Shown: positions 1 to 64,000 of the stretch, piece after piece | How positions within the stretch are numbered: position 1 is the stretch's first letter | Layout: each line of letters begins with the position of its first letter | NCBI GenBank assembly: GCA_964016885.1 | Contig: OZ024746.1 | Span: forward strand, 98,394,001-98,458,000 | From: Eledone cirrhosa | Taxonomy: Eukaryota | Direction: 5' to 3' | DNA length: 64,000 bases | The notes under the pieces: generated by a model | The model's input: the letters and a program-made list of their open reading frames with translations, nothing else | What the model was told of the DNA's origin: nothing | The model's database searches: none | Position numbers and translations under genes: made by a program

Positions 1-433
1 CAGCAATTATCCCAGTGCATTACTGGTACTTTATTTTATCGACCTCATAAGGATGAAAAGCAAAGTTAACCTCGGCGGGATTTGAACTCAGACCGTAAAG
101 AGACGTAACTATGCTGCAATGCATGGCGTCCGCCTCTCTACCGATACTGCCAATCCACCGCCCCAGTATGGCGTCCGCCTCTCTACCGATACTGCCAATC
201 CACCGCCCCAGTATGGCGTCCGCCTCTCTACCGATACTGCCAATTCACCGCCCCAGTATGGCGTCCGCCTCTCTACCGATACTGCCAATCCACCGCCCCA
301 GTATGGCGTCCGCCTCTCTACCGATACTGCCAATCCACCGCCCCAGTATGGCGTCCGCCTCTCTACCGATACTGCCAATTCACCGCCCCAGTATGGCGTC
401 CGCCTCTCTACCGATACTGCCAATTCACCGCCC
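1..433 (-). mobile_element. tRNA-derived SINE (main family) with amplified 5' head
   Basis: Minus strand has A-box TGGCAGTATCGG, B-box GAGTTCAAATCC, core CCGAGGTTAACTTTGCTTTTCATCCTT...GTCGATAAAATAAAGTACCAGT and tail AATTGCTG; the same layout recurs more than 15 times in the window. Confidence 0.9.
123..433. repeat. 45-bp tandem repeat, 7 copies, of the SINE 5' end
   Basis: Unit ATGGCGTCCGCCTCTCTACCGATACTGCCAATYCACCGCCCCAGT at 123,168,213,258,303,348,393. Confidence 0.95.
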
Positions 434-457
434 CTCCGAAAGACAGTTATGTTAGAC

Positions 458-750
458 CAGGCACGGACAACCTTCTTCGATAAGCGAGCCGCATGAGATA
501 TGGCTCATCATCAGGCGGGTCGCAAGCGCTAATTTACATTCGTGGCCACATTTTAAAAAAAGGGTGATAACTCAGGTTGTTTTGATTTGTTTCTTCAGAA
601 TTCCTACATGTTGTTTCCCTCGATCGTAAAAATGATAGAAAGATAAATTATGACTGAAAAGTTGGGATAAAAGAAATCAGAAAGATTTCAATTAGGTGAC
701 TTAGGTGAGCCATTCAGAAAGCTTCGCGGGCTGCAGGTTGCCCATGACTG
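458..750. mobile_element. hAT (Charlie/Buster-like) MITE
   Basis: Imperfect TIRs CAGGCACGGACAACCT / AGGTTGCCCATGACTG, subterminal GCGRGCYGCA motifs, 8-bp flanks TGTTAGAC / TTTTAGAA resembling the NTCTAGAN target. Confidence 0.55.
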
Positions 751-937
751 TTTTAGAACATCCTAATTTATTTTATTCTACGTATTTCGAAGATGCAAGG
801 CTTATGTATAACATAAGCCAAAACATGTTCTTTTCAGATAAAATCCACGGGAGATAGAGAAATTCTTTGATATGCAGGCGGTCAGACGAGCTGTTCAGAT
901 CTGTGGTATTGATGCTCTGTAATAGCGATGTATATAT

Positions 938-1351
938 GACTAAGTAAGTGACGTAGTCACTACTTTAAAACTCATAGCGAATGTTCTTCAAAATGTTTTT
1001 AAATAAACTGACAGTATATTATCAAATATACTATATATACATACATCGCTATTTCAGAGTACCAATACTAATTCCTAATTTTTGATTGACCGGCAACCGC
1101 TCTGTTTAATCAGCTCTTAAACATCACTGGAATTCTATAAGAATGTAGCTTCTATAACTCTCGGCAGAAGCGAAGGGATATTTAATCTTGACAACCGCTA
1201 ACGAGCGAGAAACGGCCGTCGATTACTTCCCTTTGCTTTTTCCGAGACTAAGTAAGTGACGTGGTCACTACTTTAAACCTTATAGCGAATGGTCTTCAAA
1301 ATGTTTTTAAATATATATTATAAACATACAGTATATTATCAGATATTCTAT
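938..1351 (+). repeat. Partial tandem repeat (308-bp period, about 1.3 units) enclosing a hammerhead
   Basis: GACTAAGTAAGTGACGTRGTCACTACTTTAAA... starts at 938 and again at 1246; about 100 bp are repeated with a few substitutions and one indel. Confidence 0.85.
1159..1247 (+). ncRNA. Type I hammerhead ribozyme, U3-A8 core variant
   Basis: Stem I TAATC/GATTA extended by AGCGAAGGGA/TCCCTTTGCT and TCTCGG/CCGAGA; core TTGACAA 1188-1194; stem II CGCT-aacg-AGCG; GAAA 1209-1212; palindromic stem III ACGGCCGT; GUC site 1218-1220. Confidence 0.8.
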
Positions 1352-1562
1352 ACCTCCATTCATATATATTCTGCTTGCCCCAAAGCTGTCCTGTGTTTGT
1401 TTGTATGTGTTTGTGTGTGTGTGTGTGTGTGTGTTATCTTTTTTTGTGTCTATACGTTTTAGTAAGCAGCCAAAATTCTGCTTGCGTCAACCGACGTAAT
1501 TGATCAACTCAAGATTCTATAACGCATGCGCTGCATGCGTTGCATGCACGGACCCTTCGCCC

Positions 1563-1638
<76 letters not shown>

Positions 1639-2077
1639 ATATTATATACCTTTCTTTCTTTCACTCTCTTTTCCTAAAACTATTTCACCTCTTCCATTAC
1701 ATCCTATCATGTTCTCTTCACCTCTCACATAACTTCCAATTTATTAATTTATCCTTTATTTAGCACTGTACTATTTGTTCATAATATAATTTAACCAATA
1801 TATATATGCATATATTTAATATTTTCATATTTATACCATCACATCTTTATACTTCAACCACCACCACTACCATCACCACCACAACTATGTTCAACAACAA
1901 TATTATGTTGACTTTTTTTCACACACGTATATATTATTTTACTTTTTTTACTTATTTTTTATAAAATTTTTTTCCTCTCTCTCTTTTTCTTTTCTCTATT
2001 TTCTTTTTCTTTCTTTATTACTGATGTTGTGATTTGAATTTTCCTAATATATTACAAACGCCGTGTATAATTTTAAT

Positions 2078-2190
2078 CAGTTATTCTGATGATTTGATTA
2101 GGCATACATTGTATTTAAAATTGAGTGACACAACTTCAAGTGATTAGCTATTTTTAGACACCCTAATCAATGAAACAATTGTTAATACTG
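2078..2190 (+). ncRNA. Type I hammerhead ribozyme (PLE pLTR type)
   Basis: CTGATGA 2086-2092; stem II TTGATTAGG/CCTAATCAA with a long insert; GAAA 2172; palindrome AACAATTGTT; GUU site; stem I CAGTTATT/AATACTG; AATAAA at 2193 and a TA run downstream. Confidence 0.75.
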
Positions 2191-2957
2191 TAAATAAAAC
2201 CCTTTTTGTACTGTTGACCATGTTATTCTTCACTCTTTCACTAGTATATTATATATATATATATAAAGTAAGTCCTTAGAATCATTAGATAAAATATATA
2301 CAGTATTTCCTCTCCCAATCAGTATAAATCAACCACACAAAAAATCATTTCAACGAGGCTATAAGTTTAAAATATACTTATGAAGAAACAATAGATAAAT
2401 GATATAGCTTTTTATCCGCGACTCAGAGCTACAAAAAATTTACCTAGAATTTCTAATAGCCTGTAGAAATTGACTAGACATATAGTTTACCATACATAAT
2501 TAGGTACAAAATCAAAGTTAGAAGAAACAATGTACATAAACTTTACCAAAATCATCAAAATATCTCTACCCCCGGTGGTTTTATTCCATTTTTGGATATA
2601 TCCGATCTTGGATAAATCAACGAACTTTGGAAATCATCAGGAGACAAACTCAATTGGACAAAGATTTTTCTTACATGATCTCCGCCAGAAACGAATTCAA
2701 AATGGCTAAGAATCATCACGTGGCCAGTGGTCAAGGCGGAAAGTTTGTGATTGGTGCCTGTCGGCGAGTAGCTTGGTTACTAGAAAGCGCAGCCGAATAC
2801 TGTCTAAAGTTTTACTCAGCCTTACGGGAGTATATACAATTTAAAGGGTATATACATATAAACTAGACAAAGCCATATATATATATATATATATGTTTTT
2901 GGCAACCAATCACGGTTTGGCTCGATGAAGAATTAATTAAATAATTAATAATCAGAG

Positions 2958-2995
<38 letters not shown>

Positions 2996-3015
2996 ACAAT
3001 TTTTTTATATGTGTA

Positions 3016-3059
<44 letters not shown>

Positions 3060-3108
3060 TATGTGTATATGTATGTATATATGTGCATATGTATATGTAT
3101 GTGTATAC

Positions 3109-3154
<46 letters not shown>

Positions 3155-3415
3155 GTGTGTGTGTGTGTGTGATTGTAGACACCTGACCATTTTTTGCCCA
3201 TTGAACCGTGGAAATTATAAGTGCCTGTTAGTGTTTGTAAGTGCCTGTCAGGTACTTAGCATGAATTTACTTTTGACTTTGTATCACTTTGTATTCTCTA
3301 AATATAGTTTTTAAAGAATCCCCTTTCCATCAGCCAAAGACCTCCACATATCCCAATCACCACTCTCTCCTATCACTAGAAAATGTATAAATACAACCAT
3401 ATTACATTGACAGTC

Positions 3416-3463
3416 GGCTTTCTTGATGATCCCGAATGAAGCAGTTCTAGTCCTGTAGAAGCC
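3416..3463 (+). ncRNA. Degenerate hammerhead, same family as 14662-14710
   Basis: GGCTTTC-TTGATGA-...-GAAG-CAGTTCTAGTCCTGTA-GAAGCC; the core carries mutations. Confidence 0.45.
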
Positions 3464-3806
3464 ATTATTTTTATTTTTTATATATGAATATTGATTGTTC
3501 CTTATATCTCATTCTGTTATTTTGCCCGAGAAAATATCTGTGTGTGTCATCAAATGTTGTACACACATAGATATTTTTTAAATTTCCAATTGAGTTCTTA
3601 GCACGTGGCCTGAATTCCTTTTAGAGTTCATTGTCATGCGCATGTATTGTTTTTTTGGCGGTTATTTACTTCCTCATTTTTTAATCAGTTTGAGCATTTC
3701 TTTAGAGCTGCTGGACTGGCAACCTGACAGATACCTCAGGTACAGATGATGATTATCGCTAAATACTGATGTTGGTTAGATTATCAATATTAGTATTATT
3801 GGGGCA

Positions 3807-3933
3807 CCCACTGATGAATTATAGGAGCCCACTTGAATATATATCTATTGATGGTATACAAGCTCCTACATAAATTGGTATAATTTAACCCAAATTGTAG
3901 GAATCCTGTAATGAAACGAGACGTCCGTCTGGG
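3807..3933 (+). ncRNA. Type I hammerhead ribozyme with branched stem II insert
   Basis: Stem I CCCA/TGGG; CTGATGA 3811; stem II ATTATAGGA/TCCTGTAAT; GAAA 3913; stem III ACG/CGT with GACGTC loop palindrome; GUC 3927-3929. Confidence 0.75.
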
Positions 3934-4390
3934 AAGAGATATATTCGATATGTCTCATATGAAATAATACAGCCAATTTTCCACGCAATACTTTTAGTTA
4001 GCACCCCGAACGCATAATTGGGAATATAATCACTTATTTCCTAATGTTTGTTGAGTGAGTTGGAATTTGGCCGGAATATCGCTAAAAAGCTTTCTCCGAT
4101 ATTGTATTTATATATATATATAATTATTTGGATTTTAGTCTTCAAATTTATTATTATTACTATACATACATATATATATAGATAGATATAGATATAGATA
4201 TAGATATATAACATATACATATAATTACATATATATATATATATATAAATATGGTGTGTGGAGCGATTGTGATACGTGATATATATATATATATATATAT
4301 ATCACGATAAATTACCGGGGCCATAGACCCTCGCCATTCCCTGTAAATAATGTGCTCAAAGGAGAAGAAATCCTGAGCTCTTTAAAATAC

Positions 4391-4714
4391 AATATTTTGA
4401 AAAGGTAACACACTAGAGAGATAGTGCGCCATCAATAAAACAGGGAAAAACCACCAGTGTATGGAATCTATAACCTATGAAAGGTAGACTATAGGCACGA
4501 TAAATAAAAATATAAATTAAAGCGTAAATAAATACCTCTATAACTATATAACACACGTACGTGTGTTATATAGTTATAGAGGTATTTATTTACGCTTTAA
4601 TTATCGTGTCTATAGTCTGCCTTTCATAGGTTATAGATTCCATAAACTGGTGGTTTTTCCCTGTTTTATTGATAGCGCACTGTATATCTCTCTCTAGTGT
4701 GTTACCTTTTCAAC

Positions 4715-4719
<5 letters not shown>
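4391..4719. repeat. Spacerless imperfect palindrome, arms about 160 bp
   Basis: Centre ACACACGT|ACGTGTGT at 4558/4559; arms match with about 8 substitutions and 2 indels; followed by (TA)n. Confidence 0.9.
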
Positions 4720-4774
<55 letters not shown>

Positions 4775-5177
4775 ATCACAATCACCTCACATACCACACA
4801 CTGTCTACCGTACCATAATATCATAATATAAAAAAAAAAAATGTCTTACCACCGACCACCTGCCCCAATTCTTGTAATAAAATATTTCTGTTACCTTGGC
4901 AACTGAAACAAGATATACTGCGTTTTTCAATGTGGTAAAACTATTTCAACTCAAATTATGACGTTGTTTTGTCGTATATTTTTTTCACATTATACCAGAT
5001 GCTGTTATATTGACCGAGATATCCGTCTAGTTTTAACTAAATGTTGACACAGGCATAAATCACTCCGATATATATATATATTCACCTCTTGTCTCATTGT
5101 CTAAAATCCCTTTGTACAGTTTAGTTTTGATTTCATTTCTTTTCCACATTTCTTTCTCCACCACCAGCATAAAAGCG

Positions 5178-5214
<37 letters not shown>

Positions 5215-5310
5215 TACATATATATATACATATATACATATATATATATATAGTGCAAATTTGGACGAAACAGAGAGGCAAACATATGTGTGTGTGTATG
5301 TATATATATG

Positions 5311-5367
<57 letters not shown>

Positions 5368-5380
5368 TAAAATAACGGAT

Positions 5381-5436
5381 TACAGTTTAAGCAAAGAATC
5401 GCTGCTTTCACACCCTTAACGGGATCTTCTGAAACT
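5381..5436 (-). ncRNA. Hammerhead-like fold, U4A core (CAGAAGA)
   Basis: Minus strand TAGTTT-CAGAAGA-TCCCGTTAAGGGTGT-GAAA-GCA..TGC-TT-AAACTG; paralogue at 36533. Confidence 0.55.
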
Positions 5437-5763
5437 AACAAAGTCAATCTGTAAACGCAGAAGTGGATATTTCAACAAACGTTGCAACCGGAGGAAGACA
5501 GGAAGACGATACTTTGGTTCGTGGAAACGTTCGCTGGCTATGCAAATAAGTAAAGGTATAAACAAAACATATACTTAGCTCCCACATCAAGACGTAAAAT
5601 ATCCACGTATAGATCGTACTATCCGTTAGGGTATAACGTGGGGCTGTAATATAGGAAAGTTTTGTGCAATTTATGTTTACAAGCCGAAATTGCCTCAGAT
5701 TTTTTGTTTAAGATGTGGTCTGTGGCGTAGAGTATTTCCAGGGCCTATATATATATATATATA

Positions 5764-5799
<36 letters not shown>

Positions 5800-5844
5800 T
5801 GTATATATATATATATATACTGTATATATATATATATATATATA

Positions 5845-5882
<38 letters not shown>

Positions 5883-5901
5883 TGTATATATATATATATA
5901 T

Positions 5902-6092
5902 AGGAGAAAGTATGACCCCGACGGCAGAGCTCTAGCCGTTTCGACGGCTATTTCTGGACTGAAATAACTATCGAAACAGCTTGAGCTCTGTCGTCGGGGG
6001 TCATACTTTTTCCTGTTTCCCACTCTACTACCCTAATTATTGAGTACTCTGATGCGTTATGGTCCATCTGGTTCCTTACCAAATTTCATTTG

Positions 6093-6093
<1 letters not shown>
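5902..6093 (+). mobile_element. Fold-back PLE 3'-end derivative (family of 46272-47675)
   Basis: Inverted repeat 5902-6014 built from HHR stem II 3' strand, GAAAC, stem III, GTC and stem I 3' strand, then an 80-bp tail; (TA)n on both sides. Confidence 0.8.
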
Positions 6094-6133
<40 letters not shown>

Positions 6134-6181
6134 TCCACATACATATATATATACATATATTAGGTATGTCAAGCATCAACT

Positions 6182-6247
6182 TATTTTATCTGATGAGGAC
6201 GTACTGTTGAAATAGCTCAGTACCTCTGAAATATGTATAATATAATA
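6182..6247 (+). ncRNA. Type I hammerhead ribozyme (relative of 8087-8149)
   Basis: TATTTTAT-CTGATGA(6190)-GGACGTACTG..CAGTACCTCT-GAAA(6228)-TATGT-ATA-ATATAATA. Confidence 0.65.
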
Positions 6248-6704
6248 TACTCGATCACATGAATGACTATATTTGTTAATATTTTGAATTAATATTAATA
6301 ACTCCGGAAATCCTCTTTGTGGAGTGCTTCTAATCTATTGTGAAACTTTATTCATTGATTTATTCATTGAACCTTGTTTAACCTTTAATTATATATATAT
6401 TTATTTAGGTTTGTTGGTTCACCACTGGATAGAACTGATCATTCCGTATGGTCAATCTCGATGTAATATTATGGAGAGCACTCAACGTAATGCAACTCAC
6501 CCGTCTTTGTTTGTATAGTTGGTGGTGCGAGTACGGAGTTAATTATTATAAGATAACAGGAGGCTGGACTTGAAAGGTTTATTATACTATGATCATTTCA
6601 ATGACCGTGTTCAGTATGAATATATATATAGGAACGAGTATACCCTAAGTATTGAGTACTTTGGTGCGTTATGGTTCACCTGGTTCCTTACCACATTTCC
6701 TTCG

Positions 6705-6749
<45 letters not shown>

Positions 6750-6752
<3 letters not shown>

Positions 6753-8016
6753 CACACACCCACCGGTACATATATACACGCACTCACACTATCCACACAC
6801 CCTACTACCACGACTAACCCTCACCCACACATCCACTCCCACCACCCCACAACTAATACCACTAACATCCTTCCGATCCTACGCACACGAACACCCACAC
6901 CCACCCACACCCACTTACACCACCCACTCTACACACCCTACCACCACTGACCCCGACTAACACACCCGCATTCAACCCTTTCCCCACCACCAGTATACTA
7001 ACACCCACTAACTCCCCCTTCACCACACAGACTCTCGTCCAAACACGCACACACACACACCAGTACACTACACTCCCTCCATCGACCCCCACACCTTTCT
7101 CTTCCTCCCCGCTCGACCCACACCCCTTCACACACACACATCCCACTAACACCTCTACTAATACACCCCCTCCCACTCCACCTTTCACACCTACTCATCC
7201 TCTCCCCTGTCCACCGCACCTCCGCACACACTGACACACCGACTTTCTCCACCTGCCATTCTCCTCTACTGCTGCTATGCCTTGACCCTCTGACCACTTC
7301 TCCGCACACACAGACACACAGCCCTCTCCACCTGTCATTCTCCTCTACCCTCCTTCTGCCTTGACCCTCTGACCACTTCCTGTTGCGCGCGCACCCCACC
7401 ACTCCCCTCTTCCGACCAACCCAACCACGGATTACACACATTGGCCATCGTTCCGACCAATCAACTCCATCACAAGGAAAATATCCGGCAACTCACCACA
7501 CCCTCTACGGAACTACCTTAGGAACTTACCCACGGACATACACTCACAACATTTTTTTTCCCACACGCTACCTACATCCACAATACGTATAAACACCACA
7601 CACACGTGCGTACCCCCACATATTTACGCACTCAGCCTCCGGAATCCTCTCCCCCCTCCCTCACCCTTCTGACCCCTCCCCATCTACACGCGCGCACACA
7701 CACTGACCTACACCCCACCCCACACACACACACACCTTTTCCTGGACATGGAACCTAGTTCTTCCTCCAACTCTCACATTCACATACACACACACACACA
7801 CACACGTACACCACCTTTAGCCCTTGCCGCTCGGACACCCCGCCTCCCTCTCCCCCCTCACCAGCCACCACCCCTACACGCCCCACACCCTTTTCGCCTG
7901 AAGAAGGGCTTATGACCGAAACATCGTTCCCCACCACCACCCCACTCGCAAGAGCGTGAAACTAATAAACCTTTGTTCGTACTGCCTCTCTGTTTTGTTC
8001 CCGTTCCATTTTTCAC

Positions 8017-8020
<4 letters not shown>
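6750..8020 (+). mobile_element. CA/C-rich PLE-type 3' UTR/pLTR ending in a degenerate HHR core
   Basis: Low-complexity CAC-rich tract like the 3' UTR at 55410-55620; CTGAAGAAGGGCTTATGACCGAAAC at 7898-7922; AATAAA about 7964; (TA)n on both sides; stem I not intact. Confidence 0.5.
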
Positions 8021-8044
<24 letters not shown>

Positions 8045-8047
<3 letters not shown>

Positions 8048-10075
8048 ATATTAAATAAATGGAAACTATATTTATAAAACCATACTTATTTTATTATATC
8101 TATTTCAAGGGTACCAATACACATTGATACGCTTTCATCAGATAAAATACAAAGTTTGTTTTATAAATAGAGACATACCCATGAAAATCATACCTTATCG
8201 GTTGAAAATTCACTGGATAGTCGAAATATATTAGGGATTTTTCAAACTTATGTGTGAATATGCAAATGAATATGTAAATAATTGAAAAACAACCGTTTAT
8301 TTAAACGACTATGGAGAGAGAGAGAAGAGATAGGAGGAGAGGATAAAATAGTGCTAGAGAGAGAAGAAAGAAACAAGAGAAAATGAATAAAACTCATATA
8401 ACGTTAATTTGAGTGAAATATATTCTAAGTATATATCTTAATATTAAGTGTATTTACGATTATTAGTTGTTTAAAATTTGTTTATAATATAATATTTTTC
8501 TTCTGTTATAAGTTGATAAGTGAATAAATAAATAAATAAATAGATGGGTATATCATGTTAAAGATAATTGTTCTAATGAGTTATGAGTTTAATGTAAATA
8601 AATATTAAGTTGAATTAAATTAAAATGGGAATATATAGAAAAAACTCCGGTTTAATTTATTTATTCGTTAGTGTGAGACTATTTAGTTAAAATAAGTATA
8701 GATGTTGAAAGATACATTTAGCCAGAATCAGTTACTGGTTATAAATCTATTGAAAAATATTGAACAAATATTGATACAGTATTAAAAAAATATTGATACA
8801 GTATTGAAAATAATATTAAAACTTTGAGAAATTTTTTTTTTTTTTCTAATCTAGATAAAACTGTGTTTCGGTACGCGGGTGCTTTTGAAACTATTTCCCA
8901 AGCTAATGAATAGTCCATATTCTTGCATTTTAAGTTCCATGTCAAGTTTGAAAGAGAAGTTGAAGATTTTTTATCAAATCTTCGGAAAGAGCATTTGTGA
9001 TTATTCCAGCGACTTTTAAATTCTGTAGAAGTTGCACCGACATAGTTAAATATATTATCACTAGTTTTAACTGTACATTTATAGACAACGTTTTTATCTA
9101 AACACTTATTTTGTAACGGACAGTTTGATTTAATTCTACAGTTGTTGTTCGGAACGGTACTATTATGCTGGATATTGCTAGAGATATTACTGCTATTTTG
9201 GTTATTTTGGTTAGGATTTAAATTTCTATTATTAATTCTATTTATATTTTGTGCTATGTTCATAGTAGTAGAGTAGGATATTATTATAGTATGTCTGTCA
9301 AAGATTAGGTGGTATCTGTGGGCTTTAGGAAAACATTTATCTAGTGCTTTAACGAATAGCTTTGCTAAAGGTGTTTTTACGCTTAATGAGATTGGGGGTG
9401 AATGCCAAATAATATTTCTAGTTCTAGTTCTTCTGTTAGTTTTAGAGCTTAAGTTAAATTTGTTATTATTATTATTACAATTAATAGTAGGGTGATTTGC
9501 CTTATTACTGTTGTCGATGTATTTAATCCTATTTATATACCCTGCTCTATTGAAAGCTTCATTATAATATTCTGCCTTAACGTCAAAAATGTTTTTATTA
9601 GCGAAGATGCGTGAAATCCGTTGTTGGACAGAATTGACAATAGTGTTCTTGATAGATCTAGGATGATTAGAGTTAAAACTTACATAGTTTAGATTCCCAT
9701 TAATTTTATGGAATAGATAGTAGAGCCCTGTGTTAAGGTTTAATGTTACGTCTAAAAAGTTAACAATTTTATAGTTATTCTCTATTTCTAACTTACGGTT
9801 GTAGCTATTGAAGAATATATTATGGATTTTCTTTTCTTATTAATTTCACAATTACTATGATTTTCAATTAAAAGCAGCATATCATCACGATATAAACCAC
9901 CGGTCACCTCTGGTATTTTTCTATGCAGTGTAATATTAATAAATAGCCCCACAAGATCCGTTATTTGCGCCGAGACAGATGATCCCATGGTGATATCAAA
10001 ATTATTTTTTTCTATCGGCTCTTGTCCAGAGATGATTGTTGAATTCAATTAAAGTTTTCCGTGCAGTTAAAATAA
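8045..10075 (-). mobile_element. Penelope-like element, 5'-truncated and disrupted (RT + GIY-YIG + pLTR)
   Basis: RT motifs FDITMGS..AQITDLVGL..GLYRDD (9788-10048), NFLDVTLNL, SNHPRSI; GIY-YIG CPLQNKCLDKNVVYKC..NYVGAT..RWNNH (8739-9263); HHR at the 3' end; (TA)n flanks. Confidence 0.9.
8087..8149 (-). ncRNA. Type I hammerhead ribozyme, canonical core
   Basis: Stem I TATTTTAT/ATAAAATA (8 bp); CTGATGA; stem II 11 of 12 pairs AAGCGTATCAAT/ATTGGTACCCTT; GAAAT-agat-ATA site. Confidence 0.85.
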
Positions 10076-10140
10076 TATTCAGTTCTTCGCTAGATAAATC
10101 TGTATGTTTAGATGCATAGATAAGAGCTTTATTAAGTAAA

Positions 10141-10277
<137 letters not shown>

Positions 10278-10919
10278 TATATATTATAAGGAAACACATT
10301 TCATTAATAAATTTCAACCACTACTCAATGCTCTAAAAATCGGACCAATCTAAAACTGCAACAAACCATCTTAAATAAATTAAGTATCACCCACCAAGAA
10401 TTACTTCCCTGCATATTAACTCGCTAAAAAGGGAAATCATATCAAACCTCAGTCCACCATTTGCCTCCATAACGGAACCATGGTTCAACTAAGCACTCTT
10501 GCTATATTAATACATTTTGAACTGCTTAACTTCAATGACTTTGCTTGTAAATAACATTATTTTTTCTTCCACATTGACTTTTTACGTTCCACATTATGCA
10601 CGTGTTTTTTCCTTTTTCTTTTTTCTTTTCACTTCTTAAACCTTGTTTGTATATAACATTATTCTTTCTGCACCTTCTGTTTAACAGGTGCGACACGACA
10701 CTAATACATTTCACTATCATTTGATAATGCATATAAATGCAGAAACCGGTAATAGACAATAATTAAATATATAAATAGATAAATAAATGCCATTGTTAAA
10801 TAATAAATAAATCAACTAATACCTTAACACTTCACACAAAGTAAAACATTTCGTTTTAATCATTTTCTAACCCAGAAAAAAGAGAGAGAGAAACAAAAAT
10901 GGAAAAAAATATATTTTAT

Positions 10920-10995
10920 TCCTCATAATCGTCTCTTTCTCCCTGTTTTCATATATATATATATGAAAACAGGGAGAAAGAGACGATTATGAGGA
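10920..10995. repeat. Perfect palindrome centred on (AT)7
   Basis: TCCTCATAATCGTCTCTTTCTCCCTGTTTTC-(AT)7-GAAAACAGGGAGAAAGAGACGATTATGAGGA. Confidence 0.9.
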
Positions 10996-11009
10996 AGAAA
11001 AATATATAT

Positions 11010-11084
<75 letters not shown>

Positions 11085-11243
11085 GATTGCTTTCTACACA
11101 GATTTTGTCTACCAAATTTCACTCGCAACACGTTGGTGGATCCGAAGTTATAGTAAGAGACACTTGCTTAAGGTGCCACGCTCTGGAATTGAACCAGAAA
11201 TCACATAATTACTAAGCGAACTCCTTAAACCCCACAGTCATGA
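11085..11243 (-). mobile_element. Degenerate tRNA/CORE-type SINE
   Basis: Minus strand GGTTCAATTCCAG..GTGGCACCTTAAGCAAGTGTCT, a B-box followed by a CORE-like motif. Confidence 0.6.
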
Positions 11244-12051
11244 GTGTATTGTATAATGGCGGGTATTAGGTATTTGTTCCAAGTCTCTGAGTTCAAATCC
11301 CGCCGATCTCCACTTTGTATTTCATCTTTTCATCGAACACCATGTACCAGACAAGTGTTGGTGTTGTCTCTTCTTTCGGATGTTATATTATGGCTGTTTC
11401 AATGGATCAAAGAAGGGCCGAGTGTGTTTCTCAGCCGCTGACTTCATAGGCACTTAAAACACTTAGATAAAACAAGGTATATACTACAGTCATACAGGAT
11501 TGTGACTGACAGTGTAATTATATATTATAGATACATTATAGATAATGTGTAGATGTCAGATTTTCTCAATTAATTTTATGTTTAATTTCATACGAAATCC
11601 TCTGAATCTATAAACACTAAATTCATTTTTCACGCAGCTCTTTACTAAATATTAAACTTAATGCAGTCATGAATCATATTTTAGATTAAACTCTAACCAT
11701 AAATATTTTAGACGATAATAGAATGCTTCAACAAGAGCATGCTAGATGTTTATGGCTAATATCGATACATAACAGTTTTGGCTACCTTTTTTCTTTTTAT
11801 TTTTTTTTTCCTCTTTGGCATTTATTAATTTAATTCGAGCTGAAAGGAATATTTTTCATGTTTCCAAATATATTTCGGAATATCTCACTCTAAATACGTC
11901 GAGTGGTAAAATGTCGACCAATTGAAACTATAGTGCCTCGTGATTATCTTTTTCAAATATTTCGTGTAGATTAAGGATTCTCAACGAAGGCTGTATCACC
12001 TCCAATGGGGTGTTGGAAATTCTGAGGGGAGAAGATATATCTTAAGGGGTG

Positions 12052-12171
12052 TTTGAGTTCAAATCCCGCCGAGGTTAACTTTGCCTTTCATCCTTACAGG
12101 GTCGATAAAATAAAGTACCAGTAATACACTAGGTAATTGCTGGTCTTGTGCCAAAATTAGAAACAATTATT
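12052..12171 (+). mobile_element. 5'-truncated main-family SINE
   Basis: B-box, core and tail GTGCCAAAATTAGAAACAATTATT. Confidence 0.85.
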
Positions 12172-12184
12172 ACAATATGGTATT

Positions 12185-12832
12185 GTCCCGTAACTCCTGA
12201 TAGAGACGTAGGGGGTGCCGTATTATCATACGGTGTTTCTTGGACATTTAAGCCTGGCGAAGCCATCCCTCTCCAGGCCTGAGTACAGCAGATTTCTTCC
12301 AGGAAAGGTTAGGAAGTGACAGAGAGGAAGTGAGAAAGAAAGACAGAGGAAGAATCCACCCCAGGACTTGACTGATACTCTTTTTATCGACCTCGAAAGG
12401 ATGACAGGCAAAGTTGACCTCTGCAGGATTTGAACTCAGAGAGCAGAGAGCTGGAACAAATAGCATAAAGCATTCTATCTGACGTTCTAACCACTCTACC
12501 ATTCTATCTGACGTTCTAACCACTCTACCATTCTATCTGACGTTCTAACCACTCTACCATTCTATCTGACGTTCTAACCACTCTACCATTCTATCTGACG
12601 TTCTAACCACTCTACCATTCTATCTGACGTTCTAACCACTCTACCATTCTATCTGACGTTCTAACCACTCTACCATTCTATCTGACGTTCTAACCACTCT
12701 ACCATTCTATCTGACGTTCTAACCACTCTACCATTCTATCCGACGTTCTAACGACTCTACCATTCTATCTGACGTTCTAACGACTCTACCATTCTATCTG
12801 ACGTTCTAACCACTCTGCCAAGTCGTCGCCTG
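12185..12832 (-). mobile_element. Second SINE subfamily (same core, longer different tail) with amplified head
   Basis: Near-identical tail at 22466-22792 and partial at 61345-61573; B-box GAGTTCAAATCC. Confidence 0.85.
12471..12820. repeat. 29-bp tandem repeat, about 12 copies, from the SINE A-box region
   Basis: Unit CATTCTATCTGACGTTCTAACCACTCTAC. Confidence 0.95.
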
Positions 12833-12974
12833 TTCTTACAATAGAGACAGTAAAATTATGTGTTATCAGAATACATTCGTATTTGTTAGTTTTTTAGTTT
12901 TAATATAGTGTCAACACAGGTAAATACAACACAGGTAAATACAAATGAATAAATAAGTAAATAAGTGTTGATGT

Positions 12975-13275
12975 TCTCTATGCCACCCCGCGTTTCCATC
13001 TCGCGTGACTCACACCTGCGGGTAACTCTCTCTGCCACCCCGCGTTTCCCAGGAGGATAGTGAGGGTGGCGCGTTGGAAGAGCCATTCGAGCTCGCGTGG
13101 ATCACACCTGCGGGTAGCTCTCTCTGCCACCCCACGTTTCCCAGGAGGATAGTGAGGGTGGCGCGTTGGAAGAGCCATTCGAGCTCGCGTGGATCACACG
13201 TGCGGGTAGCCAACTCTGTGTGAATGGTTGTGTGTAGGGAGGTGGTCCTAGGGCTAAAGACACCAGAAGTCCCCC
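12975..13275 (-). mobile_element. CRE-type LINE 3' fragment with 92-bp tandem duplication (about 2.5 copies)
   Basis: Encodes RRCDPRELEWLFQRATLTILLGN, homologous to 62559-63167; period 92 at 13001,13093,13185. Confidence 0.8.
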
Positions 13276-13539
13276 TATAGAGTGAAATATGCTACTAGTA
13301 TTAGCAGTAAGGGTAGGGAGAGCAGACAAAGAGAGTGAAGAAGAATACAGGTTGTTCAACCAATGTGATCCCTAGAGATCGTATCACTTTCAGAAAGTGC
13401 TGTGAAATATGTGAGAAATAGAAATAAAAGAAGAAAAAAAGATAAATTATATGGTAATTCCTGGGTCTTCCACTCCCTGTAAATTCATTGTATCTATCGC
13501 TGTCTTGTCAAGTGCGTGTGTGCATTGATGTTCTCTCTC

Positions 13540-14500
13540 ACTCTCACTCACTGGCCCTGTCTCTCTTGCTCTCTCCACCTCTCTCTTTCACTCACTGCCA
13601 CCGACTCTCCCGTTTTCACCATCTCTCACTATTATAAGGAAACGGGAGCCCACACGCTGGCCACCCCACGGTCCCGGCCAACAGAATAAAGAAGATGTTT
13701 ACTGGAGGAACCATTCCAGCTCGTGAGGTTCACACCTGCGGGTAGCCAACTCCGTGCTGATGGTGGTGAGTAGGGAGGTGGTCCTAGGGCCAAGGACGCC
13801 AGAAGTCTCCACTGCTACGGGGTGGTGATGGGGGTGAGTAGGGAGGTGGTCCTAGGACCAAGGACACCAGAAGTCTCACTGCTACGGGGTGCTGATGGTG
13901 GTGAGTAGGAAGGTGGTCCTAGGGCGAAGAACAGCAGAAGTCTCTACTGCTACGGGGGTGCCGATGGTGGTGAGTAGGGAGGTAGTCCTAGGGCCAAGGA
14001 CACCAGAAGTCTCCACTGCTACGGGGGTGCCGATGGTGGTGAGTAGGGAGGTGGTCCTAGGGCCAAGGACAGCAGAAGTCTCTACTGCTACGGGGGTGCT
14101 GATGGTGGTGAGTAGGAAGGTGGTCCTAGGGCGAAGAACAGCAGAAGTCTCCACTGCTACGGGGATGCTGATGGTGGTGAGTAGGGAGGTAGTCCTAGGG
14201 CCAAGGACGCCAGAAGTCTCCACTGCTACGGGGGTGCCGATGGTGGTGAGTAGGGAGGTGGTCCTAGGGCCAAGGACAGCAGAAGTCTCTACTGCTACGG
14301 GGGTGCTGATGGTGGTGAGTAGGGAGGTAGTCCTAGGGCCAAGGACAGCAGAAGTCTCTACTGCTACGGAGTGCCAATGGTGGTGAGTAGGGAGGTAGTC
14401 CTAGGGCCAAGGACGCCAGAAGTCTCCACTGTTACAGGCTCGACCACAAACCTGTCGCAGAGAGACCGATACTTGGAGAGTTTACCCTCCTCGGCCGAAG
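13540..14500 (-). mobile_element. CRE-type LINE 3' fragment containing a 69-bp minisatellite
   Basis: Encodes AEEGKLSKYRSLCDRFVVEPVTVETSGVLGPRTTSLLTTI, matching the RLE region at 62900-63050. Confidence 0.8.
13755..14433. repeat. 69-bp (23-codon) tandem repeat, about 10 copies
   Basis: Period 69 (13947,14016,14085...); variant unit AGGAAGG..GGCGAAGAAC recurs 207 bp apart. Confidence 0.95.
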
Positions 14501-14606
14501 TGCAGAGGGAGAGGCGATGGAAGAGACATTCCAACTCATGAGGGTAGCCAACTCCCTTAATATTTAGTTTTAATTTAACTAAATCCTGTCTTATTCTATA
14601 AATATC

Positions 14607-14713
14607 TGAGATTCTACAGGACTAGAACTGTTTCATTCTTTAGAAATCATCAGGAATCTCTGATTCCTGATGATTTCTAAAGAATGAAACAGTTCTAATC
14701 CTGTAGAATCTCA
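14607..14713. ncRNA. Palindromic pair of type I hammerheads (one on each strand)
   Basis: 52-bp arms with 1 mismatch, 3-nt spacer; GATTC-CTGATGA(14667)-TTTCTAAAGAAT-GAAA(14686)-CAG..CTG-TA-GAATC. Confidence 0.8.
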
Positions 14714-14715
14714 TC

Positions 14716-14757
<42 letters not shown>

Positions 14758-14820
14758 TGGTCGTTTTCGAATCTTCAACAATGTAGATGGGTAAATCTCC
14801 GGGTAACAGAATTAGGTGGT

Positions 14821-14887
<67 letters not shown>

Positions 14888-15130
14888 TAAGAAGAAATGT
14901 CGAATGAGACGTGTAGGGTGTAGAGGAACGGAGGAAAAGTGTAAAAATAATAACACGAGATAGAGTTACCTTGGAAGTGATTTAATTGTCCCTATATTCC
15001 ATCCATCAACTGGGGGTTTTCCGGGGGGGGGTTTAGTCGGAGAGGAACAACACGTGGCCTCTGTTGTTTACCGTGTGCGTACCACAATGCTTCAAGCAAA
15101 CTTCAATACTATCTTATATATATGTGTGTG

Positions 15131-15175
<45 letters not shown>

Positions 15176-15286
15176 GTGTGTGTGTGTGTAAGTATGTGAA
15201 TTTTGTGTATCTAATAATATACGGTATGCTTACGAATAAATATCTGGAAAGCAATGAATATTGAAAATGAGAAGCAGCAGGGGATA

Positions 15287-15327
15287 ACTGCCAACGGGTT
15301 TCTGGTTCAAGCCGTCATCAGGACAAT
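15287..15327 (-). ncRNA. Minimal type I hammerhead
   Basis: Minus strand ATTGTC-CTGATGA-CGGCTTGAACCA-GAAAC-CC-GTT-GGCAGT; weak stem II. Confidence 0.6.
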
Positions 15328-15444
15328 GCTTCCACCGCCCTGCTCTTTGCTGAAATATATATATATTATTGTCCTTGCTCTTTCCTCTTGTCATTTAATC
15401 TTCCATACATTGTAGGCCTTCTAAATATTTAGACTTAAGTTTTC

Positions 15445-15498
<54 letters not shown>

Positions 15499-16035
15499 AT
15501 GGAGACATTCATACATATTCACGTTGTCATTGGTCTCTCTATGTCTGTAAATATATCTAAATTTCTCCTTGTTTCGATATCAAAGGGTATACGTTAGTAT
15601 CTATTTATTAGAGTTCCTGTCCAACGTTACACTATAAACATATCAAAATGATATTGATTGCAATGCTTATCAGAGAAGAGATTTGGTGGTCAACAAAGAA
15701 ATATAAAAAGTTATATTATCATATTCCCTATTGGAATTATAATCTTTCGTAGGTTTTACTACTACCAAAATATTATTACTCTTACGACGCATAAGCCGGT
15801 CTCTTTGGGTTTACTTGCGCCATATTTCTGATGATAAAAATCTACCAAGGCACCAGCTCTCTCAATGCCTCTTTTGTTAAGTATATTGTTGTTGTTTTTT
15901 TTCCAGAATATCCACAAGTTATCCAAGAAACAATATTAAAAGTTATTCTACTATTCATTTCAGTTATATGACTGAGTAGTTTGATGCGGAAAAGATCGTT
16001 GTATCGGACCAAGGAAACGGTGTTTTACATCAGTG

Positions 16036-16125
16036 GCGATGTATTTGTTTTGCAAGGTTTTAGTAACAATATCTGTTTCAACACACGATTTCATATTAAA
16101 AGGTTTGCAAAACAAATACATCGCT
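16036..16125. repeat. Short inverted repeat; arm reiterated at 16257-16320 and 17275-17320
   Basis: GCGATGTATTTGTTTTGCAA ... TTGCAAAACAAATACATCGC. Confidence 0.75.
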
Positions 16126-16419
16126 GCTACAGCACAGGCAAAGCTAACCTCAGCGAGATTCGAAGGCAAAACGTAAAGAGCAGTAACTCTATGCTGCAAG
16201 GCATGTCCAACGTTCTACCGATAATGCCAATCCACCACCCTCCCTCCCAAAATATAAAATCTGTTTCAACACACGATTTCATATCCAAAACCTTGCAAAA
16301 TAAATACATTGCTGCCACAGCAAAGGTTTGTGCCCAGCCAGTAGGGTACTGAAAGACACTGTTTTAAAACGAAACCAAACAGTGAGTGTGTTTTACTAAT
16401 TTTTTTCCTGACAACATTA

Positions 16420-16500
<81 letters not shown>

Positions 16501-16860
16501 GGTGCCGTGAGAAAAGTTACACGCAAAGACGTATTATCTTCGTTTTTTTCCGTTCATTGCCAGAGAACGTCTCTATGAACCACCTAATAGAATATTAGTC
16601 TACGACTTCATTTATACCATAAACGTGGTTTTGTCTTTGCGTGTAATTGTTTTCACTGCATCACTGCACCAAATAATAATGTACTATCTTCGTTTTTGTT
16701 TTCCGTTCTTCGCCAGGGAACGTTTCCACGAACCAAAGTATATATATATGTATATATATATATATGTGTGTGTGTAAAAGGTAAACAGAAATAACAACAC
16801 AATCGGTACAGTATATGGAAGGTATATATTAGGTTAACGCTTGAAATAGCAGGAAGAGGG

Positions 16861-16897
16861 TTTTAACGTTTCGGACGCTAGTCCTTCATCAGAAGAA
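16861..16897 (-). ncRNA. Minimal PLE-type hammerhead
   Basis: Minus strand CTGATGA-A-GGAC-tagc-GTCC-GAAACGTT; palindromic AACGTT; stem I weak. Confidence 0.65.
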
Positions 16898-17133
16898 AGA
16901 ATGAGAAATAAAATAGATTAAGGGGACGGGTTGGATGGAATTGGAAAAAATGTCTTTAGGTAAAAATAACTGGTCCATTCATGTTGACATCTGCTGCAAA
17001 ACTGTTGGTGCTGGCGTTTTGTGTATGATTTGTTTTTTTAGAAAAGTGGATGATGGCAGGCGTCTACCAGAAATAAAAAAAAAAACGTTTTTTAAAAAGA
17101 GCTATACTTGTGCATAAGCATGTGTGTGTGTGT

Positions 17134-17237
<104 letters not shown>

Positions 17238-17325
17238 ATAGGTCCGTACGAAGCTAAGAAGAAATGTGTGTGTATATTTGTTTTGCAAGGTTTTTGCTAT
17301 GAAATCCTGTGTTGAAACAAATATT

Positions 17326-17368
<43 letters not shown>

Positions 17369-17619
17369 TTCTTGTCTCTGTCTCTGTTTCCGTATGCGTT
17401 TGCATGTGTGTTTCCTGTTTGGTGTGTGTGTTCGTGTTTGAGTGTATGTGTTTTTGTATTCTATCTTTGTATACAAGTGTGTGTTTATATGTGTTTTTTT
17501 ATCGTACTTGTGTATATATTTATTTATTTATTTATATTTCCCTTGGGTCAGAGACTAGAATAAATAAATAAATAAATAAAAATGGCGTAGGCATTACAAT
17601 ACAACGGGAGGAAACATAA

Positions 17620-17850
17620 TAGTATCACAGATGTGTGACGAAAGAACTTTGATAGACTATATATATATATATACATTTATATCTGTATTTATAACCGTTG
17701 GTCAATCAATGATAAACATTGATTGCCAAATAAATTAACTATGGAGATATAAAAGATACAGAAGCAAAAACCAACCCAAACCAAACAGTGAGTTCTATTA
17801 TTACTTCTGGCAATATTATAACAATATGACCCTCCCGAAATATAACAATA
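17620..17850 (+). repeat. Unclassified interspersed repeat; copies at 18643-18757 (inverted), 31640-31800 and 16370-16420
   Basis: Shared TTGGTCAATCAATGATAAACA...AAAACCAACCCAAACCAAACAGTGAG. Confidence 0.7.
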
Positions 17851-17990
17851 TCTATATATATAAAACTGAGCATATCTGTCTGTGTGAGTGTGAGTTTGAA
17901 TCCCTAAACCTCGAGAAGTACTCAACCGACTGTTTTCAAACTTTACACATGTAATACTTATGTTTCAGGGAGTGTTGGCGGGTGCCTAGC
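17850..17990 (+). mobile_element. Possible non-autonomous Helitron-like 5' end (similar start at 19884)
   Basis: TCTATATATATAAAA followed by a TGTC-type microsatellite; no 3' hairpin/CTAG confirmed. Confidence 0.35.
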
Positions 17991-18341
17991 TATACGATTA
18001 ACACTTCTATAAATAATATGTCAGATAACTAAGAAAACACGCATGGTACAGAGGAAATACATGTACGTGTTATAGCCCATGGTGGTGTGAATAGACCAAA
18101 AGACCGCTAAAAAGAGTAGCTCAGAACCATTCAACTTTAGAAGGTCTACTTACATATAGAAATGAAATAGGAGCTAAAATATCAAATTAATTAACGGAGT
18201 TAAAAACTCACATTAATCCCCTATAATTTAGGGAGCCCAAGGAATATATATTCCGGGTTCTTTATAAATCAACATATAGGGAGAAGTATACATAGAGATA
18301 TGTTCAAACATAAGGGATCATAAACTACCAGTGACGAACAT

Positions 18342-18417
<76 letters not shown>

Positions 18418-18514
18418 AGTCGATCGACTTCCGTCAAATCGGACCGAGGTAACAATGTCTCCATTGGTCTTTCGAATTGCTAATACTATCTATCGGTCGC
18501 AACTCCAGGTAGAA

Positions 18515-18633
18515 GGAGCAACGTGAAATAAAGTGCCTTGCCCAAAGACATAAAGCATCAACCTGTCCGGGAATCGAACTCACAACCTCACGACTGCGAA
18601 TCCAGTTCTCTAAACACTCAACAACGTACCTTC
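18515..18633 (-). mobile_element. Degenerate tRNA/CORE-type SINE
   Basis: Minus strand B-box GAGTTCGATTCCC followed by CTTTGGGCAAGGCACTTTATTTCAC. Confidence 0.6.
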
Positions 18634-19212
18634 ACCACATAGGTTGGTTTTCACTTCAGTATATTTTATATTTCTATAATTAATTCATCTGGCAATCACT
18701 GTTTATCCTTGATTGACCAACAGTTAAAAATTCTTTCGTCACACACCTGTGACATCATTATGGTTATAATACTAATACTTAGATATAGTAGCTAGGCACA
18801 AGGCCAGCAATTTTGCGACAGAGGAATCCGCCACCGTATCATAGTAGTTAATGATATTGTTAATCCTTTAGTATTTAAACCGGCCATATCCGGCCAGAAT
18901 TCATCACTTTTCTCTGTTCAAACCGGCTGTACCTGGCCTCGCATACTGACGTTAAGGTATTGTTCTCAAAATAAATAACATCAAAATCTCGTAGCTTCGA
19001 TATTATGGGAGATAATATAAATACTAATGGGTTAATCAAAGTCCAGTAGAATACAGGACGTGATCTATAGCAGGCTGCTATACTATTTATATAGAATAGC
19101 TATAACAATTGGGAGACGCAGCTGGTAGAGTATACAGTACATGATAGTCATATATATGTGTGTATGTATGTGTGTGTGTGCGTGAGTATGTATATTATGT
19201 GTATGTATATTG

Positions 19213-19261
<49 letters not shown>

Positions 19262-19297
19262 ATAATAATAAATCTTTGCCTGTTATTTTAATAAATA

Positions 19298-19334
<37 letters not shown>

Positions 19335-19354
19335 ATATGTATATATATATATAT

Positions 19355-19436
<82 letters not shown>

Positions 19437-19459
19437 TATATATCTATATATATATATAA

Positions 19460-19542
<83 letters not shown>

Positions 19543-19560
19543 ATATGTATATATATATAT

Positions 19561-19618
<58 letters not shown>

Positions 19619-19641
19619 TATATATCTATATATATATATAA

Positions 19642-19716
<75 letters not shown>

Positions 19717-20183
19717 TATTTCATATCATTTATCAGCTGCATCCTCCAAAACATTCAACAATTTGTTAATATTTTATGTTGAACATATATCATATTCCTA
19801 TATGAACTATAAATTGTAAACCTCTTTCTCGCCACCGAAAAGTCGATGATATCAACCAAACCAAGCGAATTAATAGATGTCTATCTATCTATATAATACT
19901 AAAAGTCTGAGATTGCTTGCTTGTTTGTCTGTAATGTAATATCTCCAAAAGGGCGCATAATGGGAAAATACTTTGAAAGGAAGTTGCCCCTGAAATGGGA
20001 ATACAAATGGAATAAAGCAAGTTTCGCGTAAATCGGATCACGGGTTCCCGAGATACAGGGTTTTCTGGGTACCTTCATAAACAGAGAAAGAGAGAAGGAT
20101 AGAGAGAAAGAGATAGTGGTTGTGAGAGAGTAGATTGAAAGAGAGCCATAGAGAGAGGGAGAGGAGACAACTGGTGGTGTTGT

Positions 20184-20247
<64 letters not shown>

Positions 20248-20328
20248 AGTGTGTGTGTGTATATGTGTATTTATATGTGTCGGTGCGTCTATGACCAGTG
20301 TATATAGATCACAGACACCCACATATAT

Positions 20329-20360
<32 letters not shown>

Positions 20361-20442
20361 GTATACAAACACACACATTTATATATATACATACACACAC
20401 GTATATATATGGGCCTTCCAGTTTCATTTCACGGGTGGTCTA

Positions 20443-21028
<586 letters not shown>

Positions 21029-21032
21029 TATA

Positions 21033-21212
21033 GGTGAATTGGCAGTGTCGGTAGAGGGTTGGACGCCATGCTTTCTAACATAGTTACGTCCCTTTACGAT
21101 CTGAGTTCAAATCCCGCCGAGGTTAACTTTGCCTTTCATCCTTACGGGGTCGATAAAATAAAGTACTAGTAATGTACTGGGTAATTGCTGGCCTTGTGCC
21201 TAAAGTAGAAAC

Positions 21213-21216
<4 letters not shown>
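21033..21216 (+). mobile_element. Main-family SINE, full length
   Basis: A-box TGGCAGTGTCGG, B-box GAGTTCAAATCC, core and tail. Confidence 0.9.
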
Positions 21217-21246
<30 letters not shown>

Positions 21247-21507
21247 AGCATTGTGAAATATATAATTAGAATTGTTTGAAGGAAAGCCAGTACAATGTGA
21301 GTTAGAAATAAAGGCGTGAAAACAAAGCAAAACAACAGTTTGCAGTTTTATAATATATTTCATGATATTTCGGGAGCAGACAACTCATCAAAATAGAGAA
21401 AATGAAATGTATTGGTGATAATGAACCGAGTTTCTCAAATATTAGTTGCGAATCAATCGTTCTTTCCCTTCTTTCATTTTAATGCTGATTCTGTTTAGTA
21501 AGAGGAA

Positions 21508-22190
21508 ATAATTGTTTCTACTTTAGGCACAAGGCCAGCTTTTATCCAGTGCATTACTGGTATTTTATTTTATCGACCCCGTAAGGATGAAAGGCAAAGT
21601 TAAGCTCGAATAATGATTTCTGATTTCGTATAAGCCCAACAATTTTGTGGGAGAGGAAAGTCGATTTAATCGAAACCAGTGTATTACTGGTACTTTATTT
21701 TATCGACCTGGTAAGGGTGAAAGGAAAAGCTAACCTCGGCGGGATTTGAAATCAGAATGCAAAGGGACGTAACTCTATACTGCAAAGTATAGTCTCTTCA
21801 AAAGTAATTTTGAAAATAATTGTTTCTACTTTAGACACAAGGCGGAATGTCGATTAAATCGACCCCAGTGCATTACTGGTGCTTTATTTATCAATCACCT
21901 CGTAAGGATGAAAAGCAAAGCTAATCTCGGTGGGATATTAACTCAGACCGTAAAGTGCCGTAACTCTGTACTGCAAAGCATGATGTCCGATGCTCTACTG
22001 ATTCTGCCAATCCACCGCCCTAGTAGTAGTAATAATTGTTTCTACTTTTGGAACAAGGCCAGCAATTACAAGTACATTACTGGTTCTTCATTTTATCGAC
22101 CCCGTAAGGATGAAAGGCAAAGTTAATCTCGCGAAATTTGAACTCAGAACGTAAAGGGCCACAACTCTACGTAAAGGGCGACGCTCTAAT
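21508..22190 (-). mobile_element. Head-to-tail cluster of four main-family SINEs
   Basis: Tails AATAATTGTTTCTAC.. at about 21508,21611,21817,22031, each followed by the core. Confidence 0.85.
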
Positions 22191-22465
22191 AATGATGATA
22201 AACATTGGCAAAGTGTAAGAATTTATAAAAATATATAATCGATTTAATACAATTAACCCAATACCATTCGGCTCTAATATTCAGAATATAAAAGCATATA
22301 ACCAAATACCACGTGGTATTTTCTCTTGTGCTCTCCTGTTTTCCTTAACCACCGTCCTAATTCCAGAAACCACTAAAGATTAAATGGATATTTCGTTCAT
22401 TTATTTCAGACTTTTTCTTCGAGAACATTAGACTTTAAATTATTATGTATGGTATGATATAGTAT

Positions 22466-22792
22466 AGACCCGTAACTCCTGATAGAGTCGTAGGGGCGCC
22501 ATATTGTCATACAGCGTTTCTTGGACATTTTCAGCCTGGCAGAGCCAATCCCTCTCCAGACCTGAGTACAGTAGGTTTCTTCCAGAGAAAGATAGAAAGT
22601 GAGAGAGAAAAAATAAGAAAGAGATATAGAGGAAGAATCGACCCCAGTACTAGACTGGTACTTTTTTTATTGACCTCGATATGATGAAAGGCAAAGTTGA
22701 CCTCGGCGTGATTTGAACTCAGAGCAGAGAGCTGGCCGAATAACATAAACTATTCTATCCGACGTTTTAACGACTCTGACAATTCACCGCCT
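22466..22792 (-). mobile_element. Second-subfamily SINE
   Basis: Homologous to 12185-12832 without the head amplification. Confidence 0.85.
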
Positions 22793-22964
22793 AAATTACT
22801 CTGTACTAACAATTATAGCGTTTAGATTTCTCAGAATTGATTTTCCGGTGAATAGATTTGAAATTACTAGCGTTTGAGAATTTTTATTGAAATGTTGTAT
22901 AACATGCAAACATGGTTTAGTAAATATCTTTAGTGAATACATTCATGCAAATATGAATACAAGC

Positions 22965-23579
22965 ATGATGGCTGCCCCCCCCCCCCCCTCGTCATCGAGT
23001 ATGGCCATTGCACGATATACCATTATTAATAATTAATTAATATCGTGCAATGTCTGTGCGTGAAGATATTTTTTAAAGTGACGAAGCACTGAGCCAATCC
23101 CACTCTCTGAGCGACAGTAGCTATAACTCGAAAAGAAGAAAAGATCAACATCATCGGTAACTACTGAGCCGCGGGTTTTATATCGGAGTTATCCCAGTTT
23201 CCTAAGTTGCCTTCTCCTAGAAGAATGCCCTGAGAAAGGCTAGGGGTCCTTCACTCCCAGTGGTTTAACCGCACGAATACATGCATACATACATAGATAC
23301 ATACATATATGATGGCTACTCCCTCGTTATCGAGTATGGCTATTGCACGATTTACCATTATTAATAATTATTAATTAATTCTATCGTGAAATGCCTGTGC
23401 ATGAAGATATTTTTTAAAGTGTGGAAAGATTGTGCACTGAACCAATCCCACTCTCTGAGCGACAGTAGCTATAACCCGAAAAAAAAAGATCAGGTTATAT
23501 ATCGGAGTTATCCCAGTTTCCTGAGTTGCCTTCTCCTAAAAGAATGCCCTGACAAAGGCTAGGGGTCCTTCACTCCCAG
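22965..23579 (-). mobile_element. Two tandem RTE-derived non-autonomous elements (family B)
   Basis: Copies 22965-23275 and 23310-23579, homologous to 28535-28888; RTE-like 3' hairpin CTCGATRACGAG and antisense 5'UTR-like TTGCCTTCTCCTAG..AAAGGCTAG; CATA spacers. Confidence 0.65.
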
Positions 23580-23614
23580 ACATACGTACATACATGCATT
23601 CATGCATACCTGTC

Positions 23615-25778
23615 TATCTAAAACAATAATATTTAATTTAAAAAAATACTAATAATGAAATATTACGTGTTATTGACGAAATAGGGGATGAATATTTTTG
23701 ACAAATCAACGCCTGTTTATATGCCTTAGCAACGACAGTGAAGCATTATCTTGGTGATAGTAGAGATATTAACAAGAACAAAACACCACCAAAAATACCA
23801 TCATATATAACTAAAATAGAAAAAAAGATTGCTGACCTACGAAAAACCATAGGATATGTGACAATGCTCCTTATATGCAAACAAACACAAAAAACTTCAC
23901 TCCTCACCAACAAAGAGTGAAAAATAAAATAGAGACGATGTTTGGTAACAGTAGAACCAGAACTCTTCAATATAAGCTGATCACCCTCAAACTGGAATTG
24001 AGAGCTGTTAGCGAAAAACGCCGATACCTGAAGAAGGTAGATGAAAGAAAAGTACTTAAAAAAAGATTCAGACGAAACCAAACATCAGTCTATAGAATAT
24101 GAGAGGCAAAATAATAAGTGTCACTGAGGCCCCATCCCAGAAAGATCGATTCCTTTTGGAGAAAAATATGGGGTGAAAAGAAGAATTTCATCCAAGATGC
24201 AGTGTGGCTAAAAGAAATCCAAAAGAACTATTGCTCCTACACTACAACAAATACATACGAAATAAGTGAGGGTACCTTTGAGACTGTGATAGGAAAACTC
24301 CAAGATAAGAAAACACCAGGAAGAGACATGATTGTCGGCTACTGGTACAAAAAACTGATATTCTATCGGAGGTATCTTACTGACCTCTACCAACAAGTTC
24401 TTAAGGGAGATACACTTATACCAGAATGGTTGACATTAGCACAAACATTACTGGTCCCCAAGAACAAAGACACCCACTTGGCAAAAAATTACCGACCCGT
24501 TGCATGCCAGAACCTGATGTATAAGACGTATACAGCCGGCCTAAACCTATTCCTCCAAGATCACTGTGAAAATAATAACATCATCACAGATGAACAAGCA
24601 GCTGGAAAGAAAGGGGTTTGGGGATGTGCTGAACAACTCCTAATCAACAAAACTGCGATGTCGGAGGTGCGGCAACTCAGGAGGAATATGGCTACAGTCT
24701 GGCTGGATTACAGGAAAGCTTTTGATTCTGTTCCCCACTCTTGGATGATAGAGGCCCTCCGACTTGCTAAAGTCCCAGACATTATTATCAGAGCCATAGA
24801 GAGGCTGTCTTCTTCTTGGGCTACTATCCTAAGGTTAAAGACAGAGAGGGAGGACTCTATTTTCACTGATAAAATAAAATATCGCAGGGGTATATTTCAG
24901 GGGGACAGTCTCTCTGTGATATTGTTCATCTTGTCATTAAACCCCTTGGCCTTTCTGCTCAAGAAATGTGAGTGATACATCATTGACTCGCAGGAGGATA
25001 GAAATACGAACCTAACCCATAATTTCTTTGTGGATGATCTGAAACTCTATGCCAAGAACATAGATGGGATGAAGAAAAATCTTGACCTGGTTACACCATT
25101 CTCAAAGGATGTAGGAATGGAGTTTGGCCAAGATAAATGCTCATATATGACTGTAAAGCGGGGAAAAGCAACAACCCAATCTAGCAAAATGTGTATCAAT
25201 GGCCTAACTGTTTCACCAATATCTGATGAGGACTGCTACAGATACCTGGGGATAGATGAGAATATATCCCATAATGGGGAACGCGTAATCAGGGAATACT
25301 ACACCCGATTAAGAAAGATCTGGTCATCGGAACTCTCTGCGCAAAACAAAACAGTGGCTCACAATGTGTTTGCTGTCCTAACACCAACATTTGGAATACT
25401 CAATTGGAGGATAGACGGAATCCGAGCAGTTCATGTTGGAACTCCAAAAATACTAAACAGCACCGGAAACCTCCACATCAACAGTGACATAGACCGCCTT
25501 TACTTGAAACGTAAGCAGGGAGGCAGAGGCCTAACATCAGTCCAGACTGCATTTGAATGTCGCATCATATCCCTCCGACAACATCTACGAACATCGAAGC
25601 GTAGGAGCCCGTCTCTCGAGCAAGTTTATCTGCATGAAACAGATAAGATCATGAGTTTGGAAGGAACTCCTCGAGAGATATTCCCTGTGTGATAATCAAA
25701 AACTCACACCCAGGGAAGTCGCTCATCAGTATCGCAGTGAATCCATGGAGGAAAAACTGTATGCTTAACAGCAAAAAG
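23615..25778 (+). mobile_element. R4/Dong-type LINE fragment (RT), paralogue of 47700-51224
   Basis: NYRPVACQN, WLDYRKAFDSVPHSW, GIFQGDSLS, FVDDLKLYA; stops and frameshifts. Confidence 0.9.
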
Positions 25779-25796
25779 TACTTATATTTTAGCTTG

Positions 25797-26125
25797 CTTT
25801 ACACAGACAACCATCTCCAACTGATCCGAGTGGATCCCCAAGCGTGACCAGCCAATTTCATGGTTATCCAAACATCTTGCTCAGGGTGTACCCTGTGTCT
25901 CATGCCGGTTGGTTTTGTCCATAAAATCTGTCCAGCGATTCTTTCCTGAGACATTCTAACCACATGCTCATAGTATCGGAGCTGTTATCTCTCAATTCGG
26001 AGAAGTAGTGGCTCTACCTTGAGTAACTCTGATCTCCTGAGACGTTCTAACCACGTGTCCATAGTATCGGAGCTGTGATCTCTCAATTCGGAGAAGTATC
26101 GGCTCTACCTGGAGTGACTCCAAGT
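25797..26125 (-). mobile_element. RTE-clade LINE 3' fragment with an internal duplication of about 89 bp
   Basis: Homologous to 32425-32722; LRIERSQLRYYGHVVR repeated. Confidence 0.75.
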
Positions 26126-26466
26126 TAAAGCCAGGAAATATATTTTCTATGCCTAACTTTACGTCTTCACAAAATCAAGTGTGAATGTCGATTCCATTGA
26201 AAGCTCAGTGAAGTGATGAATAATTTAAAGTGTGACTACCAATAAACAATTTGAACATTCTACTGGTAGATATGTGCAGCGGATACCCAAGAGATTTTAG
26301 TATTTCGTACCTGGTTCATTAACACTTAATAGAAATGTCTTTATTCCTATATAGTTCTTAATCGACGTTGACATTTATTCTAAAGAACAGTTGTTTATTT
26401 TAATTAAACTTACTCCGAATTCCAGTGAACTTACTTGTTGCTTTGTAATCTTCTATATATAAATTT

Positions 26467-26630
26467 ATGTGATTCTGTCACAACACGTAAAGAGAGAGGA
26501 GTAGTTTGATTACCTCATACTACTTCTCTCTCTTAACGTCTTTCACGCAGGCAGCAGATGTAAAGAGAGAGGAGTAGTATGGGGGAGTCAAACTACTCCT
26601 TTCTCTTTACGTGTTGTGACAGAATCACAT
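26467..26630. repeat. Nested inverted repeat (MITE-like)
   Basis: Outer arms ATGTGATTCTGTCACAACACGTAAAGAGA / TCTCTTTACGTGTTGTGACAGAATCACAT; each arm is itself a hairpin of AGAGAGGAGTAGT. Confidence 0.85.
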
Positions 26631-26859
26631 TGTAAATGTATGTGTGTTTGTTTGAATATATGTGTGTGTTTGTGTGAATGTATGTGTGTGTTTGTTTGAA
26701 TGTATGTGTGTGTTTGTGTAAATGTATGTGTGTGTTTGTTTGAAACTCTTCATTTGCAGTCTTGTACTCTCAGTTGCTTCACGCCATGAAACCAGGATGA
26801 GCACCGACTCAGGATGAGCACCGACTGCTTGCAGCCCACGAGGGCATGAATGGATGCAT

Positions 26860-27210
26860 GCTATCCAGGCTACACTCATTACTCAAACTTTACAACGGAA
26901 GGCTGTGTCTGTACTCACCCTCTCACTCAACTCTCTCACAACAAAGAGTACCAGTACTCTGGCTCAAAATTCTGTCCTATTATTCTTCCAAGGACAACTG
27001 TTGCCTCTACGGCTCTTAGAACTTCTCGAGCCACAGACGAATCTTCGATCATATACTGCCCAAAGCTTCGCTACAAAGTTACCTTATCACAACTCCTTTA
27101 CATTAATCGGTTTCAATATTTACAAGCATTCCCCTCTGGCCACTACAAAGATACTCCAAAGGTTCTTGATCCTTTTCTCACCTCCAAACCTAGCAACTAC
27201 CTAGCAACTA
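26860..27210 (+). pseudogene. Degenerate APE endonuclease fragment of a CR1/Jockey-group LINE
   Basis: DTPKVLDPFLTSKPSNY resembles the APE LDLFLT motif; GYTHYSNF..GCVC resembles the N-terminal part. Confidence 0.4.
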
Positions 27211-27376
27211 CTGTGCGTGCGCATGTCTCTTTACACAAGTTTGACTATCAAGTCAACGTTCCCGACACTGGAAATGAGACTGCAGAGGGCAGAAGGACAG
27301 AAAAGAAATGAAAGCAGAAACCAAAGAAAGTAAGAACAAGTGTTATACGAAGGTTGGCTGAAAAGTTCATACATAC

Positions 27377-29160
27377 ATGGTGGCTGCCAACTCGTTTTCG
27401 AGTACGGCCACTACTTTATATCCATGTAGGAGAACCCCTACCGATGCGCTGAACGAGTGTGACTTTTTATTCCAGCCAGCGACTTGAAAACTCTGGTACA
27501 AACACTACCCTTGTGACAATTATTGACACATAGTGCTGGGTCCATGGTACCATGTGACGACAAGTGCAGAGAGATCTCCAGATATAAAGCAATGCCTGTG
27601 CCGTGAAGCTTTTATAGTGAGCAAAGGCACTGCACAAAGCCAGTCCCACTCTCTTAACCAAGATGATATTTACCAAAAAGAAGAACAAGTCAACATCATT
27701 GGATACCATCAGAGTTGCAGGTGTTATATCAGAGTTTTCCTTCTCCTAGAATTCTGCCTTGACAAAGTCTAAGCGGTCATCTCTCCCGGTGATTTTAGAT
27801 GGCCATTGACTCTTAAGAGCTCCTTTGCCCTTTGACAGGTTTTGTTTTTAGTCCTGCAGGATGTCCAAAGTCACCCTCCTCACCAAGAAACCTTGGTGGG
27901 GTTGCCAGTTTAGTCGCCAACGACCCGACCATGGGACAGGTTGTACTGGGATACATGTTACCAGTAGCACCAACTGACATATGTATATACATACATACAT
28001 ATATACATACATACATATATGCATACATACACACACACATACACACATGCATGCATACATACATACATACATACATACATACATACATACATACATACAT
28101 ACATACATACATACATACATACATACATACATAGTGGCTGCCAACTCGTTTTCGAGTACGGCCACTACTTTATATCCATGTAGGAGAACCCCTACCGATG
28201 CGCTGAACGAGTGTGACTTTTTAGTCCAGCCAGCGACTTGAAAACTTTAGTACAAACACTACACTTGTGACAATTATTGACACATAGTGCTGGGCCCATG
28301 GTACCATGTGACGACAAGTGCAGAGAGATCTCCAGATATAAAGCAATGCCTGTGCCGTGAAGCTTTTATAGTGAGCAAAGGCACTGCACAAAGCCAGTCC
28401 CACTCTCTTAACCAAGATGATATTTACCAAAAAGAAGAACAAGTCAACATCATTGGATACCATCAGGGTTGCAGGTGTTATATCAGTTTTCCTTCTCCTA
28501 GAATACATACATACATACATACATACATACATAATGATGGCTGCCCCCTCGTTATCGAGTATGACCATTGCACGATATATCATTATTAATAATTATTAAT
28601 TAATTATATCGTGCAATGCCTGTGCGTGAAGATATTTTTTAAAGTGAGGAAAGACTGTGCACTGAGCCAATCCCACTCTCTGAGCGACAGTAGCTATAAC
28701 CCGAAAAGAAGAAAAGATCAACATCATCGGTAACTACTGAGCCGCAGGTTTTATATCGGAGTTAACCCAGTTTCCTGAGTTGCCTTCTCCTATAAGAATA
28801 CCCTGACATAGGCTAGGGGTCCTTCACTCCCAGTGGTTTAACCGCGCGATCGGGTGTCCAGCCCGACTATGTCTATGTCCCCGCGCGTATACATACACAT
28901 GCACCCATGTATATACACATATCCATATACATACATATGTACATGTGTATATACATATTTACACACTATTGGATGGCCGTTGCCTCTTATGAGTTCTTCC
29001 GCCCTTTGTCAGGTTTTGTTTTTTGTCCTGCAGGGTGTCCAAAATCACCCTCCTCACAAAGTAAACTTGGCGGGGTTACCGGTTTAGTCGCCGACGACCC
29101 GACCATGCGACAGGCTGTACTGGGTTACATGTTACCAGTAGCCCTCAAGAGTGACCCGAC
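27377..29160 (-). mobile_element. Cluster of four RTE-derived non-autonomous elements separated by (CATA)n
   Basis: Family A 27377-27978 and 28132-28503 (near-identical to 56110-56719); family B 28535-28888; 5' piece 28972-29160. Confidence 0.7.
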
Positions 29161-29191
29161 ATCCATCCATCCATACATAAATACATACATT

Positions 29192-29509
29192 GAGATATGT
29201 TAGTAACTCCCTCAGTACAAATCTTGTGAAGCTGGGCTTCAGAGAAATAGAAAGAACACGACTAATAAGGAAATTACAAGTACAATCCATTAATGGAACA
29301 GTAAAAACGTGTAAACCATTCCAAAAAGTCTGCATCTAATAACTGCGTTTACATATTACAGATGCAAAACATAGGCACATGCACACATATAACTGAAAAT
29401 ATATACATCTACACATACAATAACATCCATACCTACACATACAGACATATCTACTCTACTTAGTTGATGTTGTGTAACTTCTAATGACAGTCTTGTATCT
29501 ATGTTAGAA

Positions 29510-29593
<84 letters not shown>

Positions 29594-29641
29594 TCTCTCT
29601 CTCTATTGGCAAAAATGTATAAAATTATAAAGACAGAAGAA
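29192..29641 (+). mobile_element. 3' fragment of the R4/Dong-type LINE
   Basis: Matches 50853-51223 (RKLQVQSINGTVKTCK and 3' UTR) with an expanded (CT)n. Confidence 0.85.
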
Positions 29642-29653
29642 CACACATATATA

Positions 29654-29854
29654 CGAGGGTGGGCTAAAAAGTTCATAGGCTGACTATGAAGGAATGATGC
29701 ACGGCTGTGAAATTTTGCATGTATTAATTTCAACTCTCTTCTTATTAATAACTGCATTGGTTTTCTTTTCTGGGACTATGTTGAAAACAAAACCTCATTT
29801 GGTCATTCCATGAGAGTATCTTGGTCAGCCTATATACTTTTCAGCCTACCCACG
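29654..29854. mobile_element. Tc1/mariner MITE
   Basis: TIRs CGAGGGTGGGCTAAAAAGTTCATAGGCTGAC / GTCAGCCTATATACTTTTCAGCCTACCCACG with TA flanks; lone TIR piece at 27345-27371. Confidence 0.75.
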
Positions 29855-30336
29855 TATGTATCATAATTTCTTGATTAACCTAGTCTTTCATTAACATTGA
29901 TTGCATCAGAAATAAATGTAGATCAACCCGTTAATGTATGCAGAGAATTGCGTGTATTTCAAGAAGCTGTCTTTCACTGAAGCAGAAGATATTAACACTT
30001 TAAATATCGAAAACCAAACAAATATAATGAAGTCTTTTCCAGGTGTGATTCATCGTCACGATGTAGCTTAATTTATTTTCTTTCGTTTAATCATTTTGCT
30101 TTTATTTTCATCATTTTCAATACATGGAAGCTGGAAATCATTCGGATATTCTAAAAAGAATATTAGTTTAATGATTTTTTCATAGCAAAAATGTGTTGCT
30201 CTTTTTTTGTTGCTTTTTTTTTTTGTTTGTTTGTTTTTTCATAAGCAGAAATTGTTCTTCTCGCTCCACATAATGACGTAATTATCTTTTGTGGTTATGA
30301 AAACGGAAAAGGAAGGGAAAGGCAAGGGCTCTAGTG

Positions 30337-30535
30337 GCGCTGAGCTGGCCAGTCGCAGGTGTGAGCCTCGCGAGATGGAATGGCTCTTCCAGCGCATCTC
30401 CCTTACCATCCTTCGGGGAAACGCTTTCTACATTCTGTCTGCCGGGGCTGTGGGGAGGCCAACACGTGGAACCCCATTTTCTCACCATACAGAGAGATGG
30501 GGAGGGCGAGAGAGATGGAGGCGATGACAGTGGGA
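30337..30535 (+). mobile_element. CRE-type LINE 3' fragment
   Basis: GAELASRRCEPREMEWLFQRISLTILRGNAFYILS; a more diverged piece lies at 31370-31460 (-). Confidence 0.8.
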
Positions 30536-30579
30536 GTTCGGCCCTTCAACGTTCGGACTATATCCTTGTGGTTGTGTTC

Positions 30580-30760
30580 TGACAGTATCGGTAGCGCGTC
30601 AGACGCCATGCTTTGCAGCATAGGGTTATGACCCTTTACGTTCTGAGTTCAAATCCTGCCGAGGTTAACTTTGCCTTTCATCCTTACGGGGTCGATAAAA
30701 TAAAGCACCAGTAATGCACTGGGGTAATTGCTGGCCTTGTGCCAAAACTAGAAACAATTA
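30580..30760 (+). mobile_element. Main-family SINE
   Basis: B-box, core and tail. Confidence 0.85.
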
Positions 30761-31292
30761 TCTATAGATAGCAATTTCGTCAAACTTGGCATTTATCCAA
30801 TTTCTTGAGTCACGAAGAGCCCTTGTAGTTTGATTGAAGTTTGAAATAAAATATCAAAGAATGAAATCGTATTAGATACAAAACAGATAGAAAAAGTATA
30901 TCGAATTCGAAGTATTATTTTTTAAATATATTTTCCATTCGTTTTCATCCCAAGCTATTCAATGACTGAAATATGGGTTGAAAGAAAGCTGGAAAATAAA
31001 TGTTGAAAACATGTTTGGCGTTCACAATTTGTTTATTTCTTAGAGAAGAAAGCAGCTTTTTGATTTTGTTGTTTACTATTTTCACGAAATGTCAACAGTC
31101 GTTGTTGAAACAAGAAAAAGAAGAGCAAAAAAGAAAATTTAGATTAAGAAGAAAGAATGGAATGGCAAATAGTAAAATATAAAGAAGAAAAACAGAAAAG
31201 GGAGGGAATGGCAAGGACTCTAGTGTCACAGAAGAATGGTGAATGAGGGGAGATTGGGTTCTGGGCCTAGGGCGCCACGTATTGGAGCTGTC

Positions 31293-31369
<77 letters not shown>

Positions 31370-31854
31370 CCGTGGACATTACCACAAAAGCATTCCCGCG
31401 GATAATGGCCAGTGACACCCGCTGCAAACAAGAAAATAGATTCCATTGTTGGAAAGCACCAAAACCCACGCACTTAAAATGATGTTTAAAAATAATGCGG
31501 AACTTGTAAATGAGGAAATGCCATTAGAAGATTGTTGATCTCAATGTTAAGGCGCTGATTCAGTTATGCAATAATGACTATAAAAGTTGACATCAACACA
31601 GGATTAATGAACAAAAATTGTAAATCTATATTTTTAGCTATTGGTCAATCAATGATAAACATTCATTGCAAGCTGAATTAATTATAGAAATATAAAATAT
31701 ACTGAAGCGAAAACCAACCCAAACCAAACAGTGAGAGTGTTTTACTATATATTTTTCTGGCAATATCATAACATGACCCTCCCCAAATTGTAAATCTATT
31801 TTGGAAAAATTCTATATTCATTCTCTTAATCTGTTTTGAGTACATGCTGTGTGG

Positions 31855-32055
31855 AGCCACGTGGCCTAGTGGTAAGGGTGTTGGACTTATTCCAGTATGC
31901 TCAGCTGAAAATGAGTACCAGCAATAGGTGGGGATTTAACCCTGCGATGAACTAGCACCCTGTCCAGGGGAGAGTCTCGTACTCTCAGTCGCTTCAGGCC
32001 ATGAAGCTGGGATAAGCACCGCCTCAGCGTGTTGCTTGCAGCGCACGAGGGCATG
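31855..32055 (+). mobile_element. Internally deleted tRNA-derived SINE (V-domain-like 3' part)
   Basis: A-box TGGCCTAGTGG; CCCTGCGATGAACTAGCACCCTGTCCAGGGG; tail also at 26757-26850. Confidence 0.6.
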
Positions 32056-32327
32056 CATGCACATGCTGCTGTCTTTGATGTATTGAAAACAAACATTTTA
32101 GGCTTAATTCAATCCAATTATTATGATTTTCTGTTTGGCGTTCTACAAAGAAAAGAGCTGAAAGATGTTATACATATAGCTTTTCAAAGCTGAATCTGAA
32201 ACTTAGTGGAATTCCAGAAGGACTGTGAGGCCTGTTCATCAATACTTTTACGCCGCGAGGGGACATTTGCAAAGAAACGCTCGATTATAAAAATGAAACT
32301 ACTTGATACAAAATATGATGCAAGCCA

Positions 32328-32722
32328 GTCGTCGTCGTCGTCGTCGTCGTCGTCTTCTTCTTCTTCTTCTTCTTCTTCTTCTTCTTCTTCTTCTTCTTCT
32401 TCTTCTTCTTCTTCTTCTTCTTCGCCCACTTATTCCTGAGAGGGTCGTGAGGACATAGTCCGCAAACAGTCCCTCCAGTGGGTCCTGTCAGAAGCAACCA
32501 TCTCCAACTGATCTGGCTGGATTCCCAAGCGAGACCAGCTAAGCTCATGGATGCTATCCAACCATCTTGCCCGGGGTCTACCCCTGGGTCTCCTACCTGT
32601 TGGTTTTGCTCGTAAAACCTGTCCAGCGATTCTTTCCTGACACATTCTAACCGCATGCCCATAGCATCTGAGCTGTGATCTCTCAATTCGGTGAAGTAGT
32701 GACTCTGCCTGGAGTGACTCGC
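32328..32722 (-). mobile_element. RTE-clade LINE 3' end with (GAA)n(GAC)n tail
   Basis: IERSQLRCYGHAVRM..GRRPRGRPRARWLD..ASDRTHWR. Confidence 0.85.
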
Positions 32723-33244
32723 TGATCGCCGAGCTACGTACTTTATTGAACACCAAAGACCCTTCGGAGGAACCCCATTTCGGCCGCTTGTATTGCATTA
32801 AATTTTGAATTTCAATTTCTTGTTTATGCCTGGATTTTGGAATTAATTTAAGATCATATTATTAGCTCCCATGGTGCTGCTTGTGATTTAAGGACCCTTC
32901 ACACTCATTTCTGTAAACAGTAGAGATGCATCAATAAGAAAAGAATGCCTAGTGAAAAAATCAATTATGTAGAGCTTTCTCCGAAAAAAACTTTTGATTA
33001 TCTCCATAATTAAATGAAAAAGAATTATTTGTCGTCCTTTGGATTTATTTTAGATGTTTGAGGAATACTGTGATTGGCTCAAATGAAACAACATTCGTAA
33101 TGTTAATATCTTAACGGAAAGTTGCAGGGACAACTTTATGATACTGATACTAATATTGGCAGATTTGAGCTTTATAAAGTAATCTTGAAGAAATGTATTA
33201 AGAAATTAGAGCTTTATGAAGACGTCAGTTAAATTGATGGCAGT

Positions 33245-33960
33245 ATTGGACTGGTACTTTATTTTATCGACCTCGGAAGGATGAAAGACAAAAGTTGACC
33301 TCAGTGGGATTTGAACTCTGAACGTAAAGAACTGCAACTAATTGCTGTGAAGCATTTTGTCCGAGGCTCTAACGATACTGCCTATACACTTCCCTGCTTG
33401 CTCTTAATATAATTGTTTCTTCTTTCGGCACAAAGCCAGCAATTACCCCAGTGTATTACTGGTACTTTATTCTATAGACCCCGTAAGGATGAAATTAACC
33501 TCGGCGAAATTTGAACTCATACCGTAAAGGGCCATATCTCTTTGCTGCAAAGCATGGCGTGCGACCCTCTACCGATACTGCCAATTCACCAACCATTAAT
33601 ATAATTGTTTCTATTTTAGGCACAAGGCCAGCATTATCCCAGTGTATTACTGGTACTTTATTTTATCGACCCCGTAAGGATGAAAGGCAAAGTTAACCTC
33701 GGCGGGATTTGAACTCAGACCACAAAGGGCCGTAACTCTTTGTCGCAAAGCATGGCGTCCGACCCTCTACCGATACTGCCAATCCACCTTATGAACCCAG
33801 GTTATATCTAACTGAGTACGTCACTTGTGGTTATTTTATTGGTTCAGAAAGAATGAAAGGTAAAGTTGACATTGAGGGGACTCGAAATCAGAAGGTAAAG
33901 CACCACCACCAAATAACCCAGTGTTTAGTCCGGCACTCTGCTATTTCTACTGCTCCACCA
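33245..33960 (-). mobile_element. Head-to-tail cluster of four SINEs
   Basis: Cores at about 33250,33460,33650,33830. Confidence 0.85.
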
Positions 33961-34947
33961 TGTTTTACATATTAATACTGTGTATCAAGTAGCATTACCA
34001 GTATAGATCAAGGTATTAATCTTGTATTTACACATAAGGATAATTTGGAAAGGCCGGGATAATGTATATGAAATAAAAAGAAATCTTGTAGTCATTACGG
34101 TTCATGCTACAATGACGGGTGTATGGGAAACAGTGAAACAGGTCAGGATTTGGTTTTAATATTTAGTATAATCTATGGAAGCTGCTGTACGAATTGAAAC
34201 ACTGTTATTAAATAAATGTCCCTGATTAATACTAGGGAATTTTCCTCGACTTTCCGGCTTATCTCCTGATAAAATCCAATAATTTCACACATCCAGTTCG
34301 TTAGGTCAATTAAACAAGATTAAAATATATCGTTCCGGAGCAGAAGGTGTAAATCAGAGATCATTTCATCGAATAAGAGACCAGACAGGAAATACAGTGA
34401 ATTGGAATTCGATATTAAAATAGGAATTAGAAGAGATAATATGAAAGACAATCTGGCATATAAATTAGAAGAGAAACTGGATTTACTGTTCGAACATGTA
34501 GGAGAAATACATATATGTGACATCAGAAAACCAACTAATTTGTAAATGACAGATCAGTTGAATAAGCACACCTAACAAATAGTAAATCTGCGTCGTATAG
34601 CCGCCATCCAGTCACTTCTACAAAAATCCAACATTAGACAACATTAGACAGTTTGACAGACAGATTCCTTTTGATATTCAATACATGTACACGCTTCTCA
34701 CAAACAAAGTTGGAAATGAAAAATCTAATTAACTTGTTATCTTGCAAATGATCTGATTTTATATAATAGCAGTAACTCTTCTGGTGAACCTTGTTAGTCA
34801 GTCATTCTTAGATTTATTTTCTTTCTTTCTGACTTTTAGTAATGATAGAATAAATATATGCACGCATTATGAAACAGAAGGTCTAAATATCATTGCAATA
34901 CAACGATGATATAATTTCTAGAAATATGCATACATACACGGATTCAT

Positions 34948-35275
<328 letters not shown>

Positions 35276-35353
35276 TTCAAACTCGCTCACCGTTTTAAAA
35301 TCATACTTACATGTTTATAATTTGTTTGTTTATCATTCATATATATATATATA

Positions 35354-35407
<54 letters not shown>

Positions 35408-35720
35408 CAAAGGGATATTTAATTTGTTGGTAATTCGACAAATATATATATTTATAACAGATTCGAAGCACTCGACAGATTTTCTGGTTGTACCTTGTTG
35501 TAAAAGTTGTACCTTGAAATATATATAATAGAATAAATATGGTTTTATAAATATAGCTTCCATTTATTAATATCATTGATATATATTTATATATATATTT
35601 ATATATATATATTTATATGTATATATTTATATATATATTTATATATGAGTGTGTGTATGTTTTATGTATTTCCGTAATAAAGGTAAAGGAAAGAAGAGTG
35701 TTCTATGTATAGTACAGAGC

Positions 35721-35912
35721 TATTTAATTATATAATAAACAACACAATATAATTATTCCATTACCCAAGGTTTCACGAAGTTAGACGATTCTAACAGATG
35801 AATAGATATTTCATCTGATGAATGAACTAGACGTTTCTGTTAGAATTGTCTAATTTCGTGCAACCTTAGGTAATGGAATAATTATATTGTGTTGTTTATT
35901 ATATAAATAAAT
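35721..35912 (+). ncRNA. pLTR hammerhead (35807-35880) preceded by an inverted partial copy of itself
   Basis: Stem I TATTTCAT/ATGGAATA; CTGATGA; long stem II; GCAA in the sense arm but GAAA in the inverted arm; GUA site; paralogue 61115-61190. Confidence 0.7.
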
Positions 35913-36020
<108 letters not shown>

Positions 36021-36266
36021 GGGGGGGGATAAAAACAAACTGTTTTCCCCATATTCTTATTATTCTTATCAATATGTAATTTAATTGTATTATACACTTC
36101 CGTCGTTGAAAAAGCGTATAAGCTGAAACCGGTACAATTAAATGCGGAAATTGGTATTTGTGTAAATAGATGTTTTGATGTTATTCTCAGAGAAAATCTC
36201 TTTTGCATTTTCTACTGCTTTTTTCTTTCTTACTATTCTTTTTATATATATCAACTCATGTGTCGC

Positions 36267-36415
<149 letters not shown>

Positions 36416-36532
36416 TAATAATAATAAATTTGAAGACTAAAATCCAAAGAGGGCTCGATATCGGCTTCCTGTTTTCCTTCGGTTTCAAGGTTTTTCGAAA
36501 TATTTACTTCTGCGTTCACAGATTAATTTGTT

Positions 36533-36586
36533 TAGTTTCAGAAGATCCCGTTAAGGGTGAAAGCATCGATTCTTTGCTTAAACTTT
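36533..36586 (+). ncRNA. Hammerhead-like fold, U4A core (CAGAAGA)
   Basis: TAGTTT-CAGAAGA-TCCC gttaa GGGT-GAAA-GCA..TGC-TT-AAACT. Confidence 0.55.
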
Positions 36587-36816
36587 AATCTGTTATTTTG
36601 ATAAATATATATATATATAATGTGTCGAATAGTGACACATTATGTAATGTATAGAAGAGATAGGGTTGCTTCTGACAGGACCCGATGGAAGGAGTATTTG
36701 AGGACTCTCCGCACGCGAAAAAGACCTCGAAAGGATAAAATACAAAAGCGACCTCAATAGGGATTGAAATTAGAGCGTAGCTTATCGCAACTAATATCAT
36801 TATGTATTCTATCTAA

Positions 36817-37153
36817 GGGCGGTGGATTGGCAGTATTGGTAGAGCGTCAGACACCATGCTTTGTATCACTCAGTTATGGCCCTTTACATTCTGAGAGCAA
36901 ATCCCGCCAAGGTTAACTTTGCCTTTCATCCTTACCGGGTCGATAAAATAAAGTACCAGTAATACACTGGAGTCGATTTAATTGACATTCCCCTCCCTCT
37001 CATATTGGTGGCCTTGTGTCTACAGTAGAAACAATTGTTTTTAAAACTATTTTTGTAGACACCATACTTTGCAGTATAGAGTTAAGTCCCTTTACATTCT
37101 GAGTTCAAATCCCGCCGAGGTTAGCTTTGCTTTCATCCTTACGGGGTCGATAA
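36817..37153 (+). mobile_element. Two tandem main-family SINEs
   Basis: GGGCGGTGGATTGGCAGTATTGG head at 36817; second core at 37100. Confidence 0.85.
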
Positions 37154-37293
37154 ACACACACACACAAACACACAAACACACACACAGGCACACACACACA
37201 CACTATGTTTTCCTCCTGTGCAGTCCTAATATTTCCTTAATGTAAACCCTTTATGGTAAATAAAGAAATCATTATTATTATTATTTTTATTAT

Positions 37294-39381
37294 TCTTTGA
37301 GTCTCAGTCATTGATGTTATTTAACTGGAAAGTTTGTTGAAATGAATATCAAGACACTACCTGCAGCCTCAGATATTCAGGACCTATCGGAGGGTTCTTG
37401 TTGTTCCCAACAAGCATGCCTTTTGAAGTGTTCCAAAAAGCGGGCTGGACTAATCCTCTTTAACCATCCTTGGAAACTCTTTGAGGTGGTACCTAGTGCG
37501 CCTATGACAATCGGGACGACCTTGACTTCATGGCAGTTCCAAATCCTTTTTACCTCCCACTTTAAGTCCTGGTATCAGTTAATTTTCTCCCTCTCCTTTT
37601 CTTGCACTCTCGTGTCAAAGGGGCAGGCTACATCTACAATCAGTCGCGATCTTTTTTCCTTGTCCAAAACCACCAGGTCAGGCCTATTGTGTTCTAATTT
37701 TTTGTCCGTTTGTATCCTAAAATCCCATAGCACCTTCACCTGATCGTTTTCTATCACCGACTCTGGCTTATGCTCATACCACTTCTCAGAATGTGGTAAA
37801 TTGTTTACTTTGCATAGGTGCCAGTGGATCACCCTGCCCATCACATCATATCTCCAGCCTTTATGGTGAGTCTGGGCTAGGTGTTTACACTCGGATAAAA
37901 TGTGAGCCAGTCACCTCTCTCTCTCCACAGATCCTACACAGTGGGTTGGCCTCCTCCTTGTAAATATGGTGTTTCAGCCACTTCGTTCTGAGGGCCTGCT
38001 CTTGCGCAGCCATTAGCATTCCTTCTGTAGCCTTTTTAAGGTCTCCTCTTTTTAACCAGTTCCATGTCTGTGGATCTCTAAATTCAGTTTTCTTAAAGAA
38101 GGTACTATGAAGGGATTTTTCATGAAGGTTGCTCTTCCTCCTTGTTGTTATTTCCTCCTTGGACATTCCCTGGTCTATTGTCTTCTCCTTCAGTACAATT
38201 TTGAGCATTGGCTCCCTACTGTCAGTCACGTATCTGTGCAGGTTGTTTTTCTCCCTCTGAACACAGTCCTCTATGCTGATTAGACCTCTTCCACCTTCAG
38301 ATCTCCTTAAGTAGAGTCTATCGACACCACTCCTTTTGTGGAACATGTTGTAGATAGCCAATAACTTCCTAGTCTTCCTATCCATTTCTTTTTTGTTCAG
38401 CAACATTCCATTTCAGAATTCCCGCACTGTACCTAATAATAGACACAGCTCGGGAATTTACTGCACTTATGACATTCCTATTATTTAGATGTGATTTTAA
38501 TACGCTCCTTACTCTCCGAATGTACTCTATCTTATCAATTCCTTCATTTTTTTGTTGTTCTTGATGTCATCTGGCTCCAGAACACCTAAATATTTGTATC
38601 CTTCTTCAGTGTCAATTTCCTTTATCATCTCACCTGTTGGTACCTGGATTCCGTTGCTTCTGCTCAATTTACCCCTCTTCATCACACTTACTAATACCAA
38701 ATTCCATACATATATCATTGCTGAAAATACGGACAGTGTCAACAAGTAAATCCAACTCCTTCTCACTCTTCCCAAAGATCGTCCATGAAGAGTAGGTTGT
38801 TGATGGTAAGTTCTCCTTGTCCCAACTTGTATCCTGCTCTCACTTTTCGCAATATAATGGTCAGGAGTATCAGGGCAAGGACAAATAGCAGAGGGGACAA
38901 ACTATCTCCCTGGAAGATACCTCTCTTGATCTTCACGCCTCCCAAGGATTCTCCACCCGATGTTAACTCTGTTTCCCAGGACTTCATACTTTTTCCCAAC
39001 AACTGTCTGATGTTATCTGCCACCTTGAAGATCTCTAGGCTTTTGGTTATCCAAGAATGAGGTACCATGTCGAATGCCTTTTTGTAATCTATCCATCCCA
39101 TAGCAAGACCAGTGTGTCTCCTCTAGAAATTCCTCATTACCATCTTATCAATAAGTAACTGGTCTTTTGTACCACGGCTCTTCTTGAGGCATCCTTTCTG
39201 TTCGTCCGGTAACAAGTTGTTTGTGTGGAGGTGATGGTAGATTTCCTCAGACACAATGCTTGTTAACAGTTTCCACATTACGAACAGACATGTGATAGGT
39301 CTACAGTTGGTAACATCATTACCCTTGATTCGGTCTTTCATTACCAGAACTGTGGTACCTTTTGTCAACCACTCTGGTACC
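37294..39381 (-). mobile_element. Dong-like R4-clade LINE, 5'-truncated, in a (TAA)n tract
   Basis: WIDYKKAFDMVPHSW, GIFQGDSLSP, LLFMDDL, CRICGE..SH, RPDLVVLDKE..DVACPFD; ATT/TAA repeats at 37271-37293 and 39382-39394. Confidence 0.9.
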
Positions 39382-39394
39382 TATTATTATTATT

Positions 39395-41540
39395 GTTCGG
39401 AGGCCTCTTGGCGGACATCTACTGCAACTGGCAACAGAACGGGAGAATTCCCAGCTCTGTGAGCCGAGGAGCGGTGGCGCTGCTGAAAAAGGATCCGAAC
39501 AAGGGGGATAACATAGATAATTTCAGGCCCATAACTCTTCTAAACACAGAGTTCAAGACTTTGGCCAAGGTGTTAGCAAAGAGGCTGGCGCTTGTCGTAG
39601 GTGGTCTGGTAGGAGAGGCGCAGACATGCGCCATTCCCGACAGATCCATCCACGACAACCTCCACCTCATGCTATACATCGTGAAGCGGGTAGCTAGGGA
39701 ACCTGGCACGGGTGGGTCCTTGATCAATTTAGATCAGTCGAAAGCTTTCGATAGGGTCGACCATCGTTATCTGGCGGCAGTCCTGAGGGCAGCTGGCGTT
39801 GGGCCCGTCTTCAGAGGCTGGATCGCTGCCATCCACAGTGACATCTGCCCTGTGGTGAGAGTGAACGGTCACCTTTCGGAACCGTTCAACATCATGCACT
39901 CGGTCCACCAAGGATGTCCCCTCTCGGCCCTCTTGTACGTATTGACTCTCGAGCCATTACTGCACAAACTGGAGACGTTGAGGGGGGGGGGGGTCCCGCG
40001 CGAACTAGGATGCGGAAGATCCGTGTCAGCATATGCAGACGATGTCACCGTAGTGGTGTCGAACGCCAAATACATCGAGGCTATCGGCACTACACTAAGA
40101 GAATACGAAGCGGTGACAGGAGCAATGATCAACCAGGAAAAGTCGATGGGCCTGCAGCTCGGCACCTGGGGAGGCAGGTCCATGCCGTCCAACGGCGTCG
40201 TCGGGCGCTGGACGGACGGACCAGTTAAATTGTTAGGAGTCTGGTTTGGTCTGGACCTCCAGACGAACAAAAACTGGGACGAGGTGGCGTGCAGGGTGGC
40301 TTCTCTCATCCAGAAATGGGCGGAGAGAAAGCTATCCCTGAAAGGTCGAGCGGAGGTGGCTAAGGCGTACACCGCGTCCGTCATCTACTACCGCCTGACC
40401 GTCGTGCCTTGTCCTAAGCCCCGTTTGACTGCGCTGAAGCGTTTGCTCTTTCGCTTTTTGTGGAAGCGACGCGCTCCGATGGTCAGGCGGTCCATCTGCT
40501 GTCAACACCCGCTACGTGGAGGGCTGGGCATCCGTGGCTAATGATGCGCAGACACGCGCTCAGGCTACGACATCTCCACCTCTTCCTCGACGGTGATCAG
40601 GTGTGGTCGCCGTTTGCTAGACGCGTCTTTCCCCAGCTCATCTCCTTGACGGAGCTGCAGTCCTGGGTCAAGCGAAGACCTAGAGGGAACGCTTGGAGAC
40701 TGGAATGTCTTCAGGCGCTCACAGCCCTCGGCCAATCGGACAATGTGATCGGTGGAAACTCCACCTTGGCTTTCTATAGAGGATTAGTGGAGAGGAAGAG
40801 CGACGACGTACTTGGGGAAACTCGAGGCGTCGACGAAAATCAACTAGCCAATCTCTCTGGAAGAACTTTCGGGCCGGGGCCTATGGACAACTTCCAGAAA
40901 TCCCTGGCCTGGCAGTGCTACTGAGGAGCTTTGCCAGTTCGGGATAAACTCTACAGGCATGGAATTGCCGTCAGCCGGGCATGTCCGAGATGCGCGCAGG
41001 GCGACGAAACCGTCCTGCATGCACTCGTCCAGTGTCCGAGCATTGCTGACTTATGGGTTTATGTCGAACACCTGCTGTCGCGTGCAGAACGGATCCGACT
41101 ATCAGCTGAGTCCATCGTGAGGATTGCCCCGCCCTCTTCCTTTAGCCGGGAAGGGCAGGCAGTTTTTATCTGTCTAGTGGCCATGGCGAAAGAGATAGTA
41201 TGGTGGACACGTCTGAAAGGGCTGAAGACGAGCACTTACCTCTTCGATGATGCCCTGATTAACTTTTTCCAATTTCATTTGAAAAGGAAAATCAGGATAG
41301 AGAGGAAAGTGCTCTCTTCCCAGCATTTTGTTGAAAGATGGGTGAGAGAGGCAAGAATGGCCCGAGTGAGTGGGGCTACTCTGAGTATGTGTCTGTAAAT
41401 TGAAGGTAGAAAACTGGGAGAGGGCACTTGCCTTGGTGGTCAGGGTCACTGTGGCTTTTTAATGGGCTTTCTCCACGATGGCCCTCGGAAGTCTCCCCCC
41501 TATTGGGGAATTTTTCATTGTTCTATTATTACATCCTCTG
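39395..41540 (+). mobile_element. Tx1/L1-clade LINE, 5'-truncated (RT + C-terminal Cys-rich domain)
   Basis: NFRPITLLN, LDQSKAFDRVDH, QGCPLS, AYADD, LSLKGR, GGLG, CPRC..ETVLHALVQC; one frameshift near 40535 and a stop at 40922. Confidence 0.9.
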
Positions 41541-41596
41541 TTTTTTTTTGGGGGGGGGGTTTTAAACGCAGAAATGCCCATTTGTACCGTCCTGTA

Positions 41597-41630
41597 TTGT
41601 TGTTGTTGTTGTTGTTGCTGTTGCTGTTGC

Positions 41631-41665
<35 letters not shown>

Positions 41666-41716
41666 TTGTTGCAGTTGTTGTTGTTGCTGTTGTTGTTGCT
41701 GTTGTTGTTGTTGCAG

Positions 41717-41747
<31 letters not shown>

Positions 41748-41838
41748 TGTTGTTGTTGATGTTGTTGTTGTTGTTGCTGTTGTTGATGTTGATGTTGTTG
41801 TTGTTGCTGTTGCTGTTGCTGTTGTTGTTGTTGTTGTT
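41597..41838. repeat. (TTG/CTG)n trinucleotide microsatellite
   Basis: Direct reading. Confidence 0.95.
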
Positions 41839-41978
41839 TTATTTCAGCAGCTAGATTCTGAAAGTGTATTGATAATTGTGTGAAGCAACATTGATAATAT
41901 ATACATATATACATATGTATACATATATACATATGTATACATATATATATACACAAACACACATTCATATATACACAT

Positions 41979-42015
<37 letters not shown>

Positions 42016-42126
42016 TGTATACATATGAATATATACAAAATACATACACCCACACATACACACACATACATACATATATACATATATATATATAGATAGA
42101 TACACACAGTCACATACATATATATA

Positions 42127-42180
<54 letters not shown>

Positions 42181-42346
42181 TACACACTCACATATATATG
42201 TATATATATATATGTATATAAATATGCATATATATATATATATACATATATATTTATATATATTATATATATGTATATATACATATATATATATATACAT
42301 ATATACACACACACTCACATATATATATACATATATATACACACAC

Positions 42347-42381
<35 letters not shown>

Positions 42382-42436
42382 TACACACACTCACGCATAT
42401 ATATATATATATAAATATATACACACTCACACACAC

Positions 42437-42467
<31 letters not shown>

Positions 42468-42879
42468 CATTATCGTTGACTTCACCCAATATACTGCATC
42501 AATAAATAATCAAGGGAAATGTCAACAGAATGTCATGATAAACCTTATAGCCAATCGCTGCTTTACACGTAGTGAATCTTTAATGAAGCTACGTCAATTG
42601 ATAAATATCAAATGTCGTTAAACGCCAAGCCATGCGGCGGGACGTGCAAACGATTCGAATGTCATCCAATAGTAGGGCCCTTTAGAGAGTTTCAAGTAGC
42701 AAACTACTTAACGTTTATGTTAGAAGAGTTGTTGGTAACCAAGAATATTAATCTGAATAGCTATACCGTTGGGAAATTTTGGAAACAATCGATGTTGAAG
42801 CGTGTTATTTCGATAAATTCATATCTGAAAGGAAATGTGTAACATATTTAGGTTAGGAGAGATATATTTAGATTATGAT

Positions 42880-43187
42880 GGCTTCTGAGTTAGGCATAAG
42901 GCCAACAATTTTGGAAGGATACGAGAAAGTCGATTAAATCGACCCCAGAGCATTATTGGTACTATATTTTATTGACCCCGTAAAAATGAAAGACAAAGTT
43001 AACCTCGGTGGTATTTGAACTCAGAACGAGAAAGGCTGTAATTCTATGCCACAGAGCGTAGTGTCCGATGCTCTACACCAACAACAATGGTTTCTAATTG
43101 AGGCACAAGGCCAGCAATTTTGGTGTCAGAGAAAAGTCGATTAAATCGACCAAAATGTAGGACTGATACTTTATTTTATCGGCCCCG
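42880..43187 (-). mobile_element. Two tandem main-family SINEs
   Basis: Cores at about 42960 and 43165. Confidence 0.8.
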
Positions 43188-43616
43188 CGTTTTGTCCGTA
43201 ATAAACGTTATTGTATAGTTACTGTGCAATAATCTTTGTTTGTATTTCGATTCAGCTGAAAACAGCAAAGAAACATTTCGACATAAAATTATATGAATTC
43301 ATCTCACAAAATGTATCGTTGACATAGTTATATATAACTCTACAATGCTTCTCTATACTGCTCTGGGTTGTCACCTGTGAATTTAAAAATAAAAGTACGC
43401 TAGTTATTTGCCAGTTGCAAAAGTTCTTAGTCTTTGTTAATTATCTTCACTGCAAAATTCTTTTCTTCCTTCGCGTGTATTAATTTCATTTATGGAAGAA
43501 GACAATATATTACGTTATAATATCAAATACTACGTATAACTGAAGATTTCCTGTTTATGTTCCACTAGTAATCTGCACTTAACTAACTGTCATTCGTTTG
43601 TGTTCTTCTCCGCCAG

Positions 43617-43668
43617 GTTTCCACATTGGAAGAACTCCTGCAGATTACCATTTGAAACATACTACTGA
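43617..43668 (+). other. Candidate terminal exon of an unidentified host gene
   Basis: Branch point ACTAAC 43582-43587, pyrimidine tract, CAG acceptor 43614-43616; one frame reads FPHWKNSCRLPFETYY*; AATAAA about 43786. Confidence 0.35.
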
Positions 43669-44605
43669 ATGATGATCATACATTATACAAATGATAACAG
43701 ATCAATTATTAAGTGATAAAATAATTTATATTCATCGCACAAGAATAGATTTCAAATATCGGTAAAATTTACGTTAACCTCTGGAAATAAAAATCGACAT
43801 TTAAATATAGAATCGGAGAAAAAATTCATCTGAGAATTATTTTGTTGCAACCATTTGCTAAATCATTACAAAGTAATATTTTCGAAATGAAAGCCAAATG
43901 AGAAAAAATAATATTTATTAAATACTTCCAGCTGAAGCATTATATCAAGTATTATTCATATTGAAGTGGGGAAAAAAGTAGATAAAATATTCTATTAGTT
44001 ACAATACAATTAGTTAAATCCATGAAAATGAATTATTCTTCTACTGTATTCAGTAATGAAAACAATAGGCCGCATACTTATCATCTTGATTGTTTAAAGG
44101 TTTGCTTTTTACCTGCAGCTCTTAACAGTTTTCTATCACGATCAATACATTTGTTGTTGTTGTTGTTGTTGTCGTTGTTGTTGTTGCTGTTGTTTCTTCT
44201 TCTTCTTCTTCTTCTTCTAGATTCTTTGTAATATTTCAAATGCAATTATATTCGAATTTCTAACGTAGAAAAATTGAACAGTCATATATTTCAATGCTAA
44301 TTTTTTATCTTAGTTTTCTCTGATGCTTTCTGTATTTTTATAAGTAGACTAAGCCTGAAAAAAGTCATCTCTATTCTACACTGTTTCGAGGTCTGCTACG
44401 GTAGATGTGATAAACTATTCACTTGATATAGTATCAGCCTTCTACATAATTATATTAAGGGAATATCTTTGGAGTAACGTTACGCGATAAAGTGCGAAGC
44501 TCGGAGATCAGAACATTCCAGGTAGAGCCGCTACTTCTCCGAATTGAGAAGAAGAAGAAGAAGAAGAAGAAGAAGAAGAAGAAGAAGAAGAAGAAGAAGA
44601 AGAAG

Positions 44606-44636
<31 letters not shown>

Positions 44637-45341
44637 GCTTCACCTCAATTTACTTCAGAACATCTAATATACTAAAGCTGTTAAATGTGGCCTCTGTTTC
44701 ATTTATCTTTGGTGTATATAAAGATATAATTCATTGTAATTCATCTGCAAGTAACCACACTAATTCAAGCATTAGAAAACTTTAGCAGTGAAATCTAATA
44801 ATATTCAGAATATAATGGTATATTCTGGCTATTTAATAATGGTTTCTAGGGTATTTTTAAAACCTGGCGGAGTTCAACACCTCTTCAAGTCTGAACACAG
44901 TAGATTTATTCCAGAGAAGGATAAATAAAGTGAGAGAAATGAAGTGAGAAAGGGTTACTCTGCCGATTCGCCGCCATTCAGAATATAACACTTTATTTAA
45001 TAAACTCTCTTGAGTTATATTCCATTTAGTACTATTTTCTTATTCTAGTTTCCTGTCATTACTTCAGTCAGACGTAACTCATAATGCTGAACAGATTATA
45101 ATTATCTGAAAATTAAAGATAAAGTGAAACAGACTTAAAGATAAAGTGAAATAGACTTCTAGAAACATCGACCAGAGAACTTCCGTCGGTTTTGACAATG
45201 GGTATTTCAGTTGGTTGATCAATGAAATAGCCTGTTGATGAAATTATTTTTTACTTGTTTAAACCATTTGACTGTGGCAATGCTGGGGCACCGCCTTCAT
45301 TTCATCGATTATATCGATCACAATGACTTAGTATGGTATTT

Positions 45342-45520
45342 ACTTTGTTAATCTTGTTAGAAATTGATGTGTTAAATTCTGATCTGCAGTTGATGTGTGG
45401 TGTGAGTTTGTTAATGATAATCGTTTCCTTAATTCTAAGATTTCCTAATCTTCGAGCACTAGCTTCAATCGTAACTGTTATGATTTTGTTGTTGTTTCTG
45501 CATTTGTCTATGTGTTGTTC
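45342..45520 (-). pseudogene. PLE GIY-YIG C-terminal fragment
   Basis: HIDKCRNNNKIITVTIEASARRLGNLRIKETIIINKLTPHINCRSEFN aligns with HLVKCKNTDKNITVRIETKERNLGNLRIKEALIIDRTHPPINNRLELN of the 54.5-kb ORF. Confidence 0.8.
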
Positions 45521-45747
45521 AATGAAATAACCTATTCATGAAATTAACTGGCAACTGACATAGCATTCCACAGACACATATACCCTTAACGTAATTCTTA
45601 GTGAGATTCAGCAAGATACAGTGTGTCACAAAGTTGGTCCTTTGAATTACAAGTACTTGAATTACAGATATATATATTTGACTTCTCGCACACGAGGTGA
45701 AATATTCGTTCGTGTAGCTTTTAGTTTTAGCTGTTTGTCACATTTAA

Positions 45748-45843
45748 TTTTATCTCTCGCTGATGATGCCTACGGATTATCTGTTACAAACACAAGTTCC
45801 AGGGTGAAACAGATTAAATCTCTAATCTGTCCGGGAGATGAAA
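45748..45843 (+). ncRNA. Type I hammerhead with stable stems I and III, canonical core
   Basis: Stem I 12 bp TTTTATCTCTCG/CGGGAGATGAAA; CTGATGA 45760; GAAA 45806; stem III ACAGATTA/TAATCTGT; GUC 45829-45831. Confidence 0.85.
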
Positions 45844-46099
45844 TAGTTATTGAAACGGTCTGTACACTTTACTCTTTATTCTGTATTTTCCGTTTGCTTC
45901 AGGTTAAATTTGTCAAACCAACGTGGTACTTCAACCCTCGTAATTTTAGACACACAATTTACTGTGTTTATTACAACATATATTTAATGCTCAGTATTTA
46001 TACTTAGAGCTTGTTAATTACAGGGTATCAATATGAGTTATTAACTCTGCCTTTTATTTGTATATATATATATGTGTGTGTGTGTGTATATACTTGTCC

Positions 46100-46189
46100 A
46101 CGTGCCTGAATGAGGGGGCCAGTTTAAAACTGCCTCCTCCATTATACAGTGGTGGCCATGACTGGACCCTGAAACCATTGGTAACACGT
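46100..46189 (+). ncRNA. Type I hammerhead with core insertion (CUGAAUGA)
   Basis: ACGTG/CACGT stem I; CTGAATGA 46106; stem II GGGG-CCAGTT/GACTGG-CCCT; GAAAC-CATTG-GTA 46171-46183. Confidence 0.6.
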
Positions 46190-46216
46190 ACATGTTAACT
46201 GTATGAAACCTTGATT

Positions 46217-46271
<55 letters not shown>

Positions 46272-46274
<3 letters not shown>

Positions 46275-47675
46275 AACAAGTAAGACCCCGACGGCTGAGC
46301 TCAAGCCGTTTCGACGGCTAATTCTGTACTGAATGAAAAATTAATTCTGGTATTTAAATAGCCGAACTTATCAAGGGGTAATTCCATATATGGTCAAAGA
46401 GATAATCACCAGGATTGGTCACATCACAAGTTAGTAGTAAATCTGTGATGGCAAGTTGGTGGGGGAAGGGGTAGCTAAACCTGCCAGTAGGAGAAAAGGG
46501 GAGAGGGGTGGAGTAGACCCATTCATGCGTTGGTAGTGCCAGCTACAGCTGGGTGTGAGGTCAAAGAGGATACTGGGGAGGGGGAGGGGGAGGAGGTCGA
46601 AACGGTAAGTAGAACAATGAAAGGTAAAACTGTAAAAGGTACTGAGAGAGAAAAAAATATAAGCAAAATCTGGTTACTAAGACTTAAGTCTCTCGCTATT
46701 GCTAGACTGAAGAAATACATAAATAAATAAATAAACAAATAAGTGAATAAAAGAATAGATAAATAAATTTAAAAAAATATATATACATATATATATATAT
46801 AATGTAGAATAAAAAAATAAATGATAATAATAGAAAAAAACTAGGTGGGACGGAAATAAAGGGACCCTTATACGAGGTATAAGTGCGTGTATCGTACGGT
46901 GACGGGTCAACAAAAGGGGGGCCAGAATACTAAAGAGACTACCACGAAAATAATAAAGGTTTCTACCCCAAACACAGGGCCTGCAACCACCCAGTGCAAG
47001 AAAGTAAACTAGTACGAGAATATAATTCAGGGTCCTGCAAAAAAATACTGGTGCTAACTCTAAGGGTACCGCCACGAAACAAAAGGTCTTATACAAGCTA
47101 CATGAAAGATCGTACGAAGTAAAAGTAAAGAACGGAAAATTAATACAGGAACACCCCACCCCACCCCACCCCCCACTCCCCCAAAAAAGGGAAAAAGAAA
47201 AAAGAGATACTGGATAAACGAGAAATTAAAGCAAAGATGCCACTAAGAAATATAGAAGGCACGGAAAAAGGGGACAGCGGTCGGAGAAGGGGGCGAGTAT
47301 CCGAAGTCTAACACCTTTGCTATAAAAAGCGGAGTCAGCCACATCTATCATAGAATAGGGGGGGGGGGGTGCTGAAGCTACAAGGGACCGATGGGCTACC
47401 TTGGGTGGGCGAGAAAGAGACAACGACAAAGAAAGGGAACTGGGGTAGAAGGACTAGGGAGGGATGGGGAAGGAGGAAATATAGAGGAAGCGATAAAAGA
47501 ATGTAAAAGAAGATCTTACGTCTCCATAGGCAAGCAGGGGTTACCCATTACAAAATAGGCAAGTGGGGTGTTATAGCCCTAGATTACCCCCCCCCCCCCG
47601 GGTCATTATGGGGTTTGAGGGCGAGGTAAGTCCTACGTAATCGGTGTTTACATGCAGTAACCAGTTCATGAACAA
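46272..47675 (-). mobile_element. PLE 3' end (ORF C-terminus, long 3' UTR, pLTR hammerhead)
   Basis: ELVTACKHRLRRTYL resembles the PLE terminal ELxSxCRH motif; ends in an HHR abutting (TA)n. Confidence 0.65.
46285..46379 (-). ncRNA. Type I hammerhead, U3-A8 core variant
   Basis: Minus strand ACCCC-TTGATAA-GTTCGGCTA..TAGCCGTC-GAAAC-GGC-ttgagctca-GCC-GTC-GGGGT. Confidence 0.8.
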
Positions 47676-47699
47676 CATGTGCTACAGGTCGCCATGCTA

Positions 47700-50600
47700 C
47701 TAGAGTTCGTAGTAGCCAGGTCGAACAGCGCCTTGAAACAACTATGCCTGTAAGAAACTTAACACCACCTGTACCATCTAAGTCTACCTCGAATGCTGGG
47801 GAAAACACTATCGATAATAATAATAATCGAAGAAATAATAATAATAATAATCGAAGAAATTTGACACCACGTGTACCATCCGAGTCTGCCTCGACTGTTG
47901 TGGAAAATACTATCGATAATGATAATAATCAAAAGTATAAACAATTGAAAATTTCCCTCAACGAAATCTTCCAAAGAGAAATTAGTTCATGTATAAATAT
48001 CTCTCTTGCTGAACGTCTTAAACCGACAATGTTTAATAAAAAACCAAATAATGAAATATTACGTGTTATTGACGAAATAGGGGATGAATATTTACGACGG
48101 ATAAAAACCCCAACATTTTGGCAAATCAACGCCTGTTTATATACCTTAGCAACGACAGTGAAGCATTATCTTGGTGATAGCAGAGATATTAACAAAAACA
48201 GAACACCACCAAAAATACCATCATATATAACTAAAATAGAAAAAAGATTGCTGTCCTACGAAAACCCATAGAATATGTGACAATGCTCCTTACATGCAAA
48301 CAAACACAAAAAAAACCTCACTCCTCACCAACAAAGAGTGAAAAATAAAATAGAGACGATGTTTGGTAACAGTAGAATCTTCAATATAAGCTGATCACCC
48401 TCAAACAAGAATTGAGAGCTGTCAGCGAAAAACTACCTGAAGAAGGTAGATGAAAGAAAAGTGCTTAATAAAAGATTCAGACGAAACCAAACATCAGTCT
48501 ATAGAGATATGAAGAACAAAATAATAAGTGTCACTGAGGCCCCATTCCAGAAAGACTTAGATTCCTTTTGGAGAAAAATATGGGGTGAAAAGAAGAATTT
48601 CAACCAAGATGCAGTGTGGCTAAAAGAAATCCAAAAGAACTATTGCTCCTACACTACAACAAATACATACTAAATAAGTGAGGGTACCCTTGACACTGTG
48701 ATAGGAAAACTCCAAGATAAAATAACACCAGGAAGATTGTCGGCTACTGGTACAAAAACTGATATTCTATCGGAGGTAACTTACCGCCCTCTACTAACAA
48801 GTTCTTAAGGGAGATACACTTATACCAGAATGGTTGACATTAGCACAAACATTACTGGTCCCCAAGAACAAAGACACCCACTTGGCAAAAAACTACCGAC
48901 CCATTGCATGCCAGAACCTGGTGTATAAGATGTATACAGCCGGCCTAAACCTATTCCTCCAAAATCACTGTGAAAATAATAACATCATCACAGATGAACA
49001 AGCAGCTGGAAAGAAAGGGGTTTGGGGATGTGCAGAACAACTTCTAATCAACAAAACTGCGATGTCGGAGGTGCGACAACTTAGGAGCAATATGACTACA
49101 GTCTGGCTGGACTACAGGAAAGCTTTCGATTCTGTTCCCCACTCTTGGATGATAGAGGCCCTCCGACTTGCTAAAGTCCCAGACATTATTATCAGAGCCA
49201 TAGATAAGCTGTCTTCTTCTTGGGCTACTTTCCTAAGGTTAAAGACAGAGAAGGAGGACTCTATTTTCACTGATAAAATAAAATATTGAAGGGGTATATT
49301 TCAGGGGGACAGTCTCTCTGTAATAGTATTCATCCTGTCATTAAACCCCTTGTCCTTTCTGCTCAAGAAATGTGAGGGATACATCAGTGGCTCACAGGAG
49401 GATGGAAATAAGAACCTAACCCATAATTTCTTTGTGGATGATCTGAAACTCTATGCCAAGAACATGGATGGGATGAAGAAAAATCTTGACCTTGTTACAA
49501 CATTCTCAAAGGATATAGGAATGGAGTTTGGCCAAGATAAATGCTCATACATGACTGTAAAGCGGGGAAAAACAACAACCCAATCTAGCAACATTGTCAT
49601 CAATGGCCTAACTGTTTCACCGATATCTGATGAGGACAGCTACAGATACCTGGAGATAGATGAGAACATATCCTATAATGGTATCTGTAATAAGGAACGC
49701 GTAATCAGGGAATACTACACCCGATTAAGAAAGATCTGGTCATCGGAACTCTCTGCGCAAAACAAAACAGTGGCTCACAATGTGTTTGCTGTGCCTGTCC
49801 TAACACCAACGTTTGGAATACTCAATTGGACGATAGACGAAATCCGGGCAATTGATGTTGGAACTCGAACAATACTAAACAACACCGGAAACTTCCACAT
49901 CAATAGTGACATAGACCGCCTTTACTTGAAACGTAAGCAGGGAGGCAGAGGCCTAACATCAGTCCAGACAACATTTGAATGTCGCATCATATCCCTCCGA
50001 CAACATCTGCGAACCTCGAAGCGTAGGAGCCCGTCTCTCGAGCAAGTCTATCTGCATGAAACAGATAAGGTCATGAGAGTTGGGAAGGAACTCCTCGAAA
50101 GATATTCCCTGTGTGATAATCAAAAACTCACACCCAGGGAAGTCGCCCAGCAGTACCGCAGTGAATCCATGGATAAAAAACTGCATGCCTATCAGCAAAA
50201 AATCCTCCATGGATATGTTGCCAGGAAGCTCCAGAGTGAGAGTAATATAGATAAAGAAAGTAGTCTATCTTGGACCAACAACCGCTATATTGGCTCCCAC
50301 TTTGAAGGATACGCTTTTGCAATCCAGGAACAGGAGATTAGCACGAAATACCTGATTCACAAAAGAGATAGGGATGCAGGTAAAACACCTACATGTGATA
50401 ACAAGTGCAGACTCTGCAGAATTAACATCGAAGATGTCACTCATGTCATCAGCAGCTGTTCAAAGATGTCATCGCGGTACTATCTACCTATGAGGCATGA
50501 TGTAGTGGCCAAAACACTGTACAATGCTATCCGTAAAAAAGATAGCCCCGATAATAAACACATTAAAAGCTAAAGCAATGTGGAAGACATCCATGTACAT

Positions 50601-51224
50601 AATATGAAAGAGTACTGGTGGAATGTTCCAGTAAAAACCCCAATAAAATGCAGGTATAACAGACCAGATATTATGATATGGGACAGGGAGAAGAAAGCAT
50701 GCACAGTAGTGGAAATTAGCTGTTCAGCAGATGCCAATATAATATCAAAGATTAGTGAAAAGGAGAATATTTATGCAGAACTGATGAGAAATCTGCAGAT
50801 ACTCCACCCTGATTACACCTTCAGATTTATGCCTGTGATTATTGGGGCACTGGGATATGTTAGTAACTGCCTCAATACAAATCTTGAGAAGCTAGACTTC
50901 ACAGGAACAGAAAGAACACAACTAGTTAGGAAACTACAAGTACAATCCATTAATGGAATAGTAAAAATATGTAAAACATTCCAAAAATAATCTAATAACT
51001 GCATATGCACATGTACAGATACAAAGCATATACACATGCACACATACAACTCAAAACATACACACCCACACATACAATAACATCCATATCTACACATGCA
51101 TGCATACATACATATCTACCTAGTTGATGTTGTGTAAATTCCAATGAGAGAGTCTTGTGTCTATGTTAGAAACCGACTCTCTCTCTATTGGTATAAAATT
51201 GTGAAATTATAAAACCAGAAGAAC
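47700..51224 (+). mobile_element. Near full-length R4/Dong-type LINE (RT, CCHC knuckle, RLE), inactivated
   Basis: RT motifs; CRLC..DVTHVISSC; RHDVVA; RPDIMIWDREKK..VEISC; several stops and frameshifts; 102-bp duplication at 47753/47855; ends in (CATA)n 51224-51324. Confidence 0.92.
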
Positions 51225-51295
51225 ATACATACATACATACATACATACATACATACTTACACATACATACATACATACATACATACATACATACA

Positions 51296-51327
<32 letters not shown>

Positions 51328-52139
51328 ATATGATTTCGTAATTTTACCTGATATGCCTATTAGAAAGGAAAGATTGAAGTCGAGACACTCTGGTAAATGA
51401 AGGCAATTCAACATTGGGTGTTTTAGTTTGCTTGTTCTATAATCATTACCTGTTTTGGTGGGGATGTCAAATGAGAGACATTGGGAGGAGGAGGGTGTGA
51501 TGATGAGGAGGGGAGGATGAGGGTGTAGGAGTAGGAGGGGAGGAGGAGGAGGAGAAGAAGACCCAGCTAAGATGTAATAGTGGTGAAGTCATTAGAAAGT
51601 CACCTTATCTGTCAGCCAGATATAACAAGGAGAAATATAATTTAGGGAAGAGAAAAATATCTTCTGTTGACTGCAATAGAAACCCTCCTTCAAATCATCA
51701 CATTAGATTTGCTTGAAAAACTAGATTAAAAAACAGGATTAAAGGATTTTTAAGGAGAAACGTCATGCTATAAATTCTCGAGACGTTCTTGTGAGTTTTG
51801 TACAATTAATATTCAGCTGAATGTAAACTCTCCTCTTTGAGAAAAGTGACGTATTTGAAATTGATTGCAGTTAGTGGTGGGTTCTGATGGTTTCCTAGTA
51901 ACGAAAAACTGAATATTATCATTAATTGTTGTGCGAAAGAGGATTGATGATGGGTTTTCAAGAAAGGGTTGTTTAGTGTGGGGGGGGGGGGGGATATTAC
52001 AATTAACTATGCTATTAAATACAACTTACCTGTTTGGTTAAAGCGTGTAGAAATGTATTTTGAAAACGATTATATCTGTACTTTTATTTCTGGTCTCGTA
52101 GTAACGAAAGATTAAAAGATGGCATTAAATGATGATGAT

Positions 52140-52326
52140 TGTGGATTGGCAGTATCGGTAGAGGGTCGGACGCCATGCTTTGACGCATGGAGTTACAGCC
52201 CTTTCCATTCTGAGTTCAAATCCCGCCGAGGTTAACTTTCCCTTTCATCCATACGGGGTCGATAAAATAAAGTACCAGTAATACACTGGGTAATTGCTGG
52301 CCTTGTGTCAAAAGTAGAAACAATTA
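52140..52326 (+). mobile_element. Main-family SINE with target-site duplication
   Basis: ATTAAATGATGATGATT at about 52124-52140 and 52323-52339 flanks the copy. Confidence 0.9.
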
Positions 52327-52344
52327 AATGATGATGATTCAGTG

Positions 52345-52675
52345 TAGCCAGAGTAGACTCTTACAACATCCCTACGGTCTGAGAACACAGGTCCAGCAAT
52401 CAGAGTCAACCAACAACACCTGGAAGAAGTCGATCACTTCAACATTCTGGGCAGCATCCTGGATGACAATGGCGATGTAGAGCTCGACATCAACTGTCCG
52501 ATCGGCAAAGGAGCCGCAGTTTTTCAGCGGTTTTTCCAGCAGTTTTCAAGTCTGGTCGTCTTCATGCAGGACCAAGCTGTGCCTATACAGGAGCATCGTG
52601 CTGCCGACTGCGCTTTACGCGAGCAAAACCTGGAAGAGCACGGCAAAGATAGAGAGACGGCTGAACACATTCCTC
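52345..52675 (+). pseudogene. RTE-clade RT C-terminal fragment
   Basis: LEEVDHFNILGSILDDNG..DINCPIGK..TKLCLYRSIVLPTALYASKTW. Confidence 0.75.
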
Positions 52676-53103
52676 ATCGATAATTTGTTCATTTTCATTT
52701 AATTGTTTATTGGTCTTATCTTATAAAGAACATGTAACAAAAAAAATGTAACGGTTAAAATTTTTAAAAAAATTCTATATCTGGAGATGTTAGCAACTTT
52801 ATGGACATGAACAACAACTAGTGTGAAGGAGAGAAACAGAGTTGAACTAATATAAACTTCTTTTTTTATTCCTTGGCCAACAACCTGTCTCGTGTATGTG
52901 TGTCTATACACCCATGTGCTTGCTCTGTCTGTGTATTTATATATATGCGTATATATATATATATGGGCCAAGCGTGTGTAGGAATGTGAATTTATCCTGT
53001 TTTTTTCCTCTCTTTTTGTCTTATATATATTTATTATTATTTTGTTTTGTTTTTAAGTTCATTTTCGTTTTATTTCCAGGCTGAACAAGGAATGGTGTCT
53101 TGT

Positions 53104-53165
<62 letters not shown>

Positions 53166-53697
53166 CGTTAGAATATGTGTAATAAGGCCAAGACAATGCA
53201 GATATGGACATAGAAAAAAGAATGCAATAGTGAAAGATATTGATGAGAATTCGTCTTTCACCTTGAATTTATTTAAATGTCCTTAATTTTCGAGATAATA
53301 TCTCTTCTTCGGAGGGAAGTAAAAGTCTCAGACCAGCGTCTAAATTTCCAATGAAGCCATGCTGACCGGAAATAGTATAGAGTTCTAACTTTAATATCAA
53401 AGAATTAAAATTAGGTGGGTAAAGAGTAGTCTCCCTTTAAGAGGGGTTTGTTTATGTTTTTGTTGTGTTTTTTTAAATTTTATATGCGTGCCTGTATATG
53501 TGTGTGGGAGAAAGCATGAAGGTGTAGGTATGTGGGTGTGTGTGTGTGAGTGTGGGAAGATAGGTCTAATCGTAAAAGTGGGGGGTATGTGTTATCTGGT
53601 GTTAGAACTGGTTTTGTGTGTGTATGTGTGAGAGAGAATAAGTGGAGGTGTGCGCGTGCGTGTGTGTGGGGTGTGTAAAGTGGGGCTAGAGGCCCTA

Positions 53698-54534
53698 TCA
53701 GGTTATAAATTGGGTGTTGAGCTCTAGTCTATTATTGATTGGTGGATGTGTTCTATCTATAATGAGTGCTTCCTTGATTCTAAGATTGCCGAGGTTTCTT
53801 TCCTTAGTTTCTATCCTAACTGTTATGTTTTTATCAGTGTTTTTGCATTTAACTAGGTGTTTCTTAAATGAGGAAGCGTTAGTATTGAGGTGTTCTTTTA
53901 TTCTTATGTGGAGTGGTCTGGTGGTGCTACCTACGTAGAAGTTGTTGCATTTGTCACACTCTAGTCTGTAAACTACGTAAGCCTGGTGGCATAGGTCTGT
54001 GTCGTTGATGGGGCAGTTGGCTAGTCTGCAGCAGTTGTCATGTCTGGTGGAGTGTCTCTTAGCTAGCCGTCCACGCAAAGAAGGACCCGAATGGGCCAGT
54101 TGAATATCCAGACCTTCTCGTCTGATGGCTCTGCGGATGGCTGTTGTTGTTTCTTCACTGAAGTGTGGGAGCTTCAGGAAGCAAGTGTTAGTGCCTCGGG
54201 TGTGGTGTCCTCTGTTCTTTCTGGCACGGTTTGTGGTGGATGTCGTGTATCCGTTCAGTTTGAGTACTTCCAGGAAATGTGTGGTGTGTGTGTCTCGGTC
54301 TCTGGCGTCGGTGCATTTGTTCTTGATACGTGCCAGTTCGTTCTTTATGTATCCGAACTTGGCACCGAGTGGGAGGGCCGATCTGAAATGTACGAACAGG
54401 TCCCTGCTGGCGGCTTTTTTATAGAAGCAGGTGTGGATGTTGCCTTCCTCTGTTACCCTGAGTTGGAAGTCCAGCAGGGATAGGGATCCGCGGTCATCGG
54501 GGTGTTCTATGCTGAACTTTATACTGGCGTCCAT
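53698..54534 (-). CDS. Mirror copy of the PLE GIY-YIG ORF
   Basis: Identical translation in the ORF track. Confidence 0.85.
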   Translation of the reverse strand: MDASIKFSIEHPDDRGSLSLLDFQLRVTEEGNIHTCFYKKAASRDLFVHFRSALPLGAKFGYIKNELARIKNKCTDARDRDTHTTHFLEVLKLNGYTTSTTNRARKNRGHHTRGTNTCFLKLPHFSEETTTAIRRAIRREGLDIQLAHSGPSLRGRLAKRHSTRHDNCCRLANCPINDTDLCHQAYVVYRLECDKCNNFYVGSTTRPLHIRIKEHLNTNASSFKKHLVKCKNTDKNITVRIETKERNLGNLRIKEALIIDRTHPPINNRLELNTQFIT

Positions 54535-54570
54535 GCTGGAGAATGTTGTGTATACACAACATTCTCCAGC

Positions 54571-55407
54571 ATGGACGCCAGTATAAAGTTCAGCATAGAA
54601 CACCCCGATGACCGCGGATCCCTATCCCTGCTGGACTTCCAACTCAGGGTAACAGAGGAAGGCAACATCCACACCTGCTTCTATAAAAAAGCCGCCAGCA
54701 GGGACCTGTTCGTACATTTCAGATCGGCCCTCCCACTCGGTGCCAAGTTCGGATACATAAAGAACGAACTGGCACGTATCAAGAACAAATGCACCGACGC
54801 CAGAGACCGAGACACACACACCACACATTTCCTGGAAGTACTCAAACTGAACGGATACACGACATCCACCACAAACCGTGCCAGAAAGAACAGAGGACAC
54901 CACACCCGAGGCACTAACACTTGCTTCCTGAAGCTCCCACACTTCAGTGAAGAAACAACAACAGCCATCCGCAGAGCCATCAGACGAGAAGGTCTGGATA
55001 TTCAACTGGCCCATTCGGGTCCTTCTTTGCGTGGACGGCTAGCTAAGAGACACTCCACCAGACATGACAACTGCTGCAGACTAGCCAACTGCCCCATCAA
55101 CGACACAGACCTATGCCACCAGGCTTACGTAGTTTACAGACTAGAGTGTGACAAATGCAACAACTTCTACGTAGGTAGCACCACCAGACCACTCCACATA
55201 AGAATAAAAGAACACCTCAATACTAACGCTTCCTCATTTAAGAAACACCTAGTTAAATGCAAAAACACTGATAAAAACATAACAGTTAGGATAGAAACTA
55301 AGGAAAGAAACCTCGGCAATCTTAGAATCAAGGAAGCACTCATTATAGATAGAACACATCCACCAATCAATAATAGACTAGAGCTCAACACCCAATTTAT
55401 AACCTGA
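54571..55407 (+). CDS. PLE RT thumb/linker + GIY-YIG endonuclease (5'-truncated, open)
   Basis: IKFSIE..LSLLDFQL..YKK..FVHFRSA; VVYRLECDKCNNFYVGST..RIKEH..KEALII..PPIN; in-frame ATG at 54571. Confidence 0.85.
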   Translation: MDASIKFSIEHPDDRGSLSLLDFQLRVTEEGNIHTCFYKKAASRDLFVHFRSALPLGAKFGYIKNELARIKNKCTDARDRDTHTTHFLEVLKLNGYTTSTTNRARKNRGHHTRGTNTCFLKLPHFSEETTTAIRRAIRREGLDIQLAHSGPSLRGRLAKRHSTRHDNCCRLANCPINDTDLCHQAYVVYRLECDKCNNFYVGSTTRPLHIRIKEHLNTNASSFKKHLVKCKNTDKNITVRIETKERNLGNLRIKEALIIDRTHPPINNRLELNTQFIT

Positions 55408-55789
55408 TAGGGCCTCTAGCCCCACTTTACACACCCCACACACACGCACGCGCACACCTCCACTTATTCTCTCTCACACATACACACACAAAACCAGTTC
55501 TAACACCAGATAACACCTACCCCCCACTTTTACGATTAGACCTATCTTCCCACACTCACACACACACACCCACATACCTACACCTTCATGCTTTCTCCCA
55601 CACACATATACAGGCACGCATATAAAATTTAAAAAAACACAACAAAAACATAAACAAACCCCTCTTAAAGGGAGACTACTCTTTACCCACCTAATTTTAA
55701 TTCTTTGATATTAAAGTTAGAACTCTATACTATTTCCGGTCAGCATGGCTTCATTGGAAATTTAGACGCTGGTCTGAGACTTTTACTTC

Positions 55790-55824
55790 CCTCCGAAGAA
55801 GAGATATTATCTCGAAAATTAAGG
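55790..55824 (+). ncRNA. Minimal pLTR hammerhead, U4C core (mirror at 53281-53315, minus)
   Basis: CCT-CCGAAGA-A-GAGAT att ATCTC-GAAAATTA-AGG. Confidence 0.55.
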
Positions 55825-55985
55825 ACATTTAAATAAATTCAAGGTGAAAGACGAATTCTCATCAATATCTTTCACTATTGCATTCTTTTTTCTATGTCCA
55901 TATCTGCATTGTCTTGGCCTTATTACACATATTCTAACGTTTATACCTCATTACACAATGTTTCAAGTGAACTATAACCTCCTCC

Positions 55986-57930
<1,945 letters not shown>

Positions 57931-58237
57931 TATATATATTACCATAGAACCACCTTAAATCATAGACACACTATATATTTCCGGGGGTACATTGTACCCT
58001 CAGATATATATTAACCTTTTTCAATAATCTCCAGTATGTAGAGATACAAATTTGTCGTTATATTTAGTTACTAAAAATCTTTTTTTAGTGGCGACTATAG
58101 ACGGCGAGTCTACGATTTCCCGCCTTCACTATACACCAATGTATTTACGGGTCACTTTCACGACCTTTTAAACCTGTATTAGTTGGAGTGAGGTCATATA
58201 TTTTGTCGTTCCTGGGGTTTTTAACCCTAGGACAGGA

Positions 58238-58327
58238 AAATGCTTCTCTGATGATCGTTGCTTTTCCATTAATATCCTCGTGATATTTAATGTTTTGCAC
58301 CGTGAAACTGTACAGTTAGGGCCATTT
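58238..58327 (+). ncRNA. Type I hammerhead, canonical core
   Basis: Stem I AAATGCTTCT/AGGGCCATTT; CTGATGA 58248; long stem II with CATTAATATC/GATATTTAATG; GAAA 58304; palindrome ACTGTACAGT; GUU site. Confidence 0.75.
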
Positions 58328-58436
58328 GAATAGGTAAATATTTATATTATATTTTTTAATTTTGATTAATTTTAATTGTATATTAATTTTGATTTATTTT
58401 GAAAAATTAGTTGAATTTTACTTGTTCTGCTTATCT

Positions 58437-58525
<89 letters not shown>

Positions 58526-58621
58526 TGACAAGTAAGTATGTTTTGAAACAGTGAGCAGGTTTGAAATTAGAAAATGGAATAGCTTTCACCGTATTTTTTA
58601 CTAAAGGAATTTTAGCCTGAT

Positions 58622-58679
58622 AAATGGAAAAAGATGAGTATTGACGTACATGTACGTCAATACTCATCTTTTTCCATTT
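58622..58679. repeat. Perfect 58-bp palindrome
   Basis: AAATGGAAAAAGATGAGTATTGACGTACA|TGTACGTCAATACTCATCTTTTTCCATTT. Confidence 0.95.
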
Positions 58680-58685
58680 CCATCT

Positions 58686-59600
58686 AGGCGGGGAACTAAT
58701 GTAGCGAAACCTGTCCACACCTCGAACCCTGGGTGACACCTAAAGGTCAAATTCTAGGTCACCGCCCTTTTGGCGTAAACAAGTTGATGCGTGGGCGATC
58801 TCTCGAGGCAGGGCACAGGAAGTTGGGGATATAAATAGCCGGTACGAAGAGAGAGAGAGAATTCAATCACGACGAGAACTGCACGACTGTAACCACCAAC
58901 AAACATTGTCTGCTCACTCGCTGTTTTCACATCAACAACAAAATAACATCGTCAACCTTTGCGACTCGTGGTAACTTATTTGTTGTTCTTTTTGACTGAA
59001 GTGGAGTAAATGTTACATCAACAGTAAACCAGCTATTCGGGTTATTTCTTCTAACGATAACTACTGACTTTGCTTCGCTTCAATTGGTGACCCGACTTTA
59101 GAACACAGTTTTCTGAGCCACCTAAAATTATAAACAGGCCGAGCAACTGAACGCTGTTGTGGCTAAACTGCAGCTACAACTACGCCGCAACGCCAGCTAA
59201 ACTCGACGCGCTTCCCATCAGCGCCCGCGAGATCCGAGTCGTACCCGGGCGACCGATTCCATGTGCTATTATCACCGTAATACGGTGAAAGGGCCCGTAA
59301 ATGCCTATTGCCCTGTTCTTTAAGGAGGGGTTTCCGTTATGTGCCGGGAAACGTTGTGCCCAGGCAGTAACGGCCGCAACTACACTTGGTTTTTCCAAAC
59401 CTAGCCGCTTGTTCCACATTAGCTCCGATCAACCGGTGTTCGTTTTCTGGTGGACACCGGAGCTGAGGTTAGCGTTATACCATCATCCCTGGTGTCAGGC
59501 AGTAAGAAACCCACTGAAGTGGAGTAAATGTTATATCAGAAGTAAACCAGTTATTCGGGTTATTTCTTCTAACGATAACTACTAACTTTGCTTCGCTTCA
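58686..59600 (+). mobile_element. Deleted Gypsy LTR retrotransposon (PPT-LTR-PBS-gag end-protease start-partial LTR)
   Basis: LTR 58700-59082 TGTAGCGAA..TTCGCTTCA with TATAAA; PBS TGGTGACCCGAC (tRNA-Trp-like); CYYHR.YGERARKCLLPC; RFLVDTGAEVSVIP; LTR last 88 bp repeated at 59513-59600. Confidence 0.85.
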
Positions 59601-61025
59601 AGATCAAAAGGATTATTATAAAAGGAGATAGAGCTGACATTGTAAATTGGTCCTTTTCTTTTCCGAAATGAATAGCGTAGAAGCACGTACGAAAATTAAT
59701 TGGAGATGCAATTTCCGACGTTTAATTAAGAAGAATTTGAATTAACATCATTTAGAAGATACGAACATACAAACCATTTAGAATTACTTTGGTTATAGTC
59801 AGTTGTGAACTTTCTCATTTTGGCTCGGCTTGTTAAGAAAACAGGATGTGGTAAAGGAACTTCAAGTAGAAATTCTAATTCATTTTCACTATTCTCTCAT
59901 TTAAAAATCTCGTTGACAGGAGCTCTTGAATGCAACTGAATGAAACAATAATTTCCACATTGTTCATTGCCAACAGTCAGTCGATTTGGCCGAGTCGTTA
60001 GAACGTGTGATATTTGTTTCGGCTCTCTGAGATCAAATATCAGCCAGGTCAATGTATTTCATCCTTTCAGGGTCGGTAAAGAAAGTACCAGCCAAGTATT
60101 GGTGCAGGCCTCTATCCTTTCAGCTGGATATTCCTCTGGATCAAGGGAGGGAAGGTCGAGAGTGTTTGTGTCTGTTCCCTAGCTGTCACCTCCTGGGTCT
60201 AGGGACGGACGGAGGGAGGGTCGAGAGTGTCTGGTCTGCTCACTAGAACATTGACAACTTAGCGAAACCATCATACTTGCTATCAAGTCATACTCTACTA
60301 CGAGTGGCAGCTATTGTAGTTTTATGTTCATTACTAATATTATATTATTTTACTCACCAAAGAGACTGTTAGTCATTCATTCGTTATAACAAGATTTTCC
60401 ACTTGTTGGTAAATCAAAGGGGAGTGGATGACAAAATACCAATCATATTTTTATTTCTTTCAATGTTACACTACATTAACCTGTTGTAATTTCATCAAAC
60501 GATTGGTTGTCATTTTTTAACTGAAATCGGACAATATCCATTAGTACTATATAATCATTGACATAAGCATTGGCACTTCTATCACCTCTGTATCCCTCTA
60601 GTTATAGTCGACTCGTCTCCTTCTGTATTTCTTACTGTCTCCTCACCAAGACCACAGATTGAACACTTCACTTAAAATTTCTTCATAATTAGTTTCCTTT
60701 TCAAGGTAATAAATATATTAAATCATGGCACTTATCTTATCTATTAAGGAATCAGACAATAAACTGCACTGCCTGAACTCTCTCTTAAAAACATATAAAG
60801 GTAAATGAAAACAACAAAATGAAACCTAAAGTGTTTCTATGTATAAGATAACATCACTTTAGAGCAGTGAATTGGTAGAGTGGTTCCTACGACTGGTAGA
60901 ATGCGTTACGCTGTTTGTTTCGACTTTCTACGCTCTGAATTCAAACCCCACCAAGGTCAACTTTACTTTTCACACCCACCCGTCAAAGTCAATAAAGCAC
61001 CAGTCCACCATTGTGCTGATTCAGA

Positions 61026-61092
<67 letters not shown>

Positions 61093-61114
61093 GTATAATA
61101 AACAATACAATATA

Positions 61115-61190
61115 ATTACCTCATTACCAGAGGTTTCCTGAATAAGACGAATACAAGAAACGTCCTCATTCGTTCGTCGGACAAGGCAAT
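61115..61190 (-). ncRNA. Type I hammerhead, U4C core (CCGACGA)
   Basis: Stem I ATTGCCTTGT/ATGAGGTAAT; stem II GAAT-GAGGACG/CGTCTT-ATTC; GAAAC-CTCTG-GTA; downstream matches 35880-35905. Confidence 0.6.
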
Positions 61191-61344
61191 TTAAAACATA
61201 GTGAAATATTTGAAAAATCTCCTCAAGAAAGGCAAAAGCTTAACGGGCAAAAAATATATAAATAAAAGTAATGCAAGAGATATATAAAAATAAAATAAGG
61301 AAATATAGTTAGGGTATGTGTATAAATGTGTGTATATTCACTCA

Positions 61345-61573
61345 CAAATTCGAACATAGCCAATTTCTTCCAGAGGAGAGGAAGTGATAATGAGATATAA
61401 AGAACGAATCGATCCTAGTTCTGAGCTGGAATTTTTTTTTTTTTTTTACTAACACGAAAGGATGAAAAGCAAAGTTGACCTCGGCGGGTTTTGAACTCAG
61501 AGGAAGCAGAAATCCTGAACGATTGCCACAAAGCATTTTATCTGATGTTCCAACGATTCTGCAAATTCGCCCA
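61345..61573 (-). mobile_element. Second-subfamily SINE, degenerate
   Basis: Core GGATGAAAAGCAAAGTTGACCTCGGCGG and B-box. Confidence 0.75.
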
Positions 61574-62107
61574 CTTCTAATAGAAGAGCTGCATAAATAT
61601 TTTAGTAAATGGTAAAATTAGTTGCTAGAAATAACATGTTTTTCGTTCTTATCAATCACGATTATCTTTTCGATAATAATAGTAAAAGAAACTATTATAT
61701 TCTTGATATTTAAGAAAGAAATATCAGGAATTATTTTGTTATTTTCCTTTCCTGTTTATTTTGTCTTTTGTTCTCAGTTCCACAACAATTTCAGGAATTC
61801 GTGACTTGTTGACACATATTCATTCCTCTATGCTATCATTCATTTAAAATTTAGAAGTTCATCATGTGAATTTAGTGGTGTTTGATTGTTTTCTAATATT
61901 CAATAATAATTCTTTCTAACATTGACACAAGGCCAGTAATTTGGGAGGAAGGGAAAATCGATTATATCGAACCCAGTACTTAACTGGTATTTTGTATTAT
62001 CGACCCAGGATAATGAAAACAAGCTAAATATCACAATGCATTTTATCGGACACTCTAACCAATGACAGAGATCAATAATTCATTTTGTTATTATCTCTGA
62101 TCTCTTC

Positions 62108-62377
62108 GATCCTGTTCGTGTCAAGAGAGGGGCTGAGCTGTCAACAGATCACCATCTAGTTATCACCAACTAAAGCGAAAGAAGCCCATATACAAACTTA
62201 AAGACGAAATTCTTGTGAGGTGGAGACAATATTTTGCTGATCTTCTAAACCCTCTAAATGAGCTTGGCTGGCCTCTCTTGGGGATCCAGCCGGATCAGTT
62301 GGAGACGGTTGCTTCTGACAAGACCTGCTGGAAGGAGTGTTTGAGGAGTCTGCCTCCACGACCCTCTAAAGAAGAAG

Positions 62378-62406
<29 letters not shown>
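62108..62406 (+). mobile_element. Multiply deleted RTE-clade element with (GAA)n tail
   Basis: VKRGAELSTDHHLV (EN end), ILVRWRQYFADLLNP (linker) and a 3' end matching 32425-32545, all joined within 260 bp. Confidence 0.75.
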
Positions 62407-62408
<2 letters not shown>

Positions 62409-62519
62409 CCTAAAATCATATAACAATATTTGTTCTTGTATAACTCACCACCCTACCATACGAGAGTGAGTACTGATGAATGACAGTGAAAGCCACACGT
62501 CTCTCTCATTCTGAGATAG

Positions 62520-63135
62520 TTGTGACATTCACATAGCCTGCGCCGCATCGGCGTTTCCTTGAGGCTCGGCCTCCGGATCTGCCAGCCACACCAATGTCGC
62601 TGCGAATCCACCGTGGACTCTTTCGGCCTCCACCCGCTTTCCTGTCGCCACAGTGCCGGCCGCCTTCCACGCCATGCTGCCCTCAACGAGGTCATAAAGC
62701 ATGGCTTGGACGCTGCGGGATTCCCTTCCGAGCTCGAGCCGGTGGGGCTGGACCGAGGGGACGGCAAAAGGCCAGATGGCATGACCATCTTCCCGTTCCG
62801 CGGTGGCAAACCCGTCTGCGGTGCTACTTGCACCGACACTTTCTGCAGCCGCACCCTGGTGCAGTCTGCGACTAACCCAGGTTCTGCTGCACGTCGGGCT
62901 GAGGAGGCCAAACTCCTCAAATACCGGTCGCTCTCCGACAGGTTTGCGGTTGTACCCCTGGCAGTGGAGACTTCTGGTGTCCTTGGCCCTAGGGCTACCT
63001 CCCTACTCACCACCATAGGCGCTGAGCTGGCCAGCCGCAGGTGTGAGCCCCGCGAGTTGGAGTGGCTTTTCCAGCGCGTCTCCCTTGCCGTCCTCCGGGG
63101 AAACGCCTTCTCCATCCTGTCCACCGGAGCTGTGG
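62520..63135 (+). mobile_element. CRE-type LINE C-terminal region (Zn knuckle + RLE)
   Basis: LRLG..CRC..GLHPLSC..RHAALN..KRPDG..ETSGVLG..QRVSLAVLRGNA. Confidence 0.85.
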
Positions 63136-63243
63136 TAGAGTCCCATCACGTATCATTCCATATTTAAGTATGTGCACTATCACATATTTCACAGCCTAAT
63201 ACTTACTGTGTGCCTAAATAAGTGTTTATTATACGTAAAACAA

Positions 63244-63462
63244 GGGCGGTGGATTGGCAGTATCGGTAGAAGGTCGGACGCCATGCTTTGCAGCATAGAG
63301 TGCTGGCCCTTTCTGATCTGAGTTCAAATCCCGCCGAGGTTAACTTTGCCTTTCATCCTTACGAGGTCGATAAAATAAAGTACCAGTAACGCACTTGGGT
63401 CGATTTAATCGACTTTCCGCTCCCCCAAAATTGCTGGCCATGTGCCTATATAAGAAACCATT
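63244..63462 (+). mobile_element. Main-family SINE, full length
   Basis: GGGCGGTGGATTGGCAGTATCGG head, B-box, core and tail. Confidence 0.9.
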
Positions 63463-63751
63463 ATATGTAAAACATTGTTTATAGAATGACAAAAGAACAT
63501 TATCTCTGATCGAGACGAAGCGAAGGTGTATTTGAATACATCTAAAAATGAGAAAACTGATCAACAGTTGACTGTTTCAACGGCTGTTCATATTATTTCT
63601 AGGTTTATATTCACCTTTATTCTTAATCAGGCTGTGTTACTCTTATCACTAATTAGATGTATATCAAATGTATATTTTTTATACTAAAATGTTTGATATC
63701 CATGCTGCATGTCAGTCTATATTAAATATTAAACAACCATTCTTTAATTAT

Positions 63752-64000
63752 TGGCAGAATCAGTGGAGCGTCAGACACCATCCTTCGTAGCATAGAGTTC
63801 TGGCCTTTTACGTTCTGAGTTTAAATTCCGCTGAGGTTAGCTTTGCCTTTCATCCTTACGGGGTCGATAAAATAAAGTACCAGTAACGTACTGAGGTCGA
63901 TTTAATCGACTTTTCCCTTCCCCAAAAGATTGCTGCCTTGTGCCTAAATCAGAAACCATTATTGGCAGAACCAGTGGAGCGTCAGACACCATCCTTCGTA
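63752..64000 (+). mobile_element. Tandem main-family SINEs (second runs off the window)
   Basis: Head TGGCAGAAYCAGTGGAGCGTCAGACACC at 63752 and 63963. Confidence 0.85.

Follow-up and report, generated by a model that had tools for sequence, protein, structure and literature searches.

A 64,000-nt stretch of the Eledone cirrhosa genome (assembly GCA_964016885.1, contig OZ024746.1, forward-strand positions 98,394,001 to 98,458,000; hereafter the window, with positions counted from its first base) was scanned on both strands with a hammerhead descriptor, which returned 14 hits. Among these were three type I hammerhead motifs, H1 (45747–45844, plus strand), H2 (46100–46189, plus strand), and H3 (46285–46379, minus strand), so that the three different hammerheads which an initial annotation had read from the letters as a close cluster were all recovered where it had placed them. 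The window is rich in repeats, with 33 open frames of at least 150 aa that are mostly microsatellite or retroelement sequence. Reverse transcriptase (RT) domains were located at 24118, 39267, 48798, and 49290. A GIY-YIG domain begins at 54484, and the Penelope-like element (PLE) protein encoded at 54553–55404 had 18 relatives, the sole named one coming from Octopus bimaculoides (60% identity).

H1 and H3 carry the full set of type I features (YUGANRA, GAAA, UH, a 3-8 pair, three helices, and an open stem I), while H2 does so only if an A6a insertion and a 1.1 × 2.1 mismatch are allowed. In H1, stem I (45747–45759/45832–45844) has 13 bp, 11 Watson-Crick and two G·U, or the previously counted 12 bp if it is started at 45748. 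It is followed by the core CUGAUGA (45760–45766) and a U, by a domain II of 39 nt that runs from U to U and ends in U11.1, by GAA at 45806–45808, and by a helix III of 8 bp with a 6-nt non-palindromic loop (45809–45830), bearing out the 8-bp non-palindromic stem III with GUC of the initial annotation; cleavage is predicted after C45831. H2 lies in a unit (46093–46219) bounded by microsatellites, and the extra A noted in it is the A6a insertion of its core CUGAAUGA at 46106–46113. Its helix III is a 9-nt palindrome with a central U, its cleavage triplet is GUA, its domain II has 57 nt with an internal fold-back that captures the core, and its 5-bp stem I has a C2.1×A1.1 mismatch adjoining the cleavage site, a defect missing from the initial annotation; the motif is predicted to be crippled. 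In H3 the UUGAUAA core with its U3-A8 pair was found as described (46374–46368 on the minus strand), together with a domain II of 55 nt, a helix III of 6 bp within a 19-nt near-palindrome, a GUC triplet with a predicted cut between 46290 and 46289, and a stem I of 5 bp that can be extended to 46273–46385 across an internal loop. The outer helix III arms read ACAG/CUGU in H1, ACCA/UGGU in H2, and ACGG/CCGU in H3, and U11.1 is present in H1 and H2.

The surroundings of the trio (45362–47600) consist of short pieces separated by simple repeats. At 45362–45523 on the minus strand lies a C-terminal GIY-YIG PLE fragment (tblastn 52% identity to the PLE ORF of the window, E = 8e−11; profile E = 3e−14), which is placed head-to-head with the H1 unit and is a separate unit from it. 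The non-coding segment 45547–45746 (plus strand) directly upstream of H1 is likely the 5′-truncated 3′ UTR of the H1 unit, with a putative boundary, and has no second copy in the window. Downstream, the 3′ tail of the H1 unit (45845–46060, plus strand) ends at a (TA)n/(TG)n microsatellite (46061–46092) lying between the H1 and H2 units, and a (TA)26 tract at 46220–46272 is shared, tail to tail, by the H2 unit arriving from the left and the H3 unit arriving from the right. Because these two simple repeats stand between them, H1, H2, and H3 are regarded as separate units, with tails of 217, 31, and 13 nt, respectively, each ending at (TA)n. Upstream of H3 on the minus strand, the pyrimidine-rich non-coding segment 46386–47600 is likely a long 3′ UTR of the H3 unit; it contains no PLE coding remnant and has no clear copy in the window. 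A LINE starts near 47600 on the plus strand, which we take to be Dong/R4-like from its RT and endonuclease motifs, and it truncates whatever stood upstream of H3. A tie between H3 and this LINE was considered and rejected, as the two lie on opposite strands 1.2 kb apart and H3 is absent beside the LINE copy at 23619–25777.

No RT plus GIY-YIG ORF lies upstream on the same strand of H1, H2, or H3. Upstream of the three motifs, tblastn and profile searches recovered a single PLE coding remnant, the fragment at 45362–45523 (minus strand), a motif scan for RT and endonuclease signatures in the same regions gave nothing credible, and a protein search with the 147-aa frame that crosses H1 returned 10 candidates, none at an E value of 1 or better.

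The support for the motifs was assessed with an energy-based hammerhead score that was devised for this analysis after the motifs had been seen. One hundred block-shuffled windows yielded 83 hits with a best score of 23.65, a value exceeded by both H1 (34.6) and H3 (31.2), while H2 scored 18.9 at an expectation of 0.08 hits per shuffled window for scores of at least 18; the three top energy scores of the window all fall in this cluster. With a cruder, earlier pair-count scan, one of 60 shuffled windows reached the score of H1, the score of H2 was unremarkable (an expectation of 0.28 per window), and the offset of 3 nt before stem II caused H3 to be missed. Folding z-scores were −3.19 for H1 (0 of 200 shuffles as good), −2.24 for H3 (4 of 200), and −1.58 for H2 (17 of 200). 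A search of the whole window against Rfam gave no gathering hits, and the 19 weak matches in 45000–47000 included no hammerhead, for which the long domain II is the likely reason. A candidate fourth hammerhead at about 45150–45210 (minus strand) was too decayed to call (z = 0.25). An origin of the motifs as fortuitous folds of AT-rich repeat sequence would agree with the silence of Rfam and with the modest z-score and pair-count expectation of H2; we regard this as practically negligible, given that H1 and H3 exceed every hit from the 100 shuffled windows and that family copies, TA adjacency, and likeness to Hydra-clade hammerheads (all described below) speak against it.

Folding behavior was throughout predicted with nearest-neighbor energies. 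The minimum free energy (MFE) structure of H1 is the hammerhead with 0, 30, or 100 nt of flanking sequence, with a probability of 0.91 for the 15.2-16.2 pair. Its helix III is worth −6.7 kcal/mol as a hairpin and −15.0 kcal/mol as a self-duplex, so that little would be gained from dimerizing, and in the two-copy MFE helix III stays intramolecular in each molecule. For H3 the monomer fold is likewise the MFE (P = 0.97), and a hairpin that sequesters GAAA is possible at a minor level (P = 0.015). The helix III self-duplex of H3 reaches −30.7 kcal/mol, and two copies adopt at the MFE the classic dimer, which is 16.5 kcal/mol lower in energy than a pair of monomers, making H3 the best dimer-former of the three. 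The initial annotation had singled out H1 as likely monomer-active; its predicted monomer-stable helix III agrees with this, the singling out does not, and in these models both H1 and H3 are plausibly competent as monomers. Strict hammerhead-fold probabilities were 0.15–0.19 for H1, 0.05–0.18 for H3, and at most 2e−6 for H2. Domain II of H1 is weak (−6.3 kcal/mol; one G·U, two C-G, and one U·G pair, with 2 bp in the centroid), its stem I is unbroken and offers no bulge for a loop I/II contact, and no tertiary contact is visible. Such a contact is required for high activity at low Mg2+ (PMC6155905), and the weak domain II together with the missing stem I bulge makes activity of H1 at low Mg2+ doubtful. 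Neither the monomer MFE nor the dimer MFE of H2 is a hammerhead. Inside its domain II, the core and stem II arm recur in inverted form (P = 0.006), and this copy pairs with G8/A9. Considering the A6a insertion (a low-activity change), the stem I mismatch, and this competing hairpin, H2 looks like decay and not like a selected variant.

Other parts of the window contain relatives of two of the motifs. The 3′ half of H3 is repeated at 5905–6012, 20483–20586, and 20947–21022, and these three loci are fold-back palindromes that are flanked by (TA)n, extend into a longer tail at a single side, and are centered on stem II in two cases and on GAAA in one; a further piece of this family consisting of tail only lies at about 6630–6708. 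An apparent compensatory change in the helix III palindrome of H3 was discarded, the two arms of the copy at 5900 disagreeing, which makes it a single-copy mutation, and an exact search of bacterial and archaeal genomes for the helix III pattern of this family gave 0 matches. The tail of H1 has diverged relatives at 4301–4557 and about 18185–18345 (both on the minus strand; nhmmer E = 0.045 and 0.008), with alignment scores of 95 and 68.5 for the two relatives, each above all 300 shuffles, and the first of them belongs to a fold-back pair in (TA)n at 4301–4720. Inverted, 5′-truncated pairs with a one-sided tail were thus found for the H3 family (three loci) and the H1 family (4301–4720), and H2 is without relatives. 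Neither the H1 core nor the H2 unit recurs elsewhere in the window. One arm of the fold-back at 4301–4720 aligns from the first base of H1 after the predicted cut, and the center of the palindrome lies 1 nt 5′ of that base. An arm starting at the position of the scissile bond of H1 was seen in one of the seven palindromes examined, the other hammerhead-bearing ones deriving from uncut RNA; this arm start is therefore suggestive only as a lead toward cleavage.

Within H1, a sequence closely resembling the helix III arms lies in domain II (P = 0.001), which may reflect a local duplication, in which case the long helix is possibly an accident at the level of this copy. The host might have kept H1 as a functional ribozyme for intronic or UTR RNA processing, which would explain its long helices and would fit the intact 13-bp stem I and 8-bp helix III beside a tail that is far diverged from its two relatives in the window. 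We consider this highly improbable: stem II is the weakest part of the motif, stem I has two G·U pairs, the relatives in the window may be merely other subfamilies, and no host exon was identified nearby.

To relate hammerheads to simple repeats, 13 loci were compiled by hand from several scans of the window, with inverted twins counted once and two of the loci being decayed or half motifs; weak hits (30974, 45833, 18872, 61712/61713, 9835, 59660, and 8380) and the remnant at 45150 were excluded from this count. A (TA)5 or longer tract follows within 250 nt downstream of the hammerhead end at 11 of the 13 loci, compared with 15.7% of random points, and this adjacency was matched by none of 15,000 random sets. 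If 9–15 loci are placed uniformly, three starts within 538 bp, as in the trio, have a probability of 0.017–0.082, which rises to 0.19–0.51 if the loci are placed beside merged TA arrays (0.40–0.70 unmerged) in a simulation that reuses the tail lengths of the 13 hand-picked loci. A close trio is ordinary under TA targeting; that it comprises the three best-scoring motifs of the window is not explained by TA targeting alone. The latter point, the uniform-placement probability (rounded, 0.02–0.08), and the presence of H1 and H2 on the plus strand and H3 on the minus strand, all within 633 bp, would suit a single composite element, such as an integrated viroid-like RNA carrying ribozymes of both polarities or a Terminon-type terminal module with multiple ribozymes. 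Microsatellites separate all three motifs, pieces of the H3 family (three loci) and of the H1 family (two loci) occur without other hammerheads alongside, and a similar mixed cluster of different hammerhead families is found at 5900–6710, all of which renders a composite element very unlikely.

We propose, with a probability of roughly 0.8, that the three hammerheads are the 3′-end (pLTR) ribozymes of separate 5′-truncated PLE copies that were inserted successively around the same TA microsatellites and probably belong to the Hydra type, which targets (TA)n. Inverted 5′-truncated pairs, one-sided tails, and microsatellite targets are hallmarks of PLEs (PMC8557442). A PLE at 53160–55990 in the window displays this whole architecture with its coding part in place, having inverted GIY-YIG ORFs (53698–55407), hammerheads of the U4C type at 53281–53315 and 55790–55824, and (TA)n at both ends, and the ORF at 8739–9836 (minus strand), which resembles Hydra-1_Obim by eye around the RT motifs, is followed by a hammerhead and (TA)n. 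As no PLE ORF is attached to H1–H3, they are assigned to PLEs and to Hydra from their anatomy and from motif likeness; the lack of an upstream RT/GIY-YIG ORF is what is expected of 5′-truncated copies, which form the majority in PMC4209133. In the proposed course of events, the GIY-YIG endonuclease would nick AT-rich DNA, reverse transcription would start in the tail downstream of the hammerhead and stop early, and only the hammerhead and tail would be deposited, in many cases as fold-back pairs. Tandem transcripts of the parent element would be cleaved by the hammerhead behind GUC or GUA. For H1, with its long helix III, no tertiary brace, and a weak stem II, slow cleavage as a monomer is predicted, and for H3 cleavage as a monomer or, better, as a helix-III dimer; H2 would be a dimer-type copy that is likely decayed.

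The closest comparison is with hammerheads of Hydra-clade PLEs (e.g., Hydra-1_oBim, Penelope-1A_NV, and Penelope-x_HM), which like H1–H3 are of type I, lie near the 3′ end, and are associated with (TA)n targets. In the Hydra-clade table of Craig et al. 2021 (PMC8557442, File S2), helix III runs AC...GU in all 25 families, as it does in all three motifs here, and a U precedes GAA in 17 of 25, which is why an explanation of U11.1 as CpG decay was dropped; position 17 is A, U, or C there as here, (TA)n is preferred by 26 of 27 Hydra families, and the ACCA-N-UGGU helix III of Hydra-1_oBim has the same arms as H2. The 25 tabulated families differ in having C3-G8, a helix III of 3–4 bp, and a domain II of up to about 26 nt, in contrast to the U3-A8 of H3, the helix III of 8 bp (H1) or 6 bp (H3), and the domain II of 39–57 nt seen here. 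Naiad and other PLE clades likewise target (TA)n. A Naiad origin was rejected: cephalopod Naiads target (TA)n and two of them carry 'HHR_half_core' notes, yet no likeness was seen by eye at the 3′ ends of their five consensus sequences (Obim, Ovul, Omin, Esco, and Adux), and in the portion of the Naiad supplement that was searched, five of six window motifs were absent and the sixth matched in coding-like sequence.

With the minimal metazoan PLE hammerheads of Cervera and De la Pena 2014 (PMC4209133), the motifs share an extra nucleotide after A9, G·U or U·U at 10.1-11.1, a 5′ flank rich in U, families with U3-A8, solo motifs left by truncated copies, and opposite-strand pairs 100–700 bp apart. 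Helix III is absent or a short palindrome in the 56 metazoan motifs aligned there, unlike the long, non-palindromic one of H1. A large helix III without recognizable tertiary contact occurs in PLE hammerheads of Serpula lacrymans and other fungi and of protists, and the one from Serpula, which cleaves as a monomer at 1.97 and 0.16 per min at 10 and 1 mM Mg2+, is the best functional analogue of H1; the fungal and protist PLEs differ in being telomere-associated, endonuclease-deficient, and non-animal (PMC4209133).

Animal non-LTR retrozymes also place type I hammerheads, some of them monomer-active, in animal repeats (PMC7229834), and H1–H3 might belong to non-autonomous retrozyme- or SINE-like units, that is, a hammerhead with short flanks spread as circular RNA by a PLE enzyme, in place of truncated autonomous PLEs. 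The absence of an ORF upstream of any of the three, the mere 127 bp of the H2 unit between microsatellites, the proposed derivation of animal retrozymes from PLE pLTRs (bioRxiv 10.64898/2026.07.22.740005), and the cleavage of invertebrate retrozyme hammerheads as monomers (PMC7761336) are in favor of such units. We nevertheless hold them to be improbable. Animal retrozymes come as tandem units of about 300 bp with canonical loop I/II contacts (PMC7229834), and here 44400–47800 contains no tandem unit longer than 22 bp, nor any retrozyme-type array of hammerhead-bearing units of 150–400 bp, the contact is not visible in H1, and the relatives are fold-back pairs with one-sided tails, which is the PLE pattern.

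The initial annotation had further argued that two unrelated families with the same U3-A8 double change pointed to selection on catalysis. The other U3-A8 motif lies at 1183–1225 (plus strand, UUGACAA), with a possible third at 15257–15367 (UUGAAAA). H3 and the motif at 1183 share bases on both sides of helix III, and among 10 window hammerheads H3 is its best match (score 33 vs. 15.6–28.8, a small margin), which is suggestive of kinship without being proof and leaves the claim of unrelated families unsupported. Both families have a single complete core, the other H3 relatives being truncated 3′ of it, and with one complete copy each they add no test of selection on the 3-8 pair. Such selection was already established: U3-A8 is a natural, compensatory, and active covariant (Perreault et al. 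2011, PMC3088659), and the 3-8 pair was tested by swap rescue in a PLE hammerhead (PMC11167929). An uncompensated U3-G8 in a decayed copy of another family (about 3420–3466) shows that single changes do build up in dead copies. The U3-A8, A6a, and U10.1·U11.1 changes of H3 and H2 are all among natural variants from other hosts, none of which is called PLE-borne in section 8 of PMC3088659, where A6a is of low activity and U10.1·U11.1 is tolerated. Among S. mansoni PLE-type hammerheads, U3-A8 has about 1,300 hits, with two families (UUGAUAA and UUGAAAA) in Figure S3 of PMC4209133. Both odd cores are therefore already known, and U3-A8 would be a small addition for Hydra-type motifs, being absent from all 25 tabulated Hydra families. 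The change preserves the 3-8 pair, and its inheritance inside one PLE lineage is more probable than two origins here.

The cluster and its two core variants add little in themselves, since their origin as PLE 3′ ends piled on a TA target is ordinary. What appears modestly new, judged from sequence, is the combination of a long helix III (6–8 bp) with a domain II of 39–57 nt in animal PLE-type hammerheads. A helix III of 6–8 bp occurs in none of the 56 aligned metazoan motifs and 26 tabulated Hydra rows, and domain II measures 39–84 nt in six window motifs vs. up to about 26 nt in the Hydra rows. Long loops are known in Selaginella PLE-X, and type I hammerheads that act as monomers are a common feature of invertebrate retrozymes (PMC7761336) and of fungal PLEs (PMC4209133). 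A literature search, with incomplete coverage of work on PLE hammerhead variants and Terminons, found no paper on cephalopod PLE hammerheads beyond PMC8557442.

A bolder possibility, which we consider unlikely, is that the hammerheads of an animal (cephalopod-type) PLE lineage have, family-wide, a long helix III and a long domain II, cleave in vivo as monomers, and escape standard descriptors, and that the fold-back at 4301–4720 is a genomic footprint left when reverse transcription ran off the end of an RNA cut by the ribozyme. PLE hammerheads are weak in vitro (PMC4209133), and in the one reconstituted PLE system the hammerhead acted with the help of protein, was not needed for insertion, and showed no RNA-seq ends at its cleavage site (PMC11167929). 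A hammerhead of an animal PLE that cleaves unaided would allow a cleaner test of the role of these ribozymes, and the footprint at 4301–4720, if true, would be direct evidence for cleavage of transposition templates by PLE hammerheads. If 5′ truncation points accumulated at the scissile bond across a family, DNA alone would reveal cleavage in vivo, and variants with a long domain II would mean that surveys based on descriptors and Rfam undercount PLE hammerheads.

The 5'-truncated Penelope-like element (PLE) at 53160-55990 was arranged as a perfect inverted pair centred at 54552, with a U4C hammerhead in each arm, a tail about 40 nt longer on one arm, and (TA)n bounding both ends. A decayed PLE, Hydra-1_Obim-like by eye, was located at 8045-10100 (-), its hammerhead lying at about 8090-8150, and related motifs were found at 6187-6247 and 35511-35571. 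The C-terminal GIY-YIG fragment of a PLE at 45362-45523 was bracketed by a 33-bp direct repeat (45214-45246 and 45514-45546, 300 bp apart), and past this fragment lay a heavily decayed hammerhead candidate (45150-45210, -).

A hammerhead with the U3-A8 core variant and an 8-nt palindromic helix III, located at 1183-1225 (+), is predicted to be dimer-only; it was flanked by two repeats (938-1046 and 1246-1363) that were 82% identical and 308 bp apart. Palindromic helices III were also found in hammerheads with long domains II of 79 nt (2082-2187, +), 84 nt (15257-15367, +) and 49 nt (58244-58321, +), the second of these being a candidate with a U3-A8 core, yet a microsatellite-like helix III. 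Both members of a head-to-head inverted pair at 14608-14710 belonged to one hammerhead family, a decayed copy of which (3420-3466) carried U3-G8 without compensation, as well as GAAG. A separate fold-back family, set in microsatellites (35075-35270 and 58560-58680), contained a minimal hammerhead 3' half consisting of GAA and a 4-nt palindrome.

Regarding other repeats, we take the LINE copies at 47600-51190 (+), 23619-25777 (+) and 37450-39380 (-) to be Dong/R4-like; the LINE at 39267-41398 is presumably Tx1/L1-like and the fragments at 62526-63167, with which a 69-bp tandem array (13750-14440) was associated, are assumed to be CRE-like. A SINE-like repeat of ~190 bp was abundant, occurring at 1-160 and at about 15 other loci in the window (e.g., 21030-22170, 33240-33790, 52140-52330, and 63240-63960).

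For H1, the type I hammerhead at 45747-45844 (+), a near copy of the helix III arms (45809-45830) was present inside domain II (45772-45784; P 0.001), and stems II and III of H3, the type I hammerhead with a U3-A8 core at 46285-46379 (-), similarly had CGGCU/AGCCG in common, a likeness that was not significant (P 0.18). A fold-back pair related to the H1 tail was set in (TA)n at 4301-4720, and its arm started at the position equivalent to the H1 scissile bond, possibly a footprint of ribozyme cleavage. Three H3-family copies (5900-6020, 20480-20600, and 20940-21030) had fold-back centres at hammerhead hairpins, namely at stem II in two and at GAAA in one, which suggests that the cDNA primed itself at these stems.

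What the first reader, a model, noticed from the sequence alone, without database searches (positions are those of the whole stretch)
53163..55942. 2.78-kb spacerless palindrome encoding one intact GIY-YIG ORF on both strands
Seen: two 1390-bp PLE 3' halves joined head to head at GTATAC with no spacer and only one mismatch noticed. The ORF is open, with GIY-YIG catalytic motif residues and an in-frame ATG 18 bp from the centre (278 aa, lacking the RT catalytic core). HHR-like motifs lie near both outer ends, the right arm has about 45 extra tail bases, and TA tracts flank both sides. Inference: a very young, large product of hairpin-primed second-strand synthesis, with the same asymmetry as the small fold-backs. 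It could form a cruciform, a 1.4-kb dsRNA (ADAR/siRNA substrate) or a stand-alone endonuclease.
Basis: partly seen in the sequence, partly recalled or inferred. Interest (0 to 1): 0.85.

Follow-up and report, generated by a model that had tools for sequence, protein, structure and literature searches.

The report
Gapless mirror insertion of Penelope-like retrotransposon
This 2.8-kb perfect palindrome is the no-gap extreme of the usual back-to-back insertions of a young Penelope-like jumping gene, and the matched ends of its sister copies suggest that both ends of the cut DNA likely copied the same RNA from two start points, which offers a test of how these elements insert.

Summary
Observation confirmed: two 1,390-bp arms, no spacer, one mismatch, open 278-aa GIY-YIG frame on both strands, 43-nt tail on the right, (TA)n on both sides. 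It is one copy of a young Penelope-like family (over 1,000 exact k-mer hits; full-length RT+GIY-YIG copies exist). Head-to-head insertion is the family norm: 42 of 62 loci in an unselected sample; 74 of 75 two-armed loci carry one tailed and one short end. In 36 of 69 the short-ended arm is the longer, and six tail arms do not overlap the other arm, which a single snap-back cannot give. Best reading: both cut ends were primed on one RNA at the two known start sites and the new strands were joined at a native TATA. Snap-back may still have made this second arm. Other gapless palindromes exist (5 of 69 with no offset; the same centre recurs independently). The ORF is an intact fragment of a young copy, not a stand-alone nuclease. 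The layout is published; the one-of-each end rule was not found in my searches. The scan noted the same pattern earlier in this genome's retrozymes. No spanning reads were obtained.

The parts
53107..53162 (.). (TA)n target tract, left; ends an older repeat (52673-53124)
53163..54552 (-). Left arm: 3' 1.39 kb of the element (unit 1699 to about 3081), ending at the short end, no tail
53279..53316 (-). Mirror copy of the minimal hammerhead-like motif
   Evidence: mirror of 55789-55826
53698..54534 (-). 278-aa frame (RT C-terminus, Cys linker, GIY-YIG), identical protein to the + copy
54551..54554 (.). Centre: native self-complementary TATA shared by both arms (unit 1699-1702)
   Evidence: same centre at L102
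54553..55942 (+). Right arm: same 1.39 kb
54571..55407 (+). 278-aa frame from an internal Met of the 850-aa element frame; GIY-YIG domain about 55126-55362
55742..55942 (+). pLTR part; 55742 (unit 2883, in TCAG context, TATA-like word about 30 nt upstream) is a hot spot of 5' ends in the family, inferred RNA start
   Evidence: promoter function is inference
55789..55826 (+). Minimal hammerhead-like motif (core CCGAAGA, extra A, 5-6 bp helix II, GAAA, palindromic helix III); predicted cut before 55822
   Evidence: layout compared with PMC4209133; no Rfam hit
55943..55985 (+). 43-nt tail, on this arm only; in tandem copies it holds the first ATG of the long frame
55986..56110 (.). (TA)n/(TATG)n target tract, right

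Best explanation
This is a single recent insertion of a Penelope-like retrotransposon into a (TA)n tract, made of two copies of the element's 3' half joined head to head, and it likely arose when both ends of the cut DNA primed reverse transcription on the same RNA, one at the tail end and one about 44 nt further in, and the two new strands were joined at a native TATA. Shown: family membership, (TA)n target, one tailed and one short end, shared template of the two arms, TATA centre, recurrence of gapless junctions. Known from another PLE in vitro: both strands are cut and extended, and two start sites bound the tail. Inferred: (1) the two start sites are used together, one per cut end; (2) both cDNAs stopped at the same RNA position (a pause site or broken RNA end); (3) their 3' ends paired through the self-complementary TATA and host microhomology repair filled in both strands. 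A hybrid in which both ends are primed but the second arm's interior is copied from the first cDNA is not excluded. The palindrome and the double ORF are by-products.
For: Family: unit about 3,125 nt, 850-aa RT+GIY-YIG frame in L054; 696, 1,158 and 1,450 exact hits for three k-mers. Unselected sample (first 100 hits = 62 loci): 42 two-armed with one tailed and one short end, 3 with a second arm that ends internally, 17 single-armed or tandem only (counted by hand). Over all fetched loci 74 of 75 two-armed loci with both ends visible have one of each end (exception L055). Of 69 simple two-armed loci: tailed arm longer 24, short-ended arm longer 36, within 12 nt 9. Tail arms that do not overlap the other arm: L033, L071, L093, L110, L112, L118. 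Arms of one locus share a template: across 47 arm pairs only 2 differences fall on sites polymorphic in other loci, and many pairs share locus-private variants. Matching stop points exceed chance: 9 within 12 nt against 1.9 in permutations; 3 of 18 among loci with both arms about 1 kb or more against 0.33 (p about 0.002). Gapless centres sit on native self-complementary words (TATA twice, ACGT, ATTTAAAT) or at inferred RNA ends (unit 2884 twice; 2963, the predicted hammerhead cut, once). L148: the tail arm is five 80-nt repeats that each stop at the short start site. Templated filler at several junctions (L035, L060, L064, L066). PMC11167929: both strands cleaved and extended, two start sites bound the tail, predicted dimer.
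Against: L102 has the same TATA centre but a 69-nt second arm that ends inside the ORF; L073 and L116 are similar. These read most simply as snap-backs, so a gapless centre at this very site may not need two cDNAs. Shared private variants fit a shared RNA and copying of one cDNA equally well. The hold-out set of older copies had 0 of 12 matched junctions. PMC11167929 saw no difference in start site between the two strands in bulk. The 12-nt threshold was chosen after seeing the data, junction positions are BLAST end points, and the first sample was biased to long copies like the query. No read-level proof of the centre was obtained.
Confidence: 0.62

Rival explanations
1. Pure snap-back: one cDNA primed at the tail stopped at TATA, folded back on itself, was copied back for 1.39 kb and joined the other target end through the TATA that follows the short end.
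For: Fits this locus on its own: arms nested and near identical. The short end is followed by native TATA that matches the target. Short internal-ending mirror arms at L102, L073, L116. Snap-back junctions are reported for R2 insertions (PMC11371274, passages). Self-priming was proposed for PLE junction palindromes (PMC3846280, discussion). L043's 5-nt spacer can form a micro-hairpin.
Against: Cannot give the 36 of 69 loci whose short-ended arm is the longer, nor the six non-overlapping tail arms. A TATA fold-back has no room for a loop and offers one base pair, against four between two strands (inference).
Confidence: 0.27
2. The gapless palindrome formed after insertion, by deletion of a spacer or by replication template switching and arm-to-arm conversion in an originally spaced inverted copy.
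For: Inverted repeats are known fragile sites (PMC7999016, PMC10766183: search listings only).
Against: The copy is among the youngest (0 differences in 1,123 compared sites from five other loci). The outer ends follow the insertion rule. Spaced loci have arms just as alike. Palindrome repair is expected to add central asymmetry, not remove it (recalled).
Confidence: 0.05
3. Fold-back chimera or misassembly.
For: No read or contig spanning the centre was seen (one search listed none among the pieces shown). Both flanks are repeats next to TA tracts.
Against: A fold-back read would mirror the flank and give identical ends; here flanks differ and only one end has the tail. Arms differ at one site. 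The same centre occurs at an independent, 1.7% diverged locus of another subfamily. A contig from another organism (X6) shows an opposite-strand, head-to-head joint in a related element.
Confidence: 0.04
4. The locus is kept or used as a stand-alone GIY-YIG nuclease gene or dsRNA source.
For: Open frame with conserved Cys, His, Arg, Glu and Asn residues and a good Kozak context.
Against: The Met is an ordinary internal codon; the frame is open in 58 of 79 arms. The inferred promoters point outward. Any transcript that reaches the ATG through the centre first reads the antisense arm and would fold into a 1.39-kb hairpin (inference). The copy is too young to show selection.
Confidence: 0.02

Closest known systems
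Endonuclease-bearing Penelope-like elements with inverted pLTR and tail (PMC8557442 passages; PMC3846280 passages and discussion)
   Same: RT plus C-terminal GIY-YIG with two Cys between the motifs; partial tandems; inverted 5'-truncated copy at the 5' end; tail at one end only; palindromes at the inverted junction; microsatellite targets.
   Different: Published junction palindromes are 18 and 38 bp; here the whole 2.78 kb is gapless. The tail is 43-44 nt, not 30-40. The one-of-each end rule and the free choice of the longer arm were not found in the passages read.
Poseidon element of Anolis, PAc (PMC11167929, main text read)
   Same: Two adjacent RT start sites bound the tail; both strands are cut and extended; AT-rich targets; tail overlaps the ORF start; hammerhead in the pLTR.
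   Different: This family has a C-x4-C-x7-C linker, which Penelope/Poseidon lack per PMC8557442. The paper does not pair start sites per molecule or explain inverted copies.
L1 twin priming (Ostertag and Kazazian 2001, seen only as cited in PMC10760644, passage)
   Same: Second target end primes on the RNA; two cDNAs are joined by microhomology.
   Different: L1 gives an inversion without duplicating the 3' end; here both primers start 44 nt apart at the 3' end, so the arms duplicate each other.
R2 cDNA snap-back junctions (PMC11371274, passages)
   Same: cDNA 3' end primes antisense synthesis before the 5' junction forms; resembles L102, L073, L116.
   Different: No fixed second end and no tail rule.

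Membership tests
EN+ Penelope-like element | Single ORF with RT and C-terminal GIY-YIG | tested here: met
   L054 850-aa frame: RVT_1 E 4.9e-16, GIY-YIG E 3.2e-5; the window holds its last 278 aa
EN+ Penelope-like element | CCHH motif with two Cys between GIY and YIG; catalytic R, H, E, N | tested here: met
   C765, C768, H781, H787, H798, R778, E827, N839 are identical in 36 of 36 aligned homologs (36 of 113 hits aligned)
EN+ Penelope-like element | Partial tandems forming pLTRs, inverted 5'-truncated copy, one-sided tail | tested here: met
EN+ Penelope-like element | Hammerhead motif in the pLTR | tested here: inconclusive
   Minimal layout with extra base before helix II and palindromic helix III, but C at core position 4, 3-4 bp helix I, fold z -0.23, no Rfam hit; one locus has both arms starting at the predicted cut
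EN+ Penelope-like element | RT groups with PLE/telomerase RTs in a tree with named references | not tested
   No named PLE reference was returned; no PDB relative
Penelope/Poseidon clade | No Cys linker between RT and EN | tested here: not met
   C741, C746, C754 invariant in 36 of 36 homologs (criterion from PMC8557442)
Neptune or Nematis clade | Cys linker (CX2-5CxxC in Neptune, reduced in Nematis) plus CCHH | tested here: inconclusive
   Linker present but spaced C-x4-C-x7-C; no tree against named clades
Stand-alone GIY-YIG nuclease gene | Own promoter, expression, selection on the truncated frame | not testable with these tools
   No RNA holder listed; frame open in 58 of 79 arms

The most novel reading that the evidence does not exclude
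Penelope-like elements integrate by a double first strand: an RT-endonuclease dimer primes both ends of the cut on one RNA at two offset start sites, the trailing enzyme displaces the first cDNA, and host microhomology repair joins the two cDNA ends. This one step would explain the inverted copy, the one-sided tail and kilobase gapless palindromes, which form when both enzymes stop at the same RNA position. An active family would then seed perfect palindromes of 1-2 kb arms at a few percent of its long insertions.
Probability: 0.45. Interest if true: 0.7.

Novelty: new member of a known kind. Interest (0 to 1): 0.45.

Why it matters
How Penelope-like elements make their inverted copies and one-sided tail is described as undefined in PMC8557442, and the steps after priming as unvalidated in PMC11167929. 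This young, protein-coding family gives a strict genomic rule (one start site per cut end, 74 of 75) that the existing in vitro system can test directly. It is also a natural source of kilobase gapless palindromes, which are expected to be fragile. The locus itself is most likely a neutral by-product.

Tried and rejected
Read support for the centre: contigs of four runs laid on 54480-55985 cover the element but no listed piece spans the centre, and the list was cut; this question stays open. No RNA holder was listed, which says nothing on expression. Empty-site search failed because both flanks are repeats. The idea that L102 is a retrocopy of this palindrome was rejected: it differs at 19 of 1,107 sites, mostly alleles shared with other copies. 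The idea of two RNAs from different source loci was not supported (2 polymorphic-site differences in 47 arm pairs). My first label 'Poseidon-type' was dropped after the linker test. Decay of gapless centres with age: 3 of 19 against 0 of 12, Fisher p 0.26, not significant. Rfam found no hammerhead; the 251-nt pLTR fold is not significant (z -1.22). No solved structure matched. Literature searches with Penelope plus twin priming/head-to-head, snap-back/second-strand, fold-back/palindrome and target-primed/dimer terms returned no paper with this model; subscription papers such as Arkhipova 2006 are not in the library, and no supplements were read. Earlier scan notes by sequence and by nearby place: none.

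Full report
Observation. The palindrome is real in the sequence: arms 53163-54552 and 54553-55942, no spacer, one mismatch. Both strands carry the same 278-aa frame from the ATG 18 nt off the centre, with a GIY-YIG domain above Pfam's cut-off and no RT core. The right arm has a 43-nt tail, and TA tracts lie on both sides. The hammerhead is a plausible minimal motif by the features in PMC4209133 (parts 1-2 of 4 read) but has C at core position 4 and no Rfam support.

Family. The window lies on contig C6 of a 3-Gb genome. Exact k-mers from the arm occur 696 (3' end), 1,158 (ORF) and 1,450 (tail) times. A natural full-length copy, L054, gives a unit of about 3,125 nt with an 850-aa RT+GIY-YIG frame. 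A Cys linker invariant in 36 of 36 aligned homologs excludes Penelope/Poseidon by the criterion of PMC8557442; the clade is not settled. The window copy is very young: no difference from five other loci over 1,123 compared sites, with simple-repeat positions 2555-2810 masked; the single arm mismatch lies in that masked part and is a rare allele on the left arm.

Architecture. I fetched 109 stretches around family hits, 108 distinct (L035 repeats L092), plus three odd loci. The unselected sample, the 62 loci under the first 100 hits, holds 42 two-armed head-to-head insertions with one tailed and one short end, 3 with a mirror arm that ends internally (L073, L102, L116) and 17 single-armed or tandem-only loci (hand count). 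Nearly all sit in (TA)n. Over all samples 74 of 75 two-armed loci with both ends visible have one end of each kind; L055 has two short ends. Left out of this count: L031, L073, L102, L116 (internal end) and L138 (interrupted). Larger double-ORF insertions exist: L054 and L060 carry open frames of over 800 aa on both strands. So a GIY-YIG frame on both strands is ordinary here; only the missing spacer is uncommon. Loci with both arms reaching unit 1839 were 4 among the roughly 90 loci listed.

Offsets. For 69 simple two-armed loci other than the window (multi-part L050, L074, L092, L121, L148 left out), the tailed arm is longer in 24, the short-ended arm in 36, and the two stop within 12 nt in 9, five of them exactly. 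Permutation expects 1.9 and 0.3. Among 18 loci with both arms about 1 kb or more, 3 match (L043, L086, L111) against 0.33 expected (p about 0.002). The threshold was set after seeing the data, and the 12 older hold-out loci gave no match. The window's own centre recurs once, at L102, an older copy of another subfamily, so the site is a hot spot. 5' ends cluster generally: 23 pairs within 2 nt among 102 ends against 9.6 after jitter.

Mechanism. A single cDNA that starts at the tail and snaps back can only give a short-ended arm nested in the tailed arm. More than half of the loci break this, and six have tail arms of about 10-45 nt that do not overlap the other arm. Both target ends must therefore be primed, at two sites about 44 nt apart. 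This matches the in vitro behaviour of the Anolis element, which cuts and extends both strands and starts at two sites that bound the tail (PMC11167929, main text read). Arms of one locus share a template: only 2 differences in 47 arm pairs fall on polymorphic sites. L148 shows five 80-nt tail repeats that each stop at the short start site, as if the tail-primed enzyme was blocked there (one locus, later slippage not excluded). Gapless centres lie on self-complementary words or at inferred RNA ends. I infer that two cDNAs stopped at one RNA position and paired through TATA; templated filler at other junctions resembles polymerase-theta joining (recalled signature). Against this, L102, L073 and L116 look like snap-backs of the kind reported for R2 (PMC11371274, passages), and variant sharing cannot separate the two routes. 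The hybrid, both ends primed with the second arm copied from the first cDNA, stays open.

Artefact. Different flanks, a one-sided tail, one arm mismatch, an independent locus with the same centre, and a head-to-head joint in a contig of another organism argue against a fold-back chimera. Direct read support for the centre was not obtained, and both flanks are repeats.

Function. Nothing supports use of the truncated frame: it is open in 58 of 79 arms and starts at an internal Met. Cruciform and dsRNA effects are plausible and untested.

What is known. The inverted 5'-truncated copy, the one-sided tail and junction palindromes are described (PMC8557442 passages; PMC3846280 passages and discussion), with endonuclease resolution or self-priming as proposed causes. 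Twin priming is proposed for L1 (PMC10760644, passage). My searches found no paper that states the one-of-each end rule for PLEs; subscription papers and supplements were not seen. Earlier notes of this scan reached a similar reading for retrozyme arrays elsewhere in this genome; I had recorded my reading before seeing them and did not check their loci.

Verdict. A real, young, gapless member of a known insertion class; modest as a locus, useful as part of a family that makes an open mechanistic question testable. Interest 0.45.

Noticed in passing
window 56110-56720: A separate, very young element of about 600 bp between TA tracts, with many 99% identical copies genome-wide (40 scored of 2,316 candidates); identity not worked out.
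   Followed up: partly
L148:3985-4375 (G000:C1:195533500-195543400): Tail arm made of five 80-nt repeats of the tail plus the first 38 nt of the next unit; shows that the RNA runs on past the tail and that copying stops at the short start site.
   Followed up: partly
L089 junction (G000:C1:266115100-266116800): Both arms begin exactly at the predicted hammerhead cut (unit 2963) and are joined blunt; a single hint that the C4 variant cleaves.
   Followed up: partly
unit positions 828-831, 1495-1497, 1980-1981, 2883-2886: Recurrent 5' end hot spots across independent loci; pause sites, RNA ends or microhomology sites.
   Followed up: partly
L061 (G000:C1:68316600-68326599): The inverted arm matches the upstream partial unit (1 difference) rather than the full downstream unit (9 differences), pointing to a multi-unit RNA with unlike units.
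   Followed up: partly
window 14597-14723: Small fold-back of another family with a CTGATGA...GAAA hammerhead-like core in each arm and a TA tract on one side.
   Followed up: no
window 4387-4723: Gapless fold-back of about 340 bp, 85% arm identity, centred on a self-complementary word, next to a TA tract; unrelated to this family by BLAST.
   Followed up: no
window 45425-45525: Old 74% identical fragment of the GIY-YIG region on the minus strand.
   Followed up: no
window 52357-52683: Frame resembling the C-terminal part of a LINE-type RT (recalled resemblance, not searched).
   Followed up: no
L135 and L136: Two loci 1.2 Mb apart on C1 with the same upstream flank and 5' end; probably a segmental duplicate.
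   Followed up: no
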